From the NCBI GenBank assembly GCA_016938235.1, contig JAFGVA010000063.1, positions 56,010 through 120,009 on the forward strand: 64,000 nt of DNA, in the 5' to 3' direction. How positions within the stretch are numbered: position 1 is the stretch's first letter; every line of letters starts with the position of its first letter. Position numbers and translations under genes: made by a program. The notes beneath the pieces are model-generated. The model was given only the letters and a program-made list of their open reading frames with translations. It did not search any database and had not been told where the DNA came from. The stretch is from Bacteroidales bacterium. GTDB lineage: Bacteria; Bacteroidota; Bacteroidia; Bacteroidales; UBA10428. This document shows positions 1 to 64,000 of this stretch, piece after piece.

Positions 1-1579
1 GTGGAATATGCTATTAGGCGGCATGCTTACTGTCTTCTTCTTTGCCCGGCTTTGGCGAAGAGCTAATATTTTAACCGATGCTGAGTTTGTTTCAATACGG
101 TATTCAGGAAAAGCGGCTAGCTTTCTCAGAGGATTCAGAGCTGTATATATTGGCATTTTTATGAATGTTATTGTAATTGCATGGGTAAATCTTGCCATGG
201 TTAAAATTCTTTCGGTAATGTTTCCCGACCTGAGCATTTTCGGACATACTTCAATTTCAGTTCTTGGCATTGAGTTCTCTGCTCATATGCTTGCGGTAGG
301 CGCCTTGTTATTTATTGTGGCAATTTATTCAGCATTATCTGGCTTGTGGGGCGTATCAATTACAGACACATTCCAATTTATCATGGCTATGTCGGGAAGT
401 ATAGCATTAGCCATAATAGCTCTGAAAAAGATTGGTGGAATAGATATTTTAAAAGAAAAACTTGACCATGTTAAATGGGTATTCGACTTTCTTCCGGCAG
501 TTGAAAGCAAGGGAGCCGAATCGGTTGGCGCCGGTGGAATACTTAAAATGTCGGTTACTGCCATGATTGCATACCTTGGTGTTCAGTGGTGGGCAAGCTG
601 GTATCCGGGAGCCGAACCCGGAGGTGGTGGTTACGTAGCGCAAAGAATGATGTCGGCAAAAGACGAAAAACACAGTTTGTTGGCCACGCTCTGGTTCCAG
701 ATAGCACATTACGCTTTACGCCCCTGGCCCTGGGTTATTGTTGCCCTTGTTACGCTAGTGGTTTATCCCGATGCAAGCGACAGAGGCGCAACCTATGTTA
801 TGATGATTCGCGATTATATGCCTTCCGGATTACTTGGACTAATGATTGCTGCATTCCTGGCAGCATTTATGTCTACCATTGCTTCTCAGACAGTCTGGGG
901 AACATCTTATATTATAAACGACTTGTACAAACCCTTTATAAAGCCAAATGCCAGCGAAAAGTATTATGTTAAAATCTCGAGGATTGCAACTTTTATACTC
1001 ATGGTATTTTCGCTATTTGTAACAACACAATTCGATAAAATTAGTGATGCCTGGAAATTTGTACTGGCCCTGAGCGCAGGAATTGGGCCTGTATTAATTT
1101 TTCGCTGGTTTTGGTGGCGTATTAACGCATGGAGCGAAATTTCTGCTATGTTGGCCCCTTACCTTATATTCCCGGTATTAAAATTTGGTTTTGGAATGGA
1201 TATTATTTCCGGTGATTTCGAACTAAGCCTGTTAATTATTGTAGCGTGGAGCAGTATTGTCTGGTTAATAGTAACTTTTGTTACTTCTCCTGTTGAAAAA
1301 GAAAAACTTAAAAGCTTCTATTCCAAGGTTCACCCTGGTGGCAGAGGATGGAAAATAATCAGCGATACGATGCCTGAAGTAAAAAAAGATTCGGGCTATA
1401 TCTACCTGTTTATAAACTGGATTCTTGGTTGCATTCTTGTAATGTTTAGTTTGTTTGGTTTTGGAAAAATTATTTTCCACGAATACCTGAATGGTATAAT
1501 ATACCTTGTTATAGCCTTAATTGCCGGAGGTGGTATTTACTTTAACCTGAATAAGGTTGGCTGGGATAAGGTGAAGTAG
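1..1579 (+). CDS. Sodium:solute symporter (SSF) family transporter, 5'-truncated by the window edge
   Basis: ORF 8..1579 stays open in the same frame back to base 2. It encodes 523 aa of multi-pass hydrophobic sequence with SSF-like stretches (GGMLTVFFFARLWRR, GGGYVAQRMMSAKDE). Stop TAG is at 1577-1579. Confidence 0.8.
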   Translation, partial: WNMLLGGMLTVFFFARLWRRANILTDAEFVSIRYSGKAASFLRGFRAVYIGIFMNVIVIAWVNLAMVKILSVMFPDLSIFGHTSISVLGIEFSAHMLAVGALLFIVAIYSALSGLWGVSITDTFQFIMAMSGSIALAIIALKKIGGIDILKEKLDHVKWVFDFLPAVESKGAESVGAGGILKMSVTAMIAYLGVQWWASWYPGAEPGGGGYVAQRMMSAKDEKHSLLATLWFQIAHYALRPWPWVIVALVTLVVYPDASDRGATYVMMIRDYMPSGLLGLMIAAFLAAFMSTIASQTVWGTSYIINDLYKPFIKPNASEKYYVKISRIATFILMVFSLFVTTQFDKISDAWKFVLALSAGIGPVLIFRWFWWRINAWSEISAMLAPYLIFPVLKFGFGMDIISGDFELSLLIIVAWSSIVWLIVTFVTSPVEKEKLKSFYSKVHPGGRGWKIISDTMPEVKKDSGYIYLFINWILGCILVMFSLFGFGKIIFHEYLNGIIYLVIALIAGGGIYFNLNKVGWDKVK

Positions 1580-1580
1580 C

Positions 1581-1622
1581 AAGTTGGGAGTTGAAAGACC
1601 GAAGCTGTGAGTTTGAATCAAA
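1581..1622 (+). repeat. Degenerate heptad-periodic tract (AAGTTGG GAGTTGA AAGACCG AAGCTGT GAGTTTG AATCAAA)
   Basis: The tract starts 1 nt after the symporter stop codon. Six 7-nt units carry RAG in phase. The first two units match the unit vocabulary of the arrays at 18589 and 33341. Confidence 0.4.
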
Positions 1623-1646
1623 ACAATAAAGTTTAGAAGAAAAAAA

Positions 1647-2492
1647 ATGCCGGAAAACAAATATATAATAGGAGTTGATTTAGGCGGAACAACCATTCAT
1701 GCGGGGTTGGTTAGCAATGGAATAGTTATAAAAAGAGCTGAAAATCCAACTCAGAATTATGAATCAAGGCAAAAAGTATTCGAAAATCTTGTTAAAGCAA
1801 TACAAGAAATAGATTCAAATGAGGCTGAATCGATTGGAATTGGTCTTCCTGGAATTTTAAACCCTGAAACAGGTATTATTCACGATATAGTTAACATACA
1901 ATCGTGGAATGGTTTTAATTTAAAAAAGGAACTTTCTCAAATTCTCAATAAACCAGTTTATATCGATAACGATGCTAATTGCTTTGCTTTGGGGTCAGCC
2001 AAATATGGTGCTGCCAAAGCCTTAAAGCATATGGTTGGTTTAAGCCTTGGTACAGGATTAGGTGCCGGTATAGTTAGTAATGGAATAATTTATGGCGGAC
2101 TTAACAATGGGGCTGGTGAATTTGGCCAAATACCTTATCAGAAGTACCGGTATGAGCAATACTGTAGCGGACAATTTTTTACTAAAATAAAGGGGGTAGA
2201 CGGAGAAAACGTTTTCCGGGCTGCATGTAATAATGATGCACATGCGCTTGAAATCTGGCGTGAATTTGGAATTCATTTAGGAAAACTTGTAATTAATATT
2301 TTATACAGTCTGGCACCGGAAGCTATTGTTTTTGGTGGCTCAGTGAGCAAAGGTTTTCCCTATTTCAGTGCTGAAATTGAAAAGGCTCTTACAGCTCTGC
2401 CCTTGAGAAATGTTGCTGACAATATACAATTACTGGTTGAAGAGAATGAAGATATAGCTTTGCTTGGAGCAGCTGCTATATGTTCAAAATAA
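1647..2492 (+). CDS. ROK-family sugar kinase (glucokinase / N-acetylhexosamine kinase-like)
   Basis: 281 aa with an N-terminal ATPase phosphate-1 motif (IIGVDLGGTTIHAG), DNDANCFALG and GAGEFGQ motifs typical of ROK/ASKHA kinases. The CxCGxxGC zinc motif was not seen. Confidence 0.8.
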   Translation: MPENKYIIGVDLGGTTIHAGLVSNGIVIKRAENPTQNYESRQKVFENLVKAIQEIDSNEAESIGIGLPGILNPETGIIHDIVNIQSWNGFNLKKELSQILNKPVYIDNDANCFALGSAKYGAAKALKHMVGLSLGTGLGAGIVSNGIIYGGLNNGAGEFGQIPYQKYRYEQYCSGQFFTKIKGVDGENVFRAACNNDAHALEIWREFGIHLGKLVINILYSLAPEAIVFGGSVSKGFPYFSAEIEKALTALPLRNVADNIQLLVEENEDIALLGAAAICSK

Positions 2493-2502
2493 AAACAGGC
2501 TC

Positions 2503-3594
2503 ATGAACTCAAAACGATTACTCTCCCTCGATGCATTTCGTGGTTTTACCATTGCTGCCATGATTTTGGTAAATAACCCTGCTGACTGGGGGCATGTTTT
2601 TACACCCTTATTGCATGCTGAATGGAACGGAATTACGCCTACTGACCTTATATTTCCATTCTTTTTATTTATTGTTGGTGTTTCTATTGCCGTGGCATAT
2701 TCAAAAAGACTCCACGCGGGCGATAAAAAATCGAATCTGGTTAAAAAAATTGTCTGGCGTTCTGTTAAAATATTCCTGGTTGGAGTTGCACTGAGTTACA
2801 TTCATGTATTGAATTTCGAGGATTTAAGAATTGTTGGTGTATTGCAACGAATAGCCATCGTATTTTTGATTTGTAGTTTACTTTATTTGTTCTCAAGCAC
2901 CAAAGCCCAAATTATTATTGGCTCTGCACTGTTATTGATATACTTCATAGCCATGTGTTTTATTCCCACACCGGGATATGGAAAAGTGATGCTGGAACCG
3001 GGAGTAAACATGGCAGCATGGATAGACAGTTTCATAGTTCCGGGAAAGATGTGGCAGGGAAGCTGGGATCCGGAAGGATTTTTCAGCACAATCCCGGCTA
3101 TTTCAACAGGTATTTTCGGAATACTTGTTGGTCAACTAATAATGAGCGAGCTGAAAGTTGAAACTAAAATAATCTGGCTGTTTATTACCGGATTCATGGT
3201 AACAATTGCAGGTTTGGTCTGGGGTTGGATTTTTCCAATAAATAAAAACCTATGGAGTAGTTCTTATGTGTTATTTACTGGCGGACTTGCCAGTCTGACA
3301 CTTGCTGTAAGCATTTACCTCGTAGATGTACTTAAAAAGACAAAAACGGCCCAAATTGGGATAATTTTCGGTGCAAATGCCATTACAATTTATGTGCTGG
3401 CCGATTTGCTAAACTTTGTTTTTTATCAAATGATGATTGGCTCATATAGTCTAAGCAATTATTTTATGCAATGGTTTCAATCAACAGGTATCATGATGAA
3501 AACCGGGAGTTTTCTTTATGCGCTGATGTATATTGGGGTATTGTTTGTGCCTGCTTACATTCTTTATAGGAAGAAGGTGTTTATTAAACTTTAG
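2503..3594 (+). CDS. HGSNAT-like (DUF5009/DUF1624) transmembrane acyltransferase family protein
   Basis: Motif RLLSLDAFRGFTIAAMILVNNPADWGHVFTPLLHAEWNGITPTDLIFPFFLF followed by about 10 predicted TM helices. I place the start at ATG 2503; the ORF-track start at 2464 is a TTG that overlaps the ROK gene. Confidence 0.75.
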   Translation: MNSKRLLSLDAFRGFTIAAMILVNNPADWGHVFTPLLHAEWNGITPTDLIFPFFLFIVGVSIAVAYSKRLHAGDKKSNLVKKIVWRSVKIFLVGVALSYIHVLNFEDLRIVGVLQRIAIVFLICSLLYLFSSTKAQIIIGSALLLIYFIAMCFIPTPGYGKVMLEPGVNMAAWIDSFIVPGKMWQGSWDPEGFFSTIPAISTGIFGILVGQLIMSELKVETKIIWLFITGFMVTIAGLVWGWIFPINKNLWSSSYVLFTGGLASLTLAVSIYLVDVLKKTKTAQIGIIFGANAITIYVLADLLNFVFYQMMIGSYSLSNYFMQWFQSTGIMMKTGSFLYALMYIGVLFVPAYILYRKKVFIKL

Positions 3595-3611
3595 AATGTA
3601 TATATTAAACC

Positions 3612-3665
3612 GGCGCGCGGCTCTGCCGCGTGACACAGTACAGTCACGCGGCAGAGCCGCGCGCC
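3612..3665. terminator. Perfect 23-bp GC-rich inverted repeat (hairpin); possible bidirectional terminator or palindromic element
   Basis: GGCGCGCGGCTCTGCCGCGTGAC (3612-3634), 8-nt loop, GTCACGCGGCAGAGCCGCGCGCC (3643-3665). It lies between convergent genes, and a T-rich run (ATTTTCTTT) begins 9 nt after the right arm. The GC content stands out sharply against AT-rich flanks. Confidence 0.45.
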
Positions 3666-3675
3666 AGTATAAAAT

Positions 3676-3759
3676 TTTCTTTATGCACTATTGTATATTG
3701 GGATATTGTTTGTTCAGGCATATTCTCTATACAAAATAAAAATATTTATTAAGCTTTAG
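3676..3759 (+). pseudogene. Displaced, diverged second copy of the last 27 codons plus stop of the HGSNAT-like gene
   Basis: 3676-3759 translates as FLYALLYIGILFVQAYSLYKIKIFIKL*, against the live gene end FLYALMYIGVLFVPAYILYRKKVFIKL* (3511-3594). The copies have the same length and the same frame modulo 3. The offset is exactly 165 nt. Confidence 0.6.
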
Positions 3760-3856
3760 AAATTTTTGGTAAGAGGCTTAAATGCACGCCATACGTCAAA
3801 GCCGTTCGTTAACTTATACTAATTACTGCCTTCGCAGGAACGACGATTTATACAAA

Positions 3857-4849
3857 CTAAAAATGCGGGCATGGAACAGCACCAAGCTTATTGCTTTTAC
3901 CTCCCCAACCAAGCTGAAACTGGTAAGATAGTGAGATTTCATGTGCCCCTCCTGTCGATGCAAGTAACCTCGACGTTGAAATATCATAGCTGTAATTTAT
4001 CAATATATCCCTATAGGTATAGCCTGCAAGTAATACCACGGCATTCATACCGGCATTGTCTTTAAATACAGGCACTCCCCTAAAAAACAAACCGATACGA
4101 AAAGGGTGCTCTTCGTAGTAAGCTCCTAAATCGAGTTGATTAAAACGCGCCTGGTTTTTATAAAAAAATGAAACTGTAAAAGTTCTGTCAACCTTTGAAA
4201 TCACACTTTCAAACAGATTCATTTGTGCTCCGCCATATACACTTATTTTAAGTGCCGGATAGGTGGGATCATCAGAGAAGTTCTTATTCAGCGATAGTAA
4301 ATGATCGCCCGTGAAACCAAACCAGTAAAAAGATGAATATACGAGTGCCGAAGTACTGAAATCATAGTGTTTTACCATTTCCTCCTTCGGAATTTCTATT
4401 GAAGACACGGCGCTTCTTGTAAGCTGATCTGCAAAATCAATAGAATTGTAATCAATATTTCTGAAATAGTAACCAGCTTTCATCCCGGGCCGAATGCTTA
4501 TTTCCCTGTTTACAGGAATAGTATATGAATAGGTTAAACCCAGATTGGTTGTATTGTACACTCCTCCCTCCTGGGTTCGGAATATCATTGCACCAATTCC
4601 ACTCTTATAATCATAGAGATAATGATCGAAAGAGAAAGCATAATCGGTATAAGCCTTTGGTAAATTTGGCCACTGATTTCTGTAATTGGCAATGAACCTT
4701 GTTTTCTCAGTTGCTCCTGTAAGCGATGGGCTCAAATACAAGGGAGAAGAATAAAACTGTGAAAACTGAGAATCCTGGGATTTTGAGGTTTTTAATAAAA
4801 ATAACCCCAAAACTACGAATGCGATATATTTTAATTTCATATTATTCAA
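3857..4849 (-). CDS. PorP/SprF-family type IX secretion system outer-membrane protein
   Basis: Signal peptide followed by QDSQFSQFYSSPLYLSPSLTG...ANYRNQWPNLP, the hallmark N-terminus of PorP/SprF. The start codon directly abuts the stop of the upstream giant type-B-CTD gene. Confidence 0.9.
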   Translation of the reverse strand: MNNMKLKYIAFVVLGLFLLKTSKSQDSQFSQFYSSPLYLSPSLTGATEKTRFIANYRNQWPNLPKAYTDYAFSFDHYLYDYKSGIGAMIFRTQEGGVYNTTNLGLTYSYTIPVNREISIRPGMKAGYYFRNIDYNSIDFADQLTRSAVSSIEIPKEEMVKHYDFSTSALVYSSFYWFGFTGDHLLSLNKNFSDDPTYPALKISVYGGAQMNLFESVISKVDRTFTVSFFYKNQARFNQLDLGAYYEEHPFRIGLFFRGVPVFKDNAGMNAVVLLAGYTYRDILINYSYDISTSRLLASTGGAHEISLSYQFQLGWGGKSNKLGAVPCPHF

Positions 4850-7800
4850 TTATCGAATTAACAATACCGTTCCTACCTTTTTATAATCTCTGCCGTTGTT
4901 GTATTTGCCCGTTACTTTCCAAACATATACACCTTCTTCAAGTAATTCTCCATTGTAGTAACCATCCCATCCAATACTAATTTCACGACTTTCAAAAACC
5001 AGCACTCCCCATTTATTGAATACCTCAAGATGGTATTCATCCAATCCTTCTCCGATGGGGAAAAACACATCGTTACTAAAGTCATTTTCATTATATACTC
5101 CGTTACTTGAGCCTTCAAGATTGGGAGTAAATGCATTCGGGAATATAATGGTTCCACTTTCCAGTACCTCTACTGCTCCAATCATAGTTGTAGAGTCGTA
5201 ACAGTTTTTATCAGAGTATGCATGTAGGGTGATATCGTATAAACCGGGAGTTACATAAGTGTATTTCGGGTCACGTTCTTCAGAGGTGGATCCGTCACCA
5301 AACTCCCAGACATAGCTAACTGCATTTGTAGAATTATTTATAAATAATGCATCTTCTTCCGGAATATAAACCTCTTTATTTACAACCAGGAATGAAGCAT
5401 CTGGCTGAGGATACACTGTAATAAGGGTATCTTTCTGTATTACCTCACCGGCATTACCGATTATTGTTAGTGTAGGACGATATGTACCTGGTTCGGTATA
5501 AATATGTCTGACCGTTACCTCTTCCGAGCTTGTTCCATCATCGAAATCCCAGCTAAATGGCAGGTTATCCATCGAATTGTTTACAAAGTATATCTCCAGT
5601 GGAGGACAACCTTCGCTGCTTGTAATAACAAAACTCGCTCCGGGAGGTACATTATATGTAACAGATACATCATCGTAACTTATACAACCATTTATATCGA
5701 CAGACCAACGGAATGTATTTAAACCCGCTCCCAGTCCATTAACAAAAGTAATTGAGTTGTTTTGTTGTTCAAAAGCACCTAAGCCTCCTACAACCGACCA
5801 CATTCCATTACCAGATGAAGGATTATTTGCTGCAAGCAAAGTTCTTGGCTCTCCAACAACCTGGTCAATTCCGGCATAAATATCCAGTTTATTATTTACA
5901 ACAGTGATATCGTCGGTAGTTTCACATTCGTCATAAGTAATTGTCCAGCGCAAGGTATTTGTACCAAATCCAAGATTTGAAACAATTGCATCGTATTTTG
6001 CGGCATTATCAAAAGAGCCTGAACCACTAATAACACTCCACATTCCTACTCCACTAATCGGATCGTTTGCAAAAAGTTTACCCGAAGCACTGCAAAGTTC
6101 CATATCCTGTCCGGCATCCGCCACGTAGGGTAAATCATTCGTAATAACAACATCGTCGTATTTGGTGCAACCTTCATTTTCAATAACCCACCGTAGCGTA
6201 TTATTTCCAGGATTCAAACCTGAAACTGTAGTGTTATACTTTGTACTGTCTTCGAAACTTGCAGCACCACTTACCAGTACCCAATGACCGGTACCTATTG
6301 CAGGTATATTGGCAAACAAGGTAGTATAATCGCCACAAATTGTTTGATCACCACCCGCTATTGAAGTAGAAGGCGAATTATTGGTTACAGAAACATTGTC
6401 GGAAGAAGAACAATCTCCGTTTAAGATCATCCAGCGTAAGACATTGGTACCTTTGCCCAGGTTCCTGACTTTTGTATTATAATTAATGTTATCAACGAAA
6501 GTTGCTGAACCTTTAATAACAGACCATTGTCCAATACCAAAGGGAGGATTATTTCCGAACAATACCGTTGAATCGGAGCAAACAGAAACATCTGTTCCCG
6601 CATCACTATCAACAGTTGCATTATTTGTTATTACTACCTCATCAGTAGAAGTACAACCACTGTTTGAGATTGTCCAGCGTAAAGTATTTACACCGTATCC
6701 CAGATTTGTTATTTTACTGGTATTGCTGTTTATATCAGAAATAGTCGCTGAACCACTCAGAATAGACCATTCGCCAGTTCCAATTAATGGCACACCAGCC
6801 TTAAGTGCGGTACTGTCAATACATAAAGATTCATCTGGTCCGGCATAGGAAACAGTTGGCAGATCATTACTGATAACAACATCTGCATGAGATTCACAAA
6901 TATCGTTAATAATTGTCCACCGTAGAATATTTGCTCCTTTATCGAGTTTGGAAACTCGCGTATCTGGTTGTGTTGCATCATCAAATGTTGCTGAACCCGA
7001 ACCGCCCAATACAGTCCATAAACCTTCACCCGCATCCGGATTATTGGCTTCAAGAACGGTGGTTTCAGAGCAAATCGCCTGATCGGATCCGGCCACTGCT
7101 TCGATAAGTGAATTAGTTATCACCACCTCATCGAAATTTGAACAACCGTAATTCGAAATAGTCCAACGAAATACATTAATTCCCTGATTCATATCCGTAA
7201 CTTTCGAAGTTGAGCTCAATGAGTCAGCAATATCACCTGAACCACTCTGTATTGACCATGTTCCGGTTCCAATTATCGGAGTATTAGCTGCCAGGCTTAT
7301 AGAATCGGCACACAAAACTTTATCGGCTCCGGCTTGTGCTTTTGACGGGGTGTTATTTGTAACAACAGTTTCATCGAAAAGAGAGCATGATTTATTGGTA
7401 ATTGTCCATCGAAGTGTGTTATCTCCTTCAGCAAGACTTGAAACAATATTTCCATTGAATGTGGCTGAACCACCTATTACGCTCCATGTCCCTGTGCCTA
7501 CTGAAGGTGTGTTCGGACTTAAAATTGTGGTATTAGAGCATATAGACTGATCCTGTCCGGCAATAGCTTCAGTAGGCAAATCGTTGCTTATCGAAACATT
7601 GTCGCTAAGGATACATGATTTATTGGTGATTGTCCATTTATAAATGTTTTCACCTTTAGACATGCTTCTGACAATTGTATTATAAACTGAATCATTGTCG
7701 AAAGTTCCTGCACCACTTACTACAGTCCATTTTCCTTTGCCAATCAAAGGCTCATTTGCTGAAAGTTTTGTAGAGTCTGAGCACAAAACCTGTATTCCTC

Positions 7801-10800
7801 CTCCATCAGCCTGTGTTGGCAAGTCATTTGTAATAACCACATCGTCTGACGAATAGCCATTTTGCCAGATTGTCCAGCGTAATACATTGTCACCAGATGC
7901 TAAGCCTTTCACCGTTGTGTTGTATTGTGTTTTATCGGTAAAGGTTGCTGAACCCTGAATTACTGACCATTCTCCAAAGCCAAATATTGGTTCATTTGCT
8001 TCGAGCTGAGCCTCGGTAGAACAAATGGTTTGATCTGAACCTGCATCGGTATCTGTTGGTGTAAAGTTTGTTATTATTACTTCGTCGTACGATATACAGG
8101 AATTATGGGAGATAGTCCACCGGAAAGTATTATCGCCGAGTGCCAGACCAGTAACATTTGTATTGTATAAACCAGGTTCAGCAATAACCGCAGAACCTGC
8201 AATTAAAGACCATGTACCGGTGCCAATAGCCGGAATATTTCCCTGTAATGTTGTAAAGTCGGCAGTAATAACTTCATCATTACCAGCATCGGACTGGGTT
8301 GGTGAATCGTTTGTAATAGAAACGGTATCGGTACTTATACAACCATTGTTATTGATATTCCATCCCAGAATATTTTCGCCTTTAGCGAGGCCTGTTACCC
8401 TGGTATTGTAAAGATTATTATTTACAAATGCTGCAGAACCACTAAAAACCGACCAGTTTCCAACACCTGTAACAGGTGGAGTTGCTGCAAGATCAGCAGT
8501 TCTATCGCAAATTACCTGGTCAATACCGGCATTAACACTGACTTTATTATTTGTAACAGAAACTTCATCAATTGAACTACAAATTCCATTGGTAATTGTC
8601 CACCTAAGTATATTTGATCCCTTACTTATGTTCGTTATTGCAGAGTTATTCTGTGAAGCATTGGCAAAACTAACAGAACCTGAAATAACTGTCCAGTTTC
8701 CAACGCCAACGGCAGGATTGTTTGCTGACAAAGAAGTTGAAGTACCACATATTGACTGGTCAATGCCTGCATACGCTGTTGAAGGAGCCTGGTTATCAAC
8801 TACAACCGTATCATAATCGGAACAGGTACCATTTGTTAATGTCCATCTTAAAATGTTTATACCTGATGCAAAAGCCGATGCAGTAGAAATTGGACTGTCG
8901 CCATCAGAGAAACTGGCAGATCCAGTTGTTATCGACCAACCTCCAAATGCTCCATCGGGCGGGGTGTTTCCTTCAAGGGTAATGCTTTCGATACAAATAG
9001 TCTGGTTAGTACCAGCCTCTGCTACCACACTGTTATTTCGGACAACAACAGTATCGGTTGAAGAACAACCACTTTGCGTTACTGTCCAGATAAATGTATT
9101 CGAACCAGTTCTCAGGTTTGTAACCGACGAAGTGTTGATATTTACATTCTGAACAACTGCCGGGCCATCAAGTACAGACCATGTTCCGGTTGCAGTACCC
9201 GGATGTACTGCTTCAAGTGATGAATTATCTGAACATATGCTTTGATCCGGACCTGCAAGTGCATTAGGAATCGGATTTGCAACAACATTATGGGCTGTAG
9301 AAATGGTTCCGTTTCCACAGGTATTTTCACCCTGAACAAATATGTTACCTCCTAGTTCTCCATTGGCAAATGAAACCTCGATTAAGCGGGTTCCTTCGCC
9401 TGACTGTATGGTAACACCTACAGGTAAAATCCAGTTGTATACGCTGGTATTATTGATATTGGCAACTTCAAATATTACATTTTCATCTCCCTGGCAAACA
9501 CTTGTGGGTCCAACAATTACACCTGCAGCTGATGGATAAACATTAACTGCCAAATCGGATCCATCGCTGTTCACAGCTCCACAGGTTCCTGTAACGACAC
9601 AGCGATAAATTCCGGCATCGGTTGATACCAGGTTATTTATAGTAAGAATAGCTGTATTTGAACCAAATACTTTTGCATTATCAGATAGGTTTATTTCATT
9701 CCTCTGCCATTGATAAATCAGGTTTTCGCCCGTTGCGGCAACGGTAAATACAGCAACATCACCCTCACAAGTAGATTTGCTTACAGGTTGAGTGGTAATA
9801 ACAGTTTCTTCAGTAATTGTAACTGAAGCGGGGGAACTGTTCTCGGTTCCGCACGAACCGGTGACCAAACAGGTATAAACACCTGAATTAGAGAGAATAG
9901 AATTATTCAATAATAAGGTATTGGTAGCAGATCCAGATATGTCACCGCCATCAGAAAGATTCGAACCATTCTTTTTCCACTGATAGGTTAAATTATCTCC
10001 AAGTGAAGCTACATTCATTGATACCTGGCTTCCTTCGCACACTGTTGTTCCAACCGGTTGGGTAAAAATATGCGTATTCTCATACGAATTTAGAGTGGCA
10101 ATATTACTGTTTACCGTATTACAACCGCCTGTTACCATACAACGGAAAGAACCATCATTGGCAGGAACAATTCCATTAATATTTAACAATGAAGTATTTA
10201 CCCCGGAAACAGCTCCGGTATTACTTAAGTTTACTCCATCTTTCTGCCACTGATAAGTAATATTTTTACCAGAGGCTAAAACAGAAAAACTCACATTATC
10301 GCCTTCACAACCTAAAATATCGATGGGTTGCAGACTTATTTTTGTGACTGAATCGACTTTAACTATTGCCAGGTTGCTGATTGCTGAACTACACTCACCT
10401 GATACTTCAACAGTATATGACCCTTTATCGGTTAAAACTGCATTTGTAACACTCAGATTTGCTGAGTTCACACCCGAAATATTGCCTCCATTCGATAATG
10501 CTACTCCGTCTTTTGACCACTGATAAACCAGATTATCGCCAATGCCAACAACTCCCATTGAGAATGAACTTCCCTCACAAACAGTGGTTCCTGTAGGATG
10601 AGTAGTTATCTGTGTAGTTGTATATGAACTTAATGTTGCAGGATCGCTATAAATAGTGTTACAGGAACCCGTAATTTCGCATCTGTATGAAGCCGCATCA
10701 GCAGGCACAATATCTGCTATACTAAGTACATTTGTACCTGTACCACTTATTGTTCCTCCATCAGAAATATCAACACCGTTCTTTTGCCACTGGTAAGTTA

Positions 10801-13800
10801 AATTATGACCGACAGCAACAACAGCAAAGCTTACATTATCGCCATTACAGCCCGAAACATCGACCGGTTGCTGAATAATTTCTGTCACTTTTCTAACTTC
10901 AACATCGGCAAGGTTGCTAACTACCGTACCACAACTACCGGTAACTTCTACAGAATAAACTGCATCATCGGACAGCACTGCATTTGCAATATTTAAATTC
11001 GCTGTATTTGTTCCGGTAATATTTGCTCCGTCAGAGATATCAGTAACTCCCTTGCGCCATTGATAAGACAGATTGCTTCCTGTAGCAAGCACAGTCAATG
11101 TGGTTGTTTGACCTTCGCAAATAATATCTCCTGAAGGATTAGTTGAAATAGCCGTGATTTCATTTGAAGTTAACCCGGCTGAATTTGAATTTTGTGTTCC
11201 ACAACTTCCGGTTACGATACATACATAAGAACCATCATCTGTGGGATCCAGTCCTGAAATACTCATATTTGGCGTATTTGTACCAGAAAGTGTACCTCCA
11301 TCAGAAATATTTCCTCCATCTTTTTGCCACTGATAGCTTAGGCCTGCACCATTTGCCAATACCGAAAATGTTATATTGTCGCCATTGCATCCTGTTGCAT
11401 CAACAGGCTCCAAGGTAATTTCTGTACTTTCTTCAACAACAAGTTGTGCAATTATGCTATTATCTGAACCGCAAATGCCGTTAACCTGACACGTATATGA
11501 ACCAATATTTGTTGAAGCAGCATTCGATATGGTAAGGTCTGCTGTTGTAGCTCCTGAAATATTTCCTCCATTGCTAAGTACAGCCCCTCCTTTGCTCCAA
11601 GTATAAGTAAGATTATCTCCTTCGGAAACTAAAGAAAAGGTTTGTGATGAACCTTCACAAATAGTATTTCCTGATGGCTCAATTGTAATGTTTGTATTTT
11701 CATATATTGTCAGATTAGCAGGGTCGCTATTCGCTGTTGCACAAACACCTGTCACAATACACTGGTAAATTCCTTCATCAGAGGCAACTGTTGAAGAAAT
11801 ACTTAGTACCTCTGTGTTAACACCGCTTATCGTACCTCCATCTAACATATCAGAACCATTAATTTGCCATTGATACGTTAATGATGAACCCGAAGCATCA
11901 ACAGAGAAAATTGCAGCATCGCCTTCGCATCTGCTAATTGCAGCAGGCTGAGTATTTATAACCGGATTCTGATTTACAGTTAAAATGGCTGGAGCAGTGC
12001 TCTCACCAGTAACAATACAAGTGTAGGCACCGGCATCAGACAATGTAGAACTTGTAATATTCAGATTAGCTGTAGCAACACCTGTAATGTTTGCATTATT
12101 TACTAAATCTACACCATCCTTTCTCCACTGGTAGGTATTCCCTGTACCACTGGCTGTAACAGTGAAAGCTGCACTCTCACCTTCGCACCGGGTAATACTT
12201 TGAGGTTGATTAATAATATTTGTTGTCAGGTTTACTGTTAGATTTGCCGGATTACTGATAATTGTATTACAAGTTCCTGTTACAATACATCTATATGCAC
12301 CTTCATCAGCCTCAGCCACTCCAGTTAAATCAAGGGTGGCAGCATCAGAACCTGAGATGGTTGCATTATCCGCCAAATTAACACCATCTTTTTGCCATTG
12401 ATAGATAAGGTTATCTCCCCCGGCAACAACTGAAAATGATGCATCTCCTCCAACAACAATTGTATAAGCAACCGGCTGTGTAATAACTGTTGTGGTTGGG
12501 TTAACAATTACATCAGAAGATGTGCTGTTTTCACTGCCGCAAGAACCAGTAACATAGCAACTGTATATACCATCATCCGTTTCATCAATACCGGAAATTA
12601 TTAAGTTATCGCCAAGCGATCCTGAAACATTACCACCATTTACAAGATCAACACCATCTTTTCTCCACTGATAGCTAAGGTTAGTACCATCGGCAACAAC
12701 AGAAAGGTTGAGGTTGTCACCTTCACAAAGTACGGAATTTAGCAGTGGCTGGCTTGTAATGTCTACCGTTTCGTCAATAATCAAAGTAGCACCATCGGAT
12801 ATTTGAGTTCCACAATCACCCGAAATAATACAACGATATACTCCGGCATCACTAGCCGTAACAGCAAGTATGTCAAGCCCGGTTGAAGTCTCGCCACCGA
12901 TATCCATTCCATTTTTCTGCCATTGATATGCCAGATTCGAACCTGTTGCCAGCACACTGAAGCTTGCATTTTCTCCCGGACAGGCGATTAAGTTAACAGG
13001 TTGTTCTGAAATTGTAATGGCTTCATCAACAATTAGATTTACCGAAGTACTGTTAACGGAACCACAAGTGCCGGTAACAACACAACTTATTACTCCTGCA
13101 TGAGTTAAATCTACCGGATAAAAACTTAAACTGTTTGTGTTAACACCCGAAATTGCTGCACCATCGGCAAGATCAATGCTATTCAATTTCCATTGGTAGG
13201 ATAATCCTGTACCGGCAGCTGTTACAACAAATCCGGCACTGCTACCTTCACAAACTTCCTCATCGGTTGGTTCAATGGTAATTGAAACTGCTGAATTAAC
13301 CGTTAAAGTTGCACCTGCCGAAACGATTGTACCGCAATCACCAGTGATTACACACCTGTATGTTCCGGCATCGCCTGCTGCAACACCCGACAATAATAAT
13401 CCGGCACTAGATTCACCAGGAATATCTATCCCATTTTTCTGCCACTGATACAATAGAATGTCGCCTGTTACAACAACATTATAGACAACATTATTGCCTG
13501 GACAAGCTGTTTTACTCTGTGGCTGACTTGTAATAGCTATTCCTTCGTTAACAGTGAGATTTGCAGGAAGTGTATTTTCTAAACCACAAGTACCGGTCAC
13601 TTCACAAACATATGCTCCTTCATTGGTTAGAGCCACAGGATCGAAAACCAGGTTATTTGTGTTTGCCCCGGTAATACCTACACCATCGACAACATCAACT
13701 CCATTGTTTTTCCATTGATATGTCAGGCCTGTACCCGTTGCTTCGACTGTTAAACCTGCCATTTCACCCTCGCAAACTGTTTGATTCGCAGGTTCTGTTA

Positions 13801-16800
13801 TGATAATAACATCTTCATTAACAATTAGGCTGGCAGCATTGCTTATCTCGGCACCACATGTACCATTTACCACACATCGATATAATCCTTCATCAGCATC
13901 CGTAACATTGTTCAGTAATAAAGCTGAATTTTCTTCCAAAGGAATATCAACTCCGTTAACCTGCCATTGATATGATATTCCTGTTCCTGATGCAGTAACA
14001 TTGTAAATAATATCATCGTCTGGACAGGCAGTTTTATTCTGAGGATTTAAGGATATTGTGACTTCTTCGTTAACGGTAAGATATACCGTTGTACTGGTTT
14101 CGTTACTACAAGTACCACTTACAACACATGAAATTGAGCCTTCAAGTGCTGTAATTGCCGGGTTTATTACCAGGTTATTGGTTGCAGATCCGGATACACC
14201 CCCTCCATCAACGAGATTTGAACCATTTAACTTCCATTGGTAGGTAGGTGATGTACCAGTAACTGTTATGGAGAAACCAGCAGCTTCATTTTCACAAACT
14301 TCATCATTAACCGGCTCAGAGGTAATTTCAATATCTTGGTTTATGGTAAGAAGAGCACCGTTGCTGTTCACTGTTCCACAATCGCCTGTAACCACACAGC
14401 GGAAGGTTCCTGCATCGGCGGTGGTAACATTATTTATTATATAGCTGTTGGTAGTTACGCCAACAGGTACGCCACCTTTTTGCCACTCATAGTTTAAATT
14501 GGTTCCTGTTGCTGAAATACTAAATACAGCATTACCTCCCTCACAAACCGACTGATTGGAAGGGTGCACAGAAATACTTGTATTTTCCTTTAAAACAAGG
14601 TTTGCCGGATTCGATGTTTCAGAACCACAACTTCCGACCACTTCACACTGATATACTCCGTTATTACCCGCAATTATTCCAATTATATTTAATGTGTTTG
14701 TTAGTGCTCCGGAAATATTACCTCCGTTTGTCAGATCAAAACCATCTTTTTTCCATTGATAAATTAAATTGCTTCCGTCAGCAGCAACTACATAAGTGGC
14801 ATTTCCGCCTAAACACTCGGTCACAGTTGTTGGTTGCAAAGTTATTATGGTATTAGCATAAAGACTTAAATCGGCTGACTGACTGATTAATGTTGAACCA
14901 CAGGAATTTGTAATAATACAACGGTAACTTCCAACATGAGTAGCATCTACACCGATAATTGAATAAACAGAATTAGTTGCTCCGGCAATATCAATACCGG
15001 CTTTTTGCCATTGATAACTTAGATTTGAGCCTGAGGCTGTAACACTAAAGGATATATTATCTGTTTCACAAGCCTGAATATCTGTTGGCTGAACAGAGAT
15101 GGCAATTGCATCATCGACGGAAATAACAGCTGGATCGGAATCAATAGTTCCGCAATCGCCAAACACTTTACAATAATAAGTACCGGCGTCGGTAACATCG
15201 AGGTTATTAATAACAAGGTTATTGCTTAAAGCACCAGAAACATCACCTCCATTTACAACTATTGCAGCATTTTTGTACCATTGGTAATTCAGGTTTGAAC
15301 CCGAGGCTGTAACTGAAAGATTTATATTGTTGCCAACACATTCTATTGCATCAGTCGGCTGAACACTAATTGCAGTCAAAGGATTGATGGTTAACGTTGC
15401 TATTGAACTATTAAGGCTTGAACCACAGGAATTTGAAACTACACATCTGTAATTCCCGGCATCGGCAGCAACAACAGAATTCACATTTAAGTTAGCTGTT
15501 GTAATTCCCAAAGAAACTCCATCTTTAAACCACTCGTAACTTAAATTACTTCCAGTTGCAACAATTGAAAAGGTTATATTATTTCCCTCACAGGCTGTCT
15601 GACTAAAAGGTTGGGTTGTTATAGCAATAGCATCATCAACAATCAATGTAGCCGGATCACTATCTAAGGAACCACAATCACCAGATACCTGGCATAAATA
15701 ACTTCCTGCGTTAACAGGTGCTACCCCTGTCAGAACCAAAATATCTGCAGTTGAACCTGAAATCACACCACCATCAACTGTTGGTAAACCATCTTTTTGC
15801 CACTGAAAGCTTAAATTTGACCCTGTAGCCGTAATGCTGAAACTGGCATTTCCACCTTCACATTCAACAGCATCAACCGGATGAGCAGTAATTGCAGTTG
15901 CTATATTCATTGTTAATGTTGCTGAAGAGGTAAGCTGTGTTGCTCCGCAAGGACTCGAAACAAGGCAACGATAATTACCGGCACTTGTAGCATCAACATT
16001 GTTCAATACCAGACTCTGACTGGTCTGACCGACTATATCTACACCGTTTTTTCTCCATTGATAAGACAAACTTGTACCTGTTGCAGTAACATTAAAGCTT
16101 ACACTATTACCCGGACAAGCGGTTTTGCTGACCGGCTGGCTGGTTATAACAATAGGTGCATCAATTTCAACAGTTGCTGCATCGCTTTCAAGTATTCCAC
16201 AATCGCCCGTGACAACACAACTGTATAAACCAATATCTGCAGTAGTAACATTTGTAATTACAAGATTAGACAGTGTTTCTCCTCCAATATCTACTCCATC
16301 TTTCTTCCATTGATAGCTCAAATTTGAACCTGTTGCAATAACTTCAAGACTTATTGTACCTCCTGCGCATAAGTATTGATCGGTAGGATTAGTAGTTATA
16401 GCAGTTGCCGAAACCATTGTTAATGTAGCCGCATCGGATGTTAAAGGACCTCCGCAGGTGCTCGTAATTTCACAGATATAATCGGCCTCAAAAGTGGCAT
16501 CGATTCCATTAAGTGCGAGAATTGGGTTAACAGCGCCTGCTATCATTGCGGCATCTTTATACCATTGATATGTAAGGTTAACGCCCGTTGCTTCAATTGA
16601 GATTGTTGTATTAGAACCTGGACAACCATTAACATTTGAAGGCTGTGTGGCAACAACGACTTGAGGATGAACATTTACCTGAGCAGAACCCGCTCCTGTG
16701 TTGGAACAACCATTTCCATCTGTAACAACACTGATGGTATAGGTAGTAGTATCTGTTGGTGAAACATTATTATTATACAAAAGAGCACCATAATTGCTTA

Positions 16801-18415
16801 CATCTGTATCGACTGTGCCTGTTGTATAGGTAAAATTGAATGGCGTCGCACCGGTCAGATTAACAGTTAGCGGGGTATTACTTCCTTCGCAGATAGTTGC
16901 ATTGCCGGAAATTGTAGCTGTTGGTATTGCGTTCACAGTGGTCTGCTTAGTAATAAAAGCAGAACAACCAGCAGGACTTGTATAGGAATACCTGACGGTG
17001 TATGGTCCACCCACAGCAAGAGCAGCCGGATTAAAACCGGCTGTCCCATTACCGTTATCAGTTATTCCGGGTCCTGTAAATGTTCCGGCGGGAGCATAAT
17101 TACCTGTTAAAGTTACACTTGTTCCATTTTTACAATATTGTGTTGAAAAACCCGAAAAAGCAGGAGTTGGTAAAGCTACCACATCAACATCCTGACTGAT
17201 TGTATTATCACAAAAACCATCGTTATAAGTGTATTCAACTGTATGCGTTCCCACACCGGCGGTTGATGGATCAAAATCAGCTGAACCATCAAGATTATCT
17301 GATAAACCTGCAATAAGAGTGTAACTTCCGCCAGCTGGCGTTGCCACTACAGTAGCGCTTGTTTCGTCGAAACAATAAGCTGGATCAAGGCCATTCATAG
17401 TAAGAACAGTTCCTACGTCAACTGTTTGTGATTCGCTGCTAATACACGAATTGCCATCGGTATAGGTATACGTTATTGTAAACGTTCCCAAACCTGCAAC
17501 AATTGGATTGAAATTTGCTGTTCCATTGCCATTATCAAAGATACCCGAACCTGTAAAAACACCACCGGCATCTGTAGGTGTACCGGTAAGTGGTGCGGCT
17601 GCATCAAGCTCACAATATTTTGCTGCTAATCCTGCAAAACTCACAGCAGGAAGATGATTTACTGTTATATTTCCAGAGGAGGAATTTGTGCAGTTTCCAT
17701 CATCGTAAGTATATGTAATGGTTTGTGTTCCTACCCCGGCAACAGTCGGATAAAAGCTGCCACCCGAAACACCTGTTCCAGAGTAGGTACCACCAACAGG
17801 AGTTGCCTGGTTTAGAACGATGGCTGCTCCACCTTCGCATTGATCAGGAAAAGCAGCAATATTAATAATTGGTAATGCATGAACAGTTATATTTTGGTAA
17901 GCAGTACTTGTACAAGTCCCAACCTCATTGGTATAAGAAATTGTATGTGTCCCGGCACCTGCAACAGCCGGATCAAAGTTTCCTGAGCCATCAACTCCTG
18001 GGCCTGAATAGATACCCCCTGCAGGATTTCCCCCACTTAAAGCAAAAACTGATTCATCAATACAAACATCGGCAAGCGGATCGAGGGTTGTTGAAGGAAA
18101 GGCTGAAACTTCGATTGTTAATGTTACCCTTGGTGGATTGTCATAAGTAATAGTATGAGTTCCCACTCCAGCAATATTCGGATCAAATGTGGCAGAATCA
18201 TTTTTTGTTGGATTTATAGGATCCGGATGATTTGTTATTCCTGGCCCATAAAAGAATTTTGTGCTTGGATTATTTGCAGTTACCGTAACAGATGCGTCGT
18301 TAACACAAAAGATTTGACCATTTGTAAGACCGTTTATAACTACCTGCGTATATGATGTAAAAGAAATACCAATCAGTATAACCGAATACAGTAATTTTTT
18401 TTTTGAAGATACCAT
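4850..18415 (-). CDS. Giant (4521 aa) repetitive cell-surface adhesin, SprB-like T9SS cargo with type-B C-terminal sorting domain
   Basis: A single uninterrupted 13,566-nt ORF with an N-terminal signal peptide (KKKLLYSVILIGISFTSYTQ). It contains three internal repeat arrays, two PKD-like domains and a gliding-motility-type CTD. Confidence 0.9.
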   Translation of the reverse strand: MVSSKKKLLYSVILIGISFTSYTQVVINGLTNGQIFCVNDASVTVTANNPSTKFFYGPGITNHPDPINPTKNDSATFDPNIAGVGTHTITYDNPPRVTLTIEVSAFPSTTLDPLADVCIDESVFALSGGNPAGGIYSGPGVDGSGNFDPAVAGAGTHTISYTNEVGTCTSTAYQNITVHALPIINIAAFPDQCEGGAAIVLNQATPVGGTYSGTGVSGGSFYPTVAGVGTQTITYTYDDGNCTNSSSGNITVNHLPAVSFAGLAAKYCELDAAAPLTGTPTDAGGVFTGSGIFDNGNGTANFNPIVAGLGTFTITYTYTDGNSCISSESQTVDVGTVLTMNGLDPAYCFDETSATVVATPAGGSYTLIAGLSDNLDGSADFDPSTAGVGTHTVEYTYNDGFCDNTISQDVDVVALPTPAFSGFSTQYCKNGTSVTLTGNYAPAGTFTGPGITDNGNGTAGFNPAALAVGGPYTVRYSYTSPAGCSAFITKQTTVNAIPTATISGNATICEGSNTPLTVNLTGATPFNFTYTTGTVDTDVSNYGALLYNNNVSPTDTTTYTISVVTDGNGCSNTGAGSAQVNVHPQVVVATQPSNVNGCPGSNTTISIEATGVNLTYQWYKDAAMIAGAVNPILALNGIDATFEADYICEITSTCGGPLTSDAATLTMVSATAITTNPTDQYLCAGGTISLEVIATGSNLSYQWKKDGVDIGGETLSNLVITNVTTADIGLYSCVVTGDCGILESDAATVEIDAPIVITSQPVSKTACPGNSVSFNVTATGTSLSYQWRKNGVDIVGQTSQSLVLNNVDATSAGNYRCLVSSPCGATQLTSSATLTMNIATAITAHPVDAVECEGGNASFSITATGSNLSFQWQKDGLPTVDGGVISGSTADILVLTGVAPVNAGSYLCQVSGDCGSLDSDPATLIVDDAIAITTQPFSQTACEGNNITFSIVATGSNLSYEWFKDGVSLGITTANLNVNSVVAADAGNYRCVVSNSCGSSLNSSIATLTINPLTAISVQPTDAIECVGNNINLSVTASGSNLNYQWYKNAAIVVNGGDVSGALSNNLVINNLDVTDAGTYYCKVFGDCGTIDSDPAVISVDDAIAISVQPTDIQACETDNISFSVTASGSNLSYQWQKAGIDIAGATNSVYSIIGVDATHVGSYRCIITNSCGSTLISQSADLSLYANTIITLQPTTVTECLGGNATYVVAADGSNLIYQWKKDGFDLTNGGNISGALTNTLNIIGIIAGNNGVYQCEVVGSCGSETSNPANLVLKENTSISVHPSNQSVCEGGNAVFSISATGTNLNYEWQKGGVPVGVTTNSYIINNVTTADAGTFRCVVTGDCGTVNSNGALLTINQDIEITSEPVNDEVCENEAAGFSITVTGTSPTYQWKLNGSNLVDGGGVSGSATNNLVINPAITALEGSISCVVSGTCSNETSTTVYLTVNEEVTISLNPQNKTACPDDDIIYNVTASGTGISYQWQVNGVDIPLEENSALLLNNVTDADEGLYRCVVNGTCGAEISNAASLIVNEDVIIITEPANQTVCEGEMAGLTVEATGTGLTYQWKNNGVDVVDGVGITGANTNNLVFDPVALTNEGAYVCEVTGTCGLENTLPANLTVNEGIAITSQPQSKTACPGNNVVYNVVVTGDILLYQWQKNGIDIPGESSAGLLLSGVAAGDAGTYRCVITGDCGTIVSAGATLTVNSAVSITIEPTDEEVCEGSSAGFVVTAAGTGLSYQWKLNSIDLADGAAISGVNTNSLSFYPVDLTHAGVISCVVTGTCGSVNSTSVNLIVDEAITISEQPVNLIACPGENASFSVLATGSNLAYQWQKNGMDIGGETSTGLDILAVTASDAGVYRCIISGDCGTQISDGATLIIDETVDITSQPLLNSVLCEGDNLNLSVVADGTNLSYQWRKDGVDLVNGGNVSGSLGDNLIISGIDETDDGIYSCYVTGSCGSENSTSSDVIVNPTTTVITQPVAYTIVVGGDASFSVVAGGDNLIYQWQKDGVNLADNATISGSDAATLDLTGVAEADEGAYRCIVTGTCNTIISNPANLTVNLTTNIINQPQSITRCEGESAAFTVTASGTGNTYQWRKDGVDLVNNANITGVATANLNITSSTLSDAGAYTCIVTGESTAPAILTVNQNPVINTQPAAISRCEGDAAIFSVDASGSSLTYQWQINGSDMLDGGTISGVNTEVLSISSTVASDEGIYQCIVTGVCATANSDPANLTIYENTNITIEPSGNTICEGSSQTFSLVSEGDNLTYTWSKGGAVLSNGGNISGATTADLTISNAASTNIGSYTCQVNGICGSDNSIIAQLVVEESTEITLEPVDATGCNGDNITFSVLANGAGLSYQWQKDGGNISDGGTLSGTNTPNMSISGLDPTDDGSYVCIVTGSCGTQNSNSAGLTSNEITAISTNPSGDIICEGQTTTLTVLATGSNLSYQWRKGVTDISDGANITGTNTANLNIANAVLSDDAVYSVEVTGSCGTVVSNLADVEVRKVTEIIQQPVDVSGCNGDNVSFAVVAVGHNLTYQWQKNGVDISDGGTISGTGTNVLSIADIVPADAASYRCEITGSCNTIYSDPATLSSYTTTQITTHPTGTTVCEGSSFSMGVVGIGDNLVYQWSKDGVALSNGGNISGVNSANLSVTNAVLTDKGSYTVEVSGECSSAISNLAIVKVDSVTKISLQPIDILGCEGDNVSFSVLASGKNITYQWQKDGVNLSNTGAVSGVNTSLLNINGIVPANDGSFRCMVTGGCNTVNSNIATLNSYENTHIFTQPVGTTVCEGSQVSMNVASLGDNLTYQWKKNGSNLSDGGDISGSATNTLLLNNSILSNSGVYTCLVTGSCGTENSSPASVTITEETVITTQPVSKSTCEGDVAVFTVAATGENLIYQWQRNEINLSDNAKVFGSNTAILTINNLVSTDAGIYRCVVTGTCGAVNSDGSDLAVNVYPSAAGVIVGPTSVCQGDENVIFEVANINNTSVYNWILPVGVTIQSGEGTRLIEVSFANGELGGNIFVQGENTCGNGTISTAHNVVANPIPNALAGPDQSICSDNSSLEAVHPGTATGTWSVLDGPAVVQNVNINTSSVTNLRTGSNTFIWTVTQSGCSSTDTVVVRNNSVVAEAGTNQTICIESITLEGNTPPDGAFGGWSITTGSASFSDGDSPISTASAFASGINILRWTLTNGTCSDYDTVVVDNQAPSTAYAGIDQSICGTSTSLSANNPAVGVGNWTVISGSVSFANASQNNSAITNISKGSNILRWTITNGICSSIDEVSVTNNKVSVNAGIDQVICDRTADLAATPPVTGVGNWSVFSGSAAFVNNNLYNTRVTGLAKGENILGWNINNNGCISTDTVSITNDSPTQSDAGNDEVITADFTTLQGNIPAIGTGTWSLIAGSAVIAEPGLYNTNVTGLALGDNTFRWTISHNSCISYDEVIITNFTPTDTDAGSDQTICSTEAQLEANEPIFGFGEWSVIQGSATFTDKTQYNTTVKGLASGDNVLRWTIWQNGYSSDDVVITNDLPTQADGGGIQVLCSDSTKLSANEPLIGKGKWTVVSGAGTFDNDSVYNTIVRSMSKGENIYKWTITNKSCILSDNVSISNDLPTEAIAGQDQSICSNTTILSPNTPSVGTGTWSVIGGSATFNGNIVSSLAEGDNTLRWTITNKSCSLFDETVVTNNTPSKAQAGADKVLCADSISLAANTPIIGTGTWSIQSGSGDIADSLSSTSKVTDMNQGINVFRWTISNYGCSNFDEVVITNSLIEAVAGSDQAICSETTVLEANNPDAGEGLWTVLGGSGSATFDDATQPDTRVSKLDKGANILRWTIINDICESHADVVISNDLPTVSYAGPDESLCIDSTALKAGVPLIGTGEWSILSGSATISDINSNTSKITNLGYGVNTLRWTISNSGCTSTDEVVITNNATVDSDAGTDVSVCSDSTVLFGNNPPFGIGQWSVIKGSATFVDNINYNTKVRNLGKGTNVLRWMILNGDCSSSDNVSVTNNSPSTSIAGGDQTICGDYTTLFANIPAIGTGHWVLVSGAASFEDSTKYNTTVSGLNPGNNTLRWVIENEGCTKYDDVVITNDLPYVADAGQDMELCSASGKLFANDPISGVGMWSVISGSGSFDNAAKYDAIVSNLGFGTNTLRWTITYDECETTDDITVVNNKLDIYAGIDQVVGEPRTLLAANNPSSGNGMWSVVGGLGAFEQQNNSITFVNGLGAGLNTFRWSVDINGCISYDDVSVTYNVPPGASFVITSSEGCPPLEIYFVNNSMDNLPFSWDFDDGTSSEEVTVRHIYTEPGTYRPTLTIIGNAGEVIQKDTLITVYPQPDASFLVVNKEVYIPEEDALFINNSTNAVSYVWEFGDGSTSEERDPKYTYVTPGLYDITLHAYSDKNCYDSTTMIGAVEVLESGTIIFPNAFTPNLEGSSNGVYNENDFSNDVFFPIGEGLDEYHLEVFNKWGVLVFESREISIGWDGYYNGELLEEGVYVWKVTGKYNNGRDYKKVGTVLLIR
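4853..5155 (-). other. Type-B T9SS C-terminal sorting domain (gliding motility-associated CTD) of the giant protein
   Basis: The last ~100 aa read IIFPNAFTPNLEG...NDVFFPIG...YHLEVFNKWGVLVFES...GWDGYYNGELLEEGVYVWKV...GTVLLIR. This matches the FTPNGDG.N..F/W.G-type pattern of type-B CTDs. Confidence 0.8.
5160..5650 (-). other. Two PKD-like domains of the giant protein
   Basis: Motifs FSWDFDDGTSSEEVTVRHIYTEPGTYRPTLTI and YVWEFGDGSTSEERDPKYTYVTPGLYDITLHA (WxFGDG...H.Y...G.Y.V.L pattern). Confidence 0.75.
5655..9280 (-). repeat. 15 tandem ~80-aa modules (AG.DQ.IC....L.AN.P..G.G.WSV.SGSA.F.......NT.V..L..G.N.LRWTI.N..C.S.D.V.ITN)
   Basis: Counted directly from the translation, aa ~3045-4255. Each module has a conserved Cys pair and a WS/WT...RWTI core. 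Coordinates are approximate to a few codons. Confidence 0.8.
9540..16680 (-). repeat. 27 tandem Ig-like (I-set-type) domains of ~88-93 aa
   Basis: The motif [LI]xY[QET]W.K.G....(GG..SG)...L.I.......D.G.Y.C.V.G.CG recurs 27 times, aa ~578-2958. Boundaries were anchored on back-translated peptides at nt ~16680 (GAGSAQVNV) and ~9540 (TDAGIYRCVVTGTCGAVNSDGSDLAVNV). Confidence 0.85.
16680..18330 (-). repeat. 6-7 N-terminal ~75-80-aa modules (C......L.G.P.GG.YSG.G....G.F.P..AG.GTHTITY.Y....C......I.V..LP)
   Basis: Read from the translation, aa ~30-578. The core AG(V/A/L)GT(H/Q/F)TI(T/S)Y recurs. Confidence 0.7.
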
Positions 18416-18588
18416 TAAAGTAATTCGTTTTTTAAAAATCTTGTGCTGCTAAAAATCACAGCAAAACACTACTTTAAGTTACGAAAAACAGAGCTATCAG
18501 TTTTAGGGAAAACCCCGATTTATCGGTGATATATCTCACCTTCTTTTTATCAAAATGGGTATAAACACTCACTTGTATGTCGGAAAGA

Positions 18589-18868
18589 AGTTGAAAGTTG
18601 GGAGAAGAGTGATTGGTGATTGGCGATTGGTGATTGGTGATTGGTGATTGGTGATCGGTGATTGGTGATTGGTGATCGGTGATTGGTGATTGGCGATTGG
18701 TGATTGGCGATTGGCGATTGGTGATTGGCGATTGGTGATTGGTGATTGGTGATTGGCGATTGGTGATTGGTGATTGGCGATTATCGATTGGTGATCGGTG
18801 ATTGGCGATTGGTGATTGGTGATTGGTGAAGAGTGAAAAGTGAAAAGTGAAAAGTGAAAAGTGAATAG
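18589..18868 (+). repeat. Phase-coherent heptanucleotide tandem array, 40 units
   Basis: Units are AGTTGAA AGTTGGG AGAAGAG, then 31 x YGATYGG (TGATTGG x18, CGATTGG x8, TGATCGG x4, CGATTAT x1), then TGAAGAG, TGAAAAG x4, TGAATAG. I counted base by base and found no phase slip over 280 nt. Confidence 0.95.
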
Positions 18869-18901
18869 GAACTAGAAACTTTGTACTATGAAAATGTAGG
18901 T

Positions 18902-21900
18902 TTATTCCATTTGTTCCTCATCAGAGGCTTCGTTGCCCTCCAAAATATCCTGCCAGCGGCGATAGAAATTGTTTTTCTTACGATCTGTTGAAATTAAGTA
19001 ATTGTATGGCGTTTCGTTACGTGGAACTTTAAGCTTTCGTTCCTTCAACTTCATATTCATAATCGTTTCAACATACTCCTTGTTGTGCGAAAGGGTTTGC
19101 ATAATTCCCCTGGTATATCCGAAATAGTAGTAATTTCTTCTGTCAAGCTGAAGGTATAAATCCATAATATCGCCACTGCGCTTAAGTCTTAATTCGAAGA
19201 ATCCTTCAAGCTGCTTATTAATCTGTATTCCGTTGATACTTGCAATTCCAATTTTGCCAACAGACTGATAAGAATTTGTATTATTATTCCAGACAAGCTT
19301 TAACTGGTTGAGCAAAATAGTATGTTTTAAAGGCGAGGGCAGATCTTTTATTGTGCCGAACAGGTTCAGTTCATCCTGTATTTTTTGCGCTACAGGTTCG
19401 GTTAACCAGGCATTCATTGTTTTTTTATAAACCGACCTGGTAAGGTCAACCGGAAATATATTTGGAAAACTATCGATCTCATTACCTACCAGATTAATCA
19501 TGTGATCAGAAATATAGAAATCAATACCCATGATTACATCCAGTTCGGTTAATTTCTCATTCAGATCATGTTTAAAGTTACCGTAAGTTGTCAGTTTTAC
19601 CTGTCCCAGATTTTCTCCCAGATCAATGTTTCCTTCACCGTACATTTTACAATCTTCGCGATGAAGACTTAAGTAATCTTGAGATAAGGTAAAATCATTG
19701 ATCTTCTCCTTTGAGCCTATCTTATATAAATGAGAGGCCTTATCGTAATGCAGATATCCCGAAGTTTTTATCAGTTGGCGATCGCTGTAATTCTTGCGAC
19801 CGGTTAAGAAGCTTGGATAAACATGCACCGAATCGTAGTAAACGAACAGTCCGCTATAGATATTTTTTCTGTCGATATTCTTAGATTCGAGCTGAACCGG
19901 GATATAGATATCATCGGGGTTTATTTGAGTTCTGAAAAACAGCCAATCGGGCTCAAGTATATCGCAGGCATGCTCGATTTTTGTTGAACCTTCGAAGGTT
20001 AACAATGAATCTTGAGCGAATAGAAATACCTTGCCCTGATACTTATAAACAGGACTTAAAGTAAAATCTGCCGTAGAAAAGATTTCACCCTGAGCAATAG
20101 TCTGCAATCCGGAGTCGACTTTAAGTTCCTTAAAATGAATTGTTTGCTTTTCCCGGTTTTCATCGAAATAATCATAATTTCCCATACCGGTATAATCTTT
20201 CCTGCTAAACACCTTAACCGATGCAGTATGCAGAGTATGGTATTTTGTTGTTGTATTTGCTCTGATTCGTGCATCGATAAACCTGCTCAGAGTATAATCG
20301 GGCTGAACACTTAACAAACCATCTTTAGGATAAATTTTTGCATCAGCCACCTCAATAAATTTCACCCCTGTTGCATTAATGTAATTTCTTTCATAATCGT
20401 AATATGCAAGAGGAGACACGAAGTTCAGAGAATCTTGTTTTTTATCGGTTGAAATGTACCTTGGGCCTTCAGGTTCGGTATCTTCATCGCTATAATCAGG
20501 TAATTCAGGCCTGGTTTTTGAACCCATTGCCAGTTTTTTGTCTTTCATATCCCATACAAAAACATCAATGTAACTTATGTACCTGTTTTCAGGAAATGTG
20601 ACCAAAGAATATCCTTCATTAGACTTAAACCAGCCTTTTCTGTTACGGTAGTCAATATGGCTGTTGATATTCTCAGTTAATACTGTAAAGCCCTCTTTTC
20701 TTATTGATTTTAAATAGAAATCGGAAGTATCTGCAAATATTTCATCGGCTTTATAGGTGAACAAATCCGAAATTAAGTCAGAATTTCTAAGATCCATTCT
20801 GCCTTTCCCCGATAAACCAACCGGTTCAAGTTTTAATGTTCCGGAAAGTGTTGTGGAATCATTAAACATAGTGAAATTATCGGTTGTTTTATGTACCCAC
20901 ATTACATCGTTGTATGGTTCCCAGTGAACATAGTTTTGTGTAGACCGTGTCATTGGATATTCCACACCTGAGAAACTTTTTTGAATAGTATACTGTTGTG
21001 AATTCGTATTCATTGAATCGGGGAAGAAATTGAAATCATCGGACCATGTAGTTGATGTAAGGTACTCCAGTTTACCATTTCCTTTTAATCCCCTGTTTGA
21101 TAGGGTAATATCATTGTAAATGGTGCCTTTACCTCCAAAAACAGGCATTCCCTGACTTGGTGTTTTATGGGTAAAACCTAATGAATTATCATCCTGTAAG
21201 GATAATTCCTGGTTGATATCGGGTAAAATTCCTGCTGAAACGAATTTACCCTTATAGGTCATTGAATAGGGATTAAAGTTATCAAGACTATCCATTTCGA
21301 AGGGTTCAACAGCAAAATAAAAATCGTTTGATGAATATGCACCATCCTGAATTGCTGATGATTCGTAGTAAACATAGGATGTTTCTCTGCTTTTGAAAAT
21401 GGGATATTGGGGATATGAGACGCGTCCGGATTTATTATCCGCCTTATCAATCAATATTTCTCCGGTTATATTTCGGATCCTGTTTTTAATATTTTCAATG
21501 ATCGGAAAACCATAATTGTTCAGTTCCCCTGTCATGAAGTCAATACTTAGAGAGTCGACATTTTGAAGGTTCACTTTGAATGAATCGTAACTAAAAAACA
21601 AGTTCTTACCGAAGAAAGTCATTAATCCTGCAGTTACTACACCATCGAACTGGAAATTCCGGTCATGCTTAAATACTATTCGTTGATTTTCCGGATAAAT
21701 AATAACATTTTGTGAATCACTCACCTGAATTTGCGGGATCCCATTTATAGTCAGGTCATAGGTTTTTAAATTGAAAACAGCATTTTCTTCCGGAGCCTGA
21801 ACAACAGATTTAAATGCCATTACATCGTAATCGATTTTATTTACACTTGCTGCCAGGTAATCGTGTAACCTTTGTTTGATTGTAATTGTTTCTGTATTGC

Positions 21901-23389
21901 TATCGTAGAAAACGAAACCATTGAAAGCCATACGCATAGCTTGTTGTTTAACCACGTGCAATGGCATTTTCAGATAATCTGCCAGAGCCTGTACCGGAAA
22001 TTCATCGTTACCATATTTCTTAGAAAAAGTACGAAATACAATCAAGGGATGAGACTCATCCATCATTTGTAAATTGAGAAAACGTTCAAAATTAAAGAAG
22101 TTTACAGATTCGAAATAAGCATTTCCGATTGAGGCTCCTCTGGAGGCTGAAAACTGCATATAATTTTGATCCAGATTCCAGGATAACTGGTCAAAGTTCA
22201 TATCAACCTTGTGATAAGAATTTGAATATGGCCCCATTGATGAAAAGTTCTCGTTCTTCAGGAGTATTAACTCGCGGTTATTTATTCTGTAATTGAAAAG
22301 CAAATCGGGATGGAAAATAGAATCGTTTTTTAATATTATACTAATGCTGGTACTCTGACTGGAAACCCTGTCAGCCTTAAAACCAAAATACAATGAACTG
22401 GCACGTAAAACAAGTGTGTCATTTCTAAACAGATATAAGCTTGCAGGAGATTCCTGAGAACCTGTTCCAACCAGCTTTGCTCCTTGCATAGAAAGCCCTC
22501 CGGCATAATCGATATCTTTGTATAAATCTTTAATTTTGAACGACTTGGCGTAGGAGTAAAACTGTGGGTAATCAGCATCTTCAGGCTGACTAATTTTTTT
22601 AACTTTATCTTTAAGTTCTCCTGTCAAGGGTTCGTCAAAATATATTTTGCTCGTAAATGTTACATTATCTACCGAGTATTCCGATTTGTTTAAACTAATA
22701 GTAAAATCTTTAAATTCGGCATAAACATCATCTTTACTGTAGCCTCCCCGTTCCCAGGTTACCAGGCCTTTTTCTCCCTCCCAAAGATTTTCTTCCGGAT
22801 TTACTTTACCCGTAGTATTATATAAATGAATGCTATCAATCTTGGTGTAGCACACAAGGTTTGTATTTGAAAATTCAACCTGCAAGCCTTTTTTATCCAA
22901 TATCTTATAATCTTCTGATGTTGCATGCCACCTTGTTGAGGCAGACTCATATATATTATTGTCAATCACCAGGTTGTTAGAAAATTCCAGAAGATTATTC
23001 AGAAGACTGGTATTTTGTTTTCGGGAATCGAGGTAATAACTGTAGCCTTTAACCCAGCTCTTATAGTTTTCAGAGCTAATATTTTTTTCTTTAAAGTTTA
23101 AATACAACTTCAGGAAGTTTACAAAATGAGGATAAGGCCTGGCGTTTTTAATATCGAGCTTCTGACTCAACTTAATAATATCTTTTTGTTCATCGGCAGT
23201 AAACAAACTGTCTTCGACCCATGATTCCATAAATTTCTCAACCAGCTCTTCGTGCTGATCTGTAACATTACTCATGTATTTCTCTAGTTCTTCGGGGTAA
23301 AGCTGCGGGTCTCCCGAAAATTTAGAATCTTGTTTAGAAAATATACCAAATAATAATCCAAGAATAGTAATAAATGAAAAAACGCGCAT
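18902..23389 (-). CDS. Large (~1495 aa) secreted or cell-envelope protein of unknown function, directly upstream of the SprB-like adhesin gene
   Basis: Long ORF with an N-terminal signal-like segment (MRVFSFITILGLLFGIFSK). The ORF-track start at 23395 is a TTG, and an in-frame ATG at 23389 is more likely. I recognised no catalytic motif. Confidence 0.7.
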   Translation of the reverse strand: MRVFSFITILGLLFGIFSKQDSKFSGDPQLYPEELEKYMSNVTDQHEELVEKFMESWVEDSLFTADEQKDIIKLSQKLDIKNARPYPHFVNFLKLYLNFKEKNISSENYKSWVKGYSYYLDSRKQNTSLLNNLLEFSNNLVIDNNIYESASTRWHATSEDYKILDKKGLQVEFSNTNLVCYTKIDSIHLYNTTGKVNPEENLWEGEKGLVTWERGGYSKDDVYAEFKDFTISLNKSEYSVDNVTFTSKIYFDEPLTGELKDKVKKISQPEDADYPQFYSYAKSFKIKDLYKDIDYAGGLSMQGAKLVGTGSQESPASLYLFRNDTLVLRASSLYFGFKADRVSSQSTSISIILKNDSIFHPDLLFNYRINNRELILLKNENFSSMGPYSNSYHKVDMNFDQLSWNLDQNYMQFSASRGASIGNAYFESVNFFNFERFLNLQMMDESHPLIVFRTFSKKYGNDEFPVQALADYLKMPLHVVKQQAMRMAFNGFVFYDSNTETITIKQRLHDYLAASVNKIDYDVMAFKSVVQAPEENAVFNLKTYDLTINGIPQIQVSDSQNVIIYPENQRIVFKHDRNFQFDGVVTAGLMTFFGKNLFFSYDSFKVNLQNVDSLSIDFMTGELNNYGFPIIENIKNRIRNITGEILIDKADNKSGRVSYPQYPIFKSRETSYVYYESSAIQDGAYSSNDFYFAVEPFEMDSLDNFNPYSMTYKGKFVSAGILPDINQELSLQDDNSLGFTHKTPSQGMPVFGGKGTIYNDITLSNRGLKGNGKLEYLTSTTWSDDFNFFPDSMNTNSQQYTIQKSFSGVEYPMTRSTQNYVHWEPYNDVMWVHKTTDNFTMFNDSTTLSGTLKLEPVGLSGKGRMDLRNSDLISDLFTYKADEIFADTSDFYLKSIRKEGFTVLTENINSHIDYRNRKGWFKSNEGYSLVTFPENRYISYIDVFVWDMKDKKLAMGSKTRPELPDYSDEDTEPEGPRYISTDKKQDSLNFVSPLAYYDYERNYINATGVKFIEVADAKIYPKDGLLSVQPDYTLSRFIDARIRANTTTKYHTLHTASVKVFSRKDYTGMGNYDYFDENREKQTIHFKELKVDSGLQTIAQGEIFSTADFTLSPVYKYQGKVFLFAQDSLLTFEGSTKIEHACDILEPDWLFFRTQINPDDIYIPVQLESKNIDRKNIYSGLFVYYDSVHVYPSFLTGRKNYSDRQLIKTSGYLHYDKASHLYKIGSKEKINDFTLSQDYLSLHREDCKMYGEGNIDLGENLGQVKLTTYGNFKHDLNEKLTELDVIMGIDFYISDHMINLVGNEIDSFPNIFPVDLTRSVYKKTMNAWLTEPVAQKIQDELNLFGTIKDLPSPLKHTILLNQLKLVWNNNTNSYQSVGKIGIASINGIQINKQLEGFFELRLKRSGDIMDLYLQLDRRNYYYFGYTRGIMQTLSHNKEYVETIMNMKLKERKLKVPRNETPYNYLISTDRKKNNFYRRWQDILEGNEASDEEQME

Positions 23390-23433
23390 ACCCAAATTGC
23401 TTAGTTAAAAACCAGTTTGTATGTGAATAGATT

Positions 23434-23441
23434 CAAAGCTA
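23434..23441 (-). promoter_or_regulatory. Candidate Bacteroidota -7 promoter box TAGCTTTG (consensus TAnnTTTG)
   Basis: The reverse complement of CAAAGCTA lies 45 nt upstream of ATG 23389. This is a motif match only. Confidence 0.3.
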
Positions 23442-23647
23442 CGGAAAATGATAAAATAATGGAATGGTATGTTGATTAAAAGGTAGAAAAGTATTTAAAA
23501 TTAATTGGCTATAGTATATAATAAAAGAGATTCATATTACTTCTGTAAGCCGACTGGGTTTTTATTATAAACATATCTGAATATATAAATAAACTAAATC
23601 AAAAAAAATCAGTATATTAAACTAAATATTTTAAAGCTAACAAATTA

Positions 23648-26600
23648 ATGACTTTTGCTTTTAAGAATAGGGGGTTGAAAAGAAAAAGTTTTTTTCACAA
23701 AGATGAAATAAAACATCTCTGCATAACATCTATTGTTATAAGTTTTTTTTCCTTTTCTATAACTGCATTTACACAAAATAATACAATAAAATTTGAGACC
23801 ATTTCAACCAAAGAGGGCCTCTCACAAAGTTCCGTTGTAACTGTATTTCAAGATTCAAAAGGTTTTATGTGGTTCGGCACCTATAAAGGGCTTAACAGGT
23901 ACGATGGTTATAACTTTATAACCTATCAAAATTCAGATAATGCACCTAACCGTATTTGTGATAATCATGTCAGAAGAATTATTGAAGATACTGCCGGTAT
24001 TTTACTCATAACAACCGTAAATGGTCTGGATATTTTTTTCACAGAAACCGAAAAATTCTATCACATTAAAGGTGATTCGTCCAATTTCAGCGCTATCAAT
24101 ACTTCCAAAATATACGATATTATAAAGGATAAAGATGGCATATACTGGCTAGGAACCTGGGGAAACGGACTCGTTAAAATGGAAAAAATAATTGCAGATA
24201 AAAAAAGCGAACATGACATTAAATTCAAGTTTACACCTTATTTAGCCAATTCTGTAAACAACAGTGTTAATTCTGATTTTATTCCTGATTTGGCTGAAAG
24301 ACCAAATGGAGATTTATGGATAGCAACAGGACAAGGTTTGGATAGATTCAATAAAACCACCGAAATATTTACGCACTACCGGCACGATCCAAATAATCCG
24401 AACACGATTAGCAGTAATAATGTGTCTGCCCTCTGCTTTGATAATTATGGAAAGCTATGGGTTGGAACATGGGAAGGTGGACTAAACTATTTTGACATCG
24501 AAACTGAAGAAAATATTCGCTACAAATACGAAGCCAATAATAAATTCAGTCTCAGTCACAATATTATTATGAACCTGTTTTGCGATTCGAGAGGTACTGT
24601 ATGGGTTGGCACCTTTGGTGGAGGATTGAATAAAGTTATCAGGAATCCTGATTTTGAGTCTGTAAGTCCTCATTTGTTTTACCGGTATCTCTCGAATAAG
24701 ATAGATATATCGAGTATTGGCAGTAACTCCATTTATTATATTACTGAAGACAAAACCGGTATTATATGGGTAGGAACAGATTGGGGAGGTGTAAGTAAGT
24801 TCAATCAAAATCCCAGTAAATTCAAGCATATTTATGCTGAACAATCTGAATCAGATAATCTGGTAAATAATGTGGTTTTTAACTTCCTGATGGATAATGA
24901 CAATAAAATATGGATAGCCACATTACAAGGGGTAAACCGGTACGATAAAAAAACCAAGAACTATGAAACATTTATAACTGATCCGGCAGATATAAGCACT
25001 ATTTCCGATAACCAGGTAAAAAGTATTATTCAGTTAAGAGATGGATCGATATGGTTAGGTACAGCCCAAGGTCTGAGTAAATACATACCTGAATCAAACA
25101 ATTTTAAACGTTATTATATTGATCCCGAATTTAAAGGTTCAACATGTATTATGAAGCTTACCGAATCAAGCGATGGCAAGATTTGGATTGGAACTTATAA
25201 TTATGGAATATATACTTTTGACCCTAAAACAGAAATTTTCGAGAATATAGTACCCCGGACAAAAGAAATTGAATCGCAGCCAAACGACGAGATCTGGTCA
25301 ATTATTGAAGATAAAAAGGGGGTGATATGGTTGGGGATGGTTCATAGCGGACTTTGGAATTACAATACCAGAACTCAGGAATTTAAAACATTTCAGCATA
25401 ATAACAATGATACAACTACAATCAGCAGCAATTCTATATTCTCTCTCTACATTGACAGCAGAGAAGATTTATGGATAGGCACAAAAGGCGGGTTAAATAA
25501 ATATATTATTGATAATGCAGGAAATCCGGTCTTTATACGATATTCTAAAAAAGATGGACTTTCTGATCAGATTATAAATAGCATTATTGAAGATGATTAC
25601 AATCAACTCTGGATTGGAACATCAAATGGCCTCACAATGTTTAATCCCGAGAAAAACAAATATGTAATTTTCACAACCAAGGATGGACTGCAAGGTGATG
25701 AATTCTCTATAAATGGTTTAATGAAAGACCATGAAACAGGGGAAATATATGCAGGCGGTATAAATGGATATAATTTATTTCATCCGGGAAACATTATTTC
25801 GGAAGGTGTTGCTCCTATGACTGAGATTGTTGATCTAAAGGTATTTAATAAATCAGCAGAGGTAGGTGAAAAGATTAACAATAAAATAATACTTGACAAA
25901 AGAATCAGCGCTAAAGAAAGCCTTAGGCTTTCTTATCTGGAAAATGTAATTACATTAGAATTCTCAGCCCTGCATTACCAATCATCTGCAAACAATCACT
26001 ATGCATTTATGCTTGAAGGCTTTGATAAAAAATGGAATGAAGTTGGTAATCTGCGTATTGCAACATATACAAATCTTAAACCAGGCAAATACCTGTTTAA
26101 AGTAAAAGCAGCAAATCCCGATGGTCTTTGGAATGAGGAACCAACAACTTTAAAAATAATTATAACGCCACCCTGGTGGAATACCTTGTTAGCAAAAATA
26201 TTGGGAATATTACTGGCAATTGGTTTATTCTATTTCATTTATTTGTTGCGCATTCGTTTTTTTATTACCAGGCAAAAGGAACTGGAAAAAATGGTAAGGC
26301 ATAGAACAGAAGAACTAAGCGAGGTTAATGTATTGCTTGAAGAAAAACAGGAAGAAATTATTTCCCAAAATGATGAATTAGTTAAACACCATAATAATCT
26401 TGAAGAACTGGTAAATGAACGAACCAAAGAATTAAAGAAAGAAAAAGAGCGCGCCGAACAACAAACCATTGAGCTAAAAGAGGCTAAACAAAAAGCAGAA
26501 GAATCGGATCGTTTGAAATCTGCATTTCTTGCCAATATGTCGCACGAGGTAAGAACTCCCATGAATTCAATAATCGGTTTTTCCAGTCTTCTTGAAGATG

Positions 26601-27613
26601 ATATATCCGTTCAGGAAAGAAATGATTTCATTAAATTAATAAGAAGTAATGGCGAAACATTGCTAACACTAATTAATGACATTCTTGATATTTCAACAAT
26701 TGAGGCAAACCAGCTCAAACTATCAAAAGAAACATTCGGAGTAAATTCAATATTCGAAGAATTGTACAGTTACTATGCCCTAATTAAAGAGAATTCTAAA
26801 GTGAAATTAGAGTATAAAAACAAAGACTCAAAAACTGAACAATATATCTATACCGATCGTGTCAGATTCAGACAGATATTAGATAATTTAATAAGCAATG
26901 CTTTAAAATATACTGAAGAAGGACAGGTTGTTTTTGGATACAATATAATGAACAACATAATAGAAATTTTTGTAGAAGATACAGGTATAGGAATTGGAGA
27001 AGATGAAAAAGAACAGATCTTCAACTATTTCTATAAGAGCGAAAAAGATAAAACGAAAATATTTCGCGGTACTGGTATTGGATTATCAATCAGCAAAAGA
27101 TTAGCTGAGATTCTTGGCAGTAAAATATACCTTGAATCTGAATTGGGAAAAGGAAGTAAGTTCTTCTTCAGCCTGCCAATAAATGATGTTTTTGTTATGG
27201 ATGTTGCAAAACCTGAGGTTATTAATCAGGAAAAATCACTATCTGACATTAACATTCTGATTGCTGAGGACGAAGAAAACAATTATGCCTTGCTTAAAAG
27301 TATTCTTTCAAAAAAGGGAGCCAATTTATACTGGGCAAAAAATGGACTTGAAGCAGTTGAATTGTCAAAAAAACTTCTTTCTAAAAACATAAGCTTTTTA
27401 ATTCTTATGGATATAAAAATGCCAGTTATGAACGGAAAGGAAGCATACACTGAAATAAAAAAAATGGATAATTCTATCCCTGTAATTGCACTTACGGCAT
27501 ATGCGCAACCCAGAGACCGGGAAGAAATATTACAATTTGGATTCCAAAGTTATATTAGCAAACCTCTTAACAAAGAAACGTTAATTGCAGAAATCAAAAA
27601 ATTTGCTCAGTAA
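23648..27613 (+). CDS. Hybrid sensor histidine kinase / response regulator with periplasmic two-component-regulator propeller and Y_Y_Y domains
   Basis: About 700 aa of propeller repeats (recurring W(I/L/V)GT..GL), a Y_Y_Y-like segment (YAFMLEGFDKKWNE...KPGKYLFKVKAAN), a TM helix and a coiled coil. Then an H-box SAFLANMSHEVRTPMNSI, a G-box GTGIGLSISKRL and a receiver domain (ILIAEDEENNY...LMDIKMPVMNG). No DNA-binding domain was seen. Confidence 0.9.
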   Translation: MTFAFKNRGLKRKSFFHKDEIKHLCITSIVISFFSFSITAFTQNNTIKFETISTKEGLSQSSVVTVFQDSKGFMWFGTYKGLNRYDGYNFITYQNSDNAPNRICDNHVRRIIEDTAGILLITTVNGLDIFFTETEKFYHIKGDSSNFSAINTSKIYDIIKDKDGIYWLGTWGNGLVKMEKIIADKKSEHDIKFKFTPYLANSVNNSVNSDFIPDLAERPNGDLWIATGQGLDRFNKTTEIFTHYRHDPNNPNTISSNNVSALCFDNYGKLWVGTWEGGLNYFDIETEENIRYKYEANNKFSLSHNIIMNLFCDSRGTVWVGTFGGGLNKVIRNPDFESVSPHLFYRYLSNKIDISSIGSNSIYYITEDKTGIIWVGTDWGGVSKFNQNPSKFKHIYAEQSESDNLVNNVVFNFLMDNDNKIWIATLQGVNRYDKKTKNYETFITDPADISTISDNQVKSIIQLRDGSIWLGTAQGLSKYIPESNNFKRYYIDPEFKGSTCIMKLTESSDGKIWIGTYNYGIYTFDPKTEIFENIVPRTKEIESQPNDEIWSIIEDKKGVIWLGMVHSGLWNYNTRTQEFKTFQHNNNDTTTISSNSIFSLYIDSREDLWIGTKGGLNKYIIDNAGNPVFIRYSKKDGLSDQIINSIIEDDYNQLWIGTSNGLTMFNPEKNKYVIFTTKDGLQGDEFSINGLMKDHETGEIYAGGINGYNLFHPGNIISEGVAPMTEIVDLKVFNKSAEVGEKINNKIILDKRISAKESLRLSYLENVITLEFSALHYQSSANNHYAFMLEGFDKKWNEVGNLRIATYTNLKPGKYLFKVKAANPDGLWNEEPTTLKIIITPPWWNTLLAKILGILLAIGLFYFIYLLRIRFFITRQKELEKMVRHRTEELSEVNVLLEEKQEEIISQNDELVKHHNNLEELVNERTKELKKEKERAEQQTIELKEAKQKAEESDRLKSAFLANMSHEVRTPMNSIIGFSSLLEDDISVQERNDFIKLIRSNGETLLTLINDILDISTIEANQLKLSKETFGVNSIFEELYSYYALIKENSKVKLEYKNKDSKTEQYIYTDRVRFRQILDNLISNALKYTEEGQVVFGYNIMNNIIEIFVEDTGIGIGEDEKEQIFNYFYKSEKDKTKIFRGTGIGLSISKRLAEILGSKIYLESELGKGSKFFFSLPINDVFVMDVAKPEVINQEKSLSDINILIAEDEENNYALLKSILSKKGANLYWAKNGLEAVELSKKLLSKNISFLILMDIKMPVMNGKEAYTEIKKMDNSIPVIALTAYAQPRDREEILQFGFQSYISKPLNKETLIAEIKKFAQ

Positions 27614-27629
27614 ATAATGATAAAGAAAA

Positions 27630-28463
27630 TCACTTGACAAACTCTAACATTTGCCATTTACCTAAAGTTCTATGATTTACAGGAGTCATACCCAGATCAA
27701 CATAAGTCGATTCAATCATTTCAACATCTCCCTCAAGAAATCCGCTTAACAAGATTTTTCCGCACGAATCTAAATGCATAATATATTCAGATGCTTGCTC
27801 TATTAGAATATTGCGGTTAATATTTGCAAGTATTAAATCGAATGGGATATCCGGAATAACATTGGTACTCCCTTTTAAGAAACTAACCTCAACCTTATTT
27901 AAAAGTGCATTCTCAATAGCATTATCAACAGCCCATTTATCAATATCAATCCCGATAACCTCCTTTGCTTCCTTCATTGCTGACAGAATTGCCAGAACCC
28001 CGGTACCACATCCCATATCTAAAACCGTTTTTTTCTTAATGTCCATGTCAAGCAAGGCCGAGATCATAAGGCTGGTAGTTTCATGATGTCCGGTACCAAA
28101 CGACATTTTAGGTTCAATATTAATAACATACTCAAATCCCTTAAACTTCTCATGAAAAGGAGCTCTGATAACACAACGGTTATCAATAATTACCGGATCG
28201 AAATTCTCTTCCCATTCCTGATTCCAGTTTTTTTCCTCGATAACTTCCTCGTGAACAATCTTTGCATGTAATGTCGATTTCATTCCGGCAAGTGTCACTT
28301 CCAGAAGACTTCTGTCAAATTCATCTTCAGGAATATAGGCTATCACTTCAGAGTCTTCCTCTGTAATACCTTCGTATGACAAAGAATCAAGCAAAGCAAT
28401 AAGAATATTAATTTTTTCTTCGCTTACCTCAGGAATTTGAAAAGTTATAGCGATATATTGCAT
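27630..28463 (-). CDS. prmA: Ribosomal protein L11 methyltransferase
   Basis: 277 aa with PrmA layout: an N-terminal domain, then the SAM motif VLDMGCGTGVLAI and the ILANI motif. Confidence 0.9.
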   Translation of the reverse strand: MQYIAITFQIPEVSEEKINILIALLDSLSYEGITEEDSEVIAYIPEDEFDRSLLEVTLAGMKSTLHAKIVHEEVIEEKNWNQEWEENFDPVIIDNRCVIRAPFHEKFKGFEYVINIEPKMSFGTGHHETTSLMISALLDMDIKKKTVLDMGCGTGVLAILSAMKEAKEVIGIDIDKWAVDNAIENALLNKVEVSFLKGSTNVIPDIPFDLILANINRNILIEQASEYIMHLDSCGKILLSGFLEGDVEMIESTYVDLGMTPVNHRTLGKWQMLEFVK

Positions 28464-28489
28464 GGCACCGATTTAGTAATAGCAAGTTA

Positions 28490-28497
28490 CAAAATTA
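28490..28497 (-). promoter_or_regulatory. Candidate -7 box TAATTTTG (TAnnTTTG)
   Basis: The reverse complement of CAAAATTA lies 27 nt upstream of the prmA ATG. This is a motif match only. Confidence 0.3.
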
Positions 28498-28658
28498 CTT
28501 TGCAATTTAATAGAATATAGGCTAATATAAATCAGTGATAAATCTAGCATGAAACTTATAAGAATATTTGAGAAAACAAACTCAAATATAGAACCAAACA
28601 CGGTTTATCAGGTTAATTATCAATGAAGGTAAAAATTGTAAGTTGAAGAAATTTTGAA

Positions 28659-28690
28659 CAAAAAAACAGCTACCCTAATGGATAGCTGTT
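28659..28690 (-). terminator. Rho-independent terminator downstream of tpiA
   Basis: On the minus strand, stem ACAGCTA(T)CC / GG(G)TAGCTGT has 10 positions (9 paired, one mismatch) and a TAAT-type loop. It is followed by a T7 run and lies 23 nt after the tpiA stop. Confidence 0.65.
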
Positions 28691-28712
28691 TATATCTTGA
28701 AAGTTGCAAATT

Positions 28713-29465
28713 CTAATAAGAATTAATAATTGCAAGAAAATCTTCGGCTTTTAGCGAAGCTCCACCAATGAGGCCACCATCTACATCAGGATTAGCAAAA
28801 AGTTCCTGCGCATTTTTTGGATTACAGCTTCCACCGTAAAGAATTGATGTATCATCAGCAATCGCCGCTCCGAATTGTGCAGCTACAGCATCACGAATAG
28901 CTTTATGCATATCCTGAGCCTGGTCTGATGATGCAGTTACGCCGGTTCCAATTGCCCAGATTGGTTCGTAAGCAATAATTACTTTCTTGAAATCATCAGC
29001 CGAAAGTTTGAAAATAGTTTCTTTCAGTTGATTGATAACATATTCATTTTGTTTTCCTGATTCACGAATATCTAGCGCCTCACCACAACAGTAAATAGGA
29101 GTTAACCCATTTTCCAGTACTAAAGCAAGTTTTTTATTAAGAATTTCGCTTGTTTCTCCATAGTACTCGCGACGTTCTGAGTGACCAAGAATTACATATT
29201 CTGCACCTGTAGACTTAACCATTGCGGCTGATACCTCACCAGTGAAAGCTCCTTTTGGTTCAGCAGCACAGTTTTGTGAAGAAACAGCAACTTTATTTGT
29301 TACTTTTACAACTTCGGTAATGTGTGTAAAAGGAGTTCCCATAATTACAACTACATTTTTGTCTCCTTTTTCGTTGTAAAGTTTTTCAACCTCAGAAGCT
29401 AAGGCAACGCCTTCCTGAAGAGTAGTATTACATTTCCAGTTTCCTGCAACAACTTTTTTTCTCAT
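28713..29465 (-). CDS. tpiA: Triose-phosphate isomerase
   Basis: Motifs [16 protein letters not shown] and [11 protein letters not shown]; 250 aa. Confidence 0.95.
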
Positions 29466-29637
29466 TTTATATACTTGTTTATTAATAATTCAATTGAGCC
29501 TGCGAAATTAACGCTGAATCGTGAATAAAACAAGGATTATCGTCCTGATTAGATTAAATTTAAATAAGATTAATATGCAATCTCTACAGTTTTATTAGAT
29601 TTAATAATTGAGCGTTATAATTATATTTTCAACCTGC

Positions 29638-30873
29638 CTAATATCTTTTTTTCAGCAGAATAAACAAGAATAATGTAAAAGTAAAAAACAATGAAATAAA
29701 GAACCAGATGGTCCACAGTGCAGAAATTCTTTGGTTATTGCTAACTGTCATTTCCAGAATCTTCTCGCTGTTATCGGGAACCGCCGGCAGATTTCTATAG
29801 TGCCACTTACCAACTATGGTTCCGTTGTAAAGCAAAACTACTCCCGGATTTGATCTTACTATGGTTTTTAGTGTAATTTCATCGGTTGTATAAAAATCAA
29901 ATGGAAAACTATAAGTTCTTTCTGTTTCCCCAATCATTTGGTCGGATGATGATGTCATACCAAATGTCATGACACCTAAATCGCTCATTTTTTCTGTAAA
30001 TGCTTTAACATTACGCATACCTTTTTCATCCGATTTTTCGAGATCATAAGCAATTACCAGCAATGAGAATCCCGGCGAATACAGCACCGAATCGGTAATA
30101 TCGATACCGGTAAGGGTGGTAAGTGTAAAATCGTGAATCGGAGGAGTATACCCCTCTTTAATGAGTTCTGTGACCCTGTCAACATATTTCCAGGCTGTGT
30201 CTTCATATATTGCTCCCAGTTCGTCAACCTTAAACTCTTTTTCTTTACCGTCTTTAGCATATACGAAAATTGTCTCATACTCATCAACTTCAGCATCTTC
30301 AGGTATTTCCATAGCCGCTGGGATATGAGTTCCTACCTCATAGGGCCTGAAATCGATAAAAGGCAGGTTCCGGAGTGCAAAAACAGAAAGAATGACTCCC
30401 ACTAATATAAACAACAGCACCAACCCGTATTCGGTTGCAACACTGGTTAATGGTTTATAGGCTCTTCTGTTAAAAAACACAACTAGTGTTGGCAACATGA
30501 AAATTATGTTTTTCCAGAATGTTTGCCAATTGGTAAGAATTATAGCATCGCCAAAGCAACCACAATCGGTAACCGGATTTGTAATAGCTATAAACAGAGT
30601 AAGCACCGTAAAAAAAGCCATAAATACCATTAAGACCCACGAAGTAATTCTCATTAACACATTCATAATAAGCGCCAGCCCTATTGCCATTTCAGTAGCA
30701 CTAATCAGCACTGCAGCAACAATGGCTAATGGAGTCAGAAAATCCATTCCGAATGCATCTAGGTAATCGGTAATTTTATAGGTATAACCTAATGGATCAA
30801 TAGCTTTCACAAAGCCTGAAAAAATAAAAACAGGAGCGATTAAAATGCGAGCAAAGTTTCTTATTGTATTCAT
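29638..30873 (-). CDS. DoxX/MauE-like integral membrane protein with a C-terminal thioredoxin-fold-like domain
   Basis: The N-terminal half has 4-5 TM helices (ARILIAPVFIFSGFVKAIDP, DCGCFGD motif). Next comes a soluble ~200-aa domain, then a terminal TM helix. Confidence 0.65.
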   Translation of the reverse strand: MNTIRNFARILIAPVFIFSGFVKAIDPLGYTYKITDYLDAFGMDFLTPLAIVAAVLISATEMAIGLALIMNVLMRITSWVLMVFMAFFTVLTLFIAITNPVTDCGCFGDAIILTNWQTFWKNIIFMLPTLVVFFNRRAYKPLTSVATEYGLVLLFILVGVILSVFALRNLPFIDFRPYEVGTHIPAAMEIPEDAEVDEYETIFVYAKDGKEKEFKVDELGAIYEDTAWKYVDRVTELIKEGYTPPIHDFTLTTLTGIDITDSVLYSPGFSLLVIAYDLEKSDEKGMRNVKAFTEKMSDLGVMTFGMTSSSDQMIGETERTYSFPFDFYTTDEITLKTIVRSNPGVVLLYNGTIVGKWHYRNLPAVPDNSEKILEMTVSNNQRISALWTIWFFISLFFTFTLFLFILLKKRY

Positions 30874-30876
30874 TTC

Positions 30877-31566
30877 TTAAAAAATATTTAATATACCGTT
30901 TAGGCGGGTTTTAATTTTGTTAAAAATCTCGTCGGGCTTAAGCATAGATTCGTCCTGGCCTTCGCAGTCAATTACTTCAAAATCCTTATTCTCTTCAACT
31001 TGCCAAAGATAGGTATTTCTTACTTCCTGCTGAAAATCTAAATCTGATTCGTGAATATCATCGCTCCCCAGCAAATATTCCCTGTCGGTGCCTGTTCTTC
31101 TTTTTGCCAGACTCGAATGCGTAAATTTAAAAGGAACTTTGAGAAATAAGTTTAAATCCGGCACCGGAATTTTATTGTAATTGTATTCCAAATCCTTAAT
31201 CCAGTGTGCAAGTTTATCTTTCTCTTTTATATTCTTAATCTTGGCACACTGGAAAGCTATATTTGAATAGAGATACCTGTCGGCAATAACAGCATATCCT
31301 TGCGAAAGCCATTCATTAATCATGCCAGCGGCATCATTCCTGTCGCCGGCATATAAAAGCGCCACCAGATAAGGGTCAACCTTATCTATGGGACCCAGTT
31401 CTCCACGTAAAAACCTTGCAATCATTTCACCATAGAATGGCGCTTCGGGCCTTGGGAAATGTAAAAACCTGCTTTTAATATTCTTTTCGGCCAGGTAGTT
31501 TTCAACCAATTCTATCTGGGTAGATTTTCCGGAACCATCGAGGCCTTCGATAACAATAAACTTCAT
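30877..31566 (-). CDS. tmk: Thymidylate (dTMP) kinase-family P-loop kinase
   Basis: The N-terminus reads MKFIVIEGLDGSGKSTQ (Tmk-type P-loop), with a DRY-like motif (ADRYLYSN); 229 aa. Confidence 0.65.
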   Translation of the reverse strand: MKFIVIEGLDGSGKSTQIELVENYLAEKNIKSRFLHFPRPEAPFYGEMIARFLRGELGPIDKVDPYLVALLYAGDRNDAAGMINEWLSQGYAVIADRYLYSNIAFQCAKIKNIKEKDKLAHWIKDLEYNYNKIPVPDLNLFLKVPFKFTHSSLAKRRTGTDREYLLGSDDIHESDLDFQQEVRNTYLWQVEENKDFEVIDCEGQDESMLKPDEIFNKIKTRLNGILNIF

Positions 31567-31646
31567 AAACTATCTGAAAGTATTCTGATTAAAATCGAGA
31601 ATGAGTCTGTTTTATTAACTTTACGCAAATAAAGGCTGAACAGAGC

Positions 31647-32540
31647 ATGGATAAAGATACATTATTTTATAAAAAACACACAATAAACTGTGGCAGCAGG
31701 TTAATATCTATTGAGACTCCAATTGTAATGGGTATTCTGAATCTTACGCCAGATTCTTTTTACGATGGAGGCCAGATAAACAGCACCAAAGATGTAAATA
31801 ATAAAGTTAAAAAACTGATAGATGAAGGTGCCGCAATAATTGATGTGGGCGCTTATTCAACAAAACCAGGTGCCGAGGATGTATCTGTGCATGAAGAAAA
31901 AATAAGGCTGGAACCCGGCCTTAATTTAATCAGAGAAAGATATCCTGATACCATAATTTCTGTAGATACTTTTCGGGCCGAAACAGCTAAATGGTGCATA
32001 GAAAAATACAAGATCGATATTATTAATGATATTTCGGGCGGACACCTCGATTCAGAAATTATTGATGTAGCTGCCGGATTTCAGGTACCCTACATTACAA
32101 TGCACATGCAGGGCACACCCAAAACCATGCAGAAAAACCCCGGATACAAACATGTTGTAAAGGATGTACTAGACTATTTCTCTGAACATATTGCATTTCT
32201 TCGACAAAAAGGAATAAATGATATAATTATTGACCCCGGCTTTGGTTTCGGTAAAACTATTGAACATAATTATCAGTTATTAGCCGGTTTAGATGTTTTT
32301 CAGATGCTCGAACTTCCAATATTAGCGGGAATTTCAAGAAAATCGATGATATACAGGCATTTAAATTCCAGTCCGGAAGAGGCATTAGCCGGAACCATTG
32401 CCCTTAATACAATTGCACTTCAGAAAGGAGCTCAAATACTAAGAGTACATGACGTAAAAGAGGCGGTAAATACAATAAGTATTTATAAAAAGCTTTTAGA
32501 AGAATCAGAAAAAAGCATTAATTTGCTACAAAAGCTTTAA
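31647..32540 (+). CDS. folP: Dihydropteroate synthase
   Basis: Motifs IMGILNLTPDSFYDGG, IIDVGAYSTKPG and DPGFGFGKT. Confidence 0.9.
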   Translation: MDKDTLFYKKHTINCGSRLISIETPIVMGILNLTPDSFYDGGQINSTKDVNNKVKKLIDEGAAIIDVGAYSTKPGAEDVSVHEEKIRLEPGLNLIRERYPDTIISVDTFRAETAKWCIEKYKIDIINDISGGHLDSEIIDVAAGFQVPYITMHMQGTPKTMQKNPGYKHVVKDVLDYFSEHIAFLRQKGINDIIIDPGFGFGKTIEHNYQLLAGLDVFQMLELPILAGISRKSMIYRHLNSSPEEALAGTIALNTIALQKGAQILRVHDVKEAVNTISIYKKLLEESEKSINLLQKL

Positions 32541-32554
32541 TCTTAAAGGAAACG

Positions 32555-33340
32555 ATGATTACTGCATTTATACATGTCAGAATAATTGATGTAATTGATA
32601 TACTCCTGGTGGCATTTCTTATGTACCAGATATATTACCTTATAAAAGGTACAGTTGCGTTTAACATCTTCCTGGGATTAACCGTTTTCTTCTCGATATA
32701 CCTCATTGTCAACATGCTTCAGATGAAGCTGTTGTCCTCCATTCTTGGAGGTTTAATAGGTGGAGGTGTAATAGCAATAATTATTTTATTTCAACAGGAA
32801 ATAAGACGCTTTCTGGTATATCTGGGCACACAGTATTTACCAAACAAAACTTTCTCTTTAGATAACCTTTTAAGGCGCCATTCGGGTGATCAGCAGAAGT
32901 TAAGAATTGCATCTATTCACAAAGCATGCTCAAATATGGCAGAAACCTGTACCGGTGCGCTTATTGTTATTGCACAAAACTCTTCACTCGATTTGTATGT
33001 TGATACCGGAGATATTTTAGATGCAAGAATGTCGAGCAGGATGATCGAATCTGTTTTTGTAAAAAATGGTCCTCTGCACGATGGTGCAATCATTGTTGAA
33101 AACAATAGAATTGTAGCTGCCCGCTGTGTTCTTCCCTTTACAAGTAAAACTGAGTTACCGGCATATTACGGTATGCGCCACCGGGCCGGATTAGGCATAA
33201 GTGAAAGTACCGATGCCTATGTAATAATTGTTTCGGAAGAAAGAGGTGAAATCTCCATTGCAGAAAATGGCGACTTAATTCCCGGTATTTCGGCTGATGA
33301 ACTCTGGCACTTACTTAAGAAGAAATTTGATAAAGATTGA
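32555..33340 (+). CDS. cdaA: Diadenylate cyclase (c-di-AMP synthase), membrane-anchored CdaA type
   Basis: Three N-terminal TM helices plus a DAC domain (GALIVI, HDGAIIV, RHRAGLGISE, SEERGEISIA). Confidence 0.9.
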   Translation: MITAFIHVRIIDVIDILLVAFLMYQIYYLIKGTVAFNIFLGLTVFFSIYLIVNMLQMKLLSSILGGLIGGGVIAIIILFQQEIRRFLVYLGTQYLPNKTFSLDNLLRRHSGDQQKLRIASIHKACSNMAETCTGALIVIAQNSSLDLYVDTGDILDARMSSRMIESVFVKNGPLHDGAIIVENNRIVAARCVLPFTSKTELPAYYGMRHRAGLGISESTDAYVIIVSEERGEISIAENGDLIPGISADELWHLLKKKFDKD

Positions 33341-33417
33341 GAGTCGGGAGTCGGGAGCAGGAAGTTGAAAGTTGAAAGTTGAAAGTTGAAAGTTGAAAGT
33401 TGAAAGTTGGAAGTTGG
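33341..33417 (+). repeat. Heptanucleotide tandem array, 11 units (GAGTCGG x2, GAGCAGG, AAGTTGA x5, AAGTTGG x2, AAGTCGT)
   Basis: The array starts at the first base after the cdaA TGA stop. It keeps perfect 7-nt phase over 77 nt. Confidence 0.9.
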
Positions 33418-33526
33418 AAGTCGTTTGGGGCAAACCAAAAAACTGTATAATGTTAATACAACAATATAAATTTTGCCCATGTAAAAAAGATTTTAAAAAC
33501 AACGGTCTGATATTAAACCTGCATTT

Positions 33527-34360
33527 ATGGTGCTAAAAGAAATACTTAAGTTTAAATTAATTGAAACTGACAGCTATTCGTTAAGTGTTTATCACCTGAT
33601 TAGTATTCTGATTTTATTTATTGCTGCAAAAATTCTTTTAACAGTTATTAAACGGCTCTTTAAACGCCAGGAAACAAAACAAACCTTCGATGTTGGCAAG
33701 CTTCATGCTATCTTTCAGATAATAAAATACATAGTATGGACCATTGCAATACTTTTTATGCTTGATTCGGCTGGAATAAAAATAACATTTATTCTCGCCA
33801 GTTCTGCTGCTTTATTGGTCGGTGTGGGTTTGGGCCTGCAACAGATTTTTCAGGATTTTATTTCGGGGATTGCCATACTTGTTGAGGGAACCTTAAAAGT
33901 GGGCGATATTGTTCAGACAGAGAGCGGCGAAGTTGGAAAAGTAAAAGAGATAAGTTTAAGAACATCAAAACTAGAAACCAGGGATAATATCATACTGATA
34001 TTACCGAATTCGAAACTCATAAACGATAGTGTGATAAACTGGAGCCATGTTGATAAAACTACCCGGTTCGGGGTAAGTGTTGGGGTTGCTTATGGTTCTG
34101 ATGTTGATAAGGTAACCGAACTTCTGCTAAAATGTGCCGAAGAGCATAAAGAAATAGTTAAAAAACCGGCACCAACTGTTTTCTTCAGAGATTTTGGTAA
34201 TTCATCACTCGATTTTGAGTTACTGTTTTATACCAACAATACTTTCCGGGTTGAACGTATAAAAAGTGATTTAAGGTATAGCATCGACAGGGCTTTCAGA
34301 AAAAATGGAATTACAATTCCGTTCCCTCAGCGGGATGTGCATGTTATACCTCAGAAATAA
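33527..34360 (+). CDS. Small-conductance mechanosensitive channel (MscS family)
   Basis: Three TM helices followed by the MscS beta-domain signature (VGDIVQTESGEVGKVKEISLRTSKLETRDNIILILPNSKL). Confidence 0.85.
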   Translation: MVLKEILKFKLIETDSYSLSVYHLISILILFIAAKILLTVIKRLFKRQETKQTFDVGKLHAIFQIIKYIVWTIAILFMLDSAGIKITFILASSAALLVGVGLGLQQIFQDFISGIAILVEGTLKVGDIVQTESGEVGKVKEISLRTSKLETRDNIILILPNSKLINDSVINWSHVDKTTRFGVSVGVAYGSDVDKVTELLLKCAEEHKEIVKKPAPTVFFRDFGNSSLDFELLFYTNNTFRVERIKSDLRYSIDRAFRKNGITIPFPQRDVHVIPQK

Positions 34361-34578
34361 TCAGTCTTTTAAATTCGAAGCGTTTGGGTTTTACATACTC
34401 TCAATGTTAAGTAAATATCCCCTTGCAACCATTTGAACTGTTAATACATCATTCATAAAACCAAATCCAATTGTATTATGAAGACATCAATATTCACTTT
34501 AATAATTTTAGGTATTCTTACCACTAAAGTAAACACTTAGGCAGAAGTCTGAGCGCACATTTATTTTGAATACAAACG

Positions 34579-35217
34579 CTACTTTCTTCTTCTCTTAATA
34601 ATCTTAGCTCTCGACTCTTCTTTGTTTAAAAGACGTTCGATGTTTTTCTGGTGTGTGAGAAGAAGCAAAATCGAAACAATCATTGAAAAGATTACCAATG
34701 AAGCAGCAGTAGTATGAAATACAACAATATTTAATACCGGGAAAGATATTCCGGCTATCATAGAACTTAGCGATACATACCTTGTAGTAAGGAAAATAAA
34801 AACAAATATTCCAAGGCATATTAAAGTAACCTGGGGTTGTATGGCCAGTAGTAATCCCAACAGAGTAGCAACACCTTTACCCCCTTTGAATCCGACATAT
34901 ACAGGGAAAATATGACCCAATACAGCGGCAGCACCTAAAATAAGCTGAAAATTGATAAATGGAATTGATCCGGGAATATAATCACCCCCAATTCTTACAA
35001 GGTTTACTGCGATATACCCCTTTATTATATCAATTAAAAATACAGGAAGCCCGGCCTTCCAACCCAATACCCTTACGGTATTTGTGAAACCGGCATTTCC
35101 GCTTCCATGTTCTCTTACATCAACATCGTAAAATGATCTTCCTATCCATACAGAAGAAGGTATGGAGCCTAAAAGGTAGGCTGTAACGATTAGCAACAGC
35201 TTGAATATCAATGACAT
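34579..35217 (-). CDS. plsY: Glycerol-3-phosphate acyltransferase PlsY
   Basis: Motif HGSGNAGFTNTVRVLG and polytopic membrane topology; 212 aa. Confidence 0.9.
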   Translation of the reverse strand: MSLIFKLLLIVTAYLLGSIPSSVWIGRSFYDVDVREHGSGNAGFTNTVRVLGWKAGLPVFLIDIIKGYIAVNLVRIGGDYIPGSIPFINFQLILGAAAVLGHIFPVYVGFKGGKGVATLLGLLLAIQPQVTLICLGIFVFIFLTTRYVSLSSMIAGISFPVLNIVVFHTTAASLVIFSMIVSILLLLTHQKNIERLLNKEESRAKIIKRRRK

Positions 35218-35316
35218 TTCTATAATTTTCTAATTATTGGCGTTACAAAGATAAATAAAAATACAACAATTAAAAATCGGTATAAATAGGTCAATGCATT
35301 GAAGCTTAATACCCAT

Positions 35317-35350
35317 AAAAAAACCTTCCCGGAGAACCAGGAAGGTTTTT
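35317..35350 (-). terminator. Rho-independent terminator downstream of pckA
   Basis: A 9-bp stem AAACCTTCC / GGAAGGTTT (35321-35329 / 35340-35348) is flanked by an A-run on the plus strand, which is a U-tract on the minus transcript. It lies ~25 nt after the pckA stop. Confidence 0.7.
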
Positions 35351-35372
35351 TAGATAACTATTATCAATCTAA

Positions 35373-36980
35373 TTACAGCTGAGGACCAGCAGCTACAAGA
35401 GCTTTACCTTCCTCATTGTCTGTATATTTTACAAAGTTATTGATAAACCTTGAACCAAGATCTTTCGCTTTTTCTTCCCAGGCAGAAGCATCAGCATAAG
35501 TATCGCGCGGATCAAGAATTGCAGGATCAACACCCGGTAATGCAGTTGGCACTTCTAAATTGAAAATTGGAACTATTTTAGTTTCAGCTTTCTCGATTGA
35601 TCCATTGAGAATTGCATCAATAATTCCTCTTGTATCTTTAATAGAAATACGTTTTCCGGTACCGTTCCAACCAGTATTTACTAAGTAAGCTTCAGCACCG
35701 TGAGCTTCCATTTTTTTCACTAATTCTTCACCATATTTTGTTGGGTGAAGTGAAAGGAAAGCAGCACCAAAACAAGCTGAGAAAGTAGGCTGTGGAGAAG
35801 TAACACCACGCTCAGTACCAGCTAATTTAGCTGTAAATCCAGAAAGGAAGTGATATTTTGTCTGCTCAGGAGTCAATTTCGATACAGGAGGCATAACACC
35901 AAATGCATCAGCAGTTAAGAAAATAACTTTCTTGGCATGACCAGCTTTTGAAACTGGTTTAACAATATTTTCGATATGGTAAATCGGGTAAGAAACACGA
36001 GTATTCTCGGTAGTAGAACCATCGTTGAAATCAATTTTACCATCAGCATCAACAGTAACGTTCTCTAGTAATGCATCTCTTTTAATAGCTGCATAAATTT
36101 CCGGCTCCGATTCTTTATCCAATTTAATGGTTTTTGCATAACAACCACCTTCGAAATTGAATACACCATCGTCATCCCAACCATGTTCATCGTCACCAAT
36201 AAGTGCGCGGTTTGGATCTGTAGAAAGAGTTGTTTTTCCAGTACCTGAAAGGCCGAAGAAGATAGCAACATCACCATCTTTACCAACGTTGGCAGAACAA
36301 TGCATAGAAGCCATGCCACGTAATGGTAAGTAGTAGTTCATCATGGCAAATAAACCTTTTTTCATTTCGCCACCATACCAGCTGCCACCAACAACGTGCA
36401 TTTTTTCAGTTAGATTAAACACGGTATAAACTTCTGAATTTAAACCATGATCTTTCCATTTTGGATTTGTAGTTTTTGAAGCATTTAAAGAAACAAAGTC
36501 TGGCTCACCATAGCTGGCAAGTTCTTCATCAGTAGGACGAATGAACATGTTTTTCACAAAGTGTGCCTGCCATGCAACTTCCATAATAAAACGTACTTTC
36601 AGTCGTGAATCGGGGTTTGCACCACAGAAAGTATCCATAACGAATAACCTTTTTCCTGAAAGCTGTTTAACAGTTATGGCTTTTAAATCATTCCAAACTT
36701 CTGTTGAAACAGGTTTGTTATCGTTTTTTGATTCAGGAGATGTCCACCACAAAGTATCTTTTGTTGTATCATCTTTTACAATGTATTTATCTTTAGGCGA
36801 ACGTCCGGTGAAAATACCAGTCATAACATTAACGGCATCCAACTCTGTAAGCTGTCCTTTTTCAAAACCTTCTAGTTCAGGCTTCATTTCTTCCTCGAAA
36901 AGCTGCTCATAAGATGGATTATGAACTACCTCAGAAACATTAAGTATTCCGTATTTTTCTAAATCTGCAGGTTTTAACAT
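35373..36980 (-). CDS. pckA: Phosphoenolpyruvate carboxykinase (ATP)
   Basis: 535 aa with kinase-1a [21 protein letters not shown] and typical ATP-PEPCK length and layout. Confidence 0.95.
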
Positions 36981-37022
36981 ATCACAAATTTTAATTTGAT
37001 TTAACTATTTTTTTAAGGAGCA

Positions 37023-37030
37023 CAAATATA
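37023..37030 (-). promoter_or_regulatory. Candidate -7 box TATATTTG (TAnnTTTG) upstream of pckA
   Basis: The reverse complement of CAAATATA lies 43 nt upstream of the pckA ATG. This is a motif match only. Confidence 0.35.
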
Positions 37031-37235
37031 GGAAAAAAAATTTCCCAATTATATTTTATTGTGAATAAAATAACAATATAACAAAAAAAAGTGCAGTGAA
37101 TACTTATGTAAATGATTGAATACTTTACAATTGCTTATATTATTATTAATTTTGCATTAAATTAATATTAAAATGTAAGCATTATTTGGGAATTTAATTT
37201 TAATCCGGTTTAAGGATTTTTGGTGTTTTAAGCCC

Positions 37236-38213
37236 TTAAACAGGTATATAGGGCTGGTAAATTAACCTGTCAAAATCGTATTTTATATATCGTTCAAATA
37301 GTTCGGTGGTATCCATCCAGATAGCATTGCCTCGTTGCACTGAGTCAAGCATTTCTTTATCGGAATTAAAACTGAATTCGTATTGCTGGCACTGCAGGTA
37401 ACAATTCTTTCCGGCAGGATGTATTTTTCCGGCGGGCTGAGTATATGCTGCAATCTGACAATTTCTGCCACTGGTAACATAAGTCCAAGGCCAGTAAATA
37501 TCCACCGGAAACTCCCATTTATTTTTCCTGAATTGTTTTTTAATAACATCCTCATCGTATGGAACCATCTCCATTCCTACCCTGTCGACCCTTTTTGACT
37601 GCAATAATTCTCTATACTCTTTTATATCGAGACTGCTGTTAATAACAGTCTCTTCCTGCCTTTTTGCAATTTTATCAGTTCTGTCAAGCGCATGATTATG
37701 CACAGAATAGCCGCTCTTAGAAAACCGGGGATCTCTTTTTACTTTCACCATCAGGCGCCCCATTACAGGTTCAAGTTTTGTGTATTTTTTATCGAGTAGT
37801 TGCAAAACACCCCAATCGTTGAAAACAACTTCAACATTTTCCTTTTCATTCAGAAAGGATAGGTTTTCTTCGATTTTGGTTAATCCCTCAGGGCCGGTAT
37901 AGGGAGTCACATAGGTCATTTCATACCCCTTTTCAGAAATAATCTGATATGCTTTTTCTATGGTTTTTCTATCGGGAATGAGCCTGTCGCAGGTTTCATT
38001 ACCAAAATAAATTCTGGTGAATCCGGCACGGTAATCACGACCAAACTTTTGCTTAAAGAAAACTGAAAGTTTATTCAGGGATAGCTGATTTACTTTTTCA
38101 TTAAGCGACAACATAGCATATTTATCCCCCTCGGGCTTCTGGATAATTTCAAGTGTTTCACCTAAACTTTCGAGTAATTCAATTTTTGATATATAAATAC
38201 AAAGTTCTGTCAT
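37236..38213 (-). CDS. U32-related, UbiV-like Cys-motif protein, copy 1 (B1)
   Basis: Collinear with B2. Shared motifs are RIYFGNETC, TYVTPYTGP, VEVVFNDWGVLQLL, GRLMVKVKRDPRF, WPWTYVTSGRNC-x18-C-x3-C and QRGNAIWMD. I place the start at ATG 38213 (MTELCIYI), 11 nt after the A1 stop; the ORF-track start at 38270 would overlap A1. Confidence 0.6.
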   Translation of the reverse strand: MTELCIYISKIELLESLGETLEIIQKPEGDKYAMLSLNEKVNQLSLNKLSVFFKQKFGRDYRAGFTRIYFGNETCDRLIPDRKTIEKAYQIISEKGYEMTYVTPYTGPEGLTKIEENLSFLNEKENVEVVFNDWGVLQLLDKKYTKLEPVMGRLMVKVKRDPRFSKSGYSVHNHALDRTDKIAKRQEETVINSSLDIKEYRELLQSKRVDRVGMEMVPYDEDVIKKQFRKNKWEFPVDIYWPWTYVTSGRNCQIAAYTQPAGKIHPAGKNCYLQCQQYEFSFNSDKEMLDSVQRGNAIWMDTTELFERYIKYDFDRLIYQPYIPV

Positions 38214-38224
38214 TTCTAAGGGTT

Positions 38225-39295
38225 TTATTCTGTGTAAGGAAAGTTGTAATAGCAGTTTCTCCCGTTGCAAAAATCAGCAGAGTTTATCAGGCTTTTACAA
38301 AAGTCAACATCGGCTTTCGGATTATCAATAACTTTCTTAACCATCTGAAGCATTTCAAGGCCTGAAAATCCCAAACCCCTAAAAGCTATCTTAACCGCGT
38401 CAATGCCAAATTCTTTAAATTTAGTCATTGCACACATACCACAGGTTTCCATTGCTTTATTTAACAGATAAGCTCTTGCTGCGTCTTTTTCTTTCTCTTT
38501 TCTTTTCTCTAAAAGCTGAATATTCTGGTTCCGGATTTTTTCATTCCGCTCTTCAATTTTAAACTGTCTCATTATTATATCGTTCCCGGTCAGACTACCA
38601 AGCTCTTTCTTCCATTTTTCGTTTAAAACGATTGGTGAAAATTTCTTGTTGGAATAGTAGGATGATCGGCACAGGTTGGGCGTTTTTCCAGAATGCCATG
38701 TAAAACAATAATCGTCGTTAAAAGTACAAGGACTACTTATTCCAAATGCCTCTAATGGGATATTTCGTTTCGAAGCCTGGTTGGCAATAGTTTCAATTTC
38801 CTCGATTCTGAGTTTTCGTGGCAGCACAACCCGGCCAATATTTTCAAAATTATCGTAGATAAATTCTATTGCGGAGAAATTATTACAACCCAGACCAATG
38901 CTAACATTCAAGGTTGTATCAATACCATTTTTTCTTAAAAACTGAACAACTGCAAGGTTAGCAACTATATAGGCATCAAATGGTACATCTATAATGCTCT
39001 CGAGTAATTTTAAAACATCGTTTAATTGCTCTGCTGTATATTCATGTTCATTCAATGTGAGAAAAGCTTTCTTCCCTTTTTCGTGAATCCATTCAACAAC
39101 ATTCTTAACATCCTCTCTGTTCTGATATTGTGCACCCGGGGTCTGTCGTCGGTTGCAGGATACTTCCCAACCATATTTTTCATACCACACAGGTGGTACA
39201 TACCCAATAAAAAACTCATCAGCACCAGCCTTTACATATTCCTCAATCAGTTGCTTATCCTTAACATTACTTATTCCAACAATAATTTTCATCAA
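38225..39295 (-). CDS. Peptidase-U32-family (UbiU-like) Cys-rich TIM-barrel protein, copy 1 (A1)
   Basis: 356 aa. Motifs are IIVGISN, GADEFFIGY, AFLTLNEHEY, FDAYIVANLA, ENIGRVVLPRKLRIEEI, LEAFG...C-x6-C (the U32 signature region, diverged), CGMCA...GIDAVKIAFRG and a terminal FC-x11-C-x4-C. Confidence 0.65.
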   Translation of the reverse strand: MMKIIVGISNVKDKQLIEEYVKAGADEFFIGYVPPVWYEKYGWEVSCNRRQTPGAQYQNREDVKNVVEWIHEKGKKAFLTLNEHEYTAEQLNDVLKLLESIIDVPFDAYIVANLAVVQFLRKNGIDTTLNVSIGLGCNNFSAIEFIYDNFENIGRVVLPRKLRIEEIETIANQASKRNIPLEAFGISSPCTFNDDYCFTWHSGKTPNLCRSSYYSNKKFSPIVLNEKWKKELGSLTGNDIIMRQFKIEERNEKIRNQNIQLLEKRKEKEKDAARAYLLNKAMETCGMCAMTKFKEFGIDAVKIAFRGLGFSGLEMLQMVKKVIDNPKADVDFCKSLINSADFCNGRNCYYNFPYTE

Positions 39296-39360
39296 TATAT
39301 GTTTTTATTGATTTAATTGTTATAAAAAATTGTCTGTATAAAACCAATCCAATAGGCTGT

Positions 39361-40323
39361 TTATATCGGTATATATGGCATGAATACCAGTCGCTCGAAA
39401 CCTGCTTTAAAGTTCTCAAGGTAATTTGATTCATTATCCATCCAAACAGCATTTCCTCTCTGAACCGTTTGCAACATTTGCTTATCCGATTCAAAATTAA
39501 ATTCATACATCCTGCATTGCTTATTGCAAGGTCTGTCAACAAGGTTATATTTCCTTCTGGTATCGGTATGTGCGGCTATAGCACATAAGCGTCCGCTGGT
39601 AATATATGTCCATGGCCAGAAAATATCGGCGGGTAATTGCCAGCCTTTCAATGTTTTTTTTTCGTATCCCTGCGGCAGAGAATCCAGACTTATTCTTGTT
39701 ACTCCTTTATCAATCAGGAATTTTTGCAAGGTTTTATTTTCAAAGCTGCTGCTCATAATGGCTTCAGTCTGGTTTTTCTCAACTTTTGATGTGTTTTTTA
39801 ACTGGTTTGGAGAATAATCATAGCCTGTAACTGAAAAACGGGGGTCACGCTTGGTTTTAACTAACAAACGACCAATTATTGGCTTAATCGACTTGAACTC
39901 GGTAAGGATAAGCTGAAGAACTCCAAAATCATTAACAACAACCTCAACATCTTCTTTATCCTTCAGAAATTCGAAAATATCTCTGAGTTTTTCCATTCCG
40001 TTAGGACCCGTATAGGGAGCAACATATGTAAAGCCATACTCATTATCGGCACAGTATTTAAAGACCTTTTGCACCTCACCCAGAGCAGGGATTAGGTATT
40101 CACAGGTCTCATTTCCAAAATAGATTCTTGAAATATAATCTTTATAATATTGCCCTAATTGCAAATCGTAGTATTTTTTAAGAATTGAAAGTGCTGTCTG
40201 ATTCACCTTAACATCCGAATCCATCATCTGCACGTATTCAGGCCCGGGCTTGCCAACAATGTCCATTGACTGCAACTGATTATCCAGGTGTTCGCTGTTA
40301 TTAATAAAAACGCAAAGTTCCAT
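39361..40323 (-). CDS. U32-related, UbiV-like Cys-motif protein, copy 2 (B2)
   Basis: 320 aa, paralog of B1. Motifs are RIYFGNETC, TYVAPYTGP, VEVVVNDFGVLQLI, GRLLVKTKRDPRF, WPWTYITSGRLC-x18-C-x3-C and QRGNAVWMD. It starts 10 nt after the A2 stop. Confidence 0.6.
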   Translation of the reverse strand: MELCVFINNSEHLDNQLQSMDIVGKPGPEYVQMMDSDVKVNQTALSILKKYYDLQLGQYYKDYISRIYFGNETCEYLIPALGEVQKVFKYCADNEYGFTYVAPYTGPNGMEKLRDIFEFLKDKEDVEVVVNDFGVLQLILTEFKSIKPIIGRLLVKTKRDPRFSVTGYDYSPNQLKNTSKVEKNQTEAIMSSSFENKTLQKFLIDKGVTRISLDSLPQGYEKKTLKGWQLPADIFWPWTYITSGRLCAIAAHTDTRRKYNLVDRPCNKQCRMYEFNFESDKQMLQTVQRGNAVWMDNESNYLENFKAGFERLVFMPYIPI

Positions 40324-40333
40324 AATTGAGATT

Positions 40334-41404
40334 TTAATTTGAATGAGGATAATTGTAAAAACAATTATTACCTGAACAGAAATTAGGAGAATTTAAAGCT
40401 TTCTGGCAAAACTCAGGAGTAGCATCAGGCTCCTCAACAATTGTTTTCACCAGTTTAATAACCTCAATATTTGCTTGGGTTGACATGAATCCTCTTAATG
40501 GAACTTTTACAGCATCAACTCCTAATTCTTTTAGTTTCTGAATAGCACACAAACCACATTTTCCAATCACATTGAGAATATGTAGTTTAGACATTTCTTC
40601 ATTACCAATCGGGGGAACCGTTCTCTCAAAAGAGAGTTTTGTTTTCAGTTTCTGAATTTCCTGCTCAACCTGAATTTTTTTGTTGTAATAAAGCTCAATA
40701 GGTGTCTTCGAGATAGTTTGCTTCCAGTTTGCATCGAACAGCCGGGAATTTGTAATTCTGTTTTTATACATGGGAGAATTACAAAAACTTTTATTTAATA
40801 TTCCATGCCATGAGAAACAATATTCGTCGTTGAAGAAACAAGCATCTGTAAGACCGAAAACCTCTAATTTTATACCATTTTTAACAGCTTTTTCAGCTAT
40901 TTTGGTCATCTCATTAAAAGTGAGTTTCCGGGGTAAAACTACCCTGCCAATATTTTCAATATTTGTTGTATAGAAATTTATTGCTTCGTATGTATTTGCC
41001 CCTGAGCCAATACTTATATTAATGGGTGTTTCAATACCAGCTTTTCTTATTTCAAGCATGAGTGCAAAGTTGCTCACAATAAATGCATCGAAAGGAATAT
41101 GCTTAATGTCATCGAGCATCCTGAATAACTGCTTTATCTGCTCGTTGTTATATTCATGAGCATTGAGCGTTAATAATACTTTCCGGTTATTGTTATGAAT
41201 GATAGAAACCAGGTTTTCTATCTCTTCAACAGATAGATAATTGCAATTTGCATATTCCCTCCTGTTGCATGAGACCTCCCATCCATAATTCTGACTCCAG
41301 CTGTCAGCAATATAACCAATAAAGAATTCATCTACACCTGCCTCAGCATAACTACGTATTAACTCCGGTGAGTTAACGTTGCTGATTCCCGCAATAATAT
41401 TCAT
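40334..41404 (-). CDS. Peptidase-U32-family (UbiU-like) Cys-rich TIM-barrel protein, copy 2 (A2)
   Basis: 356 aa, the same length as A1 and collinear with it. Motifs are GVDEFFIGY, GWEVSCNRR, LLTLNAHEY, ENIGRVVLPRKLTFNEM, LEVFG...C-x6-C, CGLCA...GVDAVKVPLRG and FC-x11-C-x4-C. Confidence 0.65.
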   Translation of the reverse strand: MNIIAGISNVNSPELIRSYAEAGVDEFFIGYIADSWSQNYGWEVSCNRREYANCNYLSVEEIENLVSIIHNNNRKVLLTLNAHEYNNEQIKQLFRMLDDIKHIPFDAFIVSNFALMLEIRKAGIETPINISIGSGANTYEAINFYTTNIENIGRVVLPRKLTFNEMTKIAEKAVKNGIKLEVFGLTDACFFNDEYCFSWHGILNKSFCNSPMYKNRITNSRLFDANWKQTISKTPIELYYNKKIQVEQEIQKLKTKLSFERTVPPIGNEEMSKLHILNVIGKCGLCAIQKLKELGVDAVKVPLRGFMSTQANIEVIKLVKTIVEEPDATPEFCQKALNSPNFCSGNNCFYNYPHSN

Positions 41405-41561
41405 ATCGAATCAGAAATAATTAGCTTTCTAAGTAAGTGATTTTTATCTTAAAATACAATAAAACAATACTGGGTTCTATGTTACAAAATCTATTTATAA
41501 AAAGGCCACTTAAAACTGCTGAAAAAAGAAACAGGTCGAAAAATGTATATTCTAATGGCAG

Positions 41562-41638
41562 GAGTCGGAAATCGGTAAATGGAATTTGGAAGTTTGTGCT
41601 CATCGGGAGCCAACCTGTTAGCAGTAAGCAGTAATCAG
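41562..41638 (+). repeat. Degenerate heptad-periodic tract, 11 units (GAGTCGG AAATCGG TAAATGG AATTTGG AAGTTTG ... TTAGCAG TAAGCAG TAATCAG)
   Basis: 7-nt periodicity with G-rich positions 6-7. It shares the GAGTCGG unit and the 77-nt length with the array at 33341. It lies inside the 508-nt region upstream of the U32-like operon. Confidence 0.5.
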
Positions 41639-41823
41639 CATGTTTGTCTGAATAGTGTTGACTTTTTTAAAGATTATAAAGAACGATATATTTAAGCTTT
41701 CAGGTAAACATAAAGTGGATTGCATATTTGTATTCTAAAACTTGAAAGCCATCACGAAAAATATCAGATACTTATTTCTACTTTGAGATATTAACATTGC
41801 AACTAAAAGGACGCACAAATCAA

Positions 41824-41841
41824 ACCCCGATAATTCGGGGT
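41824..41841 (-). terminator. Possible short terminator hairpin downstream of the DUF1015 gene
   Basis: A 7-bp stem ACCCCGA/TCGGGGT with a 4-nt loop. On the minus strand it is followed by TTGATTTG, a weak U-tract. Confidence 0.4.
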
Positions 41842-41912
41842 GAGCTCAACGGTAGTTTATTCACTAAAAAATGTTCAGGTTATTTATTCGTAATTTTTTT
41901 AGGAGATAAACA

Positions 41913-43160
41913 CTAATCAAGGCTATGAGTAACCAGACCGCTGCGCAATTTTGGTTCAAACCAGGTAGTTTTTGGCGGCATAATGTTATTTGTATCGGCA
42001 ATATCAATGAGCTGTTTCATGCTTACAGGATAAAGGGCAAACGCCACTTTCATTTCGCCTGAATCAACACGTTTCTTCAGTTCACCTAGTCCACGAATAC
42101 CTCCTACAAAATCAATCCGTTTTGACTTTCGAAGGTCTTTAATATCGAAAATCGGGTCCAGAATTGTTTTCGATAAAATGGTCACATCTAATACTCCAAT
42201 TGGATCATTATCGTCGTAGGTATCCGTATTTGCTTTCAATGAATACCATTCACCATTAAGGTACATGGCCATTTCGTGAAGTTCTTTGGGCTTATATTCA
42301 TTGGCACCTTTGTTCTCAACTTTGAAATTCTTTTCAATACGGGTAATAAGTTCTTCTTTTGACAGATTATTTAAATCTTTAACAAGCCTGTTATAGTCAA
42401 TTATTCTTAGCTGGCTTGCCGGAAAATGAACAGCCATGAAAAAATTATATTCTTCATTTCCGGTGTGCGAAGGATTATTTTTTGCTCTCTCCTGCCCAAC
42501 AAGTGCTGCTGCTGCAGTACGATGATGCCCGTCGGCAACATAAGTATATTTTACTTCGGTATTAAAAATATGCTCAATTGTTTCAACATGGTTTTTGTCA
42601 GAAATAATCCAAAGTTGATGACCTACACCATCGCTGGTTTCGAACTTATATTCAGGAGAATTGGCAATATAGTTATTCACTATACTATCAATTTTTGTAT
42701 TATCGGGATATGCAAAAAACACAGGCTCGGCATTAAAATTTGTTACCCGAACATGATTCATTCTGTCTTCTTCTTTGTCGGGTCTGGTTAATTCATGTTT
42801 TTTTATAATATTGTTCAAATAATCGGACACTGCAGCACAACCAACAAGTCCGTACTGGGTTTTTCCCCACATGGTTTGAGCGTAGATATAATAGGTAGGT
42901 TCAACATCCTGAAAAAAAACGCCGTCGGTTATTAGTTTCCTGAGATTTTCCTTCCCCTTGTTATACACTGCACTTGAATAATGATCAACATCTTCAGGTA
43001 AATCAATTTCGGGTTTTACTACATGCAAAAAAGACAATGGATTTCCTTCTGCTTCAATTTTAGCTTCTTCTGAATTAAGAACATCATAGGGTCTGGATGC
43101 AATTTGTGCAACTAATTCTTTTTTAGGTCTAAACCCTTTAAAAGGTTTTACTATCGCCAT
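41913..43160 (-). CDS. DUF1015 family protein
   Basis: 415 aa. The N-terminus MAIVKPFKGFRPKKELVAQIASRPYDVLNSEEA and the ADGHHR motif are characteristic of DUF1015. Confidence 0.85.
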   Translation of the reverse strand: MAIVKPFKGFRPKKELVAQIASRPYDVLNSEEAKIEAEGNPLSFLHVVKPEIDLPEDVDHYSSAVYNKGKENLRKLITDGVFFQDVEPTYYIYAQTMWGKTQYGLVGCAAVSDYLNNIIKKHELTRPDKEEDRMNHVRVTNFNAEPVFFAYPDNTKIDSIVNNYIANSPEYKFETSDGVGHQLWIISDKNHVETIEHIFNTEVKYTYVADGHHRTAAAALVGQERAKNNPSHTGNEEYNFFMAVHFPASQLRIIDYNRLVKDLNNLSKEELITRIEKNFKVENKGANEYKPKELHEMAMYLNGEWYSLKANTDTYDDNDPIGVLDVTILSKTILDPIFDIKDLRKSKRIDFVGGIRGLGELKKRVDSGEMKVAFALYPVSMKQLIDIADTNNIMPPKTTWFEPKLRSGLVTHSLD

Positions 43161-43249
43161 TATTTTAGTTTTTATTTTAAAAATAAATCTCCGGACATGT
43201 CATTTTGTTTTGAACACACCCGGAGATAAAATTAATCTTAAAATCTCAG

Positions 43250-44176
43250 TTAGTTTACTTTAAATGTTGTATCACCGTCGGTGATATAGCCGACTATTTG
43301 CTTTGCAGCAGCTAAGCCTGCATTTATATTCGCCTCAGCGGTCTGAGCTCCCATTTTTTTAGGAGTAAAGAAATACCGTCCGGCATATTTTTCTTCTATT
43401 TCTGTTTTGCAGTCAGGAGCAATATCGGAGATATATCTGAAATCTTTCCTGTTAGCGAAAACCTGCAATAGACCAGCTTCATCAATGATTTCTTTTCTGG
43501 CAGTGTTAACCAGAGTTGCGCCTTCTGGCATTTTGCTTAAAAGTTCTTTGTTCAACGAACCTTTTGTTTGATTGTTGGCAGGAATGTTAACAGAAATATA
43601 CTGGCACTTACTGTAGAGTGTTCCTAAATCTTCTTCACAAACAACCCCGTCATTTTCAATAATAATCCTATCGATAAACGGATCATGAGCATACACTTTC
43701 ATTCCAAGTCCTTTGCCAATATGAGCAAGTATTTTACCAATATGGCCATAGCCGTGAATACCCAGCTTTTTACCCCTGAGTTCTGTGCCTGCTGAGCCAT
43801 TAAAGCCGTTTCTGTTCAGGTAAATCATCATTCCAACGGCAAGTTCGGCAACAGCATTTGAGTTCTGACCCGGAGTGTTCATTACAACTACATTATTCGC
43901 AGTTGCAGCTTCTAAATCTACATTGTCGTATCCTGCGCCGGCACGAACAACAATTTTAAGATTTTTACCAGCATCAAGAACTTCTTTATCTATTTTATCA
44001 CTACGGATAATGATAGCATCAACATCGCAGGCCGCAGCAATAAGATCTTTTTTGTCGGTATATTTCTCAAGTAATACTAATTCAAAACCAGCATTATCAC
44101 ATATTTCTTTAATCCCATTAACCGCAATGGCTGCAAATGGTTTTTCTGTTGCAACTAAAATTTTTGCCATGGTCAT
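43250..44176 (-). CDS. serA: D-3-phosphoglycerate dehydrogenase-like 2-hydroxyacid dehydrogenase (short form)
   Basis: NAD-binding motif GIHGYGHIGK and D-isomer 2-hydroxyacid dehydrogenase layout. It is adjacent to serC. The symbol is assigned from context. Confidence 0.7.
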   Translation of the reverse strand: MTMAKILVATEKPFAAIAVNGIKEICDNAGFELVLLEKYTDKKDLIAAACDVDAIIIRSDKIDKEVLDAGKNLKIVVRAGAGYDNVDLEAATANNVVVMNTPGQNSNAVAELAVGMMIYLNRNGFNGSAGTELRGKKLGIHGYGHIGKILAHIGKGLGMKVYAHDPFIDRIIIENDGVVCEEDLGTLYSKCQYISVNIPANNQTKGSLNKELLSKMPEGATLVNTARKEIIDEAGLLQVFANRKDFRYISDIAPDCKTEIEEKYAGRYFFTPKKMGAQTAEANINAGLAAAKQIVGYITDGDTTFKVN

Positions 44177-44193
44177 GTTATTTATATGGTTAA

Positions 44194-45264
44194 TTAAAGT
44201 TTTGCTTCGTATTCTTTCATAGCATCAACCAGTACCTGAATGCTTTCGATTGGCATTGCATTGTATATGGATGCTCTGTATCCACCTACGGAACGGTGAC
44301 CTTTTATTCCAATAATTCCTTTTGAAGTGGCGTATGTCATAAAATCCGCTTCTTTCTCTTTATATTCATCATTCATAACGAAAGTAACATTCATTATTGA
44401 ACGATCTGCTTCGTTTGCAACAGTAGTTTTGAAGAGTTTGTTTCTATTAATCTCGTTGTAGAGCAATTCCGATTTTTCTATGTTCTTCTTATAAATTGCA
44501 GAAACACCGCCTGTATTTTTTAACCAGCGCATGTTAAGCATAGCTGAATATATTGACACACATGATGGTGTATTGTATAAAGAACCGTTTTCGGTATAAG
44601 TTTTGTAACTAAGCATAGTAGGCATCGGACGTACAATTTTTTCCAGCAACTCATTTTTAATGATTGCAAAACCAACACCGGCAGGGCCTATATTTTTTTG
44701 AGCGCCTCCATAAATAAGCCCGTATTTTGACACATCCATCGGACGACTAAGAATATCTGAGGAAGTATCGGCAATTAAAGGTACCGGCGAATCAATATCT
44801 GTTTTTATTTCGGTACCGTATATGGTATTATTTGTGGTAATATGGAAATAATCTGCGTCAGCAGGTATAGTCCAACCTTTAGGTATATAGTTATAGACTG
44901 CTTCTTTTGAAGATGCAACAACATCAACTTCCCCAAAAATCTTTGCCTCTTTAATAGCTTTTGAAGACCAGGCACCAGTATCTAAATATGCTGCCTTTTT
45001 GTTTAAGAAATTATAAGGAATCATACAAAACTGCATGCTGGCTCCCCCATGTATAAATGCAATTGAATAATCCTGTGGCACATCTAAAAGCTCGCGCAAC
45101 AATGCTGTGGCCTCATCCATAATTGCAGAGAAATCCTTCGAACGATGCGAGATTTCCAAAACAGATAATCCGCTGCCGTTAAGATTTTGTACTCCTTTTG
45201 CCGTCTCTTCAATAGCATACTGCGATAGTATTGACGGGCCTGCATTAAAATTGTGCTTTTTCAT
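44194..45264 (-). CDS. serC: Phosphoserine aminotransferase
   Basis: 356 aa. It has the PLP-lysine region [12 protein letters not shown] and an N-terminal FNAGPS motif. Confidence 0.9.
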
Positions 45265-45478
45265 TCTATTAATGTTAAATTATGCTTTTAATAATTACCT
45301 TAAAAGTTTAAATATTGAGATGAACTCCTTTTTATAGCAAGTAATAATTTTATTTGTTAACCGATTAACAATAAGCAAATGGGGATGTAAATTTAGAAAT
45401 AAATAATAAGCTATGCGTTATTTGAATAACAATATCTTGAATAAATTTACTAACAGATTGTAAACAATTACTAATATC

Positions 45479-46207
45479 TTAAAAATCTGATATTTCCACC
45501 AGAAAATTTTCTTTTAACACAGGTATCAGATTTGTCATATCAAATCCATGACAATACTCAATAACATCATCCAGCCCATTTTTAGCAAGCCTGTGCCTTT
45601 GAGCAACTTTATCAATATAAGCCATCAGGTTTATATTGGCGGCATTCCATAAATCAATTGAGGCAAGGGTTGAATCACAAATGGTTTCAAACTTCCCTGT
45701 TTCAATTAGGGTTTCGGCCAATGCCCCCGCAAACAAACTATCTTCAAGATTAAATTTACCTTTCCAGCCGGCGCAAAGGATAAGCAAGTCGCGATTTTCC
45801 TTTGTAATATAATTGACCAAGGCCTGGTGATTCAAATATGCTCCGATAAGAACGCGATAACTTTCCCTGGCCATCATAATTGAATGTGTTCCATTGGTTG
45901 TACTGTAGCAAACTTCTTTACCACCTACATTTTCCGGAGAAAAATTATAGGGTGAATTTCCAAAGTCAGCAAAATCGCGCACAATACCATCTCTTTCTGC
46001 GGCAACCATGTACCCCCTCGACTTGTATTCTTTTGCTTCTTCAAGTGTTCCAACCGGTATTATCCGTTTTACACCGTGCATAAATGCGGTTACAATTGCC
46101 GAAGTTGCTCTTAAGATATCAACAACAACTACAATAGCATCGTTATTTTTAAAGTGTTCGTATGTTGCCGGCGTAAAGCAAACTTCAATATTTCGTTTGT
46201 GAGACAT
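45479..46207 (-). CDS. 2-phosphosulfolactate phosphatase (ComB) family protein
   Basis: 242 aa with the VVVVDILRATSAIVTA motif and overall ComB-family layout. Confidence 0.7.
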   Translation of the reverse strand: MSHKRNIEVCFTPATYEHFKNNDAIVVVVDILRATSAIVTAFMHGVKRIIPVGTLEEAKEYKSRGYMVAAERDGIVRDFADFGNSPYNFSPENVGGKEVCYSTTNGTHSIMMARESYRVLIGAYLNHQALVNYITKENRDLLILCAGWKGKFNLEDSLFAGALAETLIETGKFETICDSTLASIDLWNAANINLMAYIDKVAQRHRLAKNGLDDVIEYCHGFDMTNLIPVLKENFLVEISDF

Positions 46208-46219
46208 ATAGATTTTTGA

Positions 46220-47302
46220 TTATATGAAAGGCATTTTAATTACAGAAGCTTCAATAGCCTTGTTCCTGATTTTTACAAATATTTTTTCGCCAACTTTTGC
46301 ATACTCCGATTTTATATAACCCATGCCAATACCTTTTTGCAGAATCGGCGACATGGTTCCGGAAGTTACTTTGCCAATTATTTCATCTGACTTATTGACG
46401 AGCTCATAATCGTGCCTGGGGATTCCCCGCCCAATCATTTCAAAGCCGACAAGTTTTCTTAATACTCCATCTTTCTTTTGTTTTTCAAGTAAGGGTCTGT
46501 CAATAAAATCTTTGCCAGCAACAAATTTAACAACCCAACCCAGACCTGCTTCGATGGGCGAGGTTGAATCATCAATATCATTTCCGTATAGGCTGTAACC
46601 CATTTCAAGTCGCAAAGTATCTCTGGCTGCCAGTCCGGTTGGTAATAAACCATCCGGTTCTCCGGCTTTTATTAAAGCATCCCATATTTTTCCGGCAGAT
46701 TCATTATAACAATAAATTTCATAGCCTCCGGCTCCGGTATAACCAGTATTAGAAATAATGACCTCCTTTTCCCCGGCTACTATATTGGTAGTAAAATGAA
46801 AACTTTGAATCGCATCCAAATCGACATCTGTAATTTGTTGCAGGATTGATTTGGCTTTTGGCCCCTGAAGGGCAATTAAAGACATCGAATCTGACGCATT
46901 TTCCAATTCTGCATTGTATGTGTTTTTAGAATTAAACCATTCCCAGTCTTTTTCAATATTGGCAGCATTAACAACAGTCATGTATTTATCATCTTCATAG
47001 CGGTAAATAATCAGATCATCAACAATACCACCTTTTCCGTTGGTTAATATGGAATACTGTGCTTGTCCAACCGATAATTTTGAAACATCGTTAGTTGTAA
47101 TTTTTTGAAGCAACTTGATGGCATTTTTCCCTTTAACCCAAAATTCGCCCATATGCGAAACATCAAATATTCCGGCAGAATCTCTCACAGCCATATGCTC
47201 TTTAATAACACCTGAATATTCCAAAGGCATATTGTATCCGGCAAAAGGAACCATTTTAGCTTTTAAGGCGAGATGCTGTTTTACTAAAGATGTATTTTTC
47301 AT
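46220..47302 (-). CDS. gcvT: Glycine cleavage system aminomethyltransferase (T protein)
   Basis: Motifs MVPFAGYNMPLEY, GIFDVSHMGE and LQGP. The ORF-track start at 47329 is a GTG, and ATG 47302 (MKNTSLVK) is more likely. Confidence 0.9.
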   Translation of the reverse strand: MKNTSLVKQHLALKAKMVPFAGYNMPLEYSGVIKEHMAVRDSAGIFDVSHMGEFWVKGKNAIKLLQKITTNDVSKLSVGQAQYSILTNGKGGIVDDLIIYRYEDDKYMTVVNAANIEKDWEWFNSKNTYNAELENASDSMSLIALQGPKAKSILQQITDVDLDAIQSFHFTTNIVAGEKEVIISNTGYTGAGGYEIYCYNESAGKIWDALIKAGEPDGLLPTGLAARDTLRLEMGYSLYGNDIDDSTSPIEAGLGWVVKFVAGKDFIDRPLLEKQKKDGVLRKLVGFEMIGRGIPRHDYELVNKSDEIIGKVTSGTMSPILQKGIGMGYIKSEYAKVGEKIFVKIRNKAIEASVIKMPFI

Positions 47303-47532
47303 TTGTTTGTGTTTTATTATTGTGTTCACCCCTGTAGGGTGTTGAATTGTTATGAATAATCCGAATCGAGCTGATTGGTATTGATGACAAAATACGGATT
47401 ACCCCGATAAAATGATCTGATTTTTAACAGTAAAATACAAAAGAATTTACATAGCAAGTGTTTAATCTGATCGATGTGCAAAAGTATACGTTTTTCTAAA
47501 AAGTAAAACAGGAATAGCTTCCGAATTAGGAA

Positions 47533-47566
47533 TAAACAAAAAAGCTGTTTCAAAATGAAACAGCTT
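47533..47566 (-). terminator. Rho-independent terminator downstream of the OmpA-family gene
   Basis: A 10-bp perfect stem AAGCTGTTTC/GAAACAGCTT (47542-47551 / 47557-47566) with a 5-nt loop. On the minus strand it is followed by TTTTTGTTT, 21 nt after the stop. Confidence 0.75.
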
Positions 47567-47587
47567 CTCTGATGTTAAAAAAATCAT

Positions 47588-49678
47588 TTACTTACTTAAA
47601 ATCTTGAATTCAACCCTCCGGTTTTGCGCTCTTCCTTCAGGCGTATTATTTGGTGCAATCGGAGATTCATATCCATAACCTTTGTATTCCAGCCTTTCGG
47701 CAGCAATGCCACCCTGCACTATAAAATCGACACATGATTTGGCACGATCGTTTGATAATTTCAGGTTGCTTTTGGCAGAACCAACATTATCGGTATGCCC
47801 CGAAATTTCCAGTCGCAAGGTTGGATTATTTTCTAGTAATCTTACAACCGAATGAAGTGTTGCATAGGACTCAGGCAATAAATTTGATTTTCCGGTTTCG
47901 AAATAAATATTCTGTAAAACTACTTTAGCTCCTACTTCAACCCTTTCAAGCTCGAAATTTCTAACAATAACTTCATCGTAGGTTGCAGCAGTTAAATCGA
48001 GTATATCAAGAAACATTAAATAACCCGATGCATTAATGTCAACACCATATTTTTTTGATTCCGGTATTCGGAGTGAATAATTTCCAGTTGAATCGCAAAT
48101 AGCAACAGCAACACTTTCGTTTGTTTCCTGGTCAATCAGCTCAATTTTCGCTTTAACAGGCTCCTGGTTTTCTGAATCTGTCACAAAACCTCTCATTAAT
48201 AAGCGTGTATCAATATCAAGCAGCTTTGATTTCTCGAAATAAATATCATCAACCGGATCTTTAATACCCTTAATCGGATCCTCGAGATATGAAACATACA
48301 TTTGTTTTTCGGAACCCAGGTAAATAACCTTGTATATGTCCATTCCACCTATTCCCGATTCACGATTTGTTGAATAATAGGCTGTTTTATTGTCGGGCAT
48401 CACACTATAAAAAATATCGTCGTTTGGTGTATTTACGGGATAACCCAGGTTCACTGGTTTTGACCACAGGTTTACATTTCCAAGTTCCGATTTAAACACA
48501 TCGTAACCTCCCATTGAGTTGTGCCCTTTAGAACTGAAATATAAAACACTGTCATTTGCCGAAAGACTTACGCCAACTTCATCCCAGAAAGTATTTATTG
48601 TATTTCCTATATTCTGAGGTTTATTCCATTTACCTTTTGCGTTTTTTGTGCAGAAATAAATGTCGGTTCCCCCGTAAGAATCCTTATCGATGTTTGAAAT
48701 AAAATAGAGCCTTTGGCCATTAGACGATATGCACATTGATGTTTCCCTGTTTTTGCTTTCAAACTTTTTGAGTGGTTTTGGCTTTTTCCACTTCCCTTTG
48801 TCAAATTCGGTATAATAAAGGTCGCCCTCGTTTTCTTTACCCTTGTAGAGGTATAATTTATCTTTTGTATCAGACATACCTACAATAGCAATGTGAGTCC
48901 TGTTTTTCTTTCCTACGATTTTATCACTTATTCTTTGGGCCATTGTCCACTTGCCATCTTTAAATTCAGAATAAAAAATATCCTCAAAGAATTTATCATC
49001 AATAATACTTCGGCTTGATTTCTCGTCGAGACGGCGGCGCGATGTAAAATATAATTCGCTTCCATCCGATGGTAATACTGCAGAATACTCATCAAAAATG
49101 GTGTTAATATTTTCACCAAGATTATTGATCACAACGCGAACGGGGTCTAACACAAGATCACGTCCATGCTTACATTGCCGAATATACATGTTAATCTGTT
49201 CCTGGTATCTTTCAACCTCCTTAGATGGAAGGTTTTTCAGGAACATATTATATTCTTCGATAGCATTATCGAATTCATTCACCTGGTGGTATGCCATAGC
49301 AAGCATCAGATGAATATCGAATGATACTTTTTGTTTAAGCTGAAAAGCCTTCTGAATGTATTTAATAGATTCAAATTTATTATCGGTAAACAGGTAGCAT
49401 CTGCCTATCATGTAGTTCAACTCAGGGTTGTTTTCATTATACTTATAAGCATCAAGATAGTAATCTCTGGCTTCCCGGTAAGAACCCGGTCCGGCTACAT
49501 AAAGCCAGTTAGCTTCGCGAACAGCTCTCCAGGCTTCCTTGAACCCATATTCTTCCTGCTTAAATTCCTTCCGTTTAATTTTTACAGGTAGTTGTTTGTA
49601 GTTTTGTGAATAACCTGACAATAAAAAACCTGAAAGAAATAAAATTATAAGTATTGTTTTGCGGATAAATCTGTTCAT
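47588..49678 (-). CDS. OmpA-family outer-membrane/peptidoglycan-associated protein with TPR, TolB-like beta-propeller and CarboxypepD_reg-like regions
   Basis: A signal peptide, TPR-like N-terminus and WD40-like repeats (YFTS../YFSS..GG.DIY). The C-terminal OmpA_C motif reads LEISGHTDNVGSAKSNLKLSNDRAKSC...NRRVEF. Confidence 0.85.
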   Translation of the reverse strand: MNRFIRKTILIILFLSGFLLSGYSQNYKQLPVKIKRKEFKQEEYGFKEAWRAVREANWLYVAGPGSYREARDYYLDAYKYNENNPELNYMIGRCYLFTDNKFESIKYIQKAFQLKQKVSFDIHLMLAMAYHQVNEFDNAIEEYNMFLKNLPSKEVERYQEQINMYIRQCKHGRDLVLDPVRVVINNLGENINTIFDEYSAVLPSDGSELYFTSRRRLDEKSSRSIIDDKFFEDIFYSEFKDGKWTMAQRISDKIVGKKNRTHIAIVGMSDTKDKLYLYKGKENEGDLYYTEFDKGKWKKPKPLKKFESKNRETSMCISSNGQRLYFISNIDKDSYGGTDIYFCTKNAKGKWNKPQNIGNTINTFWDEVGVSLSANDSVLYFSSKGHNSMGGYDVFKSELGNVNLWSKPVNLGYPVNTPNDDIFYSVMPDNKTAYYSTNRESGIGGMDIYKVIYLGSEKQMYVSYLEDPIKGIKDPVDDIYFEKSKLLDIDTRLLMRGFVTDSENQEPVKAKIELIDQETNESVAVAICDSTGNYSLRIPESKKYGVDINASGYLMFLDILDLTAATYDEVIVRNFELERVEVGAKVVLQNIYFETGKSNLLPESYATLHSVVRLLENNPTLRLEISGHTDNVGSAKSNLKLSNDRAKSCVDFIVQGGIAAERLEYKGYGYESPIAPNNTPEGRAQNRRVEFKILSK

Positions 49679-49683
49679 GATGC

Positions 49684-50757
49684 TTATTCCTTACATTCTT
49701 TAAGATAAGTATTTGCTTGCTCTATGCCTAGTTCGGCTGCCATTTGCCAATCGGCACATGCTTCTTGGAGCATACCCTGAAGTTCAAAGGTCAAGCCTCT
49801 GTTTAATATGGCAGGAGCATATTTTTCATCAAGCCCGATTGCCTGATTAAACCAATCAATAGCGCCTTCATAGTTTCCCTTATTATACTCAATGCTACCC
49901 ATATTAGAAATTATTTCCACTGATTCCGGATTTAATTCATAGGCTTTGGCAAAATCGTCGGCTGCACCATCTACATTGGCCAGTGTTAATCTTGTTCCAC
50001 CCCTGTTATTATAGGCAATGAAGCTTGTAGTATCAAGATTTATAGCAAGGGTATAATCTCTCTCTGCTCCCTGGTAATCTCCGATTTGTCTTTTAGCATC
50101 GCCCATGTTTATGTAGCCCTGAATAAGACCGGCATCGTATGTTACAGAAAGTCTGTAATCGTAAATTGCTCCCTGAAAATCGCCCAACATATTTTTTGCA
50201 GTTCCACGGTCGTGGTAAGCTTTTGGGTATTCAGAATTCAGTTCCAATGCAATGGAATAATCTGCAGCAGCACCTTCAATATCACCCTCAAGGTGTTTCA
50301 TCAGACCTCTGTAATAGTATCCCTGGGGTGCAGCAAATCCATGAATAATTGCATTATCAAAATCTGCTGAACTAACAGTCAGGCTATCTTGCCTTAATAA
50401 ATGAAGATCCTTAACAAACATACTAAATGCCAGATTGAAATAGGCTTCACCAAAGTTTGGATCCAGGTCAGAGGCCTTTTCAAACTCCATTATTGCGTCG
50501 CTGTATCTTTCTTTGCTGAAGAAAATTTTTCCCCTTTCATTTATAGCCTTTGCAAAGTCTGGTCTTATTAAAACTGCACTGTCAAAATAAAAAAGAGCAG
50601 AATAATAATCTTGTTCCAGAACCCGCTTAATACCATCGTTGTACAGTTTCTCCGACTTTTTTTTCTTTTTATAACTGTCCGGATCAGCTCCCTGCTGTGC
50701 TGCTAAATGCAAACACAACAAGCTGGTTATTAACAGAAATACATATTTATTTTTCAT
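49684..50757 (-). CDS. Tetratricopeptide-repeat protein (secreted or lipoprotein-like)
   Basis: A signal peptide followed by 8 or more TPR units (recurring A..Y..A..L.P....AY.NRG). Its stop lies 5 nt upstream of the OmpA-family start. Confidence 0.85.
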   Translation of the reverse strand: MKNKYVFLLITSLLCLHLAAQQGADPDSYKKKKKSEKLYNDGIKRVLEQDYYSALFYFDSAVLIRPDFAKAINERGKIFFSKERYSDAIMEFEKASDLDPNFGEAYFNLAFSMFVKDLHLLRQDSLTVSSADFDNAIIHGFAAPQGYYYRGLMKHLEGDIEGAAADYSIALELNSEYPKAYHDRGTAKNMLGDFQGAIYDYRLSVTYDAGLIQGYINMGDAKRQIGDYQGAERDYTLAINLDTTSFIAYNNRGGTRLTLANVDGAADDFAKAYELNPESVEIISNMGSIEYNKGNYEGAIDWFNQAIGLDEKYAPAILNRGLTFELQGMLQEACADWQMAAELGIEQANTYLKECKE

Positions 50758-50970
50758 CTGCAGTTAGTTATTTTAATAGCAATGCGGAGCTTTTGAGAAA
50801 TAATCAAATACAATTCAAAATAATTAAATAAAACTCCTTAATTTCAATTATATCTTAAATTACAATATTTTATACATACGTAGATTGCAATTGAAGAGTT
50901 ATATTCAATGTTAAAATAAAAAAATAAATTATATTTATTCAAAATTTATCCATTTTAGATATTAACCATT

Positions 50971-51324
50971 GTGAGAATTGATTTGACTTATATGAAAAAT
51001 ATGTCAGCCGGAAATAAGGAGCTGGTACTTGAGATGATTGACATATTTAAAAATCAGGTTGAGGAATTTAATGACGAAATGGAAAGCCTGAATAAAAATA
51101 AAGAGTATGAAAAACTCGGTAAACTTGCCCATAAGGCTAAATCTTCGATTTCGATAATGGGCTTACACGAATTGGCAACAGACCTAAAAACTCTTGAAAA
51201 TATTGCCAAAGCAGGTACTGATGTTGAGACATATCCGAAGTATATTGCGAAATTCAGGGAACAAACAGCCGAAGCACTAGAAGAATTAGACGAAGTTTCA
51301 AAAAATATAGATTTATATATTTAA
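50971..51324 (+). CDS. Stand-alone histidine phosphotransfer (Hpt) domain protein
   Basis: 117 aa with the Hpt motif LGKLAHKAKSSISIMGL (H.LKGS-type phospho-His). The start is GTG at 50971, with an alternative ATG at 50992. Confidence 0.7.
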   Translation: MRIDLTYMKNMSAGNKELVLEMIDIFKNQVEEFNDEMESLNKNKEYEKLGKLAHKAKSSISIMGLHELATDLKTLENIAKAGTDVETYPKYIAKFREQTAEALEELDEVSKNIDLYI

Positions 51325-51336
51325 ACCATAACAACT

Positions 51337-51672
51337 ATGCTAAAAGTTGAAAATGTTAATAACGTTATTGTTACAAGATTTGATAATGTTGATCGTTTTA
51401 ACGCCTTGATCACTGAACAAGTTAAGGAAGAATTAAAGAAAATTTTATCTGCCCCAAATACGAACCTGGCTTTAAACCTTAAAGGCGTAAAATTTATTGA
51501 CAGCTCTGGCTTTGGCGTATTTCTTTCGGTTCTGAAAACTGCTGCCAGTAACAAAGGAAAGTTTAAACTCTGCTGTATTGGCAAAGAGGTTTTAGAACTC
51601 TTCAAATTATTGCAGCTTCATAATGTTTTTGAAATTCACGAAAGCGAGGAGGCATGTGTAGCTAGTTTCTAA
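51337..51672 (+). CDS. STAS-domain protein (anti-sigma-factor antagonist family)
   Basis: 111 aa. The motif LKGVKFIDSSGFGVFL carries the conserved DSSG phospho-serine position of SpoIIAA/RsbV-type proteins. Confidence 0.85.
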   Translation: MLKVENVNNVIVTRFDNVDRFNALITEQVKEELKKILSAPNTNLALNLKGVKFIDSSGFGVFLSVLKTAASNKGKFKLCCIGKEVLELFKLLQLHNVFEIHESEEACVASF

Positions 51673-54257
51673 TTTTTAAAAACCAGCCTGCCGCCTTCGT
51701 ACGAAACCACCACAGGTTTTTCTTTGTTTATTGTTCCGGCAATTATTTCGCGTGATAATTGATTTAATATTTCGCGCTGAATGATTCGTTTTACAGGTCT
51801 TGCTCCAAATTGCGGATCATAACCTGTTTCGGCAACATGATCTATTGCAGCATCATCTATTTTCAATTGAACTCCGGAATTTGAGAGTTTCTCTGTTAGC
51901 AGCTCAATCTGTAATTTTATTACATCTCTGATATTTTCAGAACTCAAGGGTGTAAACATTATAAGTTCATCTATTCTGTTAAGAAACTCAGGACGCATTG
52001 TTTTTTTCATCAGACCAAGCACTTCGTTTCTCAGATTATCGAATATTTCTTGGTGATTCTTATTGTTTACAGCATCCATTCTTTCTAAAATTAAATGTGA
52101 ACCGATGTTACTGGTCATTATAATAATTGTGTTCTTGAAGTTAACATGCCTTCCTTTGTTATCGGTAAGTCTGCCATCATCTAAAACCTGGAGGAGTATA
52201 TTGAACACATCGGGATGCGCTTTTTCTATTTCGTCTAATAATACCACCGAATAGGGTTTTCTGCGAACTGCTTCTGTCAGTTGGCCCCCTTCATCATAAC
52301 CTACATAACCCGGAGGAGCACCAATTAGTCTTGAAACGGAATGCCTTTCCTGGTATTCAGACATATCAATACGGGTTATCATGTTTTCGTCGTTAAACAA
52401 AACCCCGGCCAATGCTTTTGCCAACTCTGTTTTACCAACACCGGTTGTACCCAGGAAAATAAAGGAACCAATTGGTCTGTTTATATCCTGCAGGCCTGCA
52501 CGACTCCTTCGAACTGCATCGGAAACAGCTTTTACGGCTTCATTCTGACCAATAAGACGCTTATGTAATTCTTCTTCAAGGTGTAATAGTTTAGACCTTT
52601 CGCCTTCAAGCATTTTCGATACTGGAATACCTGTCCAGCTTGAAACAATTGCTGCAATATCCTCAGCTTCAACTTCTTCTTTAATAAGCGCCGATTTCTT
52701 TTGTTGTTCTTCAAGCAGTTTTTTTAATTTTTCAATTTCTTCTTCCGCCTCTTTAATTTTACCATACCTCAGCTCAGCAACCTTACCATATTCACCGGCT
52801 CTTTCGGCTTTTTCTGCTTCGAACTTAAAATTCTCAATATCCGATTTATTCAGTTGAATTTTATTAACGAGATCTTTCTCTGATTCCCACTTTGCTCTCA
52901 AACGTGCCCGTTCTTCCGAAAGATTTGCCAGTTCAGAAATTATCTGTTCAATTTTGGCTTTATCTCCTTCTCTTTTAATTGCTTCACGCTCAATTTCCAA
53001 CTGTTTAATCCTACGCTCTAAATCATCGATTTCCTGTGGAACCGAATTCATTTCGATTCTCATTTTCGAAGCTGCTTCATCAATCAAATCAATAGCTTTA
53101 TCTGGTAAAAATCTGTCAGTAATATACCTGCTTGAAAGCTCCACTGAGGCTATTATGGCTTCGTCTTTAATTCTGACTTTATGATGGTTTTCATAACGCT
53201 CTTTCAATCCTCTAAGAATTGATATGGCACTCAAAACATCAGGCTCATCAACCATAACAAGCTGAAATCTTCTTTCAAGTGCTTTATCTTTCTCGAAAAA
53301 TTTCTGATACTCGTTTAATGTAGTTGCTCCAATAGCTCGCAATTCGCCCCTGGCCAACGCCGGCTTCAAAATATTTGCGGCATCCATAGCACCTTCGGAT
53401 TTACCGGCACCAACAAGGGTATGAATCTCATCGATAAAAAGAATAATTTCTCCTTCAGAAGTTATCACTTCTTTGATAACGGCTTTTAAACGCTCTTCAA
53501 ATTCGCCCTTATATTTTGCTCCGGCAATCAATGCCCCCATATCCAGAGAAAAAACCTGTTTGGTTTTGAGGTTTTCAGGAACATCTCCGGCAATAATTCT
53601 ATGAGCCAGACCTTCGGCTATAGCAGTTTTACCCACACCCGGCTCGCCAATAAGAATTGGATTATTCTTTGTACGTCGTGAAAGAATCTGCAGAATTCTT
53701 CTGATTTCATCATCACGGCCTATTACAGGATCAAGCTTTCCTTTTCGTGCACTATCATTCAGGTTTATAGCATATTTATTTAACGCATTATATTGATCTT
53801 CGGCAGATTGACTATTAACTTTTTCCCCCTTTCTCAATTCGGCTATTGCCAAATCTATATTTTTCTCTGTTACACCATTGTCTTTCAATATTTGTGAAAC
53901 CTGGTCTCCGGTACCAAACAAGCCTTTTAAAATATATTCGGCAGTAACATACTGATCGCCTGACTTTTTAGAAAAAGAAACTGCTTTCTGAAGAGCCTCG
54001 TTTGCTTTTGAACTAAAGTAAATTTCTCCGCCTGAGACTTTTGGAAAAGAATGCATTAATCGTTCAACTACCTGTTCAATAACTTTGGTATTTGCTCCTA
54101 TCTTGCTTAAAATATAGGCCAACACATCTGGAGCATTATCTGATAAAGATTTATATAAATGAGCTGTCTCAACCGATTGATGCTCTCTCTCCTGGGCATA
54201 TTGCAATGCATGCTGTACTATTTCCTGCGACTTAATTGTGAAATTATTGAGGTTCAT
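51669..54257 (-). CDS. clpB: ATP-dependent disaggregase chaperone ClpB
   Basis: 862 aa. It has two AAA+ modules ([18 protein letters not shown]) separated by a long coiled-coil middle domain, plus an N-terminal Clp_N repeat. Confidence 0.95.
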
Positions 54258-54640
54258 GGTACTTATATTTTTTGTGTTTTCATTTTGAATTGCTTTTCAA
54301 TATCCACTTAGGCTCTATTGTTAACTCATACAATTCGAACTGAAATGCTCAAATTACTTACCATTAATAATTTTAAGTCATAATGACATTTGAAGAGAAA
54401 TAAATTACGCCATAATGACTGACTTATAGGTTTTTACGTGTCTTTTTGTCATAAGCAATATATTGGAATAAGCTGTGCTTAATTTATCTACCATGAAATC
54501 TGAAATGCCATAACTTAAAATGTTAATATTTATGTCTTTTAAACCTGAAAAAAATAGTATATTAATGGATTGATAAACGTAACAAACCTTATAGCTTTCC
54601 GTAGAAAGTCTAGAAATCAATCCTATACAGCAATCTCTAA

Positions 54641-57600
54641 ATGAGCGAGCAGATTCTAAAAGCATTAATGGAATTATTTGCCATTATTGCAAGACCAGAA
54701 AATAATGAGTCAACGGGCCTTGACAGAAGACCGGTGGTTGAATCGTTTCTCAAGAGACAACTCAATGAGGATCTGGTTGGCGCATACCTGAAGATATACG
54801 ACACATTTTTTGAGAAACATCAGAGTTTGATTAATCGCAGAGGAAAAAAAAGAATCGGCCCTGATTCTGTTAAATTGCTCAGGATTTGTGACGAAATTAA
54901 TCGTGAGCTTACTCAGCAGCAAAAATTTATCGTGCTGGTTAACCTTTTTGAATTTGTAAATAGCGATAATCTTGAAATCTCATCCCAGGAGTATGAATTT
55001 ATTGCAACTGTATCTGATTCGTTCTATATAGAGCGAGCCGAACACGAAGATATTAAGCAGTATGTTGTTGCTAATGAAAATATAATTCCGAACCTTGACA
55101 AAATACTTTTAATTGATGGAAAAGAAGGTTCGCCAAGCGGTGTAAAACACCTCAAAAAGAGCCAGCTAAAGGGACAATTGCGAATTTTGCATATTGTTTC
55201 GGCAAATATGTTTCTTCTACGTTACCTTGGGAACCACGAACTATATCTTAACGGACAGCTTTTACAAGCCGATAAAGTTTATGTTTTCAATACGGGTTCT
55301 TCTATTCGAAATCACACCATAAAGCCCATTTATTACAGCGATGTTGTAAGTCTTTTTCATGCAACAAATGCCGAGTCTCATATTGAGTTTATTGTTCAGG
55401 ATATTGCCTATAAATTCAAAAACGAGACTATTGGCTTGCACCCCATGAGTTTCCATGAGCGATCGGGCAGGCTGGTAGGTATTATGGGTGCCAGTGGTGC
55501 TGGAAAATCAACCCTGCTTAATATTCTAAATGGAACAAACACTCCACATTCAGGTTCTGTATTAATAAATGGAAAGAATATTCATTCTGAAAAAAAGGAA
55601 GTTGAAGGCTTGATAGGTTTTGTTTCGCAGGATGACTTATTGATTGAAGAACTTTCTGTATTTCAGAATTTATATTACAATGCTAAACTTTGTTTTAGTA
55701 ATTATACCGAGCAAGAACTTGTTGAAGCAGTGGATAAAATGCTTCAAAGTCTTGGCTTATATGAGATAAAAGATATTCAGGTTGGTTCGCCTTTAAACAA
55801 AAAAATAAGTGGCGGACAAAGAAAAAGGTTGAACATAGCACTGGAGCTTATTCGAGAGCCTGCTGTTCTGTTTCTTGATGAACCCACTTCGGGTCTTTCG
55901 TCGAGAGATTCAGAAAATATAATGGACCTGTTAAAGGAACTCTCCCTGAAGGGAAAACTGGTGTTTGTGGTAATTCATCAGCCTTCGTCTGATATTTTTA
56001 AAATGTTTGACAAGCTGGTTATTCTGGATACCGGTGGCTATATGATTTACGATGGTGACCCGATAGATTCTATCCTGTATTTTAAATCGAAAATACACCA
56101 TGCCAATTATAACGAAAGCGAATGCCGAATCTGTGGTAATGTAAATCCCGAACAAATATTCAATATTGTTGAATCGAATGTATTGGATGAATACGGAAAA
56201 TTTACCCGGAACAGGAAAATATCGCCAAAACAGTGGTATACCTTTTACATTGATGAGCGGAATAAAAATGAAATACCCTCAACAAAAGAAATTGATCTGC
56301 CAAAAATCTCATTTAAAATTCCAAATAAAATAAAGCAGTTCTTTATTTTCTCTACCCGCGATATACTTTCTAAACTATCGAACAAACAATACCTGATAAT
56401 AAACTTCCTTGAAGCACCTGTTCTTGCTTTTGTTCTCGGATTTATTATTAAGTATTTTAATGTTAGTGAATCTAACGATCTCGGGTATAATCTAATGGGA
56501 AACAGTAATCTTCCGGTTTATATTTTCATGTCGGTTATTATTGCCATTTTCATGGGCCTCACCGTTAGTGCCGAAGAAATTATTAAAGACAGGAAGATTC
56601 TTAAGAGAGAAGCTTTCCTGAACTTAAGCTGGTCGAGTTACCTTTTTTCTAAAGCAGGAGTACAGTTAATAATTTCGGCTATACAGTCGTTTCTTTTTGT
56701 AATTGTTGGAAACAGCATTATGGAAATTAAGGGTATGTACCTCGATTACTGGATAATACTTTTTAGTTGCTGGGTATCGGCCAATATGATAGGCTTGGTT
56801 ATTTCGGACACATTTGATACTGTTGTTACCATTTATATTCTAATACCTTTTTTAGTTATACCTCAAATAATACTGAGCGGTGTAATTGTGAAGTATGAAA
56901 AACTGAATCCCAAAATATCGTCTCCTGATAAAATTCCGGGTTACGGTGAAATAATAACTGCCCGCTGGGGTTATGAAGCATTGGCTGTTCATCAGTTTAA
57001 GGATAATATCTATATGAAAGCATTTTATCCGTACAATAAACTTATGAGCATTTGCGAATTTAAAAAAGACTATTGGGTAAAGGATCTGGAAAACAAAGTT
57101 GATTTCATCTCAAAATACTACGATGATAAAAGCAAACAGGATAAAATTGATGATTATTTGGATTTGTTGTATCATGAAATATTAAAAGAAACTGTAGCAA
57201 ATAATAAGGTTAAATTTCTGCAAATTGAAAAACTTTCGAATAAGACTTTAGATACAGAAGTAATAGATGAACTTAGGAGTTACTTAAAAATCATAAACCG
57301 GTTTTACATCAGGCTGTTTAATGAAGTTAGCGATGAGCGGGACAAGATCATCCGGGAAAATGAAAACACAAAAGAGAAAAAAGCTGCTTTCCTTGAATTA
57401 AAAAGAAGATATTCAAACGACAAGCTTCAGGAATTTGTGGAAAATAATAATGAAACTGTTCGTTACGTAGAATATAAAGGACAACTGATACAAAAGATAG
57501 ACCCGATATATTTAGATCCGGAACCCGGATTTCTGAAAGCTCATTTCTATGCTCCGCGTAAAATGCTTTTTGGAAAATACATTGACACATTCTGGGTTAA

Positions 57601-57724
57601 CACAATTGTTGTCTGGACAATGTCGTTACTTTTCTATTTCATTTTATATTTCAGAGGTGTAAGATATCTGATTAATATGTTTGATTACCTCAAGCACAAA
57701 CTCAGGCTTCACAGACCAGAATAA
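54641..57724 (+). CDS. ABCG/White-type ABC half-transporter fused to N-terminal TerB-like and FHA-like regions and a long C-terminal extension
   Basis: Walker A GASGAGKST, signature ISGGQRKRLNIA and Walker B VLFLDEPTSGL, followed by an ABC-2-type 6-TM domain. The first ~270 aa and the last ~270 aa (ending in one TM helix) lie outside the ABC core. Confidence 0.8.
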   Translation: MSEQILKALMELFAIIARPENNESTGLDRRPVVESFLKRQLNEDLVGAYLKIYDTFFEKHQSLINRRGKKRIGPDSVKLLRICDEINRELTQQQKFIVLVNLFEFVNSDNLEISSQEYEFIATVSDSFYIERAEHEDIKQYVVANENIIPNLDKILLIDGKEGSPSGVKHLKKSQLKGQLRILHIVSANMFLLRYLGNHELYLNGQLLQADKVYVFNTGSSIRNHTIKPIYYSDVVSLFHATNAESHIEFIVQDIAYKFKNETIGLHPMSFHERSGRLVGIMGASGAGKSTLLNILNGTNTPHSGSVLINGKNIHSEKKEVEGLIGFVSQDDLLIEELSVFQNLYYNAKLCFSNYTEQELVEAVDKMLQSLGLYEIKDIQVGSPLNKKISGGQRKRLNIALELIREPAVLFLDEPTSGLSSRDSENIMDLLKELSLKGKLVFVVIHQPSSDIFKMFDKLVILDTGGYMIYDGDPIDSILYFKSKIHHANYNESECRICGNVNPEQIFNIVESNVLDEYGKFTRNRKISPKQWYTFYIDERNKNEIPSTKEIDLPKISFKIPNKIKQFFIFSTRDILSKLSNKQYLIINFLEAPVLAFVLGFIIKYFNVSESNDLGYNLMGNSNLPVYIFMSVIIAIFMGLTVSAEEIIKDRKILKREAFLNLSWSSYLFSKAGVQLIISAIQSFLFVIVGNSIMEIKGMYLDYWIILFSCWVSANMIGLVISDTFDTVVTIYILIPFLVIPQIILSGVIVKYEKLNPKISSPDKIPGYGEIITARWGYEALAVHQFKDNIYMKAFYPYNKLMSICEFKKDYWVKDLENKVDFISKYYDDKSKQDKIDDYLDLLYHEILKETVANNKVKFLQIEKLSNKTLDTEVIDELRSYLKIINRFYIRLFNEVSDERDKIIRENENTKEKKAAFLELKRRYSNDKLQEFVENNNETVRYVEYKGQLIQKIDPIYLDPEPGFLKAHFYAPRKMLFGKYIDTFWVNTIVVWTMSLLFYFILYFRGVRYLINMFDYLKHKLRLHRPE

Positions 57725-57745
57725 AAAACACATAAAAAGCAGTAT

Positions 57746-58789
57746 CTAATTTAAATAATGCTTAAGAGGTAAACTTCGCAATTTTTCAGCACTTTGTTCA
57801 GGCGTAATATCGCGTTGTGGATTGGCCAGCATTTCGTAACCCACCATGAATTTCCTGACAGTAGCCGAGCGCAACAAAGGCGGATAAAAATGCATATGAA
57901 AATGCCATTCCGGATGCTCTTCGCCATCGGTTGGAGCCTGGTGAATACCTGCAGAATATGCAAAGGATACTTCAAAAAGATTATCGAACATTATAGTAAG
58001 CTTTTTGTATATATCTGCCAGTGCACTCTTTTCATCTTCGGTAAATTGAGTTATACGCTGAATATGCCTCTTACTGACAATCATTGCTTCGTAGGGCCAG
58101 ACAGCCCAAAAAGGAACTAACGCAACAAAGTGTTCGTTCTGCACCAACACTCGTTCTCCCGATTTTAATTCCTCCCCGAGGTAATCAGAAAGCATGCTTC
58201 TTTTATGATTTTCAAAGTATTTCTTTTGGTTTTCCTGCTCCTTTGATGGTTCGACCGGAACAGTACTTTGTGCCCAAATTTGCCCATGTGGATGGGGGTT
58301 GCTACATCCCATTATATCTCCCTTGTTTTCAAAAATCTGAACGTAATTTATATATTCAAGGCTTCCTATCTCTTCATATTCCCTGCACCACAGATCAACA
58401 ACTTTTCTTATAGCACTTACTTCCATCTGGGGAATTGTTAAATCGTGTCTTGGCGAAAAGCAAATAACCTTGCAAAATCCTTTTTCGCTTTCAGCTAAAA
58501 AAAGTTCTCCGTTTTTAAAATTTCCAGCAGGAACATCCGGAACCAGTGCACTAAAATCGTTCTGAAATGCAAAGACATCCTTATAATCGGGATTTATTAA
58601 TCCTCCAGCTCTTTCATTCCCCGGACATAAATAACAGTTCGGATCATATTCGGGTCGCTTTTTAATAATGATTTTCTCTACCTTACCTTGCCATGGTCTC
58701 TTTGTTCTATGCGGCGAGACTAAAATCCATTCACCTGTTAAAGGATTAAACCTTCTGTGAGCATGTTCGGTAAATTCAAATTTTTCCAT
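57746..58789 (-). CDS. galT: Galactose-1-phosphate uridylyltransferase
   Basis: 347 aa with active-site HPHGQIW and an N-terminal CYLCPGN zinc motif. Confidence 0.9.
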
Positions 58790-58809
58790 TCAAATTACAA
58801 TTTTCCGGA

Positions 58810-59958
58810 CTAATTAATTATGTGAGTTCCATCTTGAATACTTACTTTGTAAATGAACAGGTCAATGCCGGTTTTGCCTTTATATTCTGCGGTTGCCAAA
58901 TCAATAAATTTTGACTCATCTGATTTGTGCACAATGTTAATTGTGCAGCCTCCAAAACCACCGCCCATCACGCGTGAACCAATAACAACTCCTGACCTCT
59001 CGGCAATATCAACCAAAATATCAAGTTCTTTACAGCTTACTTCATAATCGTCGCGCAGACCAGCATGTGTTTGATACATTAATTCACCAACACGTTTCAC
59101 ATTCCCTTTTTCAAGTTCATCACAAGCTTCAGTAAGCCTTCCTATTTCCTCAACAACAAACTTACATCGCTTGTAAACTGTTGGATTGAAATCACCTTTA
59201 TGTTCTTGCAGAAGCTCCATATCAACATCCCTAAGACTTTCGACTTCTGGTTTGTGTTTTTTAAGAATTGCCACACCTGTTTCACATTCTTCTCTTCGTG
59301 TATTATACTCCGATGAAGCCAGGGTATGTTTCACCCGGGTATCGCACAAGAAGATGTCGTAATCGTCTAATTTCAAGGGAAAATGTTTGTATTCCAGCGA
59401 ACGGCAATCCAGACGAATAACATGATCTTTCTTTCCGAAGACACTGGCAAACTGATCCATAATTCCGCACTTTACGCCGGCATATTCGTGCTCTGCGATT
59501 TGCGACATTTTTACCAACTGTTCTTTTGAAAAATTAAACCCGAAAATTTCGTTTAAAGCAAAAGCAAACCCGGTTTCAAGGGCAGCTGATGATGAAAGTC
59601 CTGCGCCAAGAGGAATATTGCCTCCAACAACGCAATCAACTCCTTTTACGATTTTATTTTCTTTCTGAATTTGGGCAATTACACCTAACAAATAATTTAC
59701 CCATTGCTTATCTGTTTTTTCAATAGTATCGATATTTATTTCAGAACTGTCTTTTAGATCGTATGCAAAAAACCTGTGTTTATAAGAGTTATTTGCTGCT
59801 ACTCCAAAAACTATATGTTTATCAATAGCAGCCGGAAGTACAAAACCCATATTGTAATCGGTATGCTCGCCTATTATATTAATTCTGCCCGGAGCACACA
59901 CCAACAAAGGTTCATGATTAAATAGCTCTATAAACTTATCTCTAATTTCCTTATCCAT
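58810..59958 (-). CDS. galK: Galactokinase
   Basis: Signature GRINIIGEHTDYN, GHMP motif GAGLSSSAA and GGGFGGC. Confidence 0.95.
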   Translation of the reverse strand: MDKEIRDKFIELFNHEPLLVCAPGRINIIGEHTDYNMGFVLPAAIDKHIVFGVAANNSYKHRFFAYDLKDSSEINIDTIEKTDKQWVNYLLGVIAQIQKENKIVKGVDCVVGGNIPLGAGLSSSAALETGFAFALNEIFGFNFSKEQLVKMSQIAEHEYAGVKCGIMDQFASVFGKKDHVIRLDCRSLEYKHFPLKLDDYDIFLCDTRVKHTLASSEYNTRREECETGVAILKKHKPEVESLRDVDMELLQEHKGDFNPTVYKRCKFVVEEIGRLTEACDELEKGNVKRVGELMYQTHAGLRDDYEVSCKELDILVDIAERSGVVIGSRVMGGGFGGCTINIVHKSDESKFIDLATAEYKGKTGIDLFIYKVSIQDGTHIIN

Positions 59959-59972
59959 AAATTATGCTGTTA

Positions 59973-60662
59973 TTAGAATGTTTTTACAACAGGAATTAGG
60001 CCGGATTTTTTAGCGTTTGATTTGAAACGGTAATAAAAAGCACCCTTCTTGGAATCTTTCATGTTCTTTTTATTCATTTTCTCTAAAACCTTGAATGATA
60101 AAATCTTTTTCCTGAAATTACCCGGGTCAAATTTTTTCTGAAAAATAGCATCGTATAATTTTCGAAGCTGCAGAATAGTGAAGCTCTCCGGAAGAAGTTG
60201 ATTTCCAATAACTTCGTAGCTGGCTTTTAATCTTAACTTTTCCAGTGCATTATTGAGCATTTCGTTGTGGTCAAAAATTAATTCCGGAACTTTATTCAAC
60301 GAAATCCAGGTTGCCCCGTTTTTTATAACAAGTTGTATGTCATGCTCATTAATGCGTATTAAAGCATAAAAAGCCACACTTACTACTCTTCCTCCCGGAT
60401 CCCTCTCCGGTTTCGAAAAAGCAGAAACCTGTTCCATATAGATATCATCGAGACCGGTTATTGTTTTTAGAACTCTTCGTGCAGCATCCTCAACCGATTC
60501 TTCTTCATTCACCCAACCACCTAAAAGAGACCATCTGCCTTTCTGTGGCTCAATCTTTCTGTTGAAAAGCAGCAACTGTAATTCTTCCTTATCGTATCCG
60601 AAAATTATGCAGTCTACAGAAATTAAGTGCTTAGGCGCGAGTTTATATTCAGAATGAAGCAT
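59973..60662 (-). CDS. NUDIX-domain protein with C-terminal winged-helix-like extension (NrtR/AraR-type candidate regulator)
   Basis: Nudix box GGWVNEEESVEDAARRVLKTITG, then a ~90-aa C-terminal domain. It lies directly upstream of galK-galT on the same strand. Confidence 0.75.
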   Translation of the reverse strand: MLHSEYKLAPKHLISVDCIIFGYDKEELQLLLFNRKIEPQKGRWSLLGGWVNEEESVEDAARRVLKTITGLDDIYMEQVSAFSKPERDPGGRVVSVAFYALIRINEHDIQLVIKNGATWISLNKVPELIFDHNEMLNNALEKLRLKASYEVIGNQLLPESFTILQLRKLYDAIFQKKFDPGNFRKKILSFKVLEKMNKKNMKDSKKGAFYYRFKSNAKKSGLIPVVKTF

Positions 60663-60730
60663 ACCCTAAAATTTTCGGAAGATAAATTAAAAGTATTTTC
60701 TACTCTTAAACAAATTATCTTAAACTTTTT

Positions 60731-60768
60731 TCAAAAAAAAAGGCTATTTACCTGGTAGTAAACAGCCT
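60731..60768 (-). terminator. Rho-independent terminator downstream of the DUF1987 gene
   Basis: An 11-bp stem AGGCT(A/G)TTTAC (one mismatch) at 60741-60751 / 60758-60768 with a 6-nt loop. On the minus strand it is followed by T9, 21 nt after the stop. Confidence 0.75.
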
Positions 60769-60788
60769 TCGGAATATGTAAAATACTA

Positions 60789-61169
60789 TTAGTCTACAAT
60801 CTCAATCATTTTAAAGGGCACCCGTATAATTGATTCATAATCTTCACCCGCTTCAAGCATATCTTCGTCATCTTCTTCGTAATACCAGTTTATCTGTACA
60901 TCGTTACTGCTTTTATGAAGTGATTCGAGTTTCTTGAAAACATCAAGAATGCACTTAGAAGAACTGGTGTTAAAATATTCAAGGTGAACATTAACAACTG
61001 TTTTTGCAGCTGGCGATCCTGAGTACTCTTCTAACCAATCGACTATGGGTTTATAAAACTCGATTGAATTTTCGGGAATAGATCTTCCTTTAATCTCTAA
61101 GACTCCTTTAGTAGGTTCGAATTCAACTGTTGGAGTTTTTTGTGTACCTTCAATCATCAATGCTTCCAT
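60789..61169 (-). CDS. DUF1987 (SiaC-like) small regulatory protein
   Basis: 126 aa. Motifs TPTVEF....G.LEIKGRSIPEN...FY.P...WL..Y and LEYFNTSSSK are typical of DUF1987. Confidence 0.75.
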   Translation of the reverse strand: MEALMIEGTQKTPTVEFEPTKGVLEIKGRSIPENSIEFYKPIVDWLEEYSGSPAAKTVVNVHLEYFNTSSSKCILDVFKKLESLHKSSNDVQINWYYEEDDEDMLEAGEDYESIIRVPFKMIEIVD

Positions 61170-61192
61170 ATCAATTTTATCTTGATAATTTT

Positions 61193-61738
61193 TTATACGT
61201 CAATCGTTAAATTAAAAAACGAGTAATCATTGTTATAATTATAAAACTCGTATGTCATATCTTTTCCCGTTTTACGGGCAATGTCAACCAGACCTAATCC
61301 TCCGCCACCTTTGGCAGAAATTTTTTGATGATTTAAAATGAACTTGTACATATCTTTAAGTTCATCTTTTGTCATTGAATTTATCTTATCGATTTTTTCT
61401 TTTAAGAACCCAATTTTAGTATTTCTGATAAAATTTCCGGTAATTACTTTATAATCTTCGTTATCACGTTCAATTATTAAAACAGCAAATTTGGGATCCA
61501 GATCCTCATCAATACCCTCATGAGTCTCTTCGATGTGATGATACAGGTTTTGTAAGCTCTCAACAAGAACATTATAGAGTTTCTTACGGGTTTTACCCGA
61601 TTCATTTACTTTTTCAAGTTTTTCCTCAACCGCCTCAAGTACTTCATTGATAAGTTCGGATGTAATGCTTCCTTTATAAGCTAACAGCACATCTCCCTGA
61701 CTTACCTTTGAATAATATTCGTTGATATTAAAGCTCAT
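61193..61738 (-). CDS. SiaB-like / anti-sigma-factor-type HATPase-fold protein kinase
   Basis: 181 aa. The C-terminal G-box-like GGGGLGLVDIARKTG and the N-terminal LAYKGSITSELINEVL resemble the small kinases encoded next to DUF1987 genes. Confidence 0.6.
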   Translation of the reverse strand: MSFNINEYYSKVSQGDVLLAYKGSITSELINEVLEAVEEKLEKVNESGKTRKKLYNVLVESLQNLYHHIEETHEGIDEDLDPKFAVLIIERDNEDYKVITGNFIRNTKIGFLKEKIDKINSMTKDELKDMYKFILNHQKISAKGGGGLGLVDIARKTGKDMTYEFYNYNNDYSFFNLTIDV

Positions 61739-61892
61739 AAAAGCCTGTTGTTACTCGCAATTAATTTGTAGGCATAACAAATATAGAAAAAAACTTTTAA
61801 GTATAACGACTACCTGTTATCCGCCTGATATTTTTCTTAAAAATATAAAAAATATTAATCAATCAAACAGGATTGTTATTAACATATTAAAA

Positions 61893-63080
61893 TTAGCCCT
61901 GCTTATTCTCATTTAGTTCGGTCTTGTGTTCTTTATATCCCCCCTCAAAAAGATCGTAAGCAGAAAAAATGCACTCCAGGCTTCCATTAAACAGTTTTGT
62001 TTTGCCAGAGGATTTTAAACCAATATTTTTCATTGCATTAGTATTACTACTAATTATCCATGCTTTAAATCCGGGATATTTTTCTTTCAGTATATCTCCC
62101 ATCTCTTTGTACAAGCTGTTAATTTTATCTTCCTTCATTCGTTCTCCATACGGAGGATTGATGATAACAGTACCCTCTTTAACCCGGGGCTTGAAATCGC
62201 GGAACGATTTATTTGAGAACCTGATGAAACTTGTGATATTGGCTTTAAACGCATTCTGCCTGGCCATTTCGATAGATTCTTCTGATATATCGTTAGCAAA
62301 AATTTGAGGCTTAAAATCATTCAATTCTACTTCTTCAAGTATTTTATGATACAGCTTTTTATTATAATCTGTCCAGTTTTGAAAACAGTATTCTTTTCTG
62401 ATTAATCCCGGGGGAATATTCCGGGCAATTAATGCTGCTTCAATTGCCATTGTACCCGTGCCCGTCATAGGATCAACAAATGGAGTTGAAGGATCCCAGC
62501 CGCTTAATTTTATTAATGCAGCCGCCAATACAGGGTTAATCGGGGCCGGACCTTCCATTACCCTGTAACCTCTTCTATGTAAAGAAACTCCCGAACTGTC
62601 GAGCGCAACATTCACCCTGTTTCCATTAATATGGATATTGATTAAAACATCGGGGGTTTCAACATTAACAAGCGGACGTTTGTGGTATTTTTTCCTGAAA
62701 CGATCTACAAGTGCATCTTTTGCTCTTTGCGAAGTAAATAAAGAGTTTTTGAAAATTTCAGAATTTACCACAACAGAATCGATAGCAAAAGTATGATGAA
62801 GTCCCAGATACACCTCCCACTCTATTTCGATAAGTTTATTGTAATAATCATCCTGATCTTTAATAGTAAAACTATGTACTGTTTTAAGAATACGTAATGC
62901 TGTTCTCAGAAAAATATTTGCCTTGTAAAGAACTTCCAGATCCCCGACAAAACTCACCATTCTTCTACCTATCCTGACATCTTCTGCTCCCAGGTTTTTA
63001 ATTTCCTCTTCGAGTATGGGCTCCAAACCAAAAAAAGTTTTAGCAACCATCTCAAATTTATTCTGCTCCTTGTTTATCAT
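61893..63080 (-). CDS. THUMP-domain class I SAM-dependent RNA methyltransferase (RlmL/YpsC-like)
   Basis: 395 aa with an N-terminal THUMP-like region, a SAM motif DPMTGTGT and the catalytic INPPYGERM. Confidence 0.85.
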   Translation of the reverse strand: MINKEQNKFEMVAKTFFGLEPILEEEIKNLGAEDVRIGRRMVSFVGDLEVLYKANIFLRTALRILKTVHSFTIKDQDDYYNKLIEIEWEVYLGLHHTFAIDSVVVNSEIFKNSLFTSQRAKDALVDRFRKKYHKRPLVNVETPDVLINIHINGNRVNVALDSSGVSLHRRGYRVMEGPAPINPVLAAALIKLSGWDPSTPFVDPMTGTGTMAIEAALIARNIPPGLIRKEYCFQNWTDYNKKLYHKILEEVELNDFKPQIFANDISEESIEMARQNAFKANITSFIRFSNKSFRDFKPRVKEGTVIINPPYGERMKEDKINSLYKEMGDILKEKYPGFKAWIISSNTNAMKNIGLKSSGKTKLFNGSLECIFSAYDLFEGGYKEHKTELNENKQG

Positions 63081-63622
63081 TTTTCTAAATAGGTTTTTAC
63101 AAAATTTTTCGCATTGCTTAATCTGCTATCACCAATCCCTTTTACAATGACATAGTTTAAATTATATGAAATTAATTCTTTTTCATATTCCTGAAATAAT
63201 TTAAGCCTGGCTTCGCCTCCATTTTCTCTGACATCGTCTTTTATCCATTCAATATCGGGATAACAGAGCAAATACAAAGCATCTTTGGTTTGGGACAGAA
63301 CCTCATCTATTCGCTTCTCATATTTACCTGAATTCCAAATCATCCATATTTTTGTAATAATAAGAAAGGTATCAAAGATTATCGGTTTCTGGCTACATAA
63401 ACCGAAAACATCTTCAAATTGTTTTATTTGATGATTGGCAATATCAGTAATATCTTTGTAATTATATTTTCGTTTCAGATTAACAATGTATTCGCGTGCA
63501 AACTCAGGCAACAATAAACAATTATATTCCTGAGTAATATTTTCAGCAAGTGTTGTTTTACCTGTAGATTCAGGTCCGGTGATAATTATATACTTTTTTG
63601 TTTCAGCCATTGTTTTTTCCAT
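63077..63622 (-). CDS. P-loop ATPase resembling the NadR ribosylnicotinamide-kinase domain
   Basis: P-loop IIITGPESTGKTTLA. It sits directly downstream of pnuC and overlaps both neighbours. An alternative start is ATG 63610. Confidence 0.6.
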   Translation of the reverse strand: MEKTMAETKKYIIITGPESTGKTTLAENITQEYNCLLLPEFAREYIVNLKRKYNYKDITDIANHQIKQFEDVFGLCSQKPIIFDTFLIITKIWMIWNSGKYEKRIDEVLSQTKDALYLLCYPDIEWIKDDVRENGGEARLKLFQEYEKELISYNLNYVIVKGIGDSRLSNAKNFVKTYLEK

Positions 63623-64000
63623 TGGATATATCCCATAACAGCAAGAGTTGTATAGACAATAAACAAAAATACTGTCGGATATAATCCTTTGTAAATATAT
63701 AAGAATACGGATATACTGTCAACCACAATCCAAATGAGCCAGTGTTCCATAATTTTACGAGCAAGCATCCAGGTAGCCACAATACTTGCCGAAGTTGTAA
63801 AGGCATCCCAAAAAGGGATGGTACTATCCGTAATCTTATCAAGAAAAACACCAATAAAAACAAAAAGAATTCCAATGACAAGCAAAATTAAGATCCACTG
63901 CTTTAGGCTTGCTGAGGACACCGGAATTTCTTTTTTCCGGGTATCACTATACCTTGTCCAATGAATCCATCCATAAATACTTACTGCAACATAGTACACG
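63586..64000 (-). CDS. pnuC: Nicotinamide riboside transporter PnuC, 5'-truncated by the window edge
   Basis: The ORF runs off the window end. It shows the PnuC motifs SIYGWIHW and WLIWIVVDSISVFLY...GYIQWKK. Confidence 0.85.
   Translation of the reverse strand, partial: VYYVAVSIYGWIHWTRYSDTRKKEIPVSSASLKQWILILLVIGILFVFIGVFLDKITDSTIPFWDAFTTSASIVATWMLARKIMEHWLIWIVVDSISVFLYIYKGLYPTVFLFIVYTTLAVMGYIQWKKQWLKQKSI

Follow-up and report, generated by a model that had tools for sequence, protein, structure and literature searches.

The DNA immediately downstream of a DUF5009/HGSNAT-like membrane protein gene contains a second, dead copy of the 3' end of that gene. On balance, this dead copy is probably a pseudogene, the remnant of another copy of the gene that had evolved under coding constraint and was displaced or deleted. 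The site as a whole is most likely an ordinary genomic scar and not a new kind of mobile element. All positions below refer to the window, which is the whole stretch of 64 000 nt that was analysed.

The end of the DUF5009 gene is present twice

The live gene runs from 2503 to 3594 on the + strand and, according to the ORF listing, encodes a protein of 363 aa. The product is 100% identical to the NCBI entry 'DUF5009 domain-containing protein [Bacteroidales bacterium]' and its homologues belong to PF07786/PF16401; a direct Pfam scan of the protein itself at E<=1e-3 returned no family. Copy 1 of the repeat (3510 to 3596, + strand) consists of the last 27 codons of this gene, the TAG stop (3592 to 3594) and a further 2 nt. 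Copy 2 (3675 to 3761, + strand) consists of the last 27 codons and stop of a second DUF5009-family copy.

An earlier, sequence-only reading of the window had described these as 87 nt direct repeats, about three-quarters identical and offset by 165 nt. Both figures are correct: the copies match without a gap at 66 of 87 positions (76%), their start-to-start spacing is 165 nt, and only 78 nt lie between them. The translations quoted in that reading are also accurate, and the two copies do share one frame and the same stop, both ending in TAG, with homology that reaches 2 nt beyond it. The same reading had allowed that the similarity might prove not to be significant. In 5000 shuffles of the 260 nt downstream spacer, the best 87 nt match had a mean of 34.8 and a maximum of 43, compared with the 66 observed, and a tblastn comparison of the live C-terminus with the 600 nt downstream gave E = 9e-14. 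The longest exact stretch common to both copies is 12 nt long, TTTTCTTTATGC, and is situated at the start of the repeat. Along the repeat, identity tracks amino-acid conservation.

Copy 2 is a decayed gene end

Copy 2 is truly homologous to the 3' end of the gene, and it is dead and decayed. Homology to the gene end stops abruptly at 3675, and an in-frame TAA read from the sequence at 3670 to 3672 (+ strand), two codons upstream of the relic, closes the relic frame; this stop was absent from the earlier reading. Which of the copies is closer to the orthologues, a comparison which that reading had proposed, is clear from a profile of 118 orthologue C-termini. Copy 1 scores 72.7 bits (orthologue median, 72.8), whereas copy 2 scores 56.1 bits, which is lower than every orthologue. 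The relic residues Q14, S17 and I21 occur in 0 of the 118 orthologues, where position 14 is P in 98%, position 17 is I or L and position 21 is a near-invariant K or R. At L6, I10 and I23 the relic has the family-majority residue and at position 20 it has K, the second most common (44%); the live copy differs at all four. The retention of majority residues together with three residues unseen in 118 orthologues suggests that copy 2 was a normal gene end which was disabled later.

It is conceivable that copy 2 is still used, either as a small hydrophobic peptide translated from an in-frame TTG at 3691 or by a ribosome hop from CTT-TAG (3589 to 3594) to the CTT at 3679. The frame is intact and in the phase of the gene, the substitutions are of the coding type and a GC-rich hairpin directly follows the stop in an AT-rich genome, all of which would suit such a role. 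However, three conserved positions hold residues never seen in the family, and the orthologues all end in ...IFIKL, indicating that the live protein is complete. A homologous arrangement was found at no other locus, and a 90 nt hop across a hairpin of -64 kcal/mol would be without precedent. We regard continued use of copy 2 as highly improbable.

Apart from copy 2, the window and the 10 kb upstream of it yielded no piece of a second DUF5009 gene, its 5' part included. None of the six orthologous loci has a relic after the orthologous gene, so that all six are without the structure, though these relatives are just 63-67% identical. A search for relics of their own ends after other genes in the window and in two loci from other Bacteroidota genomes (L010 and L014) gave no real case; two further matches were antisense ORFs within a repetitive adhesin gene.

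The two copies probably diverged as coding sequences

The 21 differences between the copies are distributed 4/4/13 over the three codon positions, a third-position excess. The copies agree at 85% of first and second codon positions but approach saturation at synonymous sites. The sequence-only reading had suggested that both copies evolved as coding sequence and that dN/dS between them should be estimated. The NG86 values (dN = 0.17, dS = 1.43, dN/dS ~0.12) agree with this, though dS is unreliable because there are only 27 codons. The copies have an overall identity of 0.74 and a third-position identity of 0.52, compared with 0.56-0.75 and 0.22-0.67, respectively, for orthologue gene ends across genera. 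The copies are therefore no more alike than the gene ends of different genera, suggesting that the relic most likely derives from a second copy that evolved under coding constraint.

As a single event, the simplest that could give rise to the repeat is that the 3' end was duplicated in place. Slippage or unequal exchange would have produced the tandem copies, possibly with the intervening palindrome as a stimulus; selection would then have maintained the upstream copy and left the downstream one to neutral decay. The copies are arranged head to tail only 165 nt apart, which favours this model. Both copies have L11 and the rare V13 (5% of orthologues), which suggests that they are specifically related, and in-place duplication accounts for these residues too. 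AT-biased decay also predicts a relic that is richer in AT, and GC is 0.23 in the relic against 0.33 in copy 1, with 9 of the 21 differences being G in copy 1 and A in copy 2.

We simulated in-place duplication followed by neutral decay of the relic under five mutation models, including one with strong AT bias. At least 13 third-position differences, with about 21 differences in total, arose in ~3% of runs (P = 0.026-0.038), and the third-position excess together with an intact relic frame free of stops in ~1% (P = 0.010-0.015). The simulation gives moderate evidence against in-place neutral decay; the test of coding constraint is only moderately significant (P ~0.01-0.04) because of the 27 codons. 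Near-saturation of synonymous sites is also hard to reconcile with this model when positions 1 and 2 are so well preserved and there is no indel. Additionally, a simple tandem unit would require the spacer that follows copy 1 to be found again after copy 2, and there is no such resemblance. In-place duplication with neutral decay thus fits poorly and we consider it unlikely; a separately evolved copy is the better reading. Judging from the pattern of substitutions, the parent of copy 2 was most likely functional, its divergence having been gathered mainly under coding constraint.

We also considered a target-site duplication, made together with the palindrome, as the origin of the repeat and rejected it, because duplicates of this kind start out identical and the proposal is then the same as the disfavoured in-place model. 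To our knowledge, all known target-site duplications are far shorter than 87 nt.

The relic lies at a synteny breakpoint

The DUF5009 gene stands at the end of a block that reads GH20, SSF transporter, ROK kinase, DUF5009. Its convergent neighbour encodes a PorP/SprF type IX secretion membrane protein (3857 to 4849, - strand; Pfam PF11751, E = 2e-55) and stands at the end of an adhesin-PorP block. The 262 nt gap between the two blocks holds the palindrome and the relic. The SSF-ROK-DUF5009 block is conserved in two orthologous loci (L004 and L028) and the adhesin-PorP block in two other loci (L034 and L035), where its neighbours differ. As the two blocks are conserved separately, the PorP block with different neighbours, the relic is located exactly at a synteny breakpoint, as is the palindrome. 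The nearest database relatives have 67% protein identity for the DUF5009 gene and 73% for the PorP gene, the latter again with different neighbours; no ancestral arrangement and no tandem pair of DUF5009 genes was seen among them.

The source is a metagenome-assembled genome, and one independent contig (L003) breaks within the palindrome. Two strain variants of the gene end might in principle have been misjoined via the palindrome to give the observed arrangement. However, k-mer assemblers are expected to break contigs at perfect palindromes, and the 12 nt that make up the longest shared exact stretch are too few to mislead one. Moreover, a different sequencing run, assembled independently (L002), gives an identical sequence for every base of the region, which shows that the arrangement is not an artefact of the assembly of this genome. 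A misjoin is thus extremely unlikely.

Proposed origin of the relic

If copy 2 is the remnant of a separately evolved gene, then that gene would have been functional coding sequence during most of the time since its split from the live gene. One illegitimate junction, situated 8 nt past the palindrome, would have truncated it at codon 336, after which the relic would have gained a few disabling substitutions. There are two routes by which this could have come about. In route (a), diverged homologous DNA from a related lineage would have overwritten the resident gene, bringing its own end and the hairpin with it. One crossover would have been homologous and upstream, the other illegitimate and within the last 87 nt of the resident gene, an outcome of the type called homology-facilitated illegitimate recombination. 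In route (b), a downstream tandem paralogue would have lost its first ~1 kb, with the deletion endpoint at the palindrome.

The data fit the two routes about equally well and we slightly favour route (a). Route (a) is weakened because homologous recombination is very inefficient at ~25% nucleotide divergence, and route (b) because a tandem paralogue is present in none of the six orthologous loci. The palindrome probably marks where the breakpoint fell, given the fragility of palindromes that are long and perfect. The data themselves show the relic and its decay, divergence of the coding type, the break in synteny and the relatives of the palindrome unit; the route taken, which way the replacement went and what the palindrome does are points that we infer.

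Orphan or displaced gene 3' ends that arise by allele replacement have been described, both as products of homology-facilitated illegitimate recombination and as the sequentially displaced C-termini of T6SS effectors in Vibrio cholerae (PMC3240628, PMC5361080). As far as these accounts outline such cases, the present locus is similar in that a truncated and diverged copy comes after a functional end, and in that there is one sharp illegitimate junction and divergence of the coding type. It differs from the T6SS case as outlined there in having no toxin/immunity logic and in the size of the diverged fragment, which is just 87 nt. It also differs from the allele replacements sketched in these sources in that the homologous crossover is deduced here, with no donor or intermediate seen. 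The scar is a small case of bacterial gene overwriting or loss that leaves a short fossil behind, and the way substitutions are spread over its codon positions can distinguish a local duplication from a separately evolved copy.

The palindrome is probably a REP-type doublet

The GC-rich palindrome (3610 to 3667) begins 16 nt past the live stop, between the convergent genes, and has arms at 3610 to 3634 and 3643 to 3667 around an 8 nt loop (3635 to 3642). The 23 bp stem noted in the sequence-only reading is indeed perfect (3612 to 3634 paired with 3643 to 3665), and the palindrome has a predicted stability as RNA of -64 kcal/mol (z = -11.6). It is an inverted doublet of a 23 nt unit, each unit being itself a small hairpin; alone, the unit is predicted to form a 10 bp stem with a 3 nt loop (-11.8 kcal/mol as DNA, z = -4.3).

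Each arm is identical at 22 of 23 positions to GTCGCGCGGCTCTGCCGCGTGAC, which occurs three times, always at the 3' end of a gene, in two further genomes of Bacteroidota: twice in Sediminibacterium roseum (L010) and once in a Bacteroidota MAG (L014). These lie ~7 to 33 nt after a stop codon or overlap the stop. The MAG copy begins 7 nt past a stop, and in S. roseum the units either follow a stop or overlap one. The similarity extends into the flanks, with TTAAAC upstream of the unit in both the left arm of the window and L014. This likeness to a unit at Bacteroidota gene 3' ends suggests that the palindrome is probably a REP-type doublet.

A search for other copies of the palindrome had been proposed as a check on the sequence-only reading. 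The single-arm unit recurs, but no second doublet was found in the sequences scanned. In ~81 kb of the source contig there is no further doublet or unit (<=3 mismatches) beyond the single doublet, and no doublet was found at any other place in the window, nor in collections of genomes (the source MAG not among them), metagenomes, viruses and plasmids. The genome-collection and metagenome scans used a 20 nt arm as the query. The former gave 11 loci, of which only L010 and L014 are relevant; eight matches were rejected as chance occurrences inside GC-rich genomes. The 11 metagenome loci were likewise all chance matches, all from contigs of 62-72% GC. The viral scan gave one match, on a contig whose GC content was 58% over the part retrieved, and plasmid BLAST gave no match.

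REP doublets are known as REPINs and consist of palindromic repeats tagged with GTAG/CGTC (PMC3733652); subclasses 2.4 and 2.6 of the TnpA-REP proteins are found in Bacteroidetes (PMC6006769). As in REPs, the unit is a GC-rich imperfect palindrome, its 23 nt being within the REP range of 20-40 nt, and as in REPINs two inverted units fold as one long hairpin, here with 23 perfect pairs. The doublet is also extragenic, ~16 nt from a stop between convergent genes, and its unit recurs at the gene 3' ends of other genomes. Unlike REPs, it is represented by only one doublet in ~81 kb of source contig, and no RAYT gene was seen in a motif scan of the window, L001, L010, L014 and L033. Most REP dimers are less tight than this doublet with its 8 nt spacer and perfect 23 bp pairing, and in place of the GTAG/CGTC tag both arms have AGTC-ACGCGG. 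The unit tag is CGTC in both Sediminibacterium copies and GGTC in L014.

The palindrome probably acts as a bidirectional RNA 3'-end hairpin between the convergent genes and is possibly a terminator. It resembles a Rho-independent terminator in being a GC-rich stem-loop just past a stop, with a tail of UUUAAUAUAU following on the - strand. However, the stem of 23-25 bp is far longer than usual, the + strand has no U-tract directly after the stem (the T-run begins 11 nt after it) and a consensus scan for Rho-independent terminators did not call the palindrome. Rfam gave no match in the whole window at the gathering threshold; at E<=1 the only matches around the site were to miRNA models, which we dismissed as generic hairpin likeness.

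Little evidence for a mobile module

The sequence-only reading had interpreted the repeat as the footprint of an insertion, in which a mobile module, the palindrome included, entered at the 3' end of the gene with a replacement terminus; the element would be tiny, or only the scar that a larger one left. The layout is certainly that of elements which integrate at the 3' ends of genes or tRNAs: a gene with a new end, inserted DNA and then the old end, displaced and forming a direct repeat. Furthermore, the 12 nt identical start of the repeat can be read as a crossover core, coding-type divergence suits a module that brought its own gene end, and the palindrome unit belongs to a family dispersed in other Bacteroidota.

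Several observations argue against this interpretation. Unlike 3'-end integrative elements, the locus has no recombinase. The genes around the site encode GH20, SSF, ROK, PorP/SprF, adhesin, sensor kinase and housekeeping proteins, and the earlier statement that no integrase or transposase lies nearby is borne out over ~10 kb upstream and 30 kb downstream. Motif scanning with a crude regular expression gave no HuH/Y1 or RAYT candidates in the window, L001, L010, L014 or L033. The body of the putative element would be merely 78 nt. Its flanks are not exact att core repeats followed by unrelated arms; they match at 76% of their 87 nt, in a pattern that follows amino-acid conservation and not distance from the core. 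No second doublet or 165 nt module is present in ~81 kb of source contig or in the scanned collections, and neither a second copy nor an empty site was seen for this locus. A scar would in addition require an internal deletion that halted just before the old gene end.

We consider a mobile module quite improbable. What stands of the insertion proposal is that copy 2 is probably a displaced end that evolved separately (4/4/13; P ~0.03 for in-place neutral decay); there is no sign that an element brought the replacement. An element with a gene end of its own is left unsupported, given the 78 nt insert, the lack of a recombinase nearby and a doublet found nowhere else in the scanned sequences.

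A bolder form of the idea is that the 165 nt unit is a minimal 'gene-end cassette', a non-autonomous hairpin module that would target the conserved last ~87 nt of DUF5009/HGSNAT-like genes, repair them with a substitute terminus and be spread among Bacteroidota by a trans-acting HuH/RAYT-type or tyrosine recombinase. This we hold to be very improbable, and the understanding of any system is unchanged unless more copies of the whole module appear. The 23 nt GC-rich hairpin unit is itself identical across Bacteroidota of different orders, and it may be worth cataloguing, as little has been described of REP-type repeats and their transposases in this phylum.

The repeated gene end

The window belongs to contig JAFGOS010000102.1 of the uncultured Bacteroidales genome GCA_016926355.1. 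The DUF5009 domain protein gene (NCBI name; 363 aa, 2503-3594, + strand) is intact, and its terminus forms the first copy of a direct repeat. Copy 1 (3510-3596) and copy 2 (3675-3761) start 165 nt apart and align without gaps at 66 of 87 identical nucleotides (76%), whereas the best 87-nt match in shuffled downstream spacer averaged 34.8 and never exceeded 43 in 5000 shuffles. The live C-terminus found the following 600 nt by tblastn with E = 9e-14. Both copies end in a TAG stop and the offset amounts to 55 codons. The sequence-only reading had described repeats about three quarters identical, with this offset and a palindrome between them; alignment bears out each of these points, and the translations that it quoted are correct. 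In the palindrome, an 8-nt loop separates the arms 3610-3634 and 3643-3667, which form 23 perfect pairs (25 if one mismatch is allowed). The palindrome lies with copy 2 in the 262 nt that separate the stop codons of the DUF5009 and PorP/SprF genes.

The structure is real. An assembly of another run (L002) is identical over the whole region, which makes an assembly artefact extremely unlikely. An independent Logan contig of the locus (L003:3006-3029) stops inside the palindrome, 10 nt along its left arm, probably because a k-mer assembler stops at a perfect inverted repeat, but this end could instead reflect population heterogeneity at the site.

Copy 2 as a disabled gene end

The last 27 residues of the family are highly conserved (pattern ..FIPAxILYRKKIFIKL). 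Scored on a profile of the ends of 118 orthologues, copy 1 reaches 72.7 bits, the orthologue median, while copy 2 stays at 56.1 bits, lower than any of them. In copy 2, Q takes the place of the P found in 98% of orthologues, I stands where all have K, R or N, and S occupies a hydrophobic position; each of these residues is seen in 0 of 118 orthologues. At three of the four other positions where the copies differ (L6, I10 and I23) copy 2 carries the family-majority residue, I23 being found in 97% of orthologues compared with 2% for the V of copy 1. At the fourth, its K20 is the second commonest residue (44%, against 52% for the R of copy 1). The rare V13 (5% of orthologues) is common to both copies. 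Taken together, the profile scores, the family-majority residues, the shared V13 and the unseen residues mark copy 2 as a formerly normal gene end that is specifically related to copy 1 and that a handful of substitutions later disabled. Its homology ends sharply at 3675 and there is an in-frame TAA at 3670-3672, two codons 5' of it. That this second gene end is still translated is very improbable.

The 21 differences between the copies fall 4/4/13 on codon positions 1/2/3, with no indels, 85% identity at positions 1 and 2, a dN of 0.17 and a dS of 1.43 (NG86). Total identity is 0.74 and third-position identity 0.52, in comparison with 0.56-0.75 and 0.22-0.67 for pairs of orthologues from different genera, so the copies are about as divergent as the gene ends of such orthologues. 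In simulations of a simple in-place duplication of the gene end, purifying selection acted on the live copy while the relic decayed neutrally; five mutation models were used, strong AT bias among them. Of the runs that gave 19-23 differences, 2.6-3.8% had 13 or more at third positions, and 1.0-1.5% did so with a relic free of stops. Duplication in place is thus an unlikely origin. Near-saturated silent sites beside preserved replacement sites are, by this codon comparison, unlike a long-dead duplicate. This moderate evidence, drawn from 27 codons only, speaks for a relic that descends from a second copy, functional through most of the divergence time.

Genomic context and origin of the relic

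None of six orthologous loci carries a relic after the DUF5009 gene, and none has a tandem paralogue. No other gene within the window is followed by a relic of its own end, and neither the window nor the 10 kb upstream holds a 5' piece of another DUF5009 gene. The transporter-ROK-DUF5009 block recurs in two other loci (L004 and L028) and the adhesin-PorP block in two more (L034 and L035, relatives about 70% identical), beside other neighbours in each. The relic and palindrome therefore lie exactly at a synteny breakpoint, and the adhesin-PorP block, conserved among differing neighbours, seems to move as a unit. The closest database relatives are 67% (DUF5009 gene) and 73% (PorP) identical.

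The sequence-only reading suggested that an inserted element had supplied a gene end of its own. The 4/4/13 pattern and the simulation support a displaced end that was once coding, but not a demonstrable mobile insertion. The geometry fits such an element; however, its body would be only 78 nt, no second copy turned up in about 81 kb of source contig or in the collections scanned, and no integrase or transposase lies between about 10 kb upstream and 30 kb downstream (that reading had itself remarked that none is nearby). We regard the element as quite improbable.

We propose that the gene end was once present in a second copy, which evolved as coding sequence, and that a single illegitimate junction, 8 nt past the palindrome, left only its last 87 nt. 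In route (a), diverged homologous DNA of a related lineage would have replaced the resident gene, bringing its own stop codon and hairpin, by one homologous crossover upstream and one illegitimate join inside the resident gene end. In route (b), a tandem paralogue would have lost its first kilobase through a deletion ending at the palindrome. The two routes together are a fairly probable account. The position at a synteny breakpoint and the lack of tandem pairs in the loci examined tip the balance slightly towards route (a), although a nucleotide divergence of about 25% would make homologous exchange inefficient. Outcomes of this type are reported for homology-facilitated illegitimate recombination and for displaced effector ends (PMC3240628, PMC5361080). 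The site is a new example of a known sort of genomic scar beside a REP-like palindrome, not a new phenomenon, and is of minor importance unless the 165-nt module as a whole is found elsewhere.

The palindrome and its 23-nt unit

As RNA the palindrome has a predicted stability of -64 kcal/mol (z about -11). The window has a single copy, and the search for further copies that the sequence-only reading envisaged found no other in about 81 kb of source contig (up to 3 mismatches). Rfam holds no family for it. When collections of genomes and metagenomes were scanned with a single 20-nt arm, most matches were chance ones in GC-rich genomes, but three lay in Bacteroidota of 43-50% GC. The full 23-mer GTCGCGCGGCTCTGCCGCGTGAC is the same at all three, each of them at a gene 3' end: two in Sediminibacterium roseum NZ_JAACJS010000015.1 (L010:5700-5905 and L010:7620-7665) and one in the Bacteroidota MAG JAZKBI010000015.1 (L014:3664-3712). 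Both window arms match it at 22 of 23 positions, and the likeness reaches a few bases into the flanks (e.g. TTAAAC 5' of the window left arm and in L014). Every copy of the unit directly follows or overlaps a stop codon, and the unit alone folds to a 10-bp hairpin. Each of the three copies has another small hairpin next to it, CAGGCTTCCAGCCTG or CAGCCTCCGGCTG. The first L010 copy continues into an array of tandem 19-nt repeats (GGCCGCGCGACTGCGATGG), about nine in number, in which the right half of the unit recurs, and at L010 position 7641 an ORF apparently ends at a TGA within the unit.

REP elements are described as short GC-rich imperfect palindromes located at the 3' ends of genes, in many cases between convergent ones, and commonly paired as inverted dimers that fold into one long hairpin (PMC3733652); Bacteroidetes are known to have REP-associated transposases (PMC6006769). 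Because the form and position of the unit fit this description, with one long hairpin from an inverted pair, and such transposases are known in the phylum, we read the palindrome as a putative REP-type doublet; GTCGCGCGGCTCTGCCGCGTGAC appears to represent a REP-type family of Bacteroidota not described so far. Of the features that define REP elements, the palindrome lacks the GTAG/CGTC tag; high copy number did not show up in the roughly 81 kb of contig scanned, nor did a cognate transposase in a motif scan that included the window, L010 and L014. The palindrome may also act as a terminator or RNA-stabilising hairpin; a simple scan for terminators did not pick it up, and on the + strand a T-run begins 11 nt after the stem. 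Its arms are perfectly paired while the neighbouring relic has taken several substitutions, which suggests that the hairpin is younger than the inactivation of the relic or is kept by selection.

The live gene and its neighbours

Convergent with the DUF5009 gene is a PorP/SprF gene (3857-4849, - strand), paired with a 4521-aa adhesin with Ig/PKD/CHU_C repeats (4850-18415, - strand). Adjoining the adhesin is a 1500-aa ORF (18902-23404, - strand) with no Pfam family at E<=1e-5.

PF07786 (HGSNAT_cat) and PF16401 are found on homologues of the 2503-3594 protein, while a direct Pfam scan of the protein itself gave no family at E<=1e-3. The look-ups thus disagree, the homologues with these precomputed families being 60-67% identical. 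The gene is the last of its block, which runs GH20 hexosaminidase, sodium:solute symporter, ROK kinase, DUF5009 (window 8-3594 plus L001:4622-11092 on the source contig). The ROK-DUF5009 pair is also present in L004 and L028. The conservation of this cluster suggests that the DUF5009 protein takes part in the uptake or salvage of amino sugars.

What the first reader, a model, noticed from the sequence alone, without database searches (positions are those of the whole stretch)
18589..18868. 280-nt perfectly phased heptanucleotide array (31 x YGATYGG flanked by AGTTGAA/AGTTGGG and TGAAAAG units) between the 1497-aa gene and the giant adhesin gene
Seen in sequence:
- Forty consecutive 7-nt units run with no phase slip.
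- The core is 31 copies of TGATTGG with three point variants (CGATTGG, TGATCGG, CGATTAT) interspersed non-randomly.
- The edges grade into other heptads: AGTTGAA, AGTTGGG and AGAAGAG on one side, and TGAAGAG, TGAAAAG x4 and TGAATAG on the other.
- The array sits 33 nt after the stop of the upstream minus-strand gene and 173 nt before the ATG of the 13.6-kb adhesin gene.
- A minus-strand transcript crossing it would read (CCAAUCA)n. That gives about three C per heptad and only 12 G in the 217-nt core, so the RNA is C-rich, G-poor and probably unstructured.

Inference (alternatives):
- (a) A slipped-strand VNTR could set the spacing or coupling between the two genes and so vary adhesin expression.
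- (b) A rut-like Rho loading platform could attenuate read-through into the adhesin gene.
- (c) It could be a multivalent protein-binding platform. ATTGG/CCAAT is the Y-box core bound by cold-shock-domain proteins, and 3 x 7 = 21 bp is about two helical turns.

Heptameric tandem repeats are known as STRR elements in heterocystous cyanobacteria. I am not aware of an equivalent described in Bacteroidota.
Basis: partly seen in the sequence, partly recalled or inferred. Interest (0 to 1): 0.7.

Follow-up and report, generated by a model that had tools for sequence, protein, structure and literature searches.

The report
Heptanucleotide microsatellite array (STRR-like)
The 280-base run of 7-base units is real, but it is one of several scattered heptanucleotide microsatellites in this Bacteroidales genome, a repeat class already described in cyanobacteria, Xanthomonas and some Bacteroidetes with no known function, and nothing shows it is a switch built for the adhesin gene.

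Summary
Window 18589-18868 holds 40 in-phase heptads: 31 TGATTGG-type units plus AGTTGAA/AGTTGGG/AGAAGAG and TGAAAAG-type edges. It lies 33 nt after the stop of the 1497-aa gene and 173 nt before the ATG of the 4521-aa T9SS protein. It is not a one-off. The surveyed 81 kb of this MAG contig holds four heptad arrays that share units, and the others sit beside housekeeping genes. Four relatives (66-67% identity or less) have no arrays, at these sites or anywhere in 85 kb. (TGATTGG)n arrays with the same composite build occur at more than 120 loci in many phyla, including Nostocales and many Bacteroidota. Heptamer repeats of this kind are published (MacGregor 2015; Rehm 2015), so this is a new member of a known kind. 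Orientation relative to genes is unbiased in Bacteroidota (9 vs 10) and is similar in cyanobacteria, which have no Rho. That argues against a general rut role. New here: an inverted copy of the array lies about 3 kb left of the window. The two arrays bracket a 21.5-kb GlcNAc-utilisation and adhesin block that the relatives lack. Caveat: independent short-read assemblies break inside the arrays, so the copy number, and possibly the join, are unverified.

The parts
18589..18609 (.). Edge of array 1 nearest the adhesin gene: AGTTGAA AGTTGGG AGAAGAG. The AGTTGAA/AGTTGG unit is the same one that builds array 2.
   Evidence: The Logan contig L152 reproduces it.
18610..18826 (.). Core of array 1: 31 units (19 TGATTGG, 8 CGATTGG, 3 TGATCGG, 1 CGATTAT). 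The minus strand reads (CCAATCA)n.
   Evidence: The interior 18639-18838 is present only in the MAG assembly. Position 18677 differs between copies of the record.
18827..18868 (.). Edge of array 1 nearest the 1497-aa gene: TGAAGAG, TGAAAAG x4, TGAATAG. Array 4 outside the window is built of the same unit.
   Evidence: Logan contigs L125 and L126 end inside it.
18869..18901 (-). 33-nt spacer between the stop of the 1497-aa gene and the array. It contains GTTTCTAGTTCCT, which also lies between the yfcE-like gene and array 3.
18416..18588 (-). 173-nt region between the array and the adhesin ATG. It has no TAnnTTTG box. A weak terminator-like hairpin lies at 18463-18444.
18902..23395 (-). Conserved 1497-aa hypothetical protein with no Pfam or NCBIfam match. 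Its 3' end reads into the array in the CCAATCA sense.
4850..18415 (-). 4521-aa protein with Ig and PKD repeats and a CHU_C T9SS sorting domain. PorP/SprF follows at 3857-4849. This is the right-hand end of the 21.5-kb block that the relatives lack.
33341..33424 (+). Array 2: GAGTCGG x2, GAGCAGG, AAGTTGA x6, AAGTTGG x2, AAGTCGT. It starts on the base after the cdaA stop codon. The cdaA-mscS gap is 186 nt here and 12 nt in two relatives.

Best explanation
Array 1 is one member of a genome-wide family of heptanucleotide simple-sequence repeats, the class called STRR in cyanobacteria and LSSR (long simple sequence repeats) in Mrazek's survey of prokaryotic genomes.

**Origin (inferred).** These arrays arise and change length by replication slippage on 7-nt units. 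They diversify by point mutation followed by re-expansion, which gives the composite, graded look. They persist in the non-coding DNA next to gene 3' ends because they do little harm there.

**At this locus (shown).** The array sits in the 3' flank of the 1497-aa gene, in the orientation that carries no stop codons. It keeps the usual short spacer after the gene's own stop. It marks one boundary of a 21.5-kb accessory block: GH20, SSF transporter, ROK kinase, NagX-like protein, PorP and the giant T9SS protein.

**Function (inferred).** It was probably not built to regulate the adhesin. Any effect would be a by-product. It is a length-variable spacer. If it is transcribed from the upstream gene, it gives a long, untranslated, unstructured, C-rich and G-poor RNA on which Rho could load. 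That would limit read-through into the adhesin gene.
For: - **Several arrays, shared units.** There are four arrays in the 81 kb of this contig that I could read. TGATTGG occurs in arrays 1 and 3, TGAAAAG in 1 and 4, and AGTTGAA in 1 and 2.
- **Neighbours are mostly housekeeping genes.** These are cdaA/mscS, a PUA_4 RNA methyltransferase, and a yfcE-like gene with GH20.
- **Absent from relatives.** Four relatives have conserved synteny but no array at the orthologous sites. A period-7 scan found no array in their 85 kb, only one 19-nt weak period-7 run in L128.
- **Widespread unit.** (TGATTGG)3 hits more than 120 loci, including Nostocales, Pleurocapsales, Saprospiraceae, Paludibacteraceae, Flavobacteriales, Xanthomonadales, Planctomycetota and Verrucomicrobiota. 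These arrays are usually mosaics of one-mismatch units. Bacteroidota examples have the same TGAATAG/TGAAGAG tails.
- **Positional rule.** Arrays in the TGA-containing sense abut the stop codon (70% within 10 nt). Arrays in the CCAATCA sense keep a median 84-nt spacer (Fisher P=9e-6). Arrays 1 to 4 all obey this. Rehm et al. 2015 report the same rule for other heptamers.
- **Literature.** Heptamer repeats in Bacteroidetes and cyanobacteria are described in PMC4679880. Their abundance, length variation between close relatives, transcription and unknown function are described in PMC4692102.
- **Not something else.** The array is not coding, matches no Rfam family, and has no canonical promoter box in or next to it.
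Against: - At 262-280 nt, it is longer than all 111 (TGATTGG)n arrays measured in other genomes (median 49, maximum 246). It also sits directly upstream of a giant surface protein, the classic setting for a contingency locus.
- Reuse of a small set of units, both in one genome and across phyla, could reflect selection (for example a binding protein) and not slippage alone.
- The inverted twin array at the other end of the accessory block suggests a role in recombination, which plain slippage does not explain.
- No data on length polymorphism could be obtained.
Confidence: 0.7

Rival explanations
1. Rho loading platform (rut). The array is transcribed from the 1497-aa gene as (CCAAUCA)n. Rho loads on this RNA and terminates before the adhesin gene, which insulates or attenuates that gene.
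For: - The minus-strand core is 42% C and 5.5% G, with YC dimers every 7 nt.
- It has essentially no structure (MFE -3.7 kcal/mol over 280 nt).
- It starts 33 nt after a stop codon, so it would be untranslated.
- Array 3 has the same C-rich sense relative to the yfcE-like gene that reads into it, with a 51-nt spacer.
- No canonical promoter lies between the array and the adhesin ATG, so read-through could matter.
Against: - Across genomes the orientation at gene 3' ends is unbiased: 9 G-rich-sense vs 10 C-rich-sense in Bacteroidota.
- The ratio is similar in cyanobacteria (10 vs 14). Cyanobacteria lack Rho (established knowledge).
- Arrays 2 and 4, and array 3 as read from GH20, are G-rich and C-poor in the sense of the gene that reads into them.
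- About 60% of the genes here with long upstream gaps also lack an exact -7 box, so its absence is weak evidence.
Confidence: 0.15
2. Contingency locus. Slippage changes the copy number and so tunes or switches adhesin expression, as the (ATCTTTC)n tract does upstream of Haemophilus influenzae hmw1A and hmw2A.
For: - This is a heptanucleotide SSR directly upstream of a giant secreted surface protein.
- In H. influenzae, more 7-bp repeats between promoters P2 and P1 lower hmwA transcript and protein (PMC8262952).
- The array is unusually long.
- The single base that differs between two copies of the record lies inside the array.
Against: - The other three arrays flank housekeeping or metabolic genes.
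- Rehm et al. reached the same negative conclusion for other heptamers.
- No promoter element overlaps or brackets the array.
- The array is 173 nt from the ATG.
- No polymorphism data are available.
Confidence: 0.12
3. Recombination substrate. Arrays 1 and 3 are inverted copies that delimit a 21.5-kb accessory block. Dispersed arrays of one unit would provide portable homology through which the block was integrated, or can be inverted or exchanged.
For: - Array 3 (L129 5276-5491) reads CCAATCA on the window's + strand, while array 1 reads TGATTGG.
- The two share a 55-nt identical stretch and the outer-flank 13-mer GTTTCTAGTTCCT.
- In relatives the 1497-aa gene and the yfcE-like gene are convergent neighbours 32-62 nt apart, or are separated by other cargo.
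- A Logan contig of 21,531 nt starts inside array 3. Its length matches the 21.5-kb distance between the arrays. A second Logan contig, from the other run, starts inside array 1's inner edge.
- The block has a slightly higher GC content (0.398 vs 0.36).
Against: - The block contains no integrase, transposase or other mobility gene.
- The sequence similarity extends on the outer side of the arrays, not the inner side, unlike transposon terminal repeats.
- The order is R..F, unlike all 8 close hairpin pairs seen elsewhere.
- Short-read assemblers collapse such repeats, so placing the block between these two genes could be a mis-join.
- This is a single case.
Confidence: 0.12
4. Multivalent protein-binding platform. 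The repeated ATTGG/CCAAT heptads, as ssDNA, dsDNA or RNA, would recruit a cold-shock-domain protein, S1, a nucleoid protein or another binder.
For: - A small set of units is reused in this genome and in many phyla.
- MacGregor 2015 proposes S1, Csp or CsrA as binders of TAACTGA repeats.
- Cold-shock proteins bind stretches of about 7 nt of single-stranded nucleic acid (own knowledge, not tested here).
Against: - There is no direct evidence.
- The units drift freely by point mutation within arrays.
- Arrays occur in both orientations.
- No candidate binder was identified.
Confidence: 0.05

Closest known systems
STRR (short tandemly repeated repetitive) heptamers of heterocystous cyanobacteria, and heptanucleotide LSSRs (long simple sequence repeats) in general (Mrazek 2007, as summarised in PMC4679880)
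   Same: - 7-nt units in head-to-tail arrays.
- Many dispersed intergenic copies per genome, built from a small set of units.
- No known function.
- The identical TGATTGG unit forms arrays in Anabaena, Dolichospermum, Sphaerospermopsis and Calothrix.
   Different: - The host is a Bacteroidales MAG.
- The units differ from the canonical STRR1-3 (CCCCAGT, TTGGTCA, CAACAGT; from my own knowledge), none of which is tandem here.
- The rotation TTGGTGA is one mismatch from STRR2.
TAACTGA and accompanying heptamer direct repeats in Beggiatoaceae, cyanobacteria and five Bacteroidetes (MacGregor 2015, PMC4679880)
   Same: - Long intergenic heptamer arrays (up to 43 copies) in Bacteroidetes such as Gramella forsetii and Aequorivita sublithincola.
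- Other heptamers occur in the same spacer.
- Close relatives lack the repeats at the same site.
   Different: - The unit is different. TAACTGA is never tandem here.
- Beggiatoaceae repeats sit just upstream of start codons. Array 1 is 173 nt from the ATG and follows a gene's 3' end.
GGGNATC / GGGGA(C/T)T heptameric repeats of Xanthomonas and Nostoc (Rehm et al. 2015, PMC4692102)
   Same: - Genome-wide intergenic heptamers that vary in length between close relatives.
- The G-rich strand lies on the coding strand right after, or overlapping, the stop codon, with a larger distance in the other orientation.
- They are under-represented between divergent genes.
- They are not tied to surface genes (compared).
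   Different: - Those units have G3-4 tracts and form G-quadruplexes, with a preferred length of four units.
- TGATTGG has only GG pairs, and the array here has 31-40 units.
(ATCTTTC)n promoter SSR of Haemophilus influenzae hmw1A and hmw2A (PMC8262952)
   Same: A heptanucleotide SSR upstream of a very large secreted adhesin gene. It is a proven case where the 7-bp copy number tunes adhesin expression.
   Different: - There the tract lies between, and overlaps, two mapped promoters, and it is specific to the hmw loci.
- Here no promoter was found, and sister arrays flank housekeeping genes.

Membership tests
Heptanucleotide SSR / STRR-like repeat family | Head-to-tail tandem copies of a 7-nt unit, far beyond chance | tested here: met
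   40 in-phase units with 0% indels and TRF score 344. Shuffled sequence gives none.
Heptanucleotide SSR / STRR-like repeat family | Several dispersed arrays in one genome built from a small shared set of units | tested here: met
   Four arrays in 81 kb share TGATTGG, TGAAAAG and AGTTGAA units. Only about 81 kb of the genome could be read.
Heptanucleotide SSR / STRR-like repeat family | Intergenic and non-coding | tested here: met
   No ORF spans the array. All four arrays lie between genes. Array 3 overlaps only the stop codon and last codons of GH20.
Heptanucleotide SSR / STRR-like repeat family | Positional rule: the G-rich strand is coding-sense and abuts the stop codon, and the spacer is longer in the opposite sense (Rehm 2015) | tested here: met
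   Across 64 gene 3' ends facing intergenic arrays in other genomes, 70% vs 15% lie within 10 nt (P=9e-6). Array 1 has a 33-nt spacer in the C-rich sense. Arrays 2, 3 and 4 abut or overlap stop codons in the G-rich sense.
Heptanucleotide SSR / STRR-like repeat family | Copy number varies between strains or within populations | not testable with these tools
   No closer relative than 67% protein identity was found. The metagenome flank scan found nothing. Short-read contigs break in the arrays.
Heptanucleotide SSR / STRR-like repeat family | Lineage-specific presence: absent at the orthologous site in relatives | tested here: met
   Arrays are absent from the orthologous sites in four relatives, and no array was found elsewhere in their 85 kb.
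Classical cyanobacterial STRR1-3 | Unit is CCCCAGT, TTGGTCA or CAACAGT, in a heterocystous cyanobacterium | tested here: not met
   None of these units is tandem in 72 kb. The host is a Bacteroidales MAG. The unit sequences are quoted from memory.
Contingency-locus promoter SSR (hmw1A type) | The SSR lies between or overlaps promoter elements, or lies in the 5' UTR of the regulated gene | tested here: inconclusive
   No TAnnTTTG box lies in 18416-18901 on the minus strand. The sigma-70-like hit inside the array is within chance expectation. The transcription start site is unknown.
Contingency-locus promoter SSR (hmw1A type) | SSRs are restricted to surface or host-interaction genes | tested here: not met
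   Sister arrays flank cdaA/mscS, a PUA_4 methyltransferase, and a yfcE-like gene with GH20.
Contingency-locus promoter SSR (hmw1A type) | Expression changes with copy number | not testable with these tools
   This needs experiments or paired long-read and RNA data.
Rho utilisation (rut) site | At least 70-80 nt of C-rich, G-poor, unstructured, untranslated RNA | tested here: met
   C 42% and G 5.5% over 217 nt. MFE -3.7 kcal/mol. It starts 33 nt after the stop. Transcription across it is assumed.
Rho utilisation (rut) site | If this is the function of such arrays, they should be in C-rich sense downstream of genes, and should not be equally common in Rho-less phyla | tested here: not met
   9 G-rich-sense vs 10 C-rich-sense in Bacteroidota, and 10 vs 14 in cyanobacteria.
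Rho utilisation (rut) site | Termination downstream that depends on Rho | not testable with these tools
   This needs Term-seq with and without bicyclomycin or Rho depletion.

The most novel reading that the evidence does not exclude
Dispersed arrays of one heptad act as portable homology for genome plasticity. The inverted (CCAATCA)n/(TGATTGG)n pair that brackets the 21.5-kb GlcNAc-utilisation and T9SS-adhesin block would be the footprint of array-mediated integration, or the arms of a RecA-invertible or exchangeable cassette. In either orientation the adhesin operon would lie downstream of a conserved gene plus a length-variable, C-rich, Rho-sensitive tract. Adhesin expression would then be set jointly by block orientation and array length.
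Probability: 0.08. Interest if true: 0.75.

Novelty: new member of a known kind. Interest (0 to 1): 0.33.

Why it matters
Heptanucleotide arrays are among the most abundant unexplained repeats in free-living bacteria. Their function has stayed open since 1990.

This locus adds three things:
- **A long Bacteroidales example.** It uses a unit vocabulary (TGATTGG, TGAAAAG, AGTTGAA) that recurs across phyla.
- **A positional rule for a new unit.** Stop-abutting in one orientation and spaced in the other. The rule was already reported for GGGNATC-type repeats, so it looks like a general property that any mechanism must explain.
- **A testable case.** Two inverted arrays bracket an accessory block that carries a giant T9SS protein.

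In practice, these arrays break short-read assemblies and can cause mis-joins in MAGs. Copy numbers, and even synteny, at such sites should not be taken at face value.

Tried and rejected
- **Coding repeat.** Rejected: no ORF spans the array, and the CCAATCA frames have no start codon.
- **Known RNA family.** None found at E<=1.
- **Higher-order (21-nt) structure or non-random placement of variant units.** Not significant.
- **Replication-strand explanation for the G-rich + strand.** Rejected: array 3, 21.5 kb away on the same contig, has the opposite orientation.
- **Insertion of the block into the loop of an older hairpin-type inverted pair.** Disfavoured: all 8 close pairs in other genomes are ordered TGATTGG..CCAATCA, whereas the pair here is CCAATCA..TGATTGG.
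- **'The array supplies the stop codon' as the full explanation of the positional rule.** Insufficient: Rehm's GGGNATC repeats obey the same rule without containing stops.
- **Phage or mobile-element origin.** Only 16 of 2.9 million viral contigs carry (TGATTGG)3. The block has no mobility genes.
- **Search for other strains, to see copy-number variation.**
  - The exact-protein look-up with the 1497-aa ORF translation found nothing.
  - With the annotated 1495-aa product (P0001) it returned only the source MAG and its two source runs.
  - The metagenome scan with the 3'-end flank of the 1497-aa gene found nothing.
- **Promoter search.** No canonical Bacteroidota -7 box. The sigma-70-type scan is at chance level.
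Full report
**1.

Window 18589-18868 consists of 40 consecutive heptads in one phase. On the + strand they read:
- AGTTGAA, AGTTGGG, AGAAGAG
- then 31 core units: 19 TGATTGG, 8 CGATTGG, 3 TGATCGG, 1 CGATTAT
- then TGAAGAG, TGAAAAG x4, TGAATAG.

Tandem Repeats Finder gives period 7, 31.6 copies, 0% indels and score 344 for the core. It reports a separate 5.7-copy GTGAAAA array at the edge. Among periods 4-12, only period 7 yields tandem arrays in the window. Shuffled sequence yields none.

The array ends 33 nt from the stop of the 1497-aa gene (18902-23395, minus strand). It starts 173 nt from the ATG of the 4521-aa gene (4850-18415, minus strand).

The minus-strand core has C 91, A 82, U 32 and G 12. 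As RNA it is essentially unstructured, with MFE -3.7 kcal/mol over 280 nt, no different from shuffles.

One detail fails. The variant units are not placed in a detectably non-random way (lag-3 P=0.12, runs test P=0.15).

**2. Source of the window and trust in the assembly**

The window is part of contig JAFGOS010000102.1 (219,792 bp) of GCA_016926355.1, a Bacteroidales MAG.

Independent Logan assemblies of two sequencing runs, SRR13394436 and SRR13394437, match the window base for base wherever they overlap. But they stop inside the arrays:
- Two contigs end about 63 nt after the stop of the 1497-aa gene, inside (CTTTTCA)n.
- One contig starts 50 nt inside the adhesin-side edge.
- Two contigs end about 50 nt after the cdaA stop, inside array 2.

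So both edges of array 1 are independently confirmed. The 200-nt interior, and the figure of '31 copies', rest on the MAG assembler alone.

Over the whole 64 kb, the only difference between the window and the database copy of the same record is one base inside the array. At 18677, unit 13 reads TGATCGG in the window and TGATTGG in the database copy.

**3. Gene neighbourhood**

- The 4521-aa protein has Ig and PKD repeats and a C-terminal CHU_C T9SS sorting domain. A PorP/SprF gene follows it.
- The 1497-aa protein matches no Pfam or NCBIfam family. It belongs to a conserved family of about 1495 aa with more than 200 homologues.
- No ORF spans the array.
- No Rfam family matches.
- No canonical Bacteroidota -7 box (TAnnTTTG) lies between the 1497-aa stop and the adhesin ATG. 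Seven other genes in the window have one 26-149 nt upstream of their start, six of them at 26-42 nt.
- A weak terminator-like hairpin lies 30 nt upstream of the ATG.

**4. The array is not a one-off**

- **Array 2** (33341-33424) starts on the base after the cdaA stop codon. It reads GAGTCGG x2, GAGCAGG, AAGTTGA x6, AAGTTGG x2, AAGTCGT. It uses the same AGTTGAA/AGTTGG unit as the edge of array 1.
- **Array 4** lies just left of the window on the same contig (locus L129, where L129 position = window position + 8354). It is (CTTTTCA)x9 at L129 3860-3927 and abuts the stop of a PUA_4 RNA methyltransferase gene.
- **Array 3** is at L129 5276-5491, with about 31 units of CCAATCA, CCGATCA and CCAACCA. 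It lies between a yfcE-like phosphodiesterase gene and a GH20 hexosaminidase gene. The TGA stop of GH20 lies in the array's first unit.

That makes four arrays in about 81 kb, built from shared units. None of the previously described units (TAACTGA, CCCCAGT, TTGGTCA, CAACAGT, GGGNATC types) is tandem here.

**5. Relatives lack the arrays**

The closest available relatives of the 1497-aa protein are 63-67% identical to it. Four of their loci (L127, L128, L153, L154; 85 kb in total) keep the synteny cdaA-folP-tmk-...-tpiA-prmA-1497aa. None has a heptad array.

In two of them, cdaA and mscS are 12 nt apart, against 186 nt in the window.

The gene after the 1497-aa gene varies among them:
- a convergent yfcE-like gene 32-62 nt away (two relatives)
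- a glycosyltransferase followed by yfcE (one relative)
- a TonB-dependent receptor (one relative).

In this MAG, yfcE and the genes beyond it are present in the ancestral order. But they are separated from the 1497-aa gene by array 3, a 21.5-kb block (GH20, SSF transporter, ROK kinase, NagX-like protein, PorP, giant T9SS protein) and array 1.

**6. The same unit elsewhere**

The hits include:
- Nostocales and Pleurocapsales
- many Bacteroidota (Saprospiraceae, Paludibacteraceae, Lentimicrobiaceae, Chitinophagales, Gillisia, Ulvibacter, Haliscomenobacter)
- Xanthomonadales
- Planctomycetota, Verrucomicrobiota and others.

Most of these arrays are mosaics of one-mismatch units such as TAATTGG, TGACTGG, TGATTAG and TGAATAG. 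Several Bacteroidota arrays grade into TGAATAG/TGAAGAG tails, just as array 1 does. Array 1 is longer than all 111 of them (median 49 nt, maximum 246). Short-read assemblies are biased against long arrays.

Only 16 viral contigs carry the pattern.

**7. Context statistics**

I used a simple ORF caller on these loci. Intergenic arrays fall between:

| Gene arrangement | Arrays |
|---|---|
| Tandem genes, CCAATCA sense | 17 |
| Convergent genes | 13 |
| Tandem genes, TGATTGG sense | 8 |
| Divergent genes | 7 |

At gene 3' ends the two orientations are about equally common. The counts are 9 vs 10 in Bacteroidota and 10 vs 14 in cyanobacteria.

The spacing differs sharply:
- When a gene reads into the array in the TGATTGG sense, which has TGA in all three frames, the array abuts or supplies the stop codon. 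The median distance is 4.5 nt, and 70% lie within 10 nt.
- In the CCAATCA sense, which has no stops, the median spacer is 84 nt and 15% lie within 10 nt (Fisher P=9e-6).

Arrays 1 to 4 all follow this rule. Rehm et al. 2015 describe the same asymmetry for GGGNATC and GGGGAYT heptamers in Xanthomonas and Nostoc. They also report under-representation between divergent genes, length variation between close relatives, transcription of most repeats, no link to surface genes, and no identified function.

MacGregor 2015 describes TAACTGA and other heptamer arrays of up to 43 copies in five Bacteroidetes, absent from the same sites in close relatives. That paper also summarises Mrazek's finding that heptanucleotides are the commonest class of long SSR in prokaryotes, possibly because of the polymerase footprint.

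**8. Interpretation**

Array 1 is best read as a member of this known class: a slippage-generated, lineage-specific heptanucleotide SSR tolerated in a 3' intergenic spacer.

- **(b) rut.** The physical prerequisites are met at this locus. Array 3 has the same C-rich sense relative to yfcE. But orientation is unbiased across Bacteroidota and is similar in Rho-less cyanobacteria. Sister arrays are G-rich in the sense of the gene that reads into them. So Rho loading cannot be the reason such arrays exist. It remains a possible local side effect.
- **(a) expression-tuning VNTR.** There is a real precedent in the (ATCTTTC)n tract of H. influenzae hmw1A. Here no promoter is associated with the array, and the sister arrays flank housekeeping genes.
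- **(c) protein platform.** This is untestable here.

**9. What is new and unexplained**

Arrays 1 and 3 are inverted copies. They share a 55-nt identical stretch and the 13-mer GTTTCTAGTTCCT in their outer flanks.

A Logan contig of 21,531 nt starts inside array 3. Its length matches the 21.5-kb distance between the two arrays. A contig from the second run starts inside array 1's inner edge. I did not read the far end of the 21,531-nt contig.

This could reflect:
- integration or exchange of the block through array homology
- an invertible segment
- an assembler mis-join at collapsed repeats.

Close inverted pairs that form long hairpins occur at 8 other loci. All 8 are in the order TGATTGG..CCAATCA, which is the opposite of the order here. 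So a simple 'insertion into a hairpin loop' does not fit. The block has no mobility genes and only slightly higher GC (0.398 vs 0.36). Long reads are needed.

**10. Verdict**

The class is known. There is no evidence for a dedicated regulatory role. Interest is modest. It rests mainly on the inverted-array bracketing of an accessory adhesin block and on the cross-phylum positional rule.

Noticed in passing
window 33341-33424: A second heptad array (GAGTCGG x2, GAGCAGG, AAGTTGA x6, AAGTTGG x2, AAGTCGT) starts on the base after the cdaA stop. It widens the cdaA-mscS gap from 12 nt in two relatives to 186 nt.
   Followed up: yes
L129 5276-5491 and L129 3860-3927 (same contig, about 2.9-4.5 kb left of window position 1): Two more arrays. 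One is a (CCAATCA/CCGATCA/CCAACCA)n array of about 31 units, inverted relative to array 1, lying between a yfcE-like gene and GH20. The other is (CTTTTCA)x9, abutting the stop of a PUA_4 methyltransferase gene. Arrays 1 and 3 bracket a 21.5-kb block that is absent from relatives.
   Followed up: partly
window 18677: This is the only base in 64 kb that differs between the window (C on +, unit TGATCGG) and the database copy of the same GenBank record (T, unit TGATTGG). It may be an ambiguity code or read heterogeneity inside the array.
   Followed up: partly
L004-L123 (other genomes): (TGATTGG)n arrays read in the TGA-containing sense abut or supply the stop codon of the upstream gene (70% within 10 nt). 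In the CCAATCA sense the median spacer is 84 nt (P=9e-6).
   Followed up: yes
L013, L020, L022, L034, L054, L098, L099, L122: Close inverted pairs, (TGATTGG)n-loop-(CCAATCA)n, form long near-perfect hairpins (predicted MFE of the surrounding 153-276-nt segments -53 to -153 kcal/mol). All 8 have the same order and none the reverse. They may act as bidirectional terminators.
   Followed up: partly
window 18902-23395 (minus strand): The conserved 1497-aa protein has no Pfam or NCBIfam match. More than 200 homologues of about 1495 aa exist in Bacteroidales-type assemblies, always next to prmA. The site just downstream of it varies among relatives (yfcE, glycosyltransferase, TonB receptor, or the 21.5-kb block).
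   Followed up: partly
window 1-4849 plus L129 5478-8354: The block that carries the giant T9SS protein also encodes an apparent N-acetylglucosamine/chitobiose utilisation set: GH20 hexosaminidase, SSF transporter, ROK kinase and a NagX-like membrane acetyltransferase.
   Followed up: partly
window 18444-18463 (minus strand): A weak terminator-like hairpin (6 bp stem, then a U-rich tail) lies only 30 nt upstream of the adhesin ATG. It could be a 5'-UTR attenuator or a chance match.
   Followed up: no
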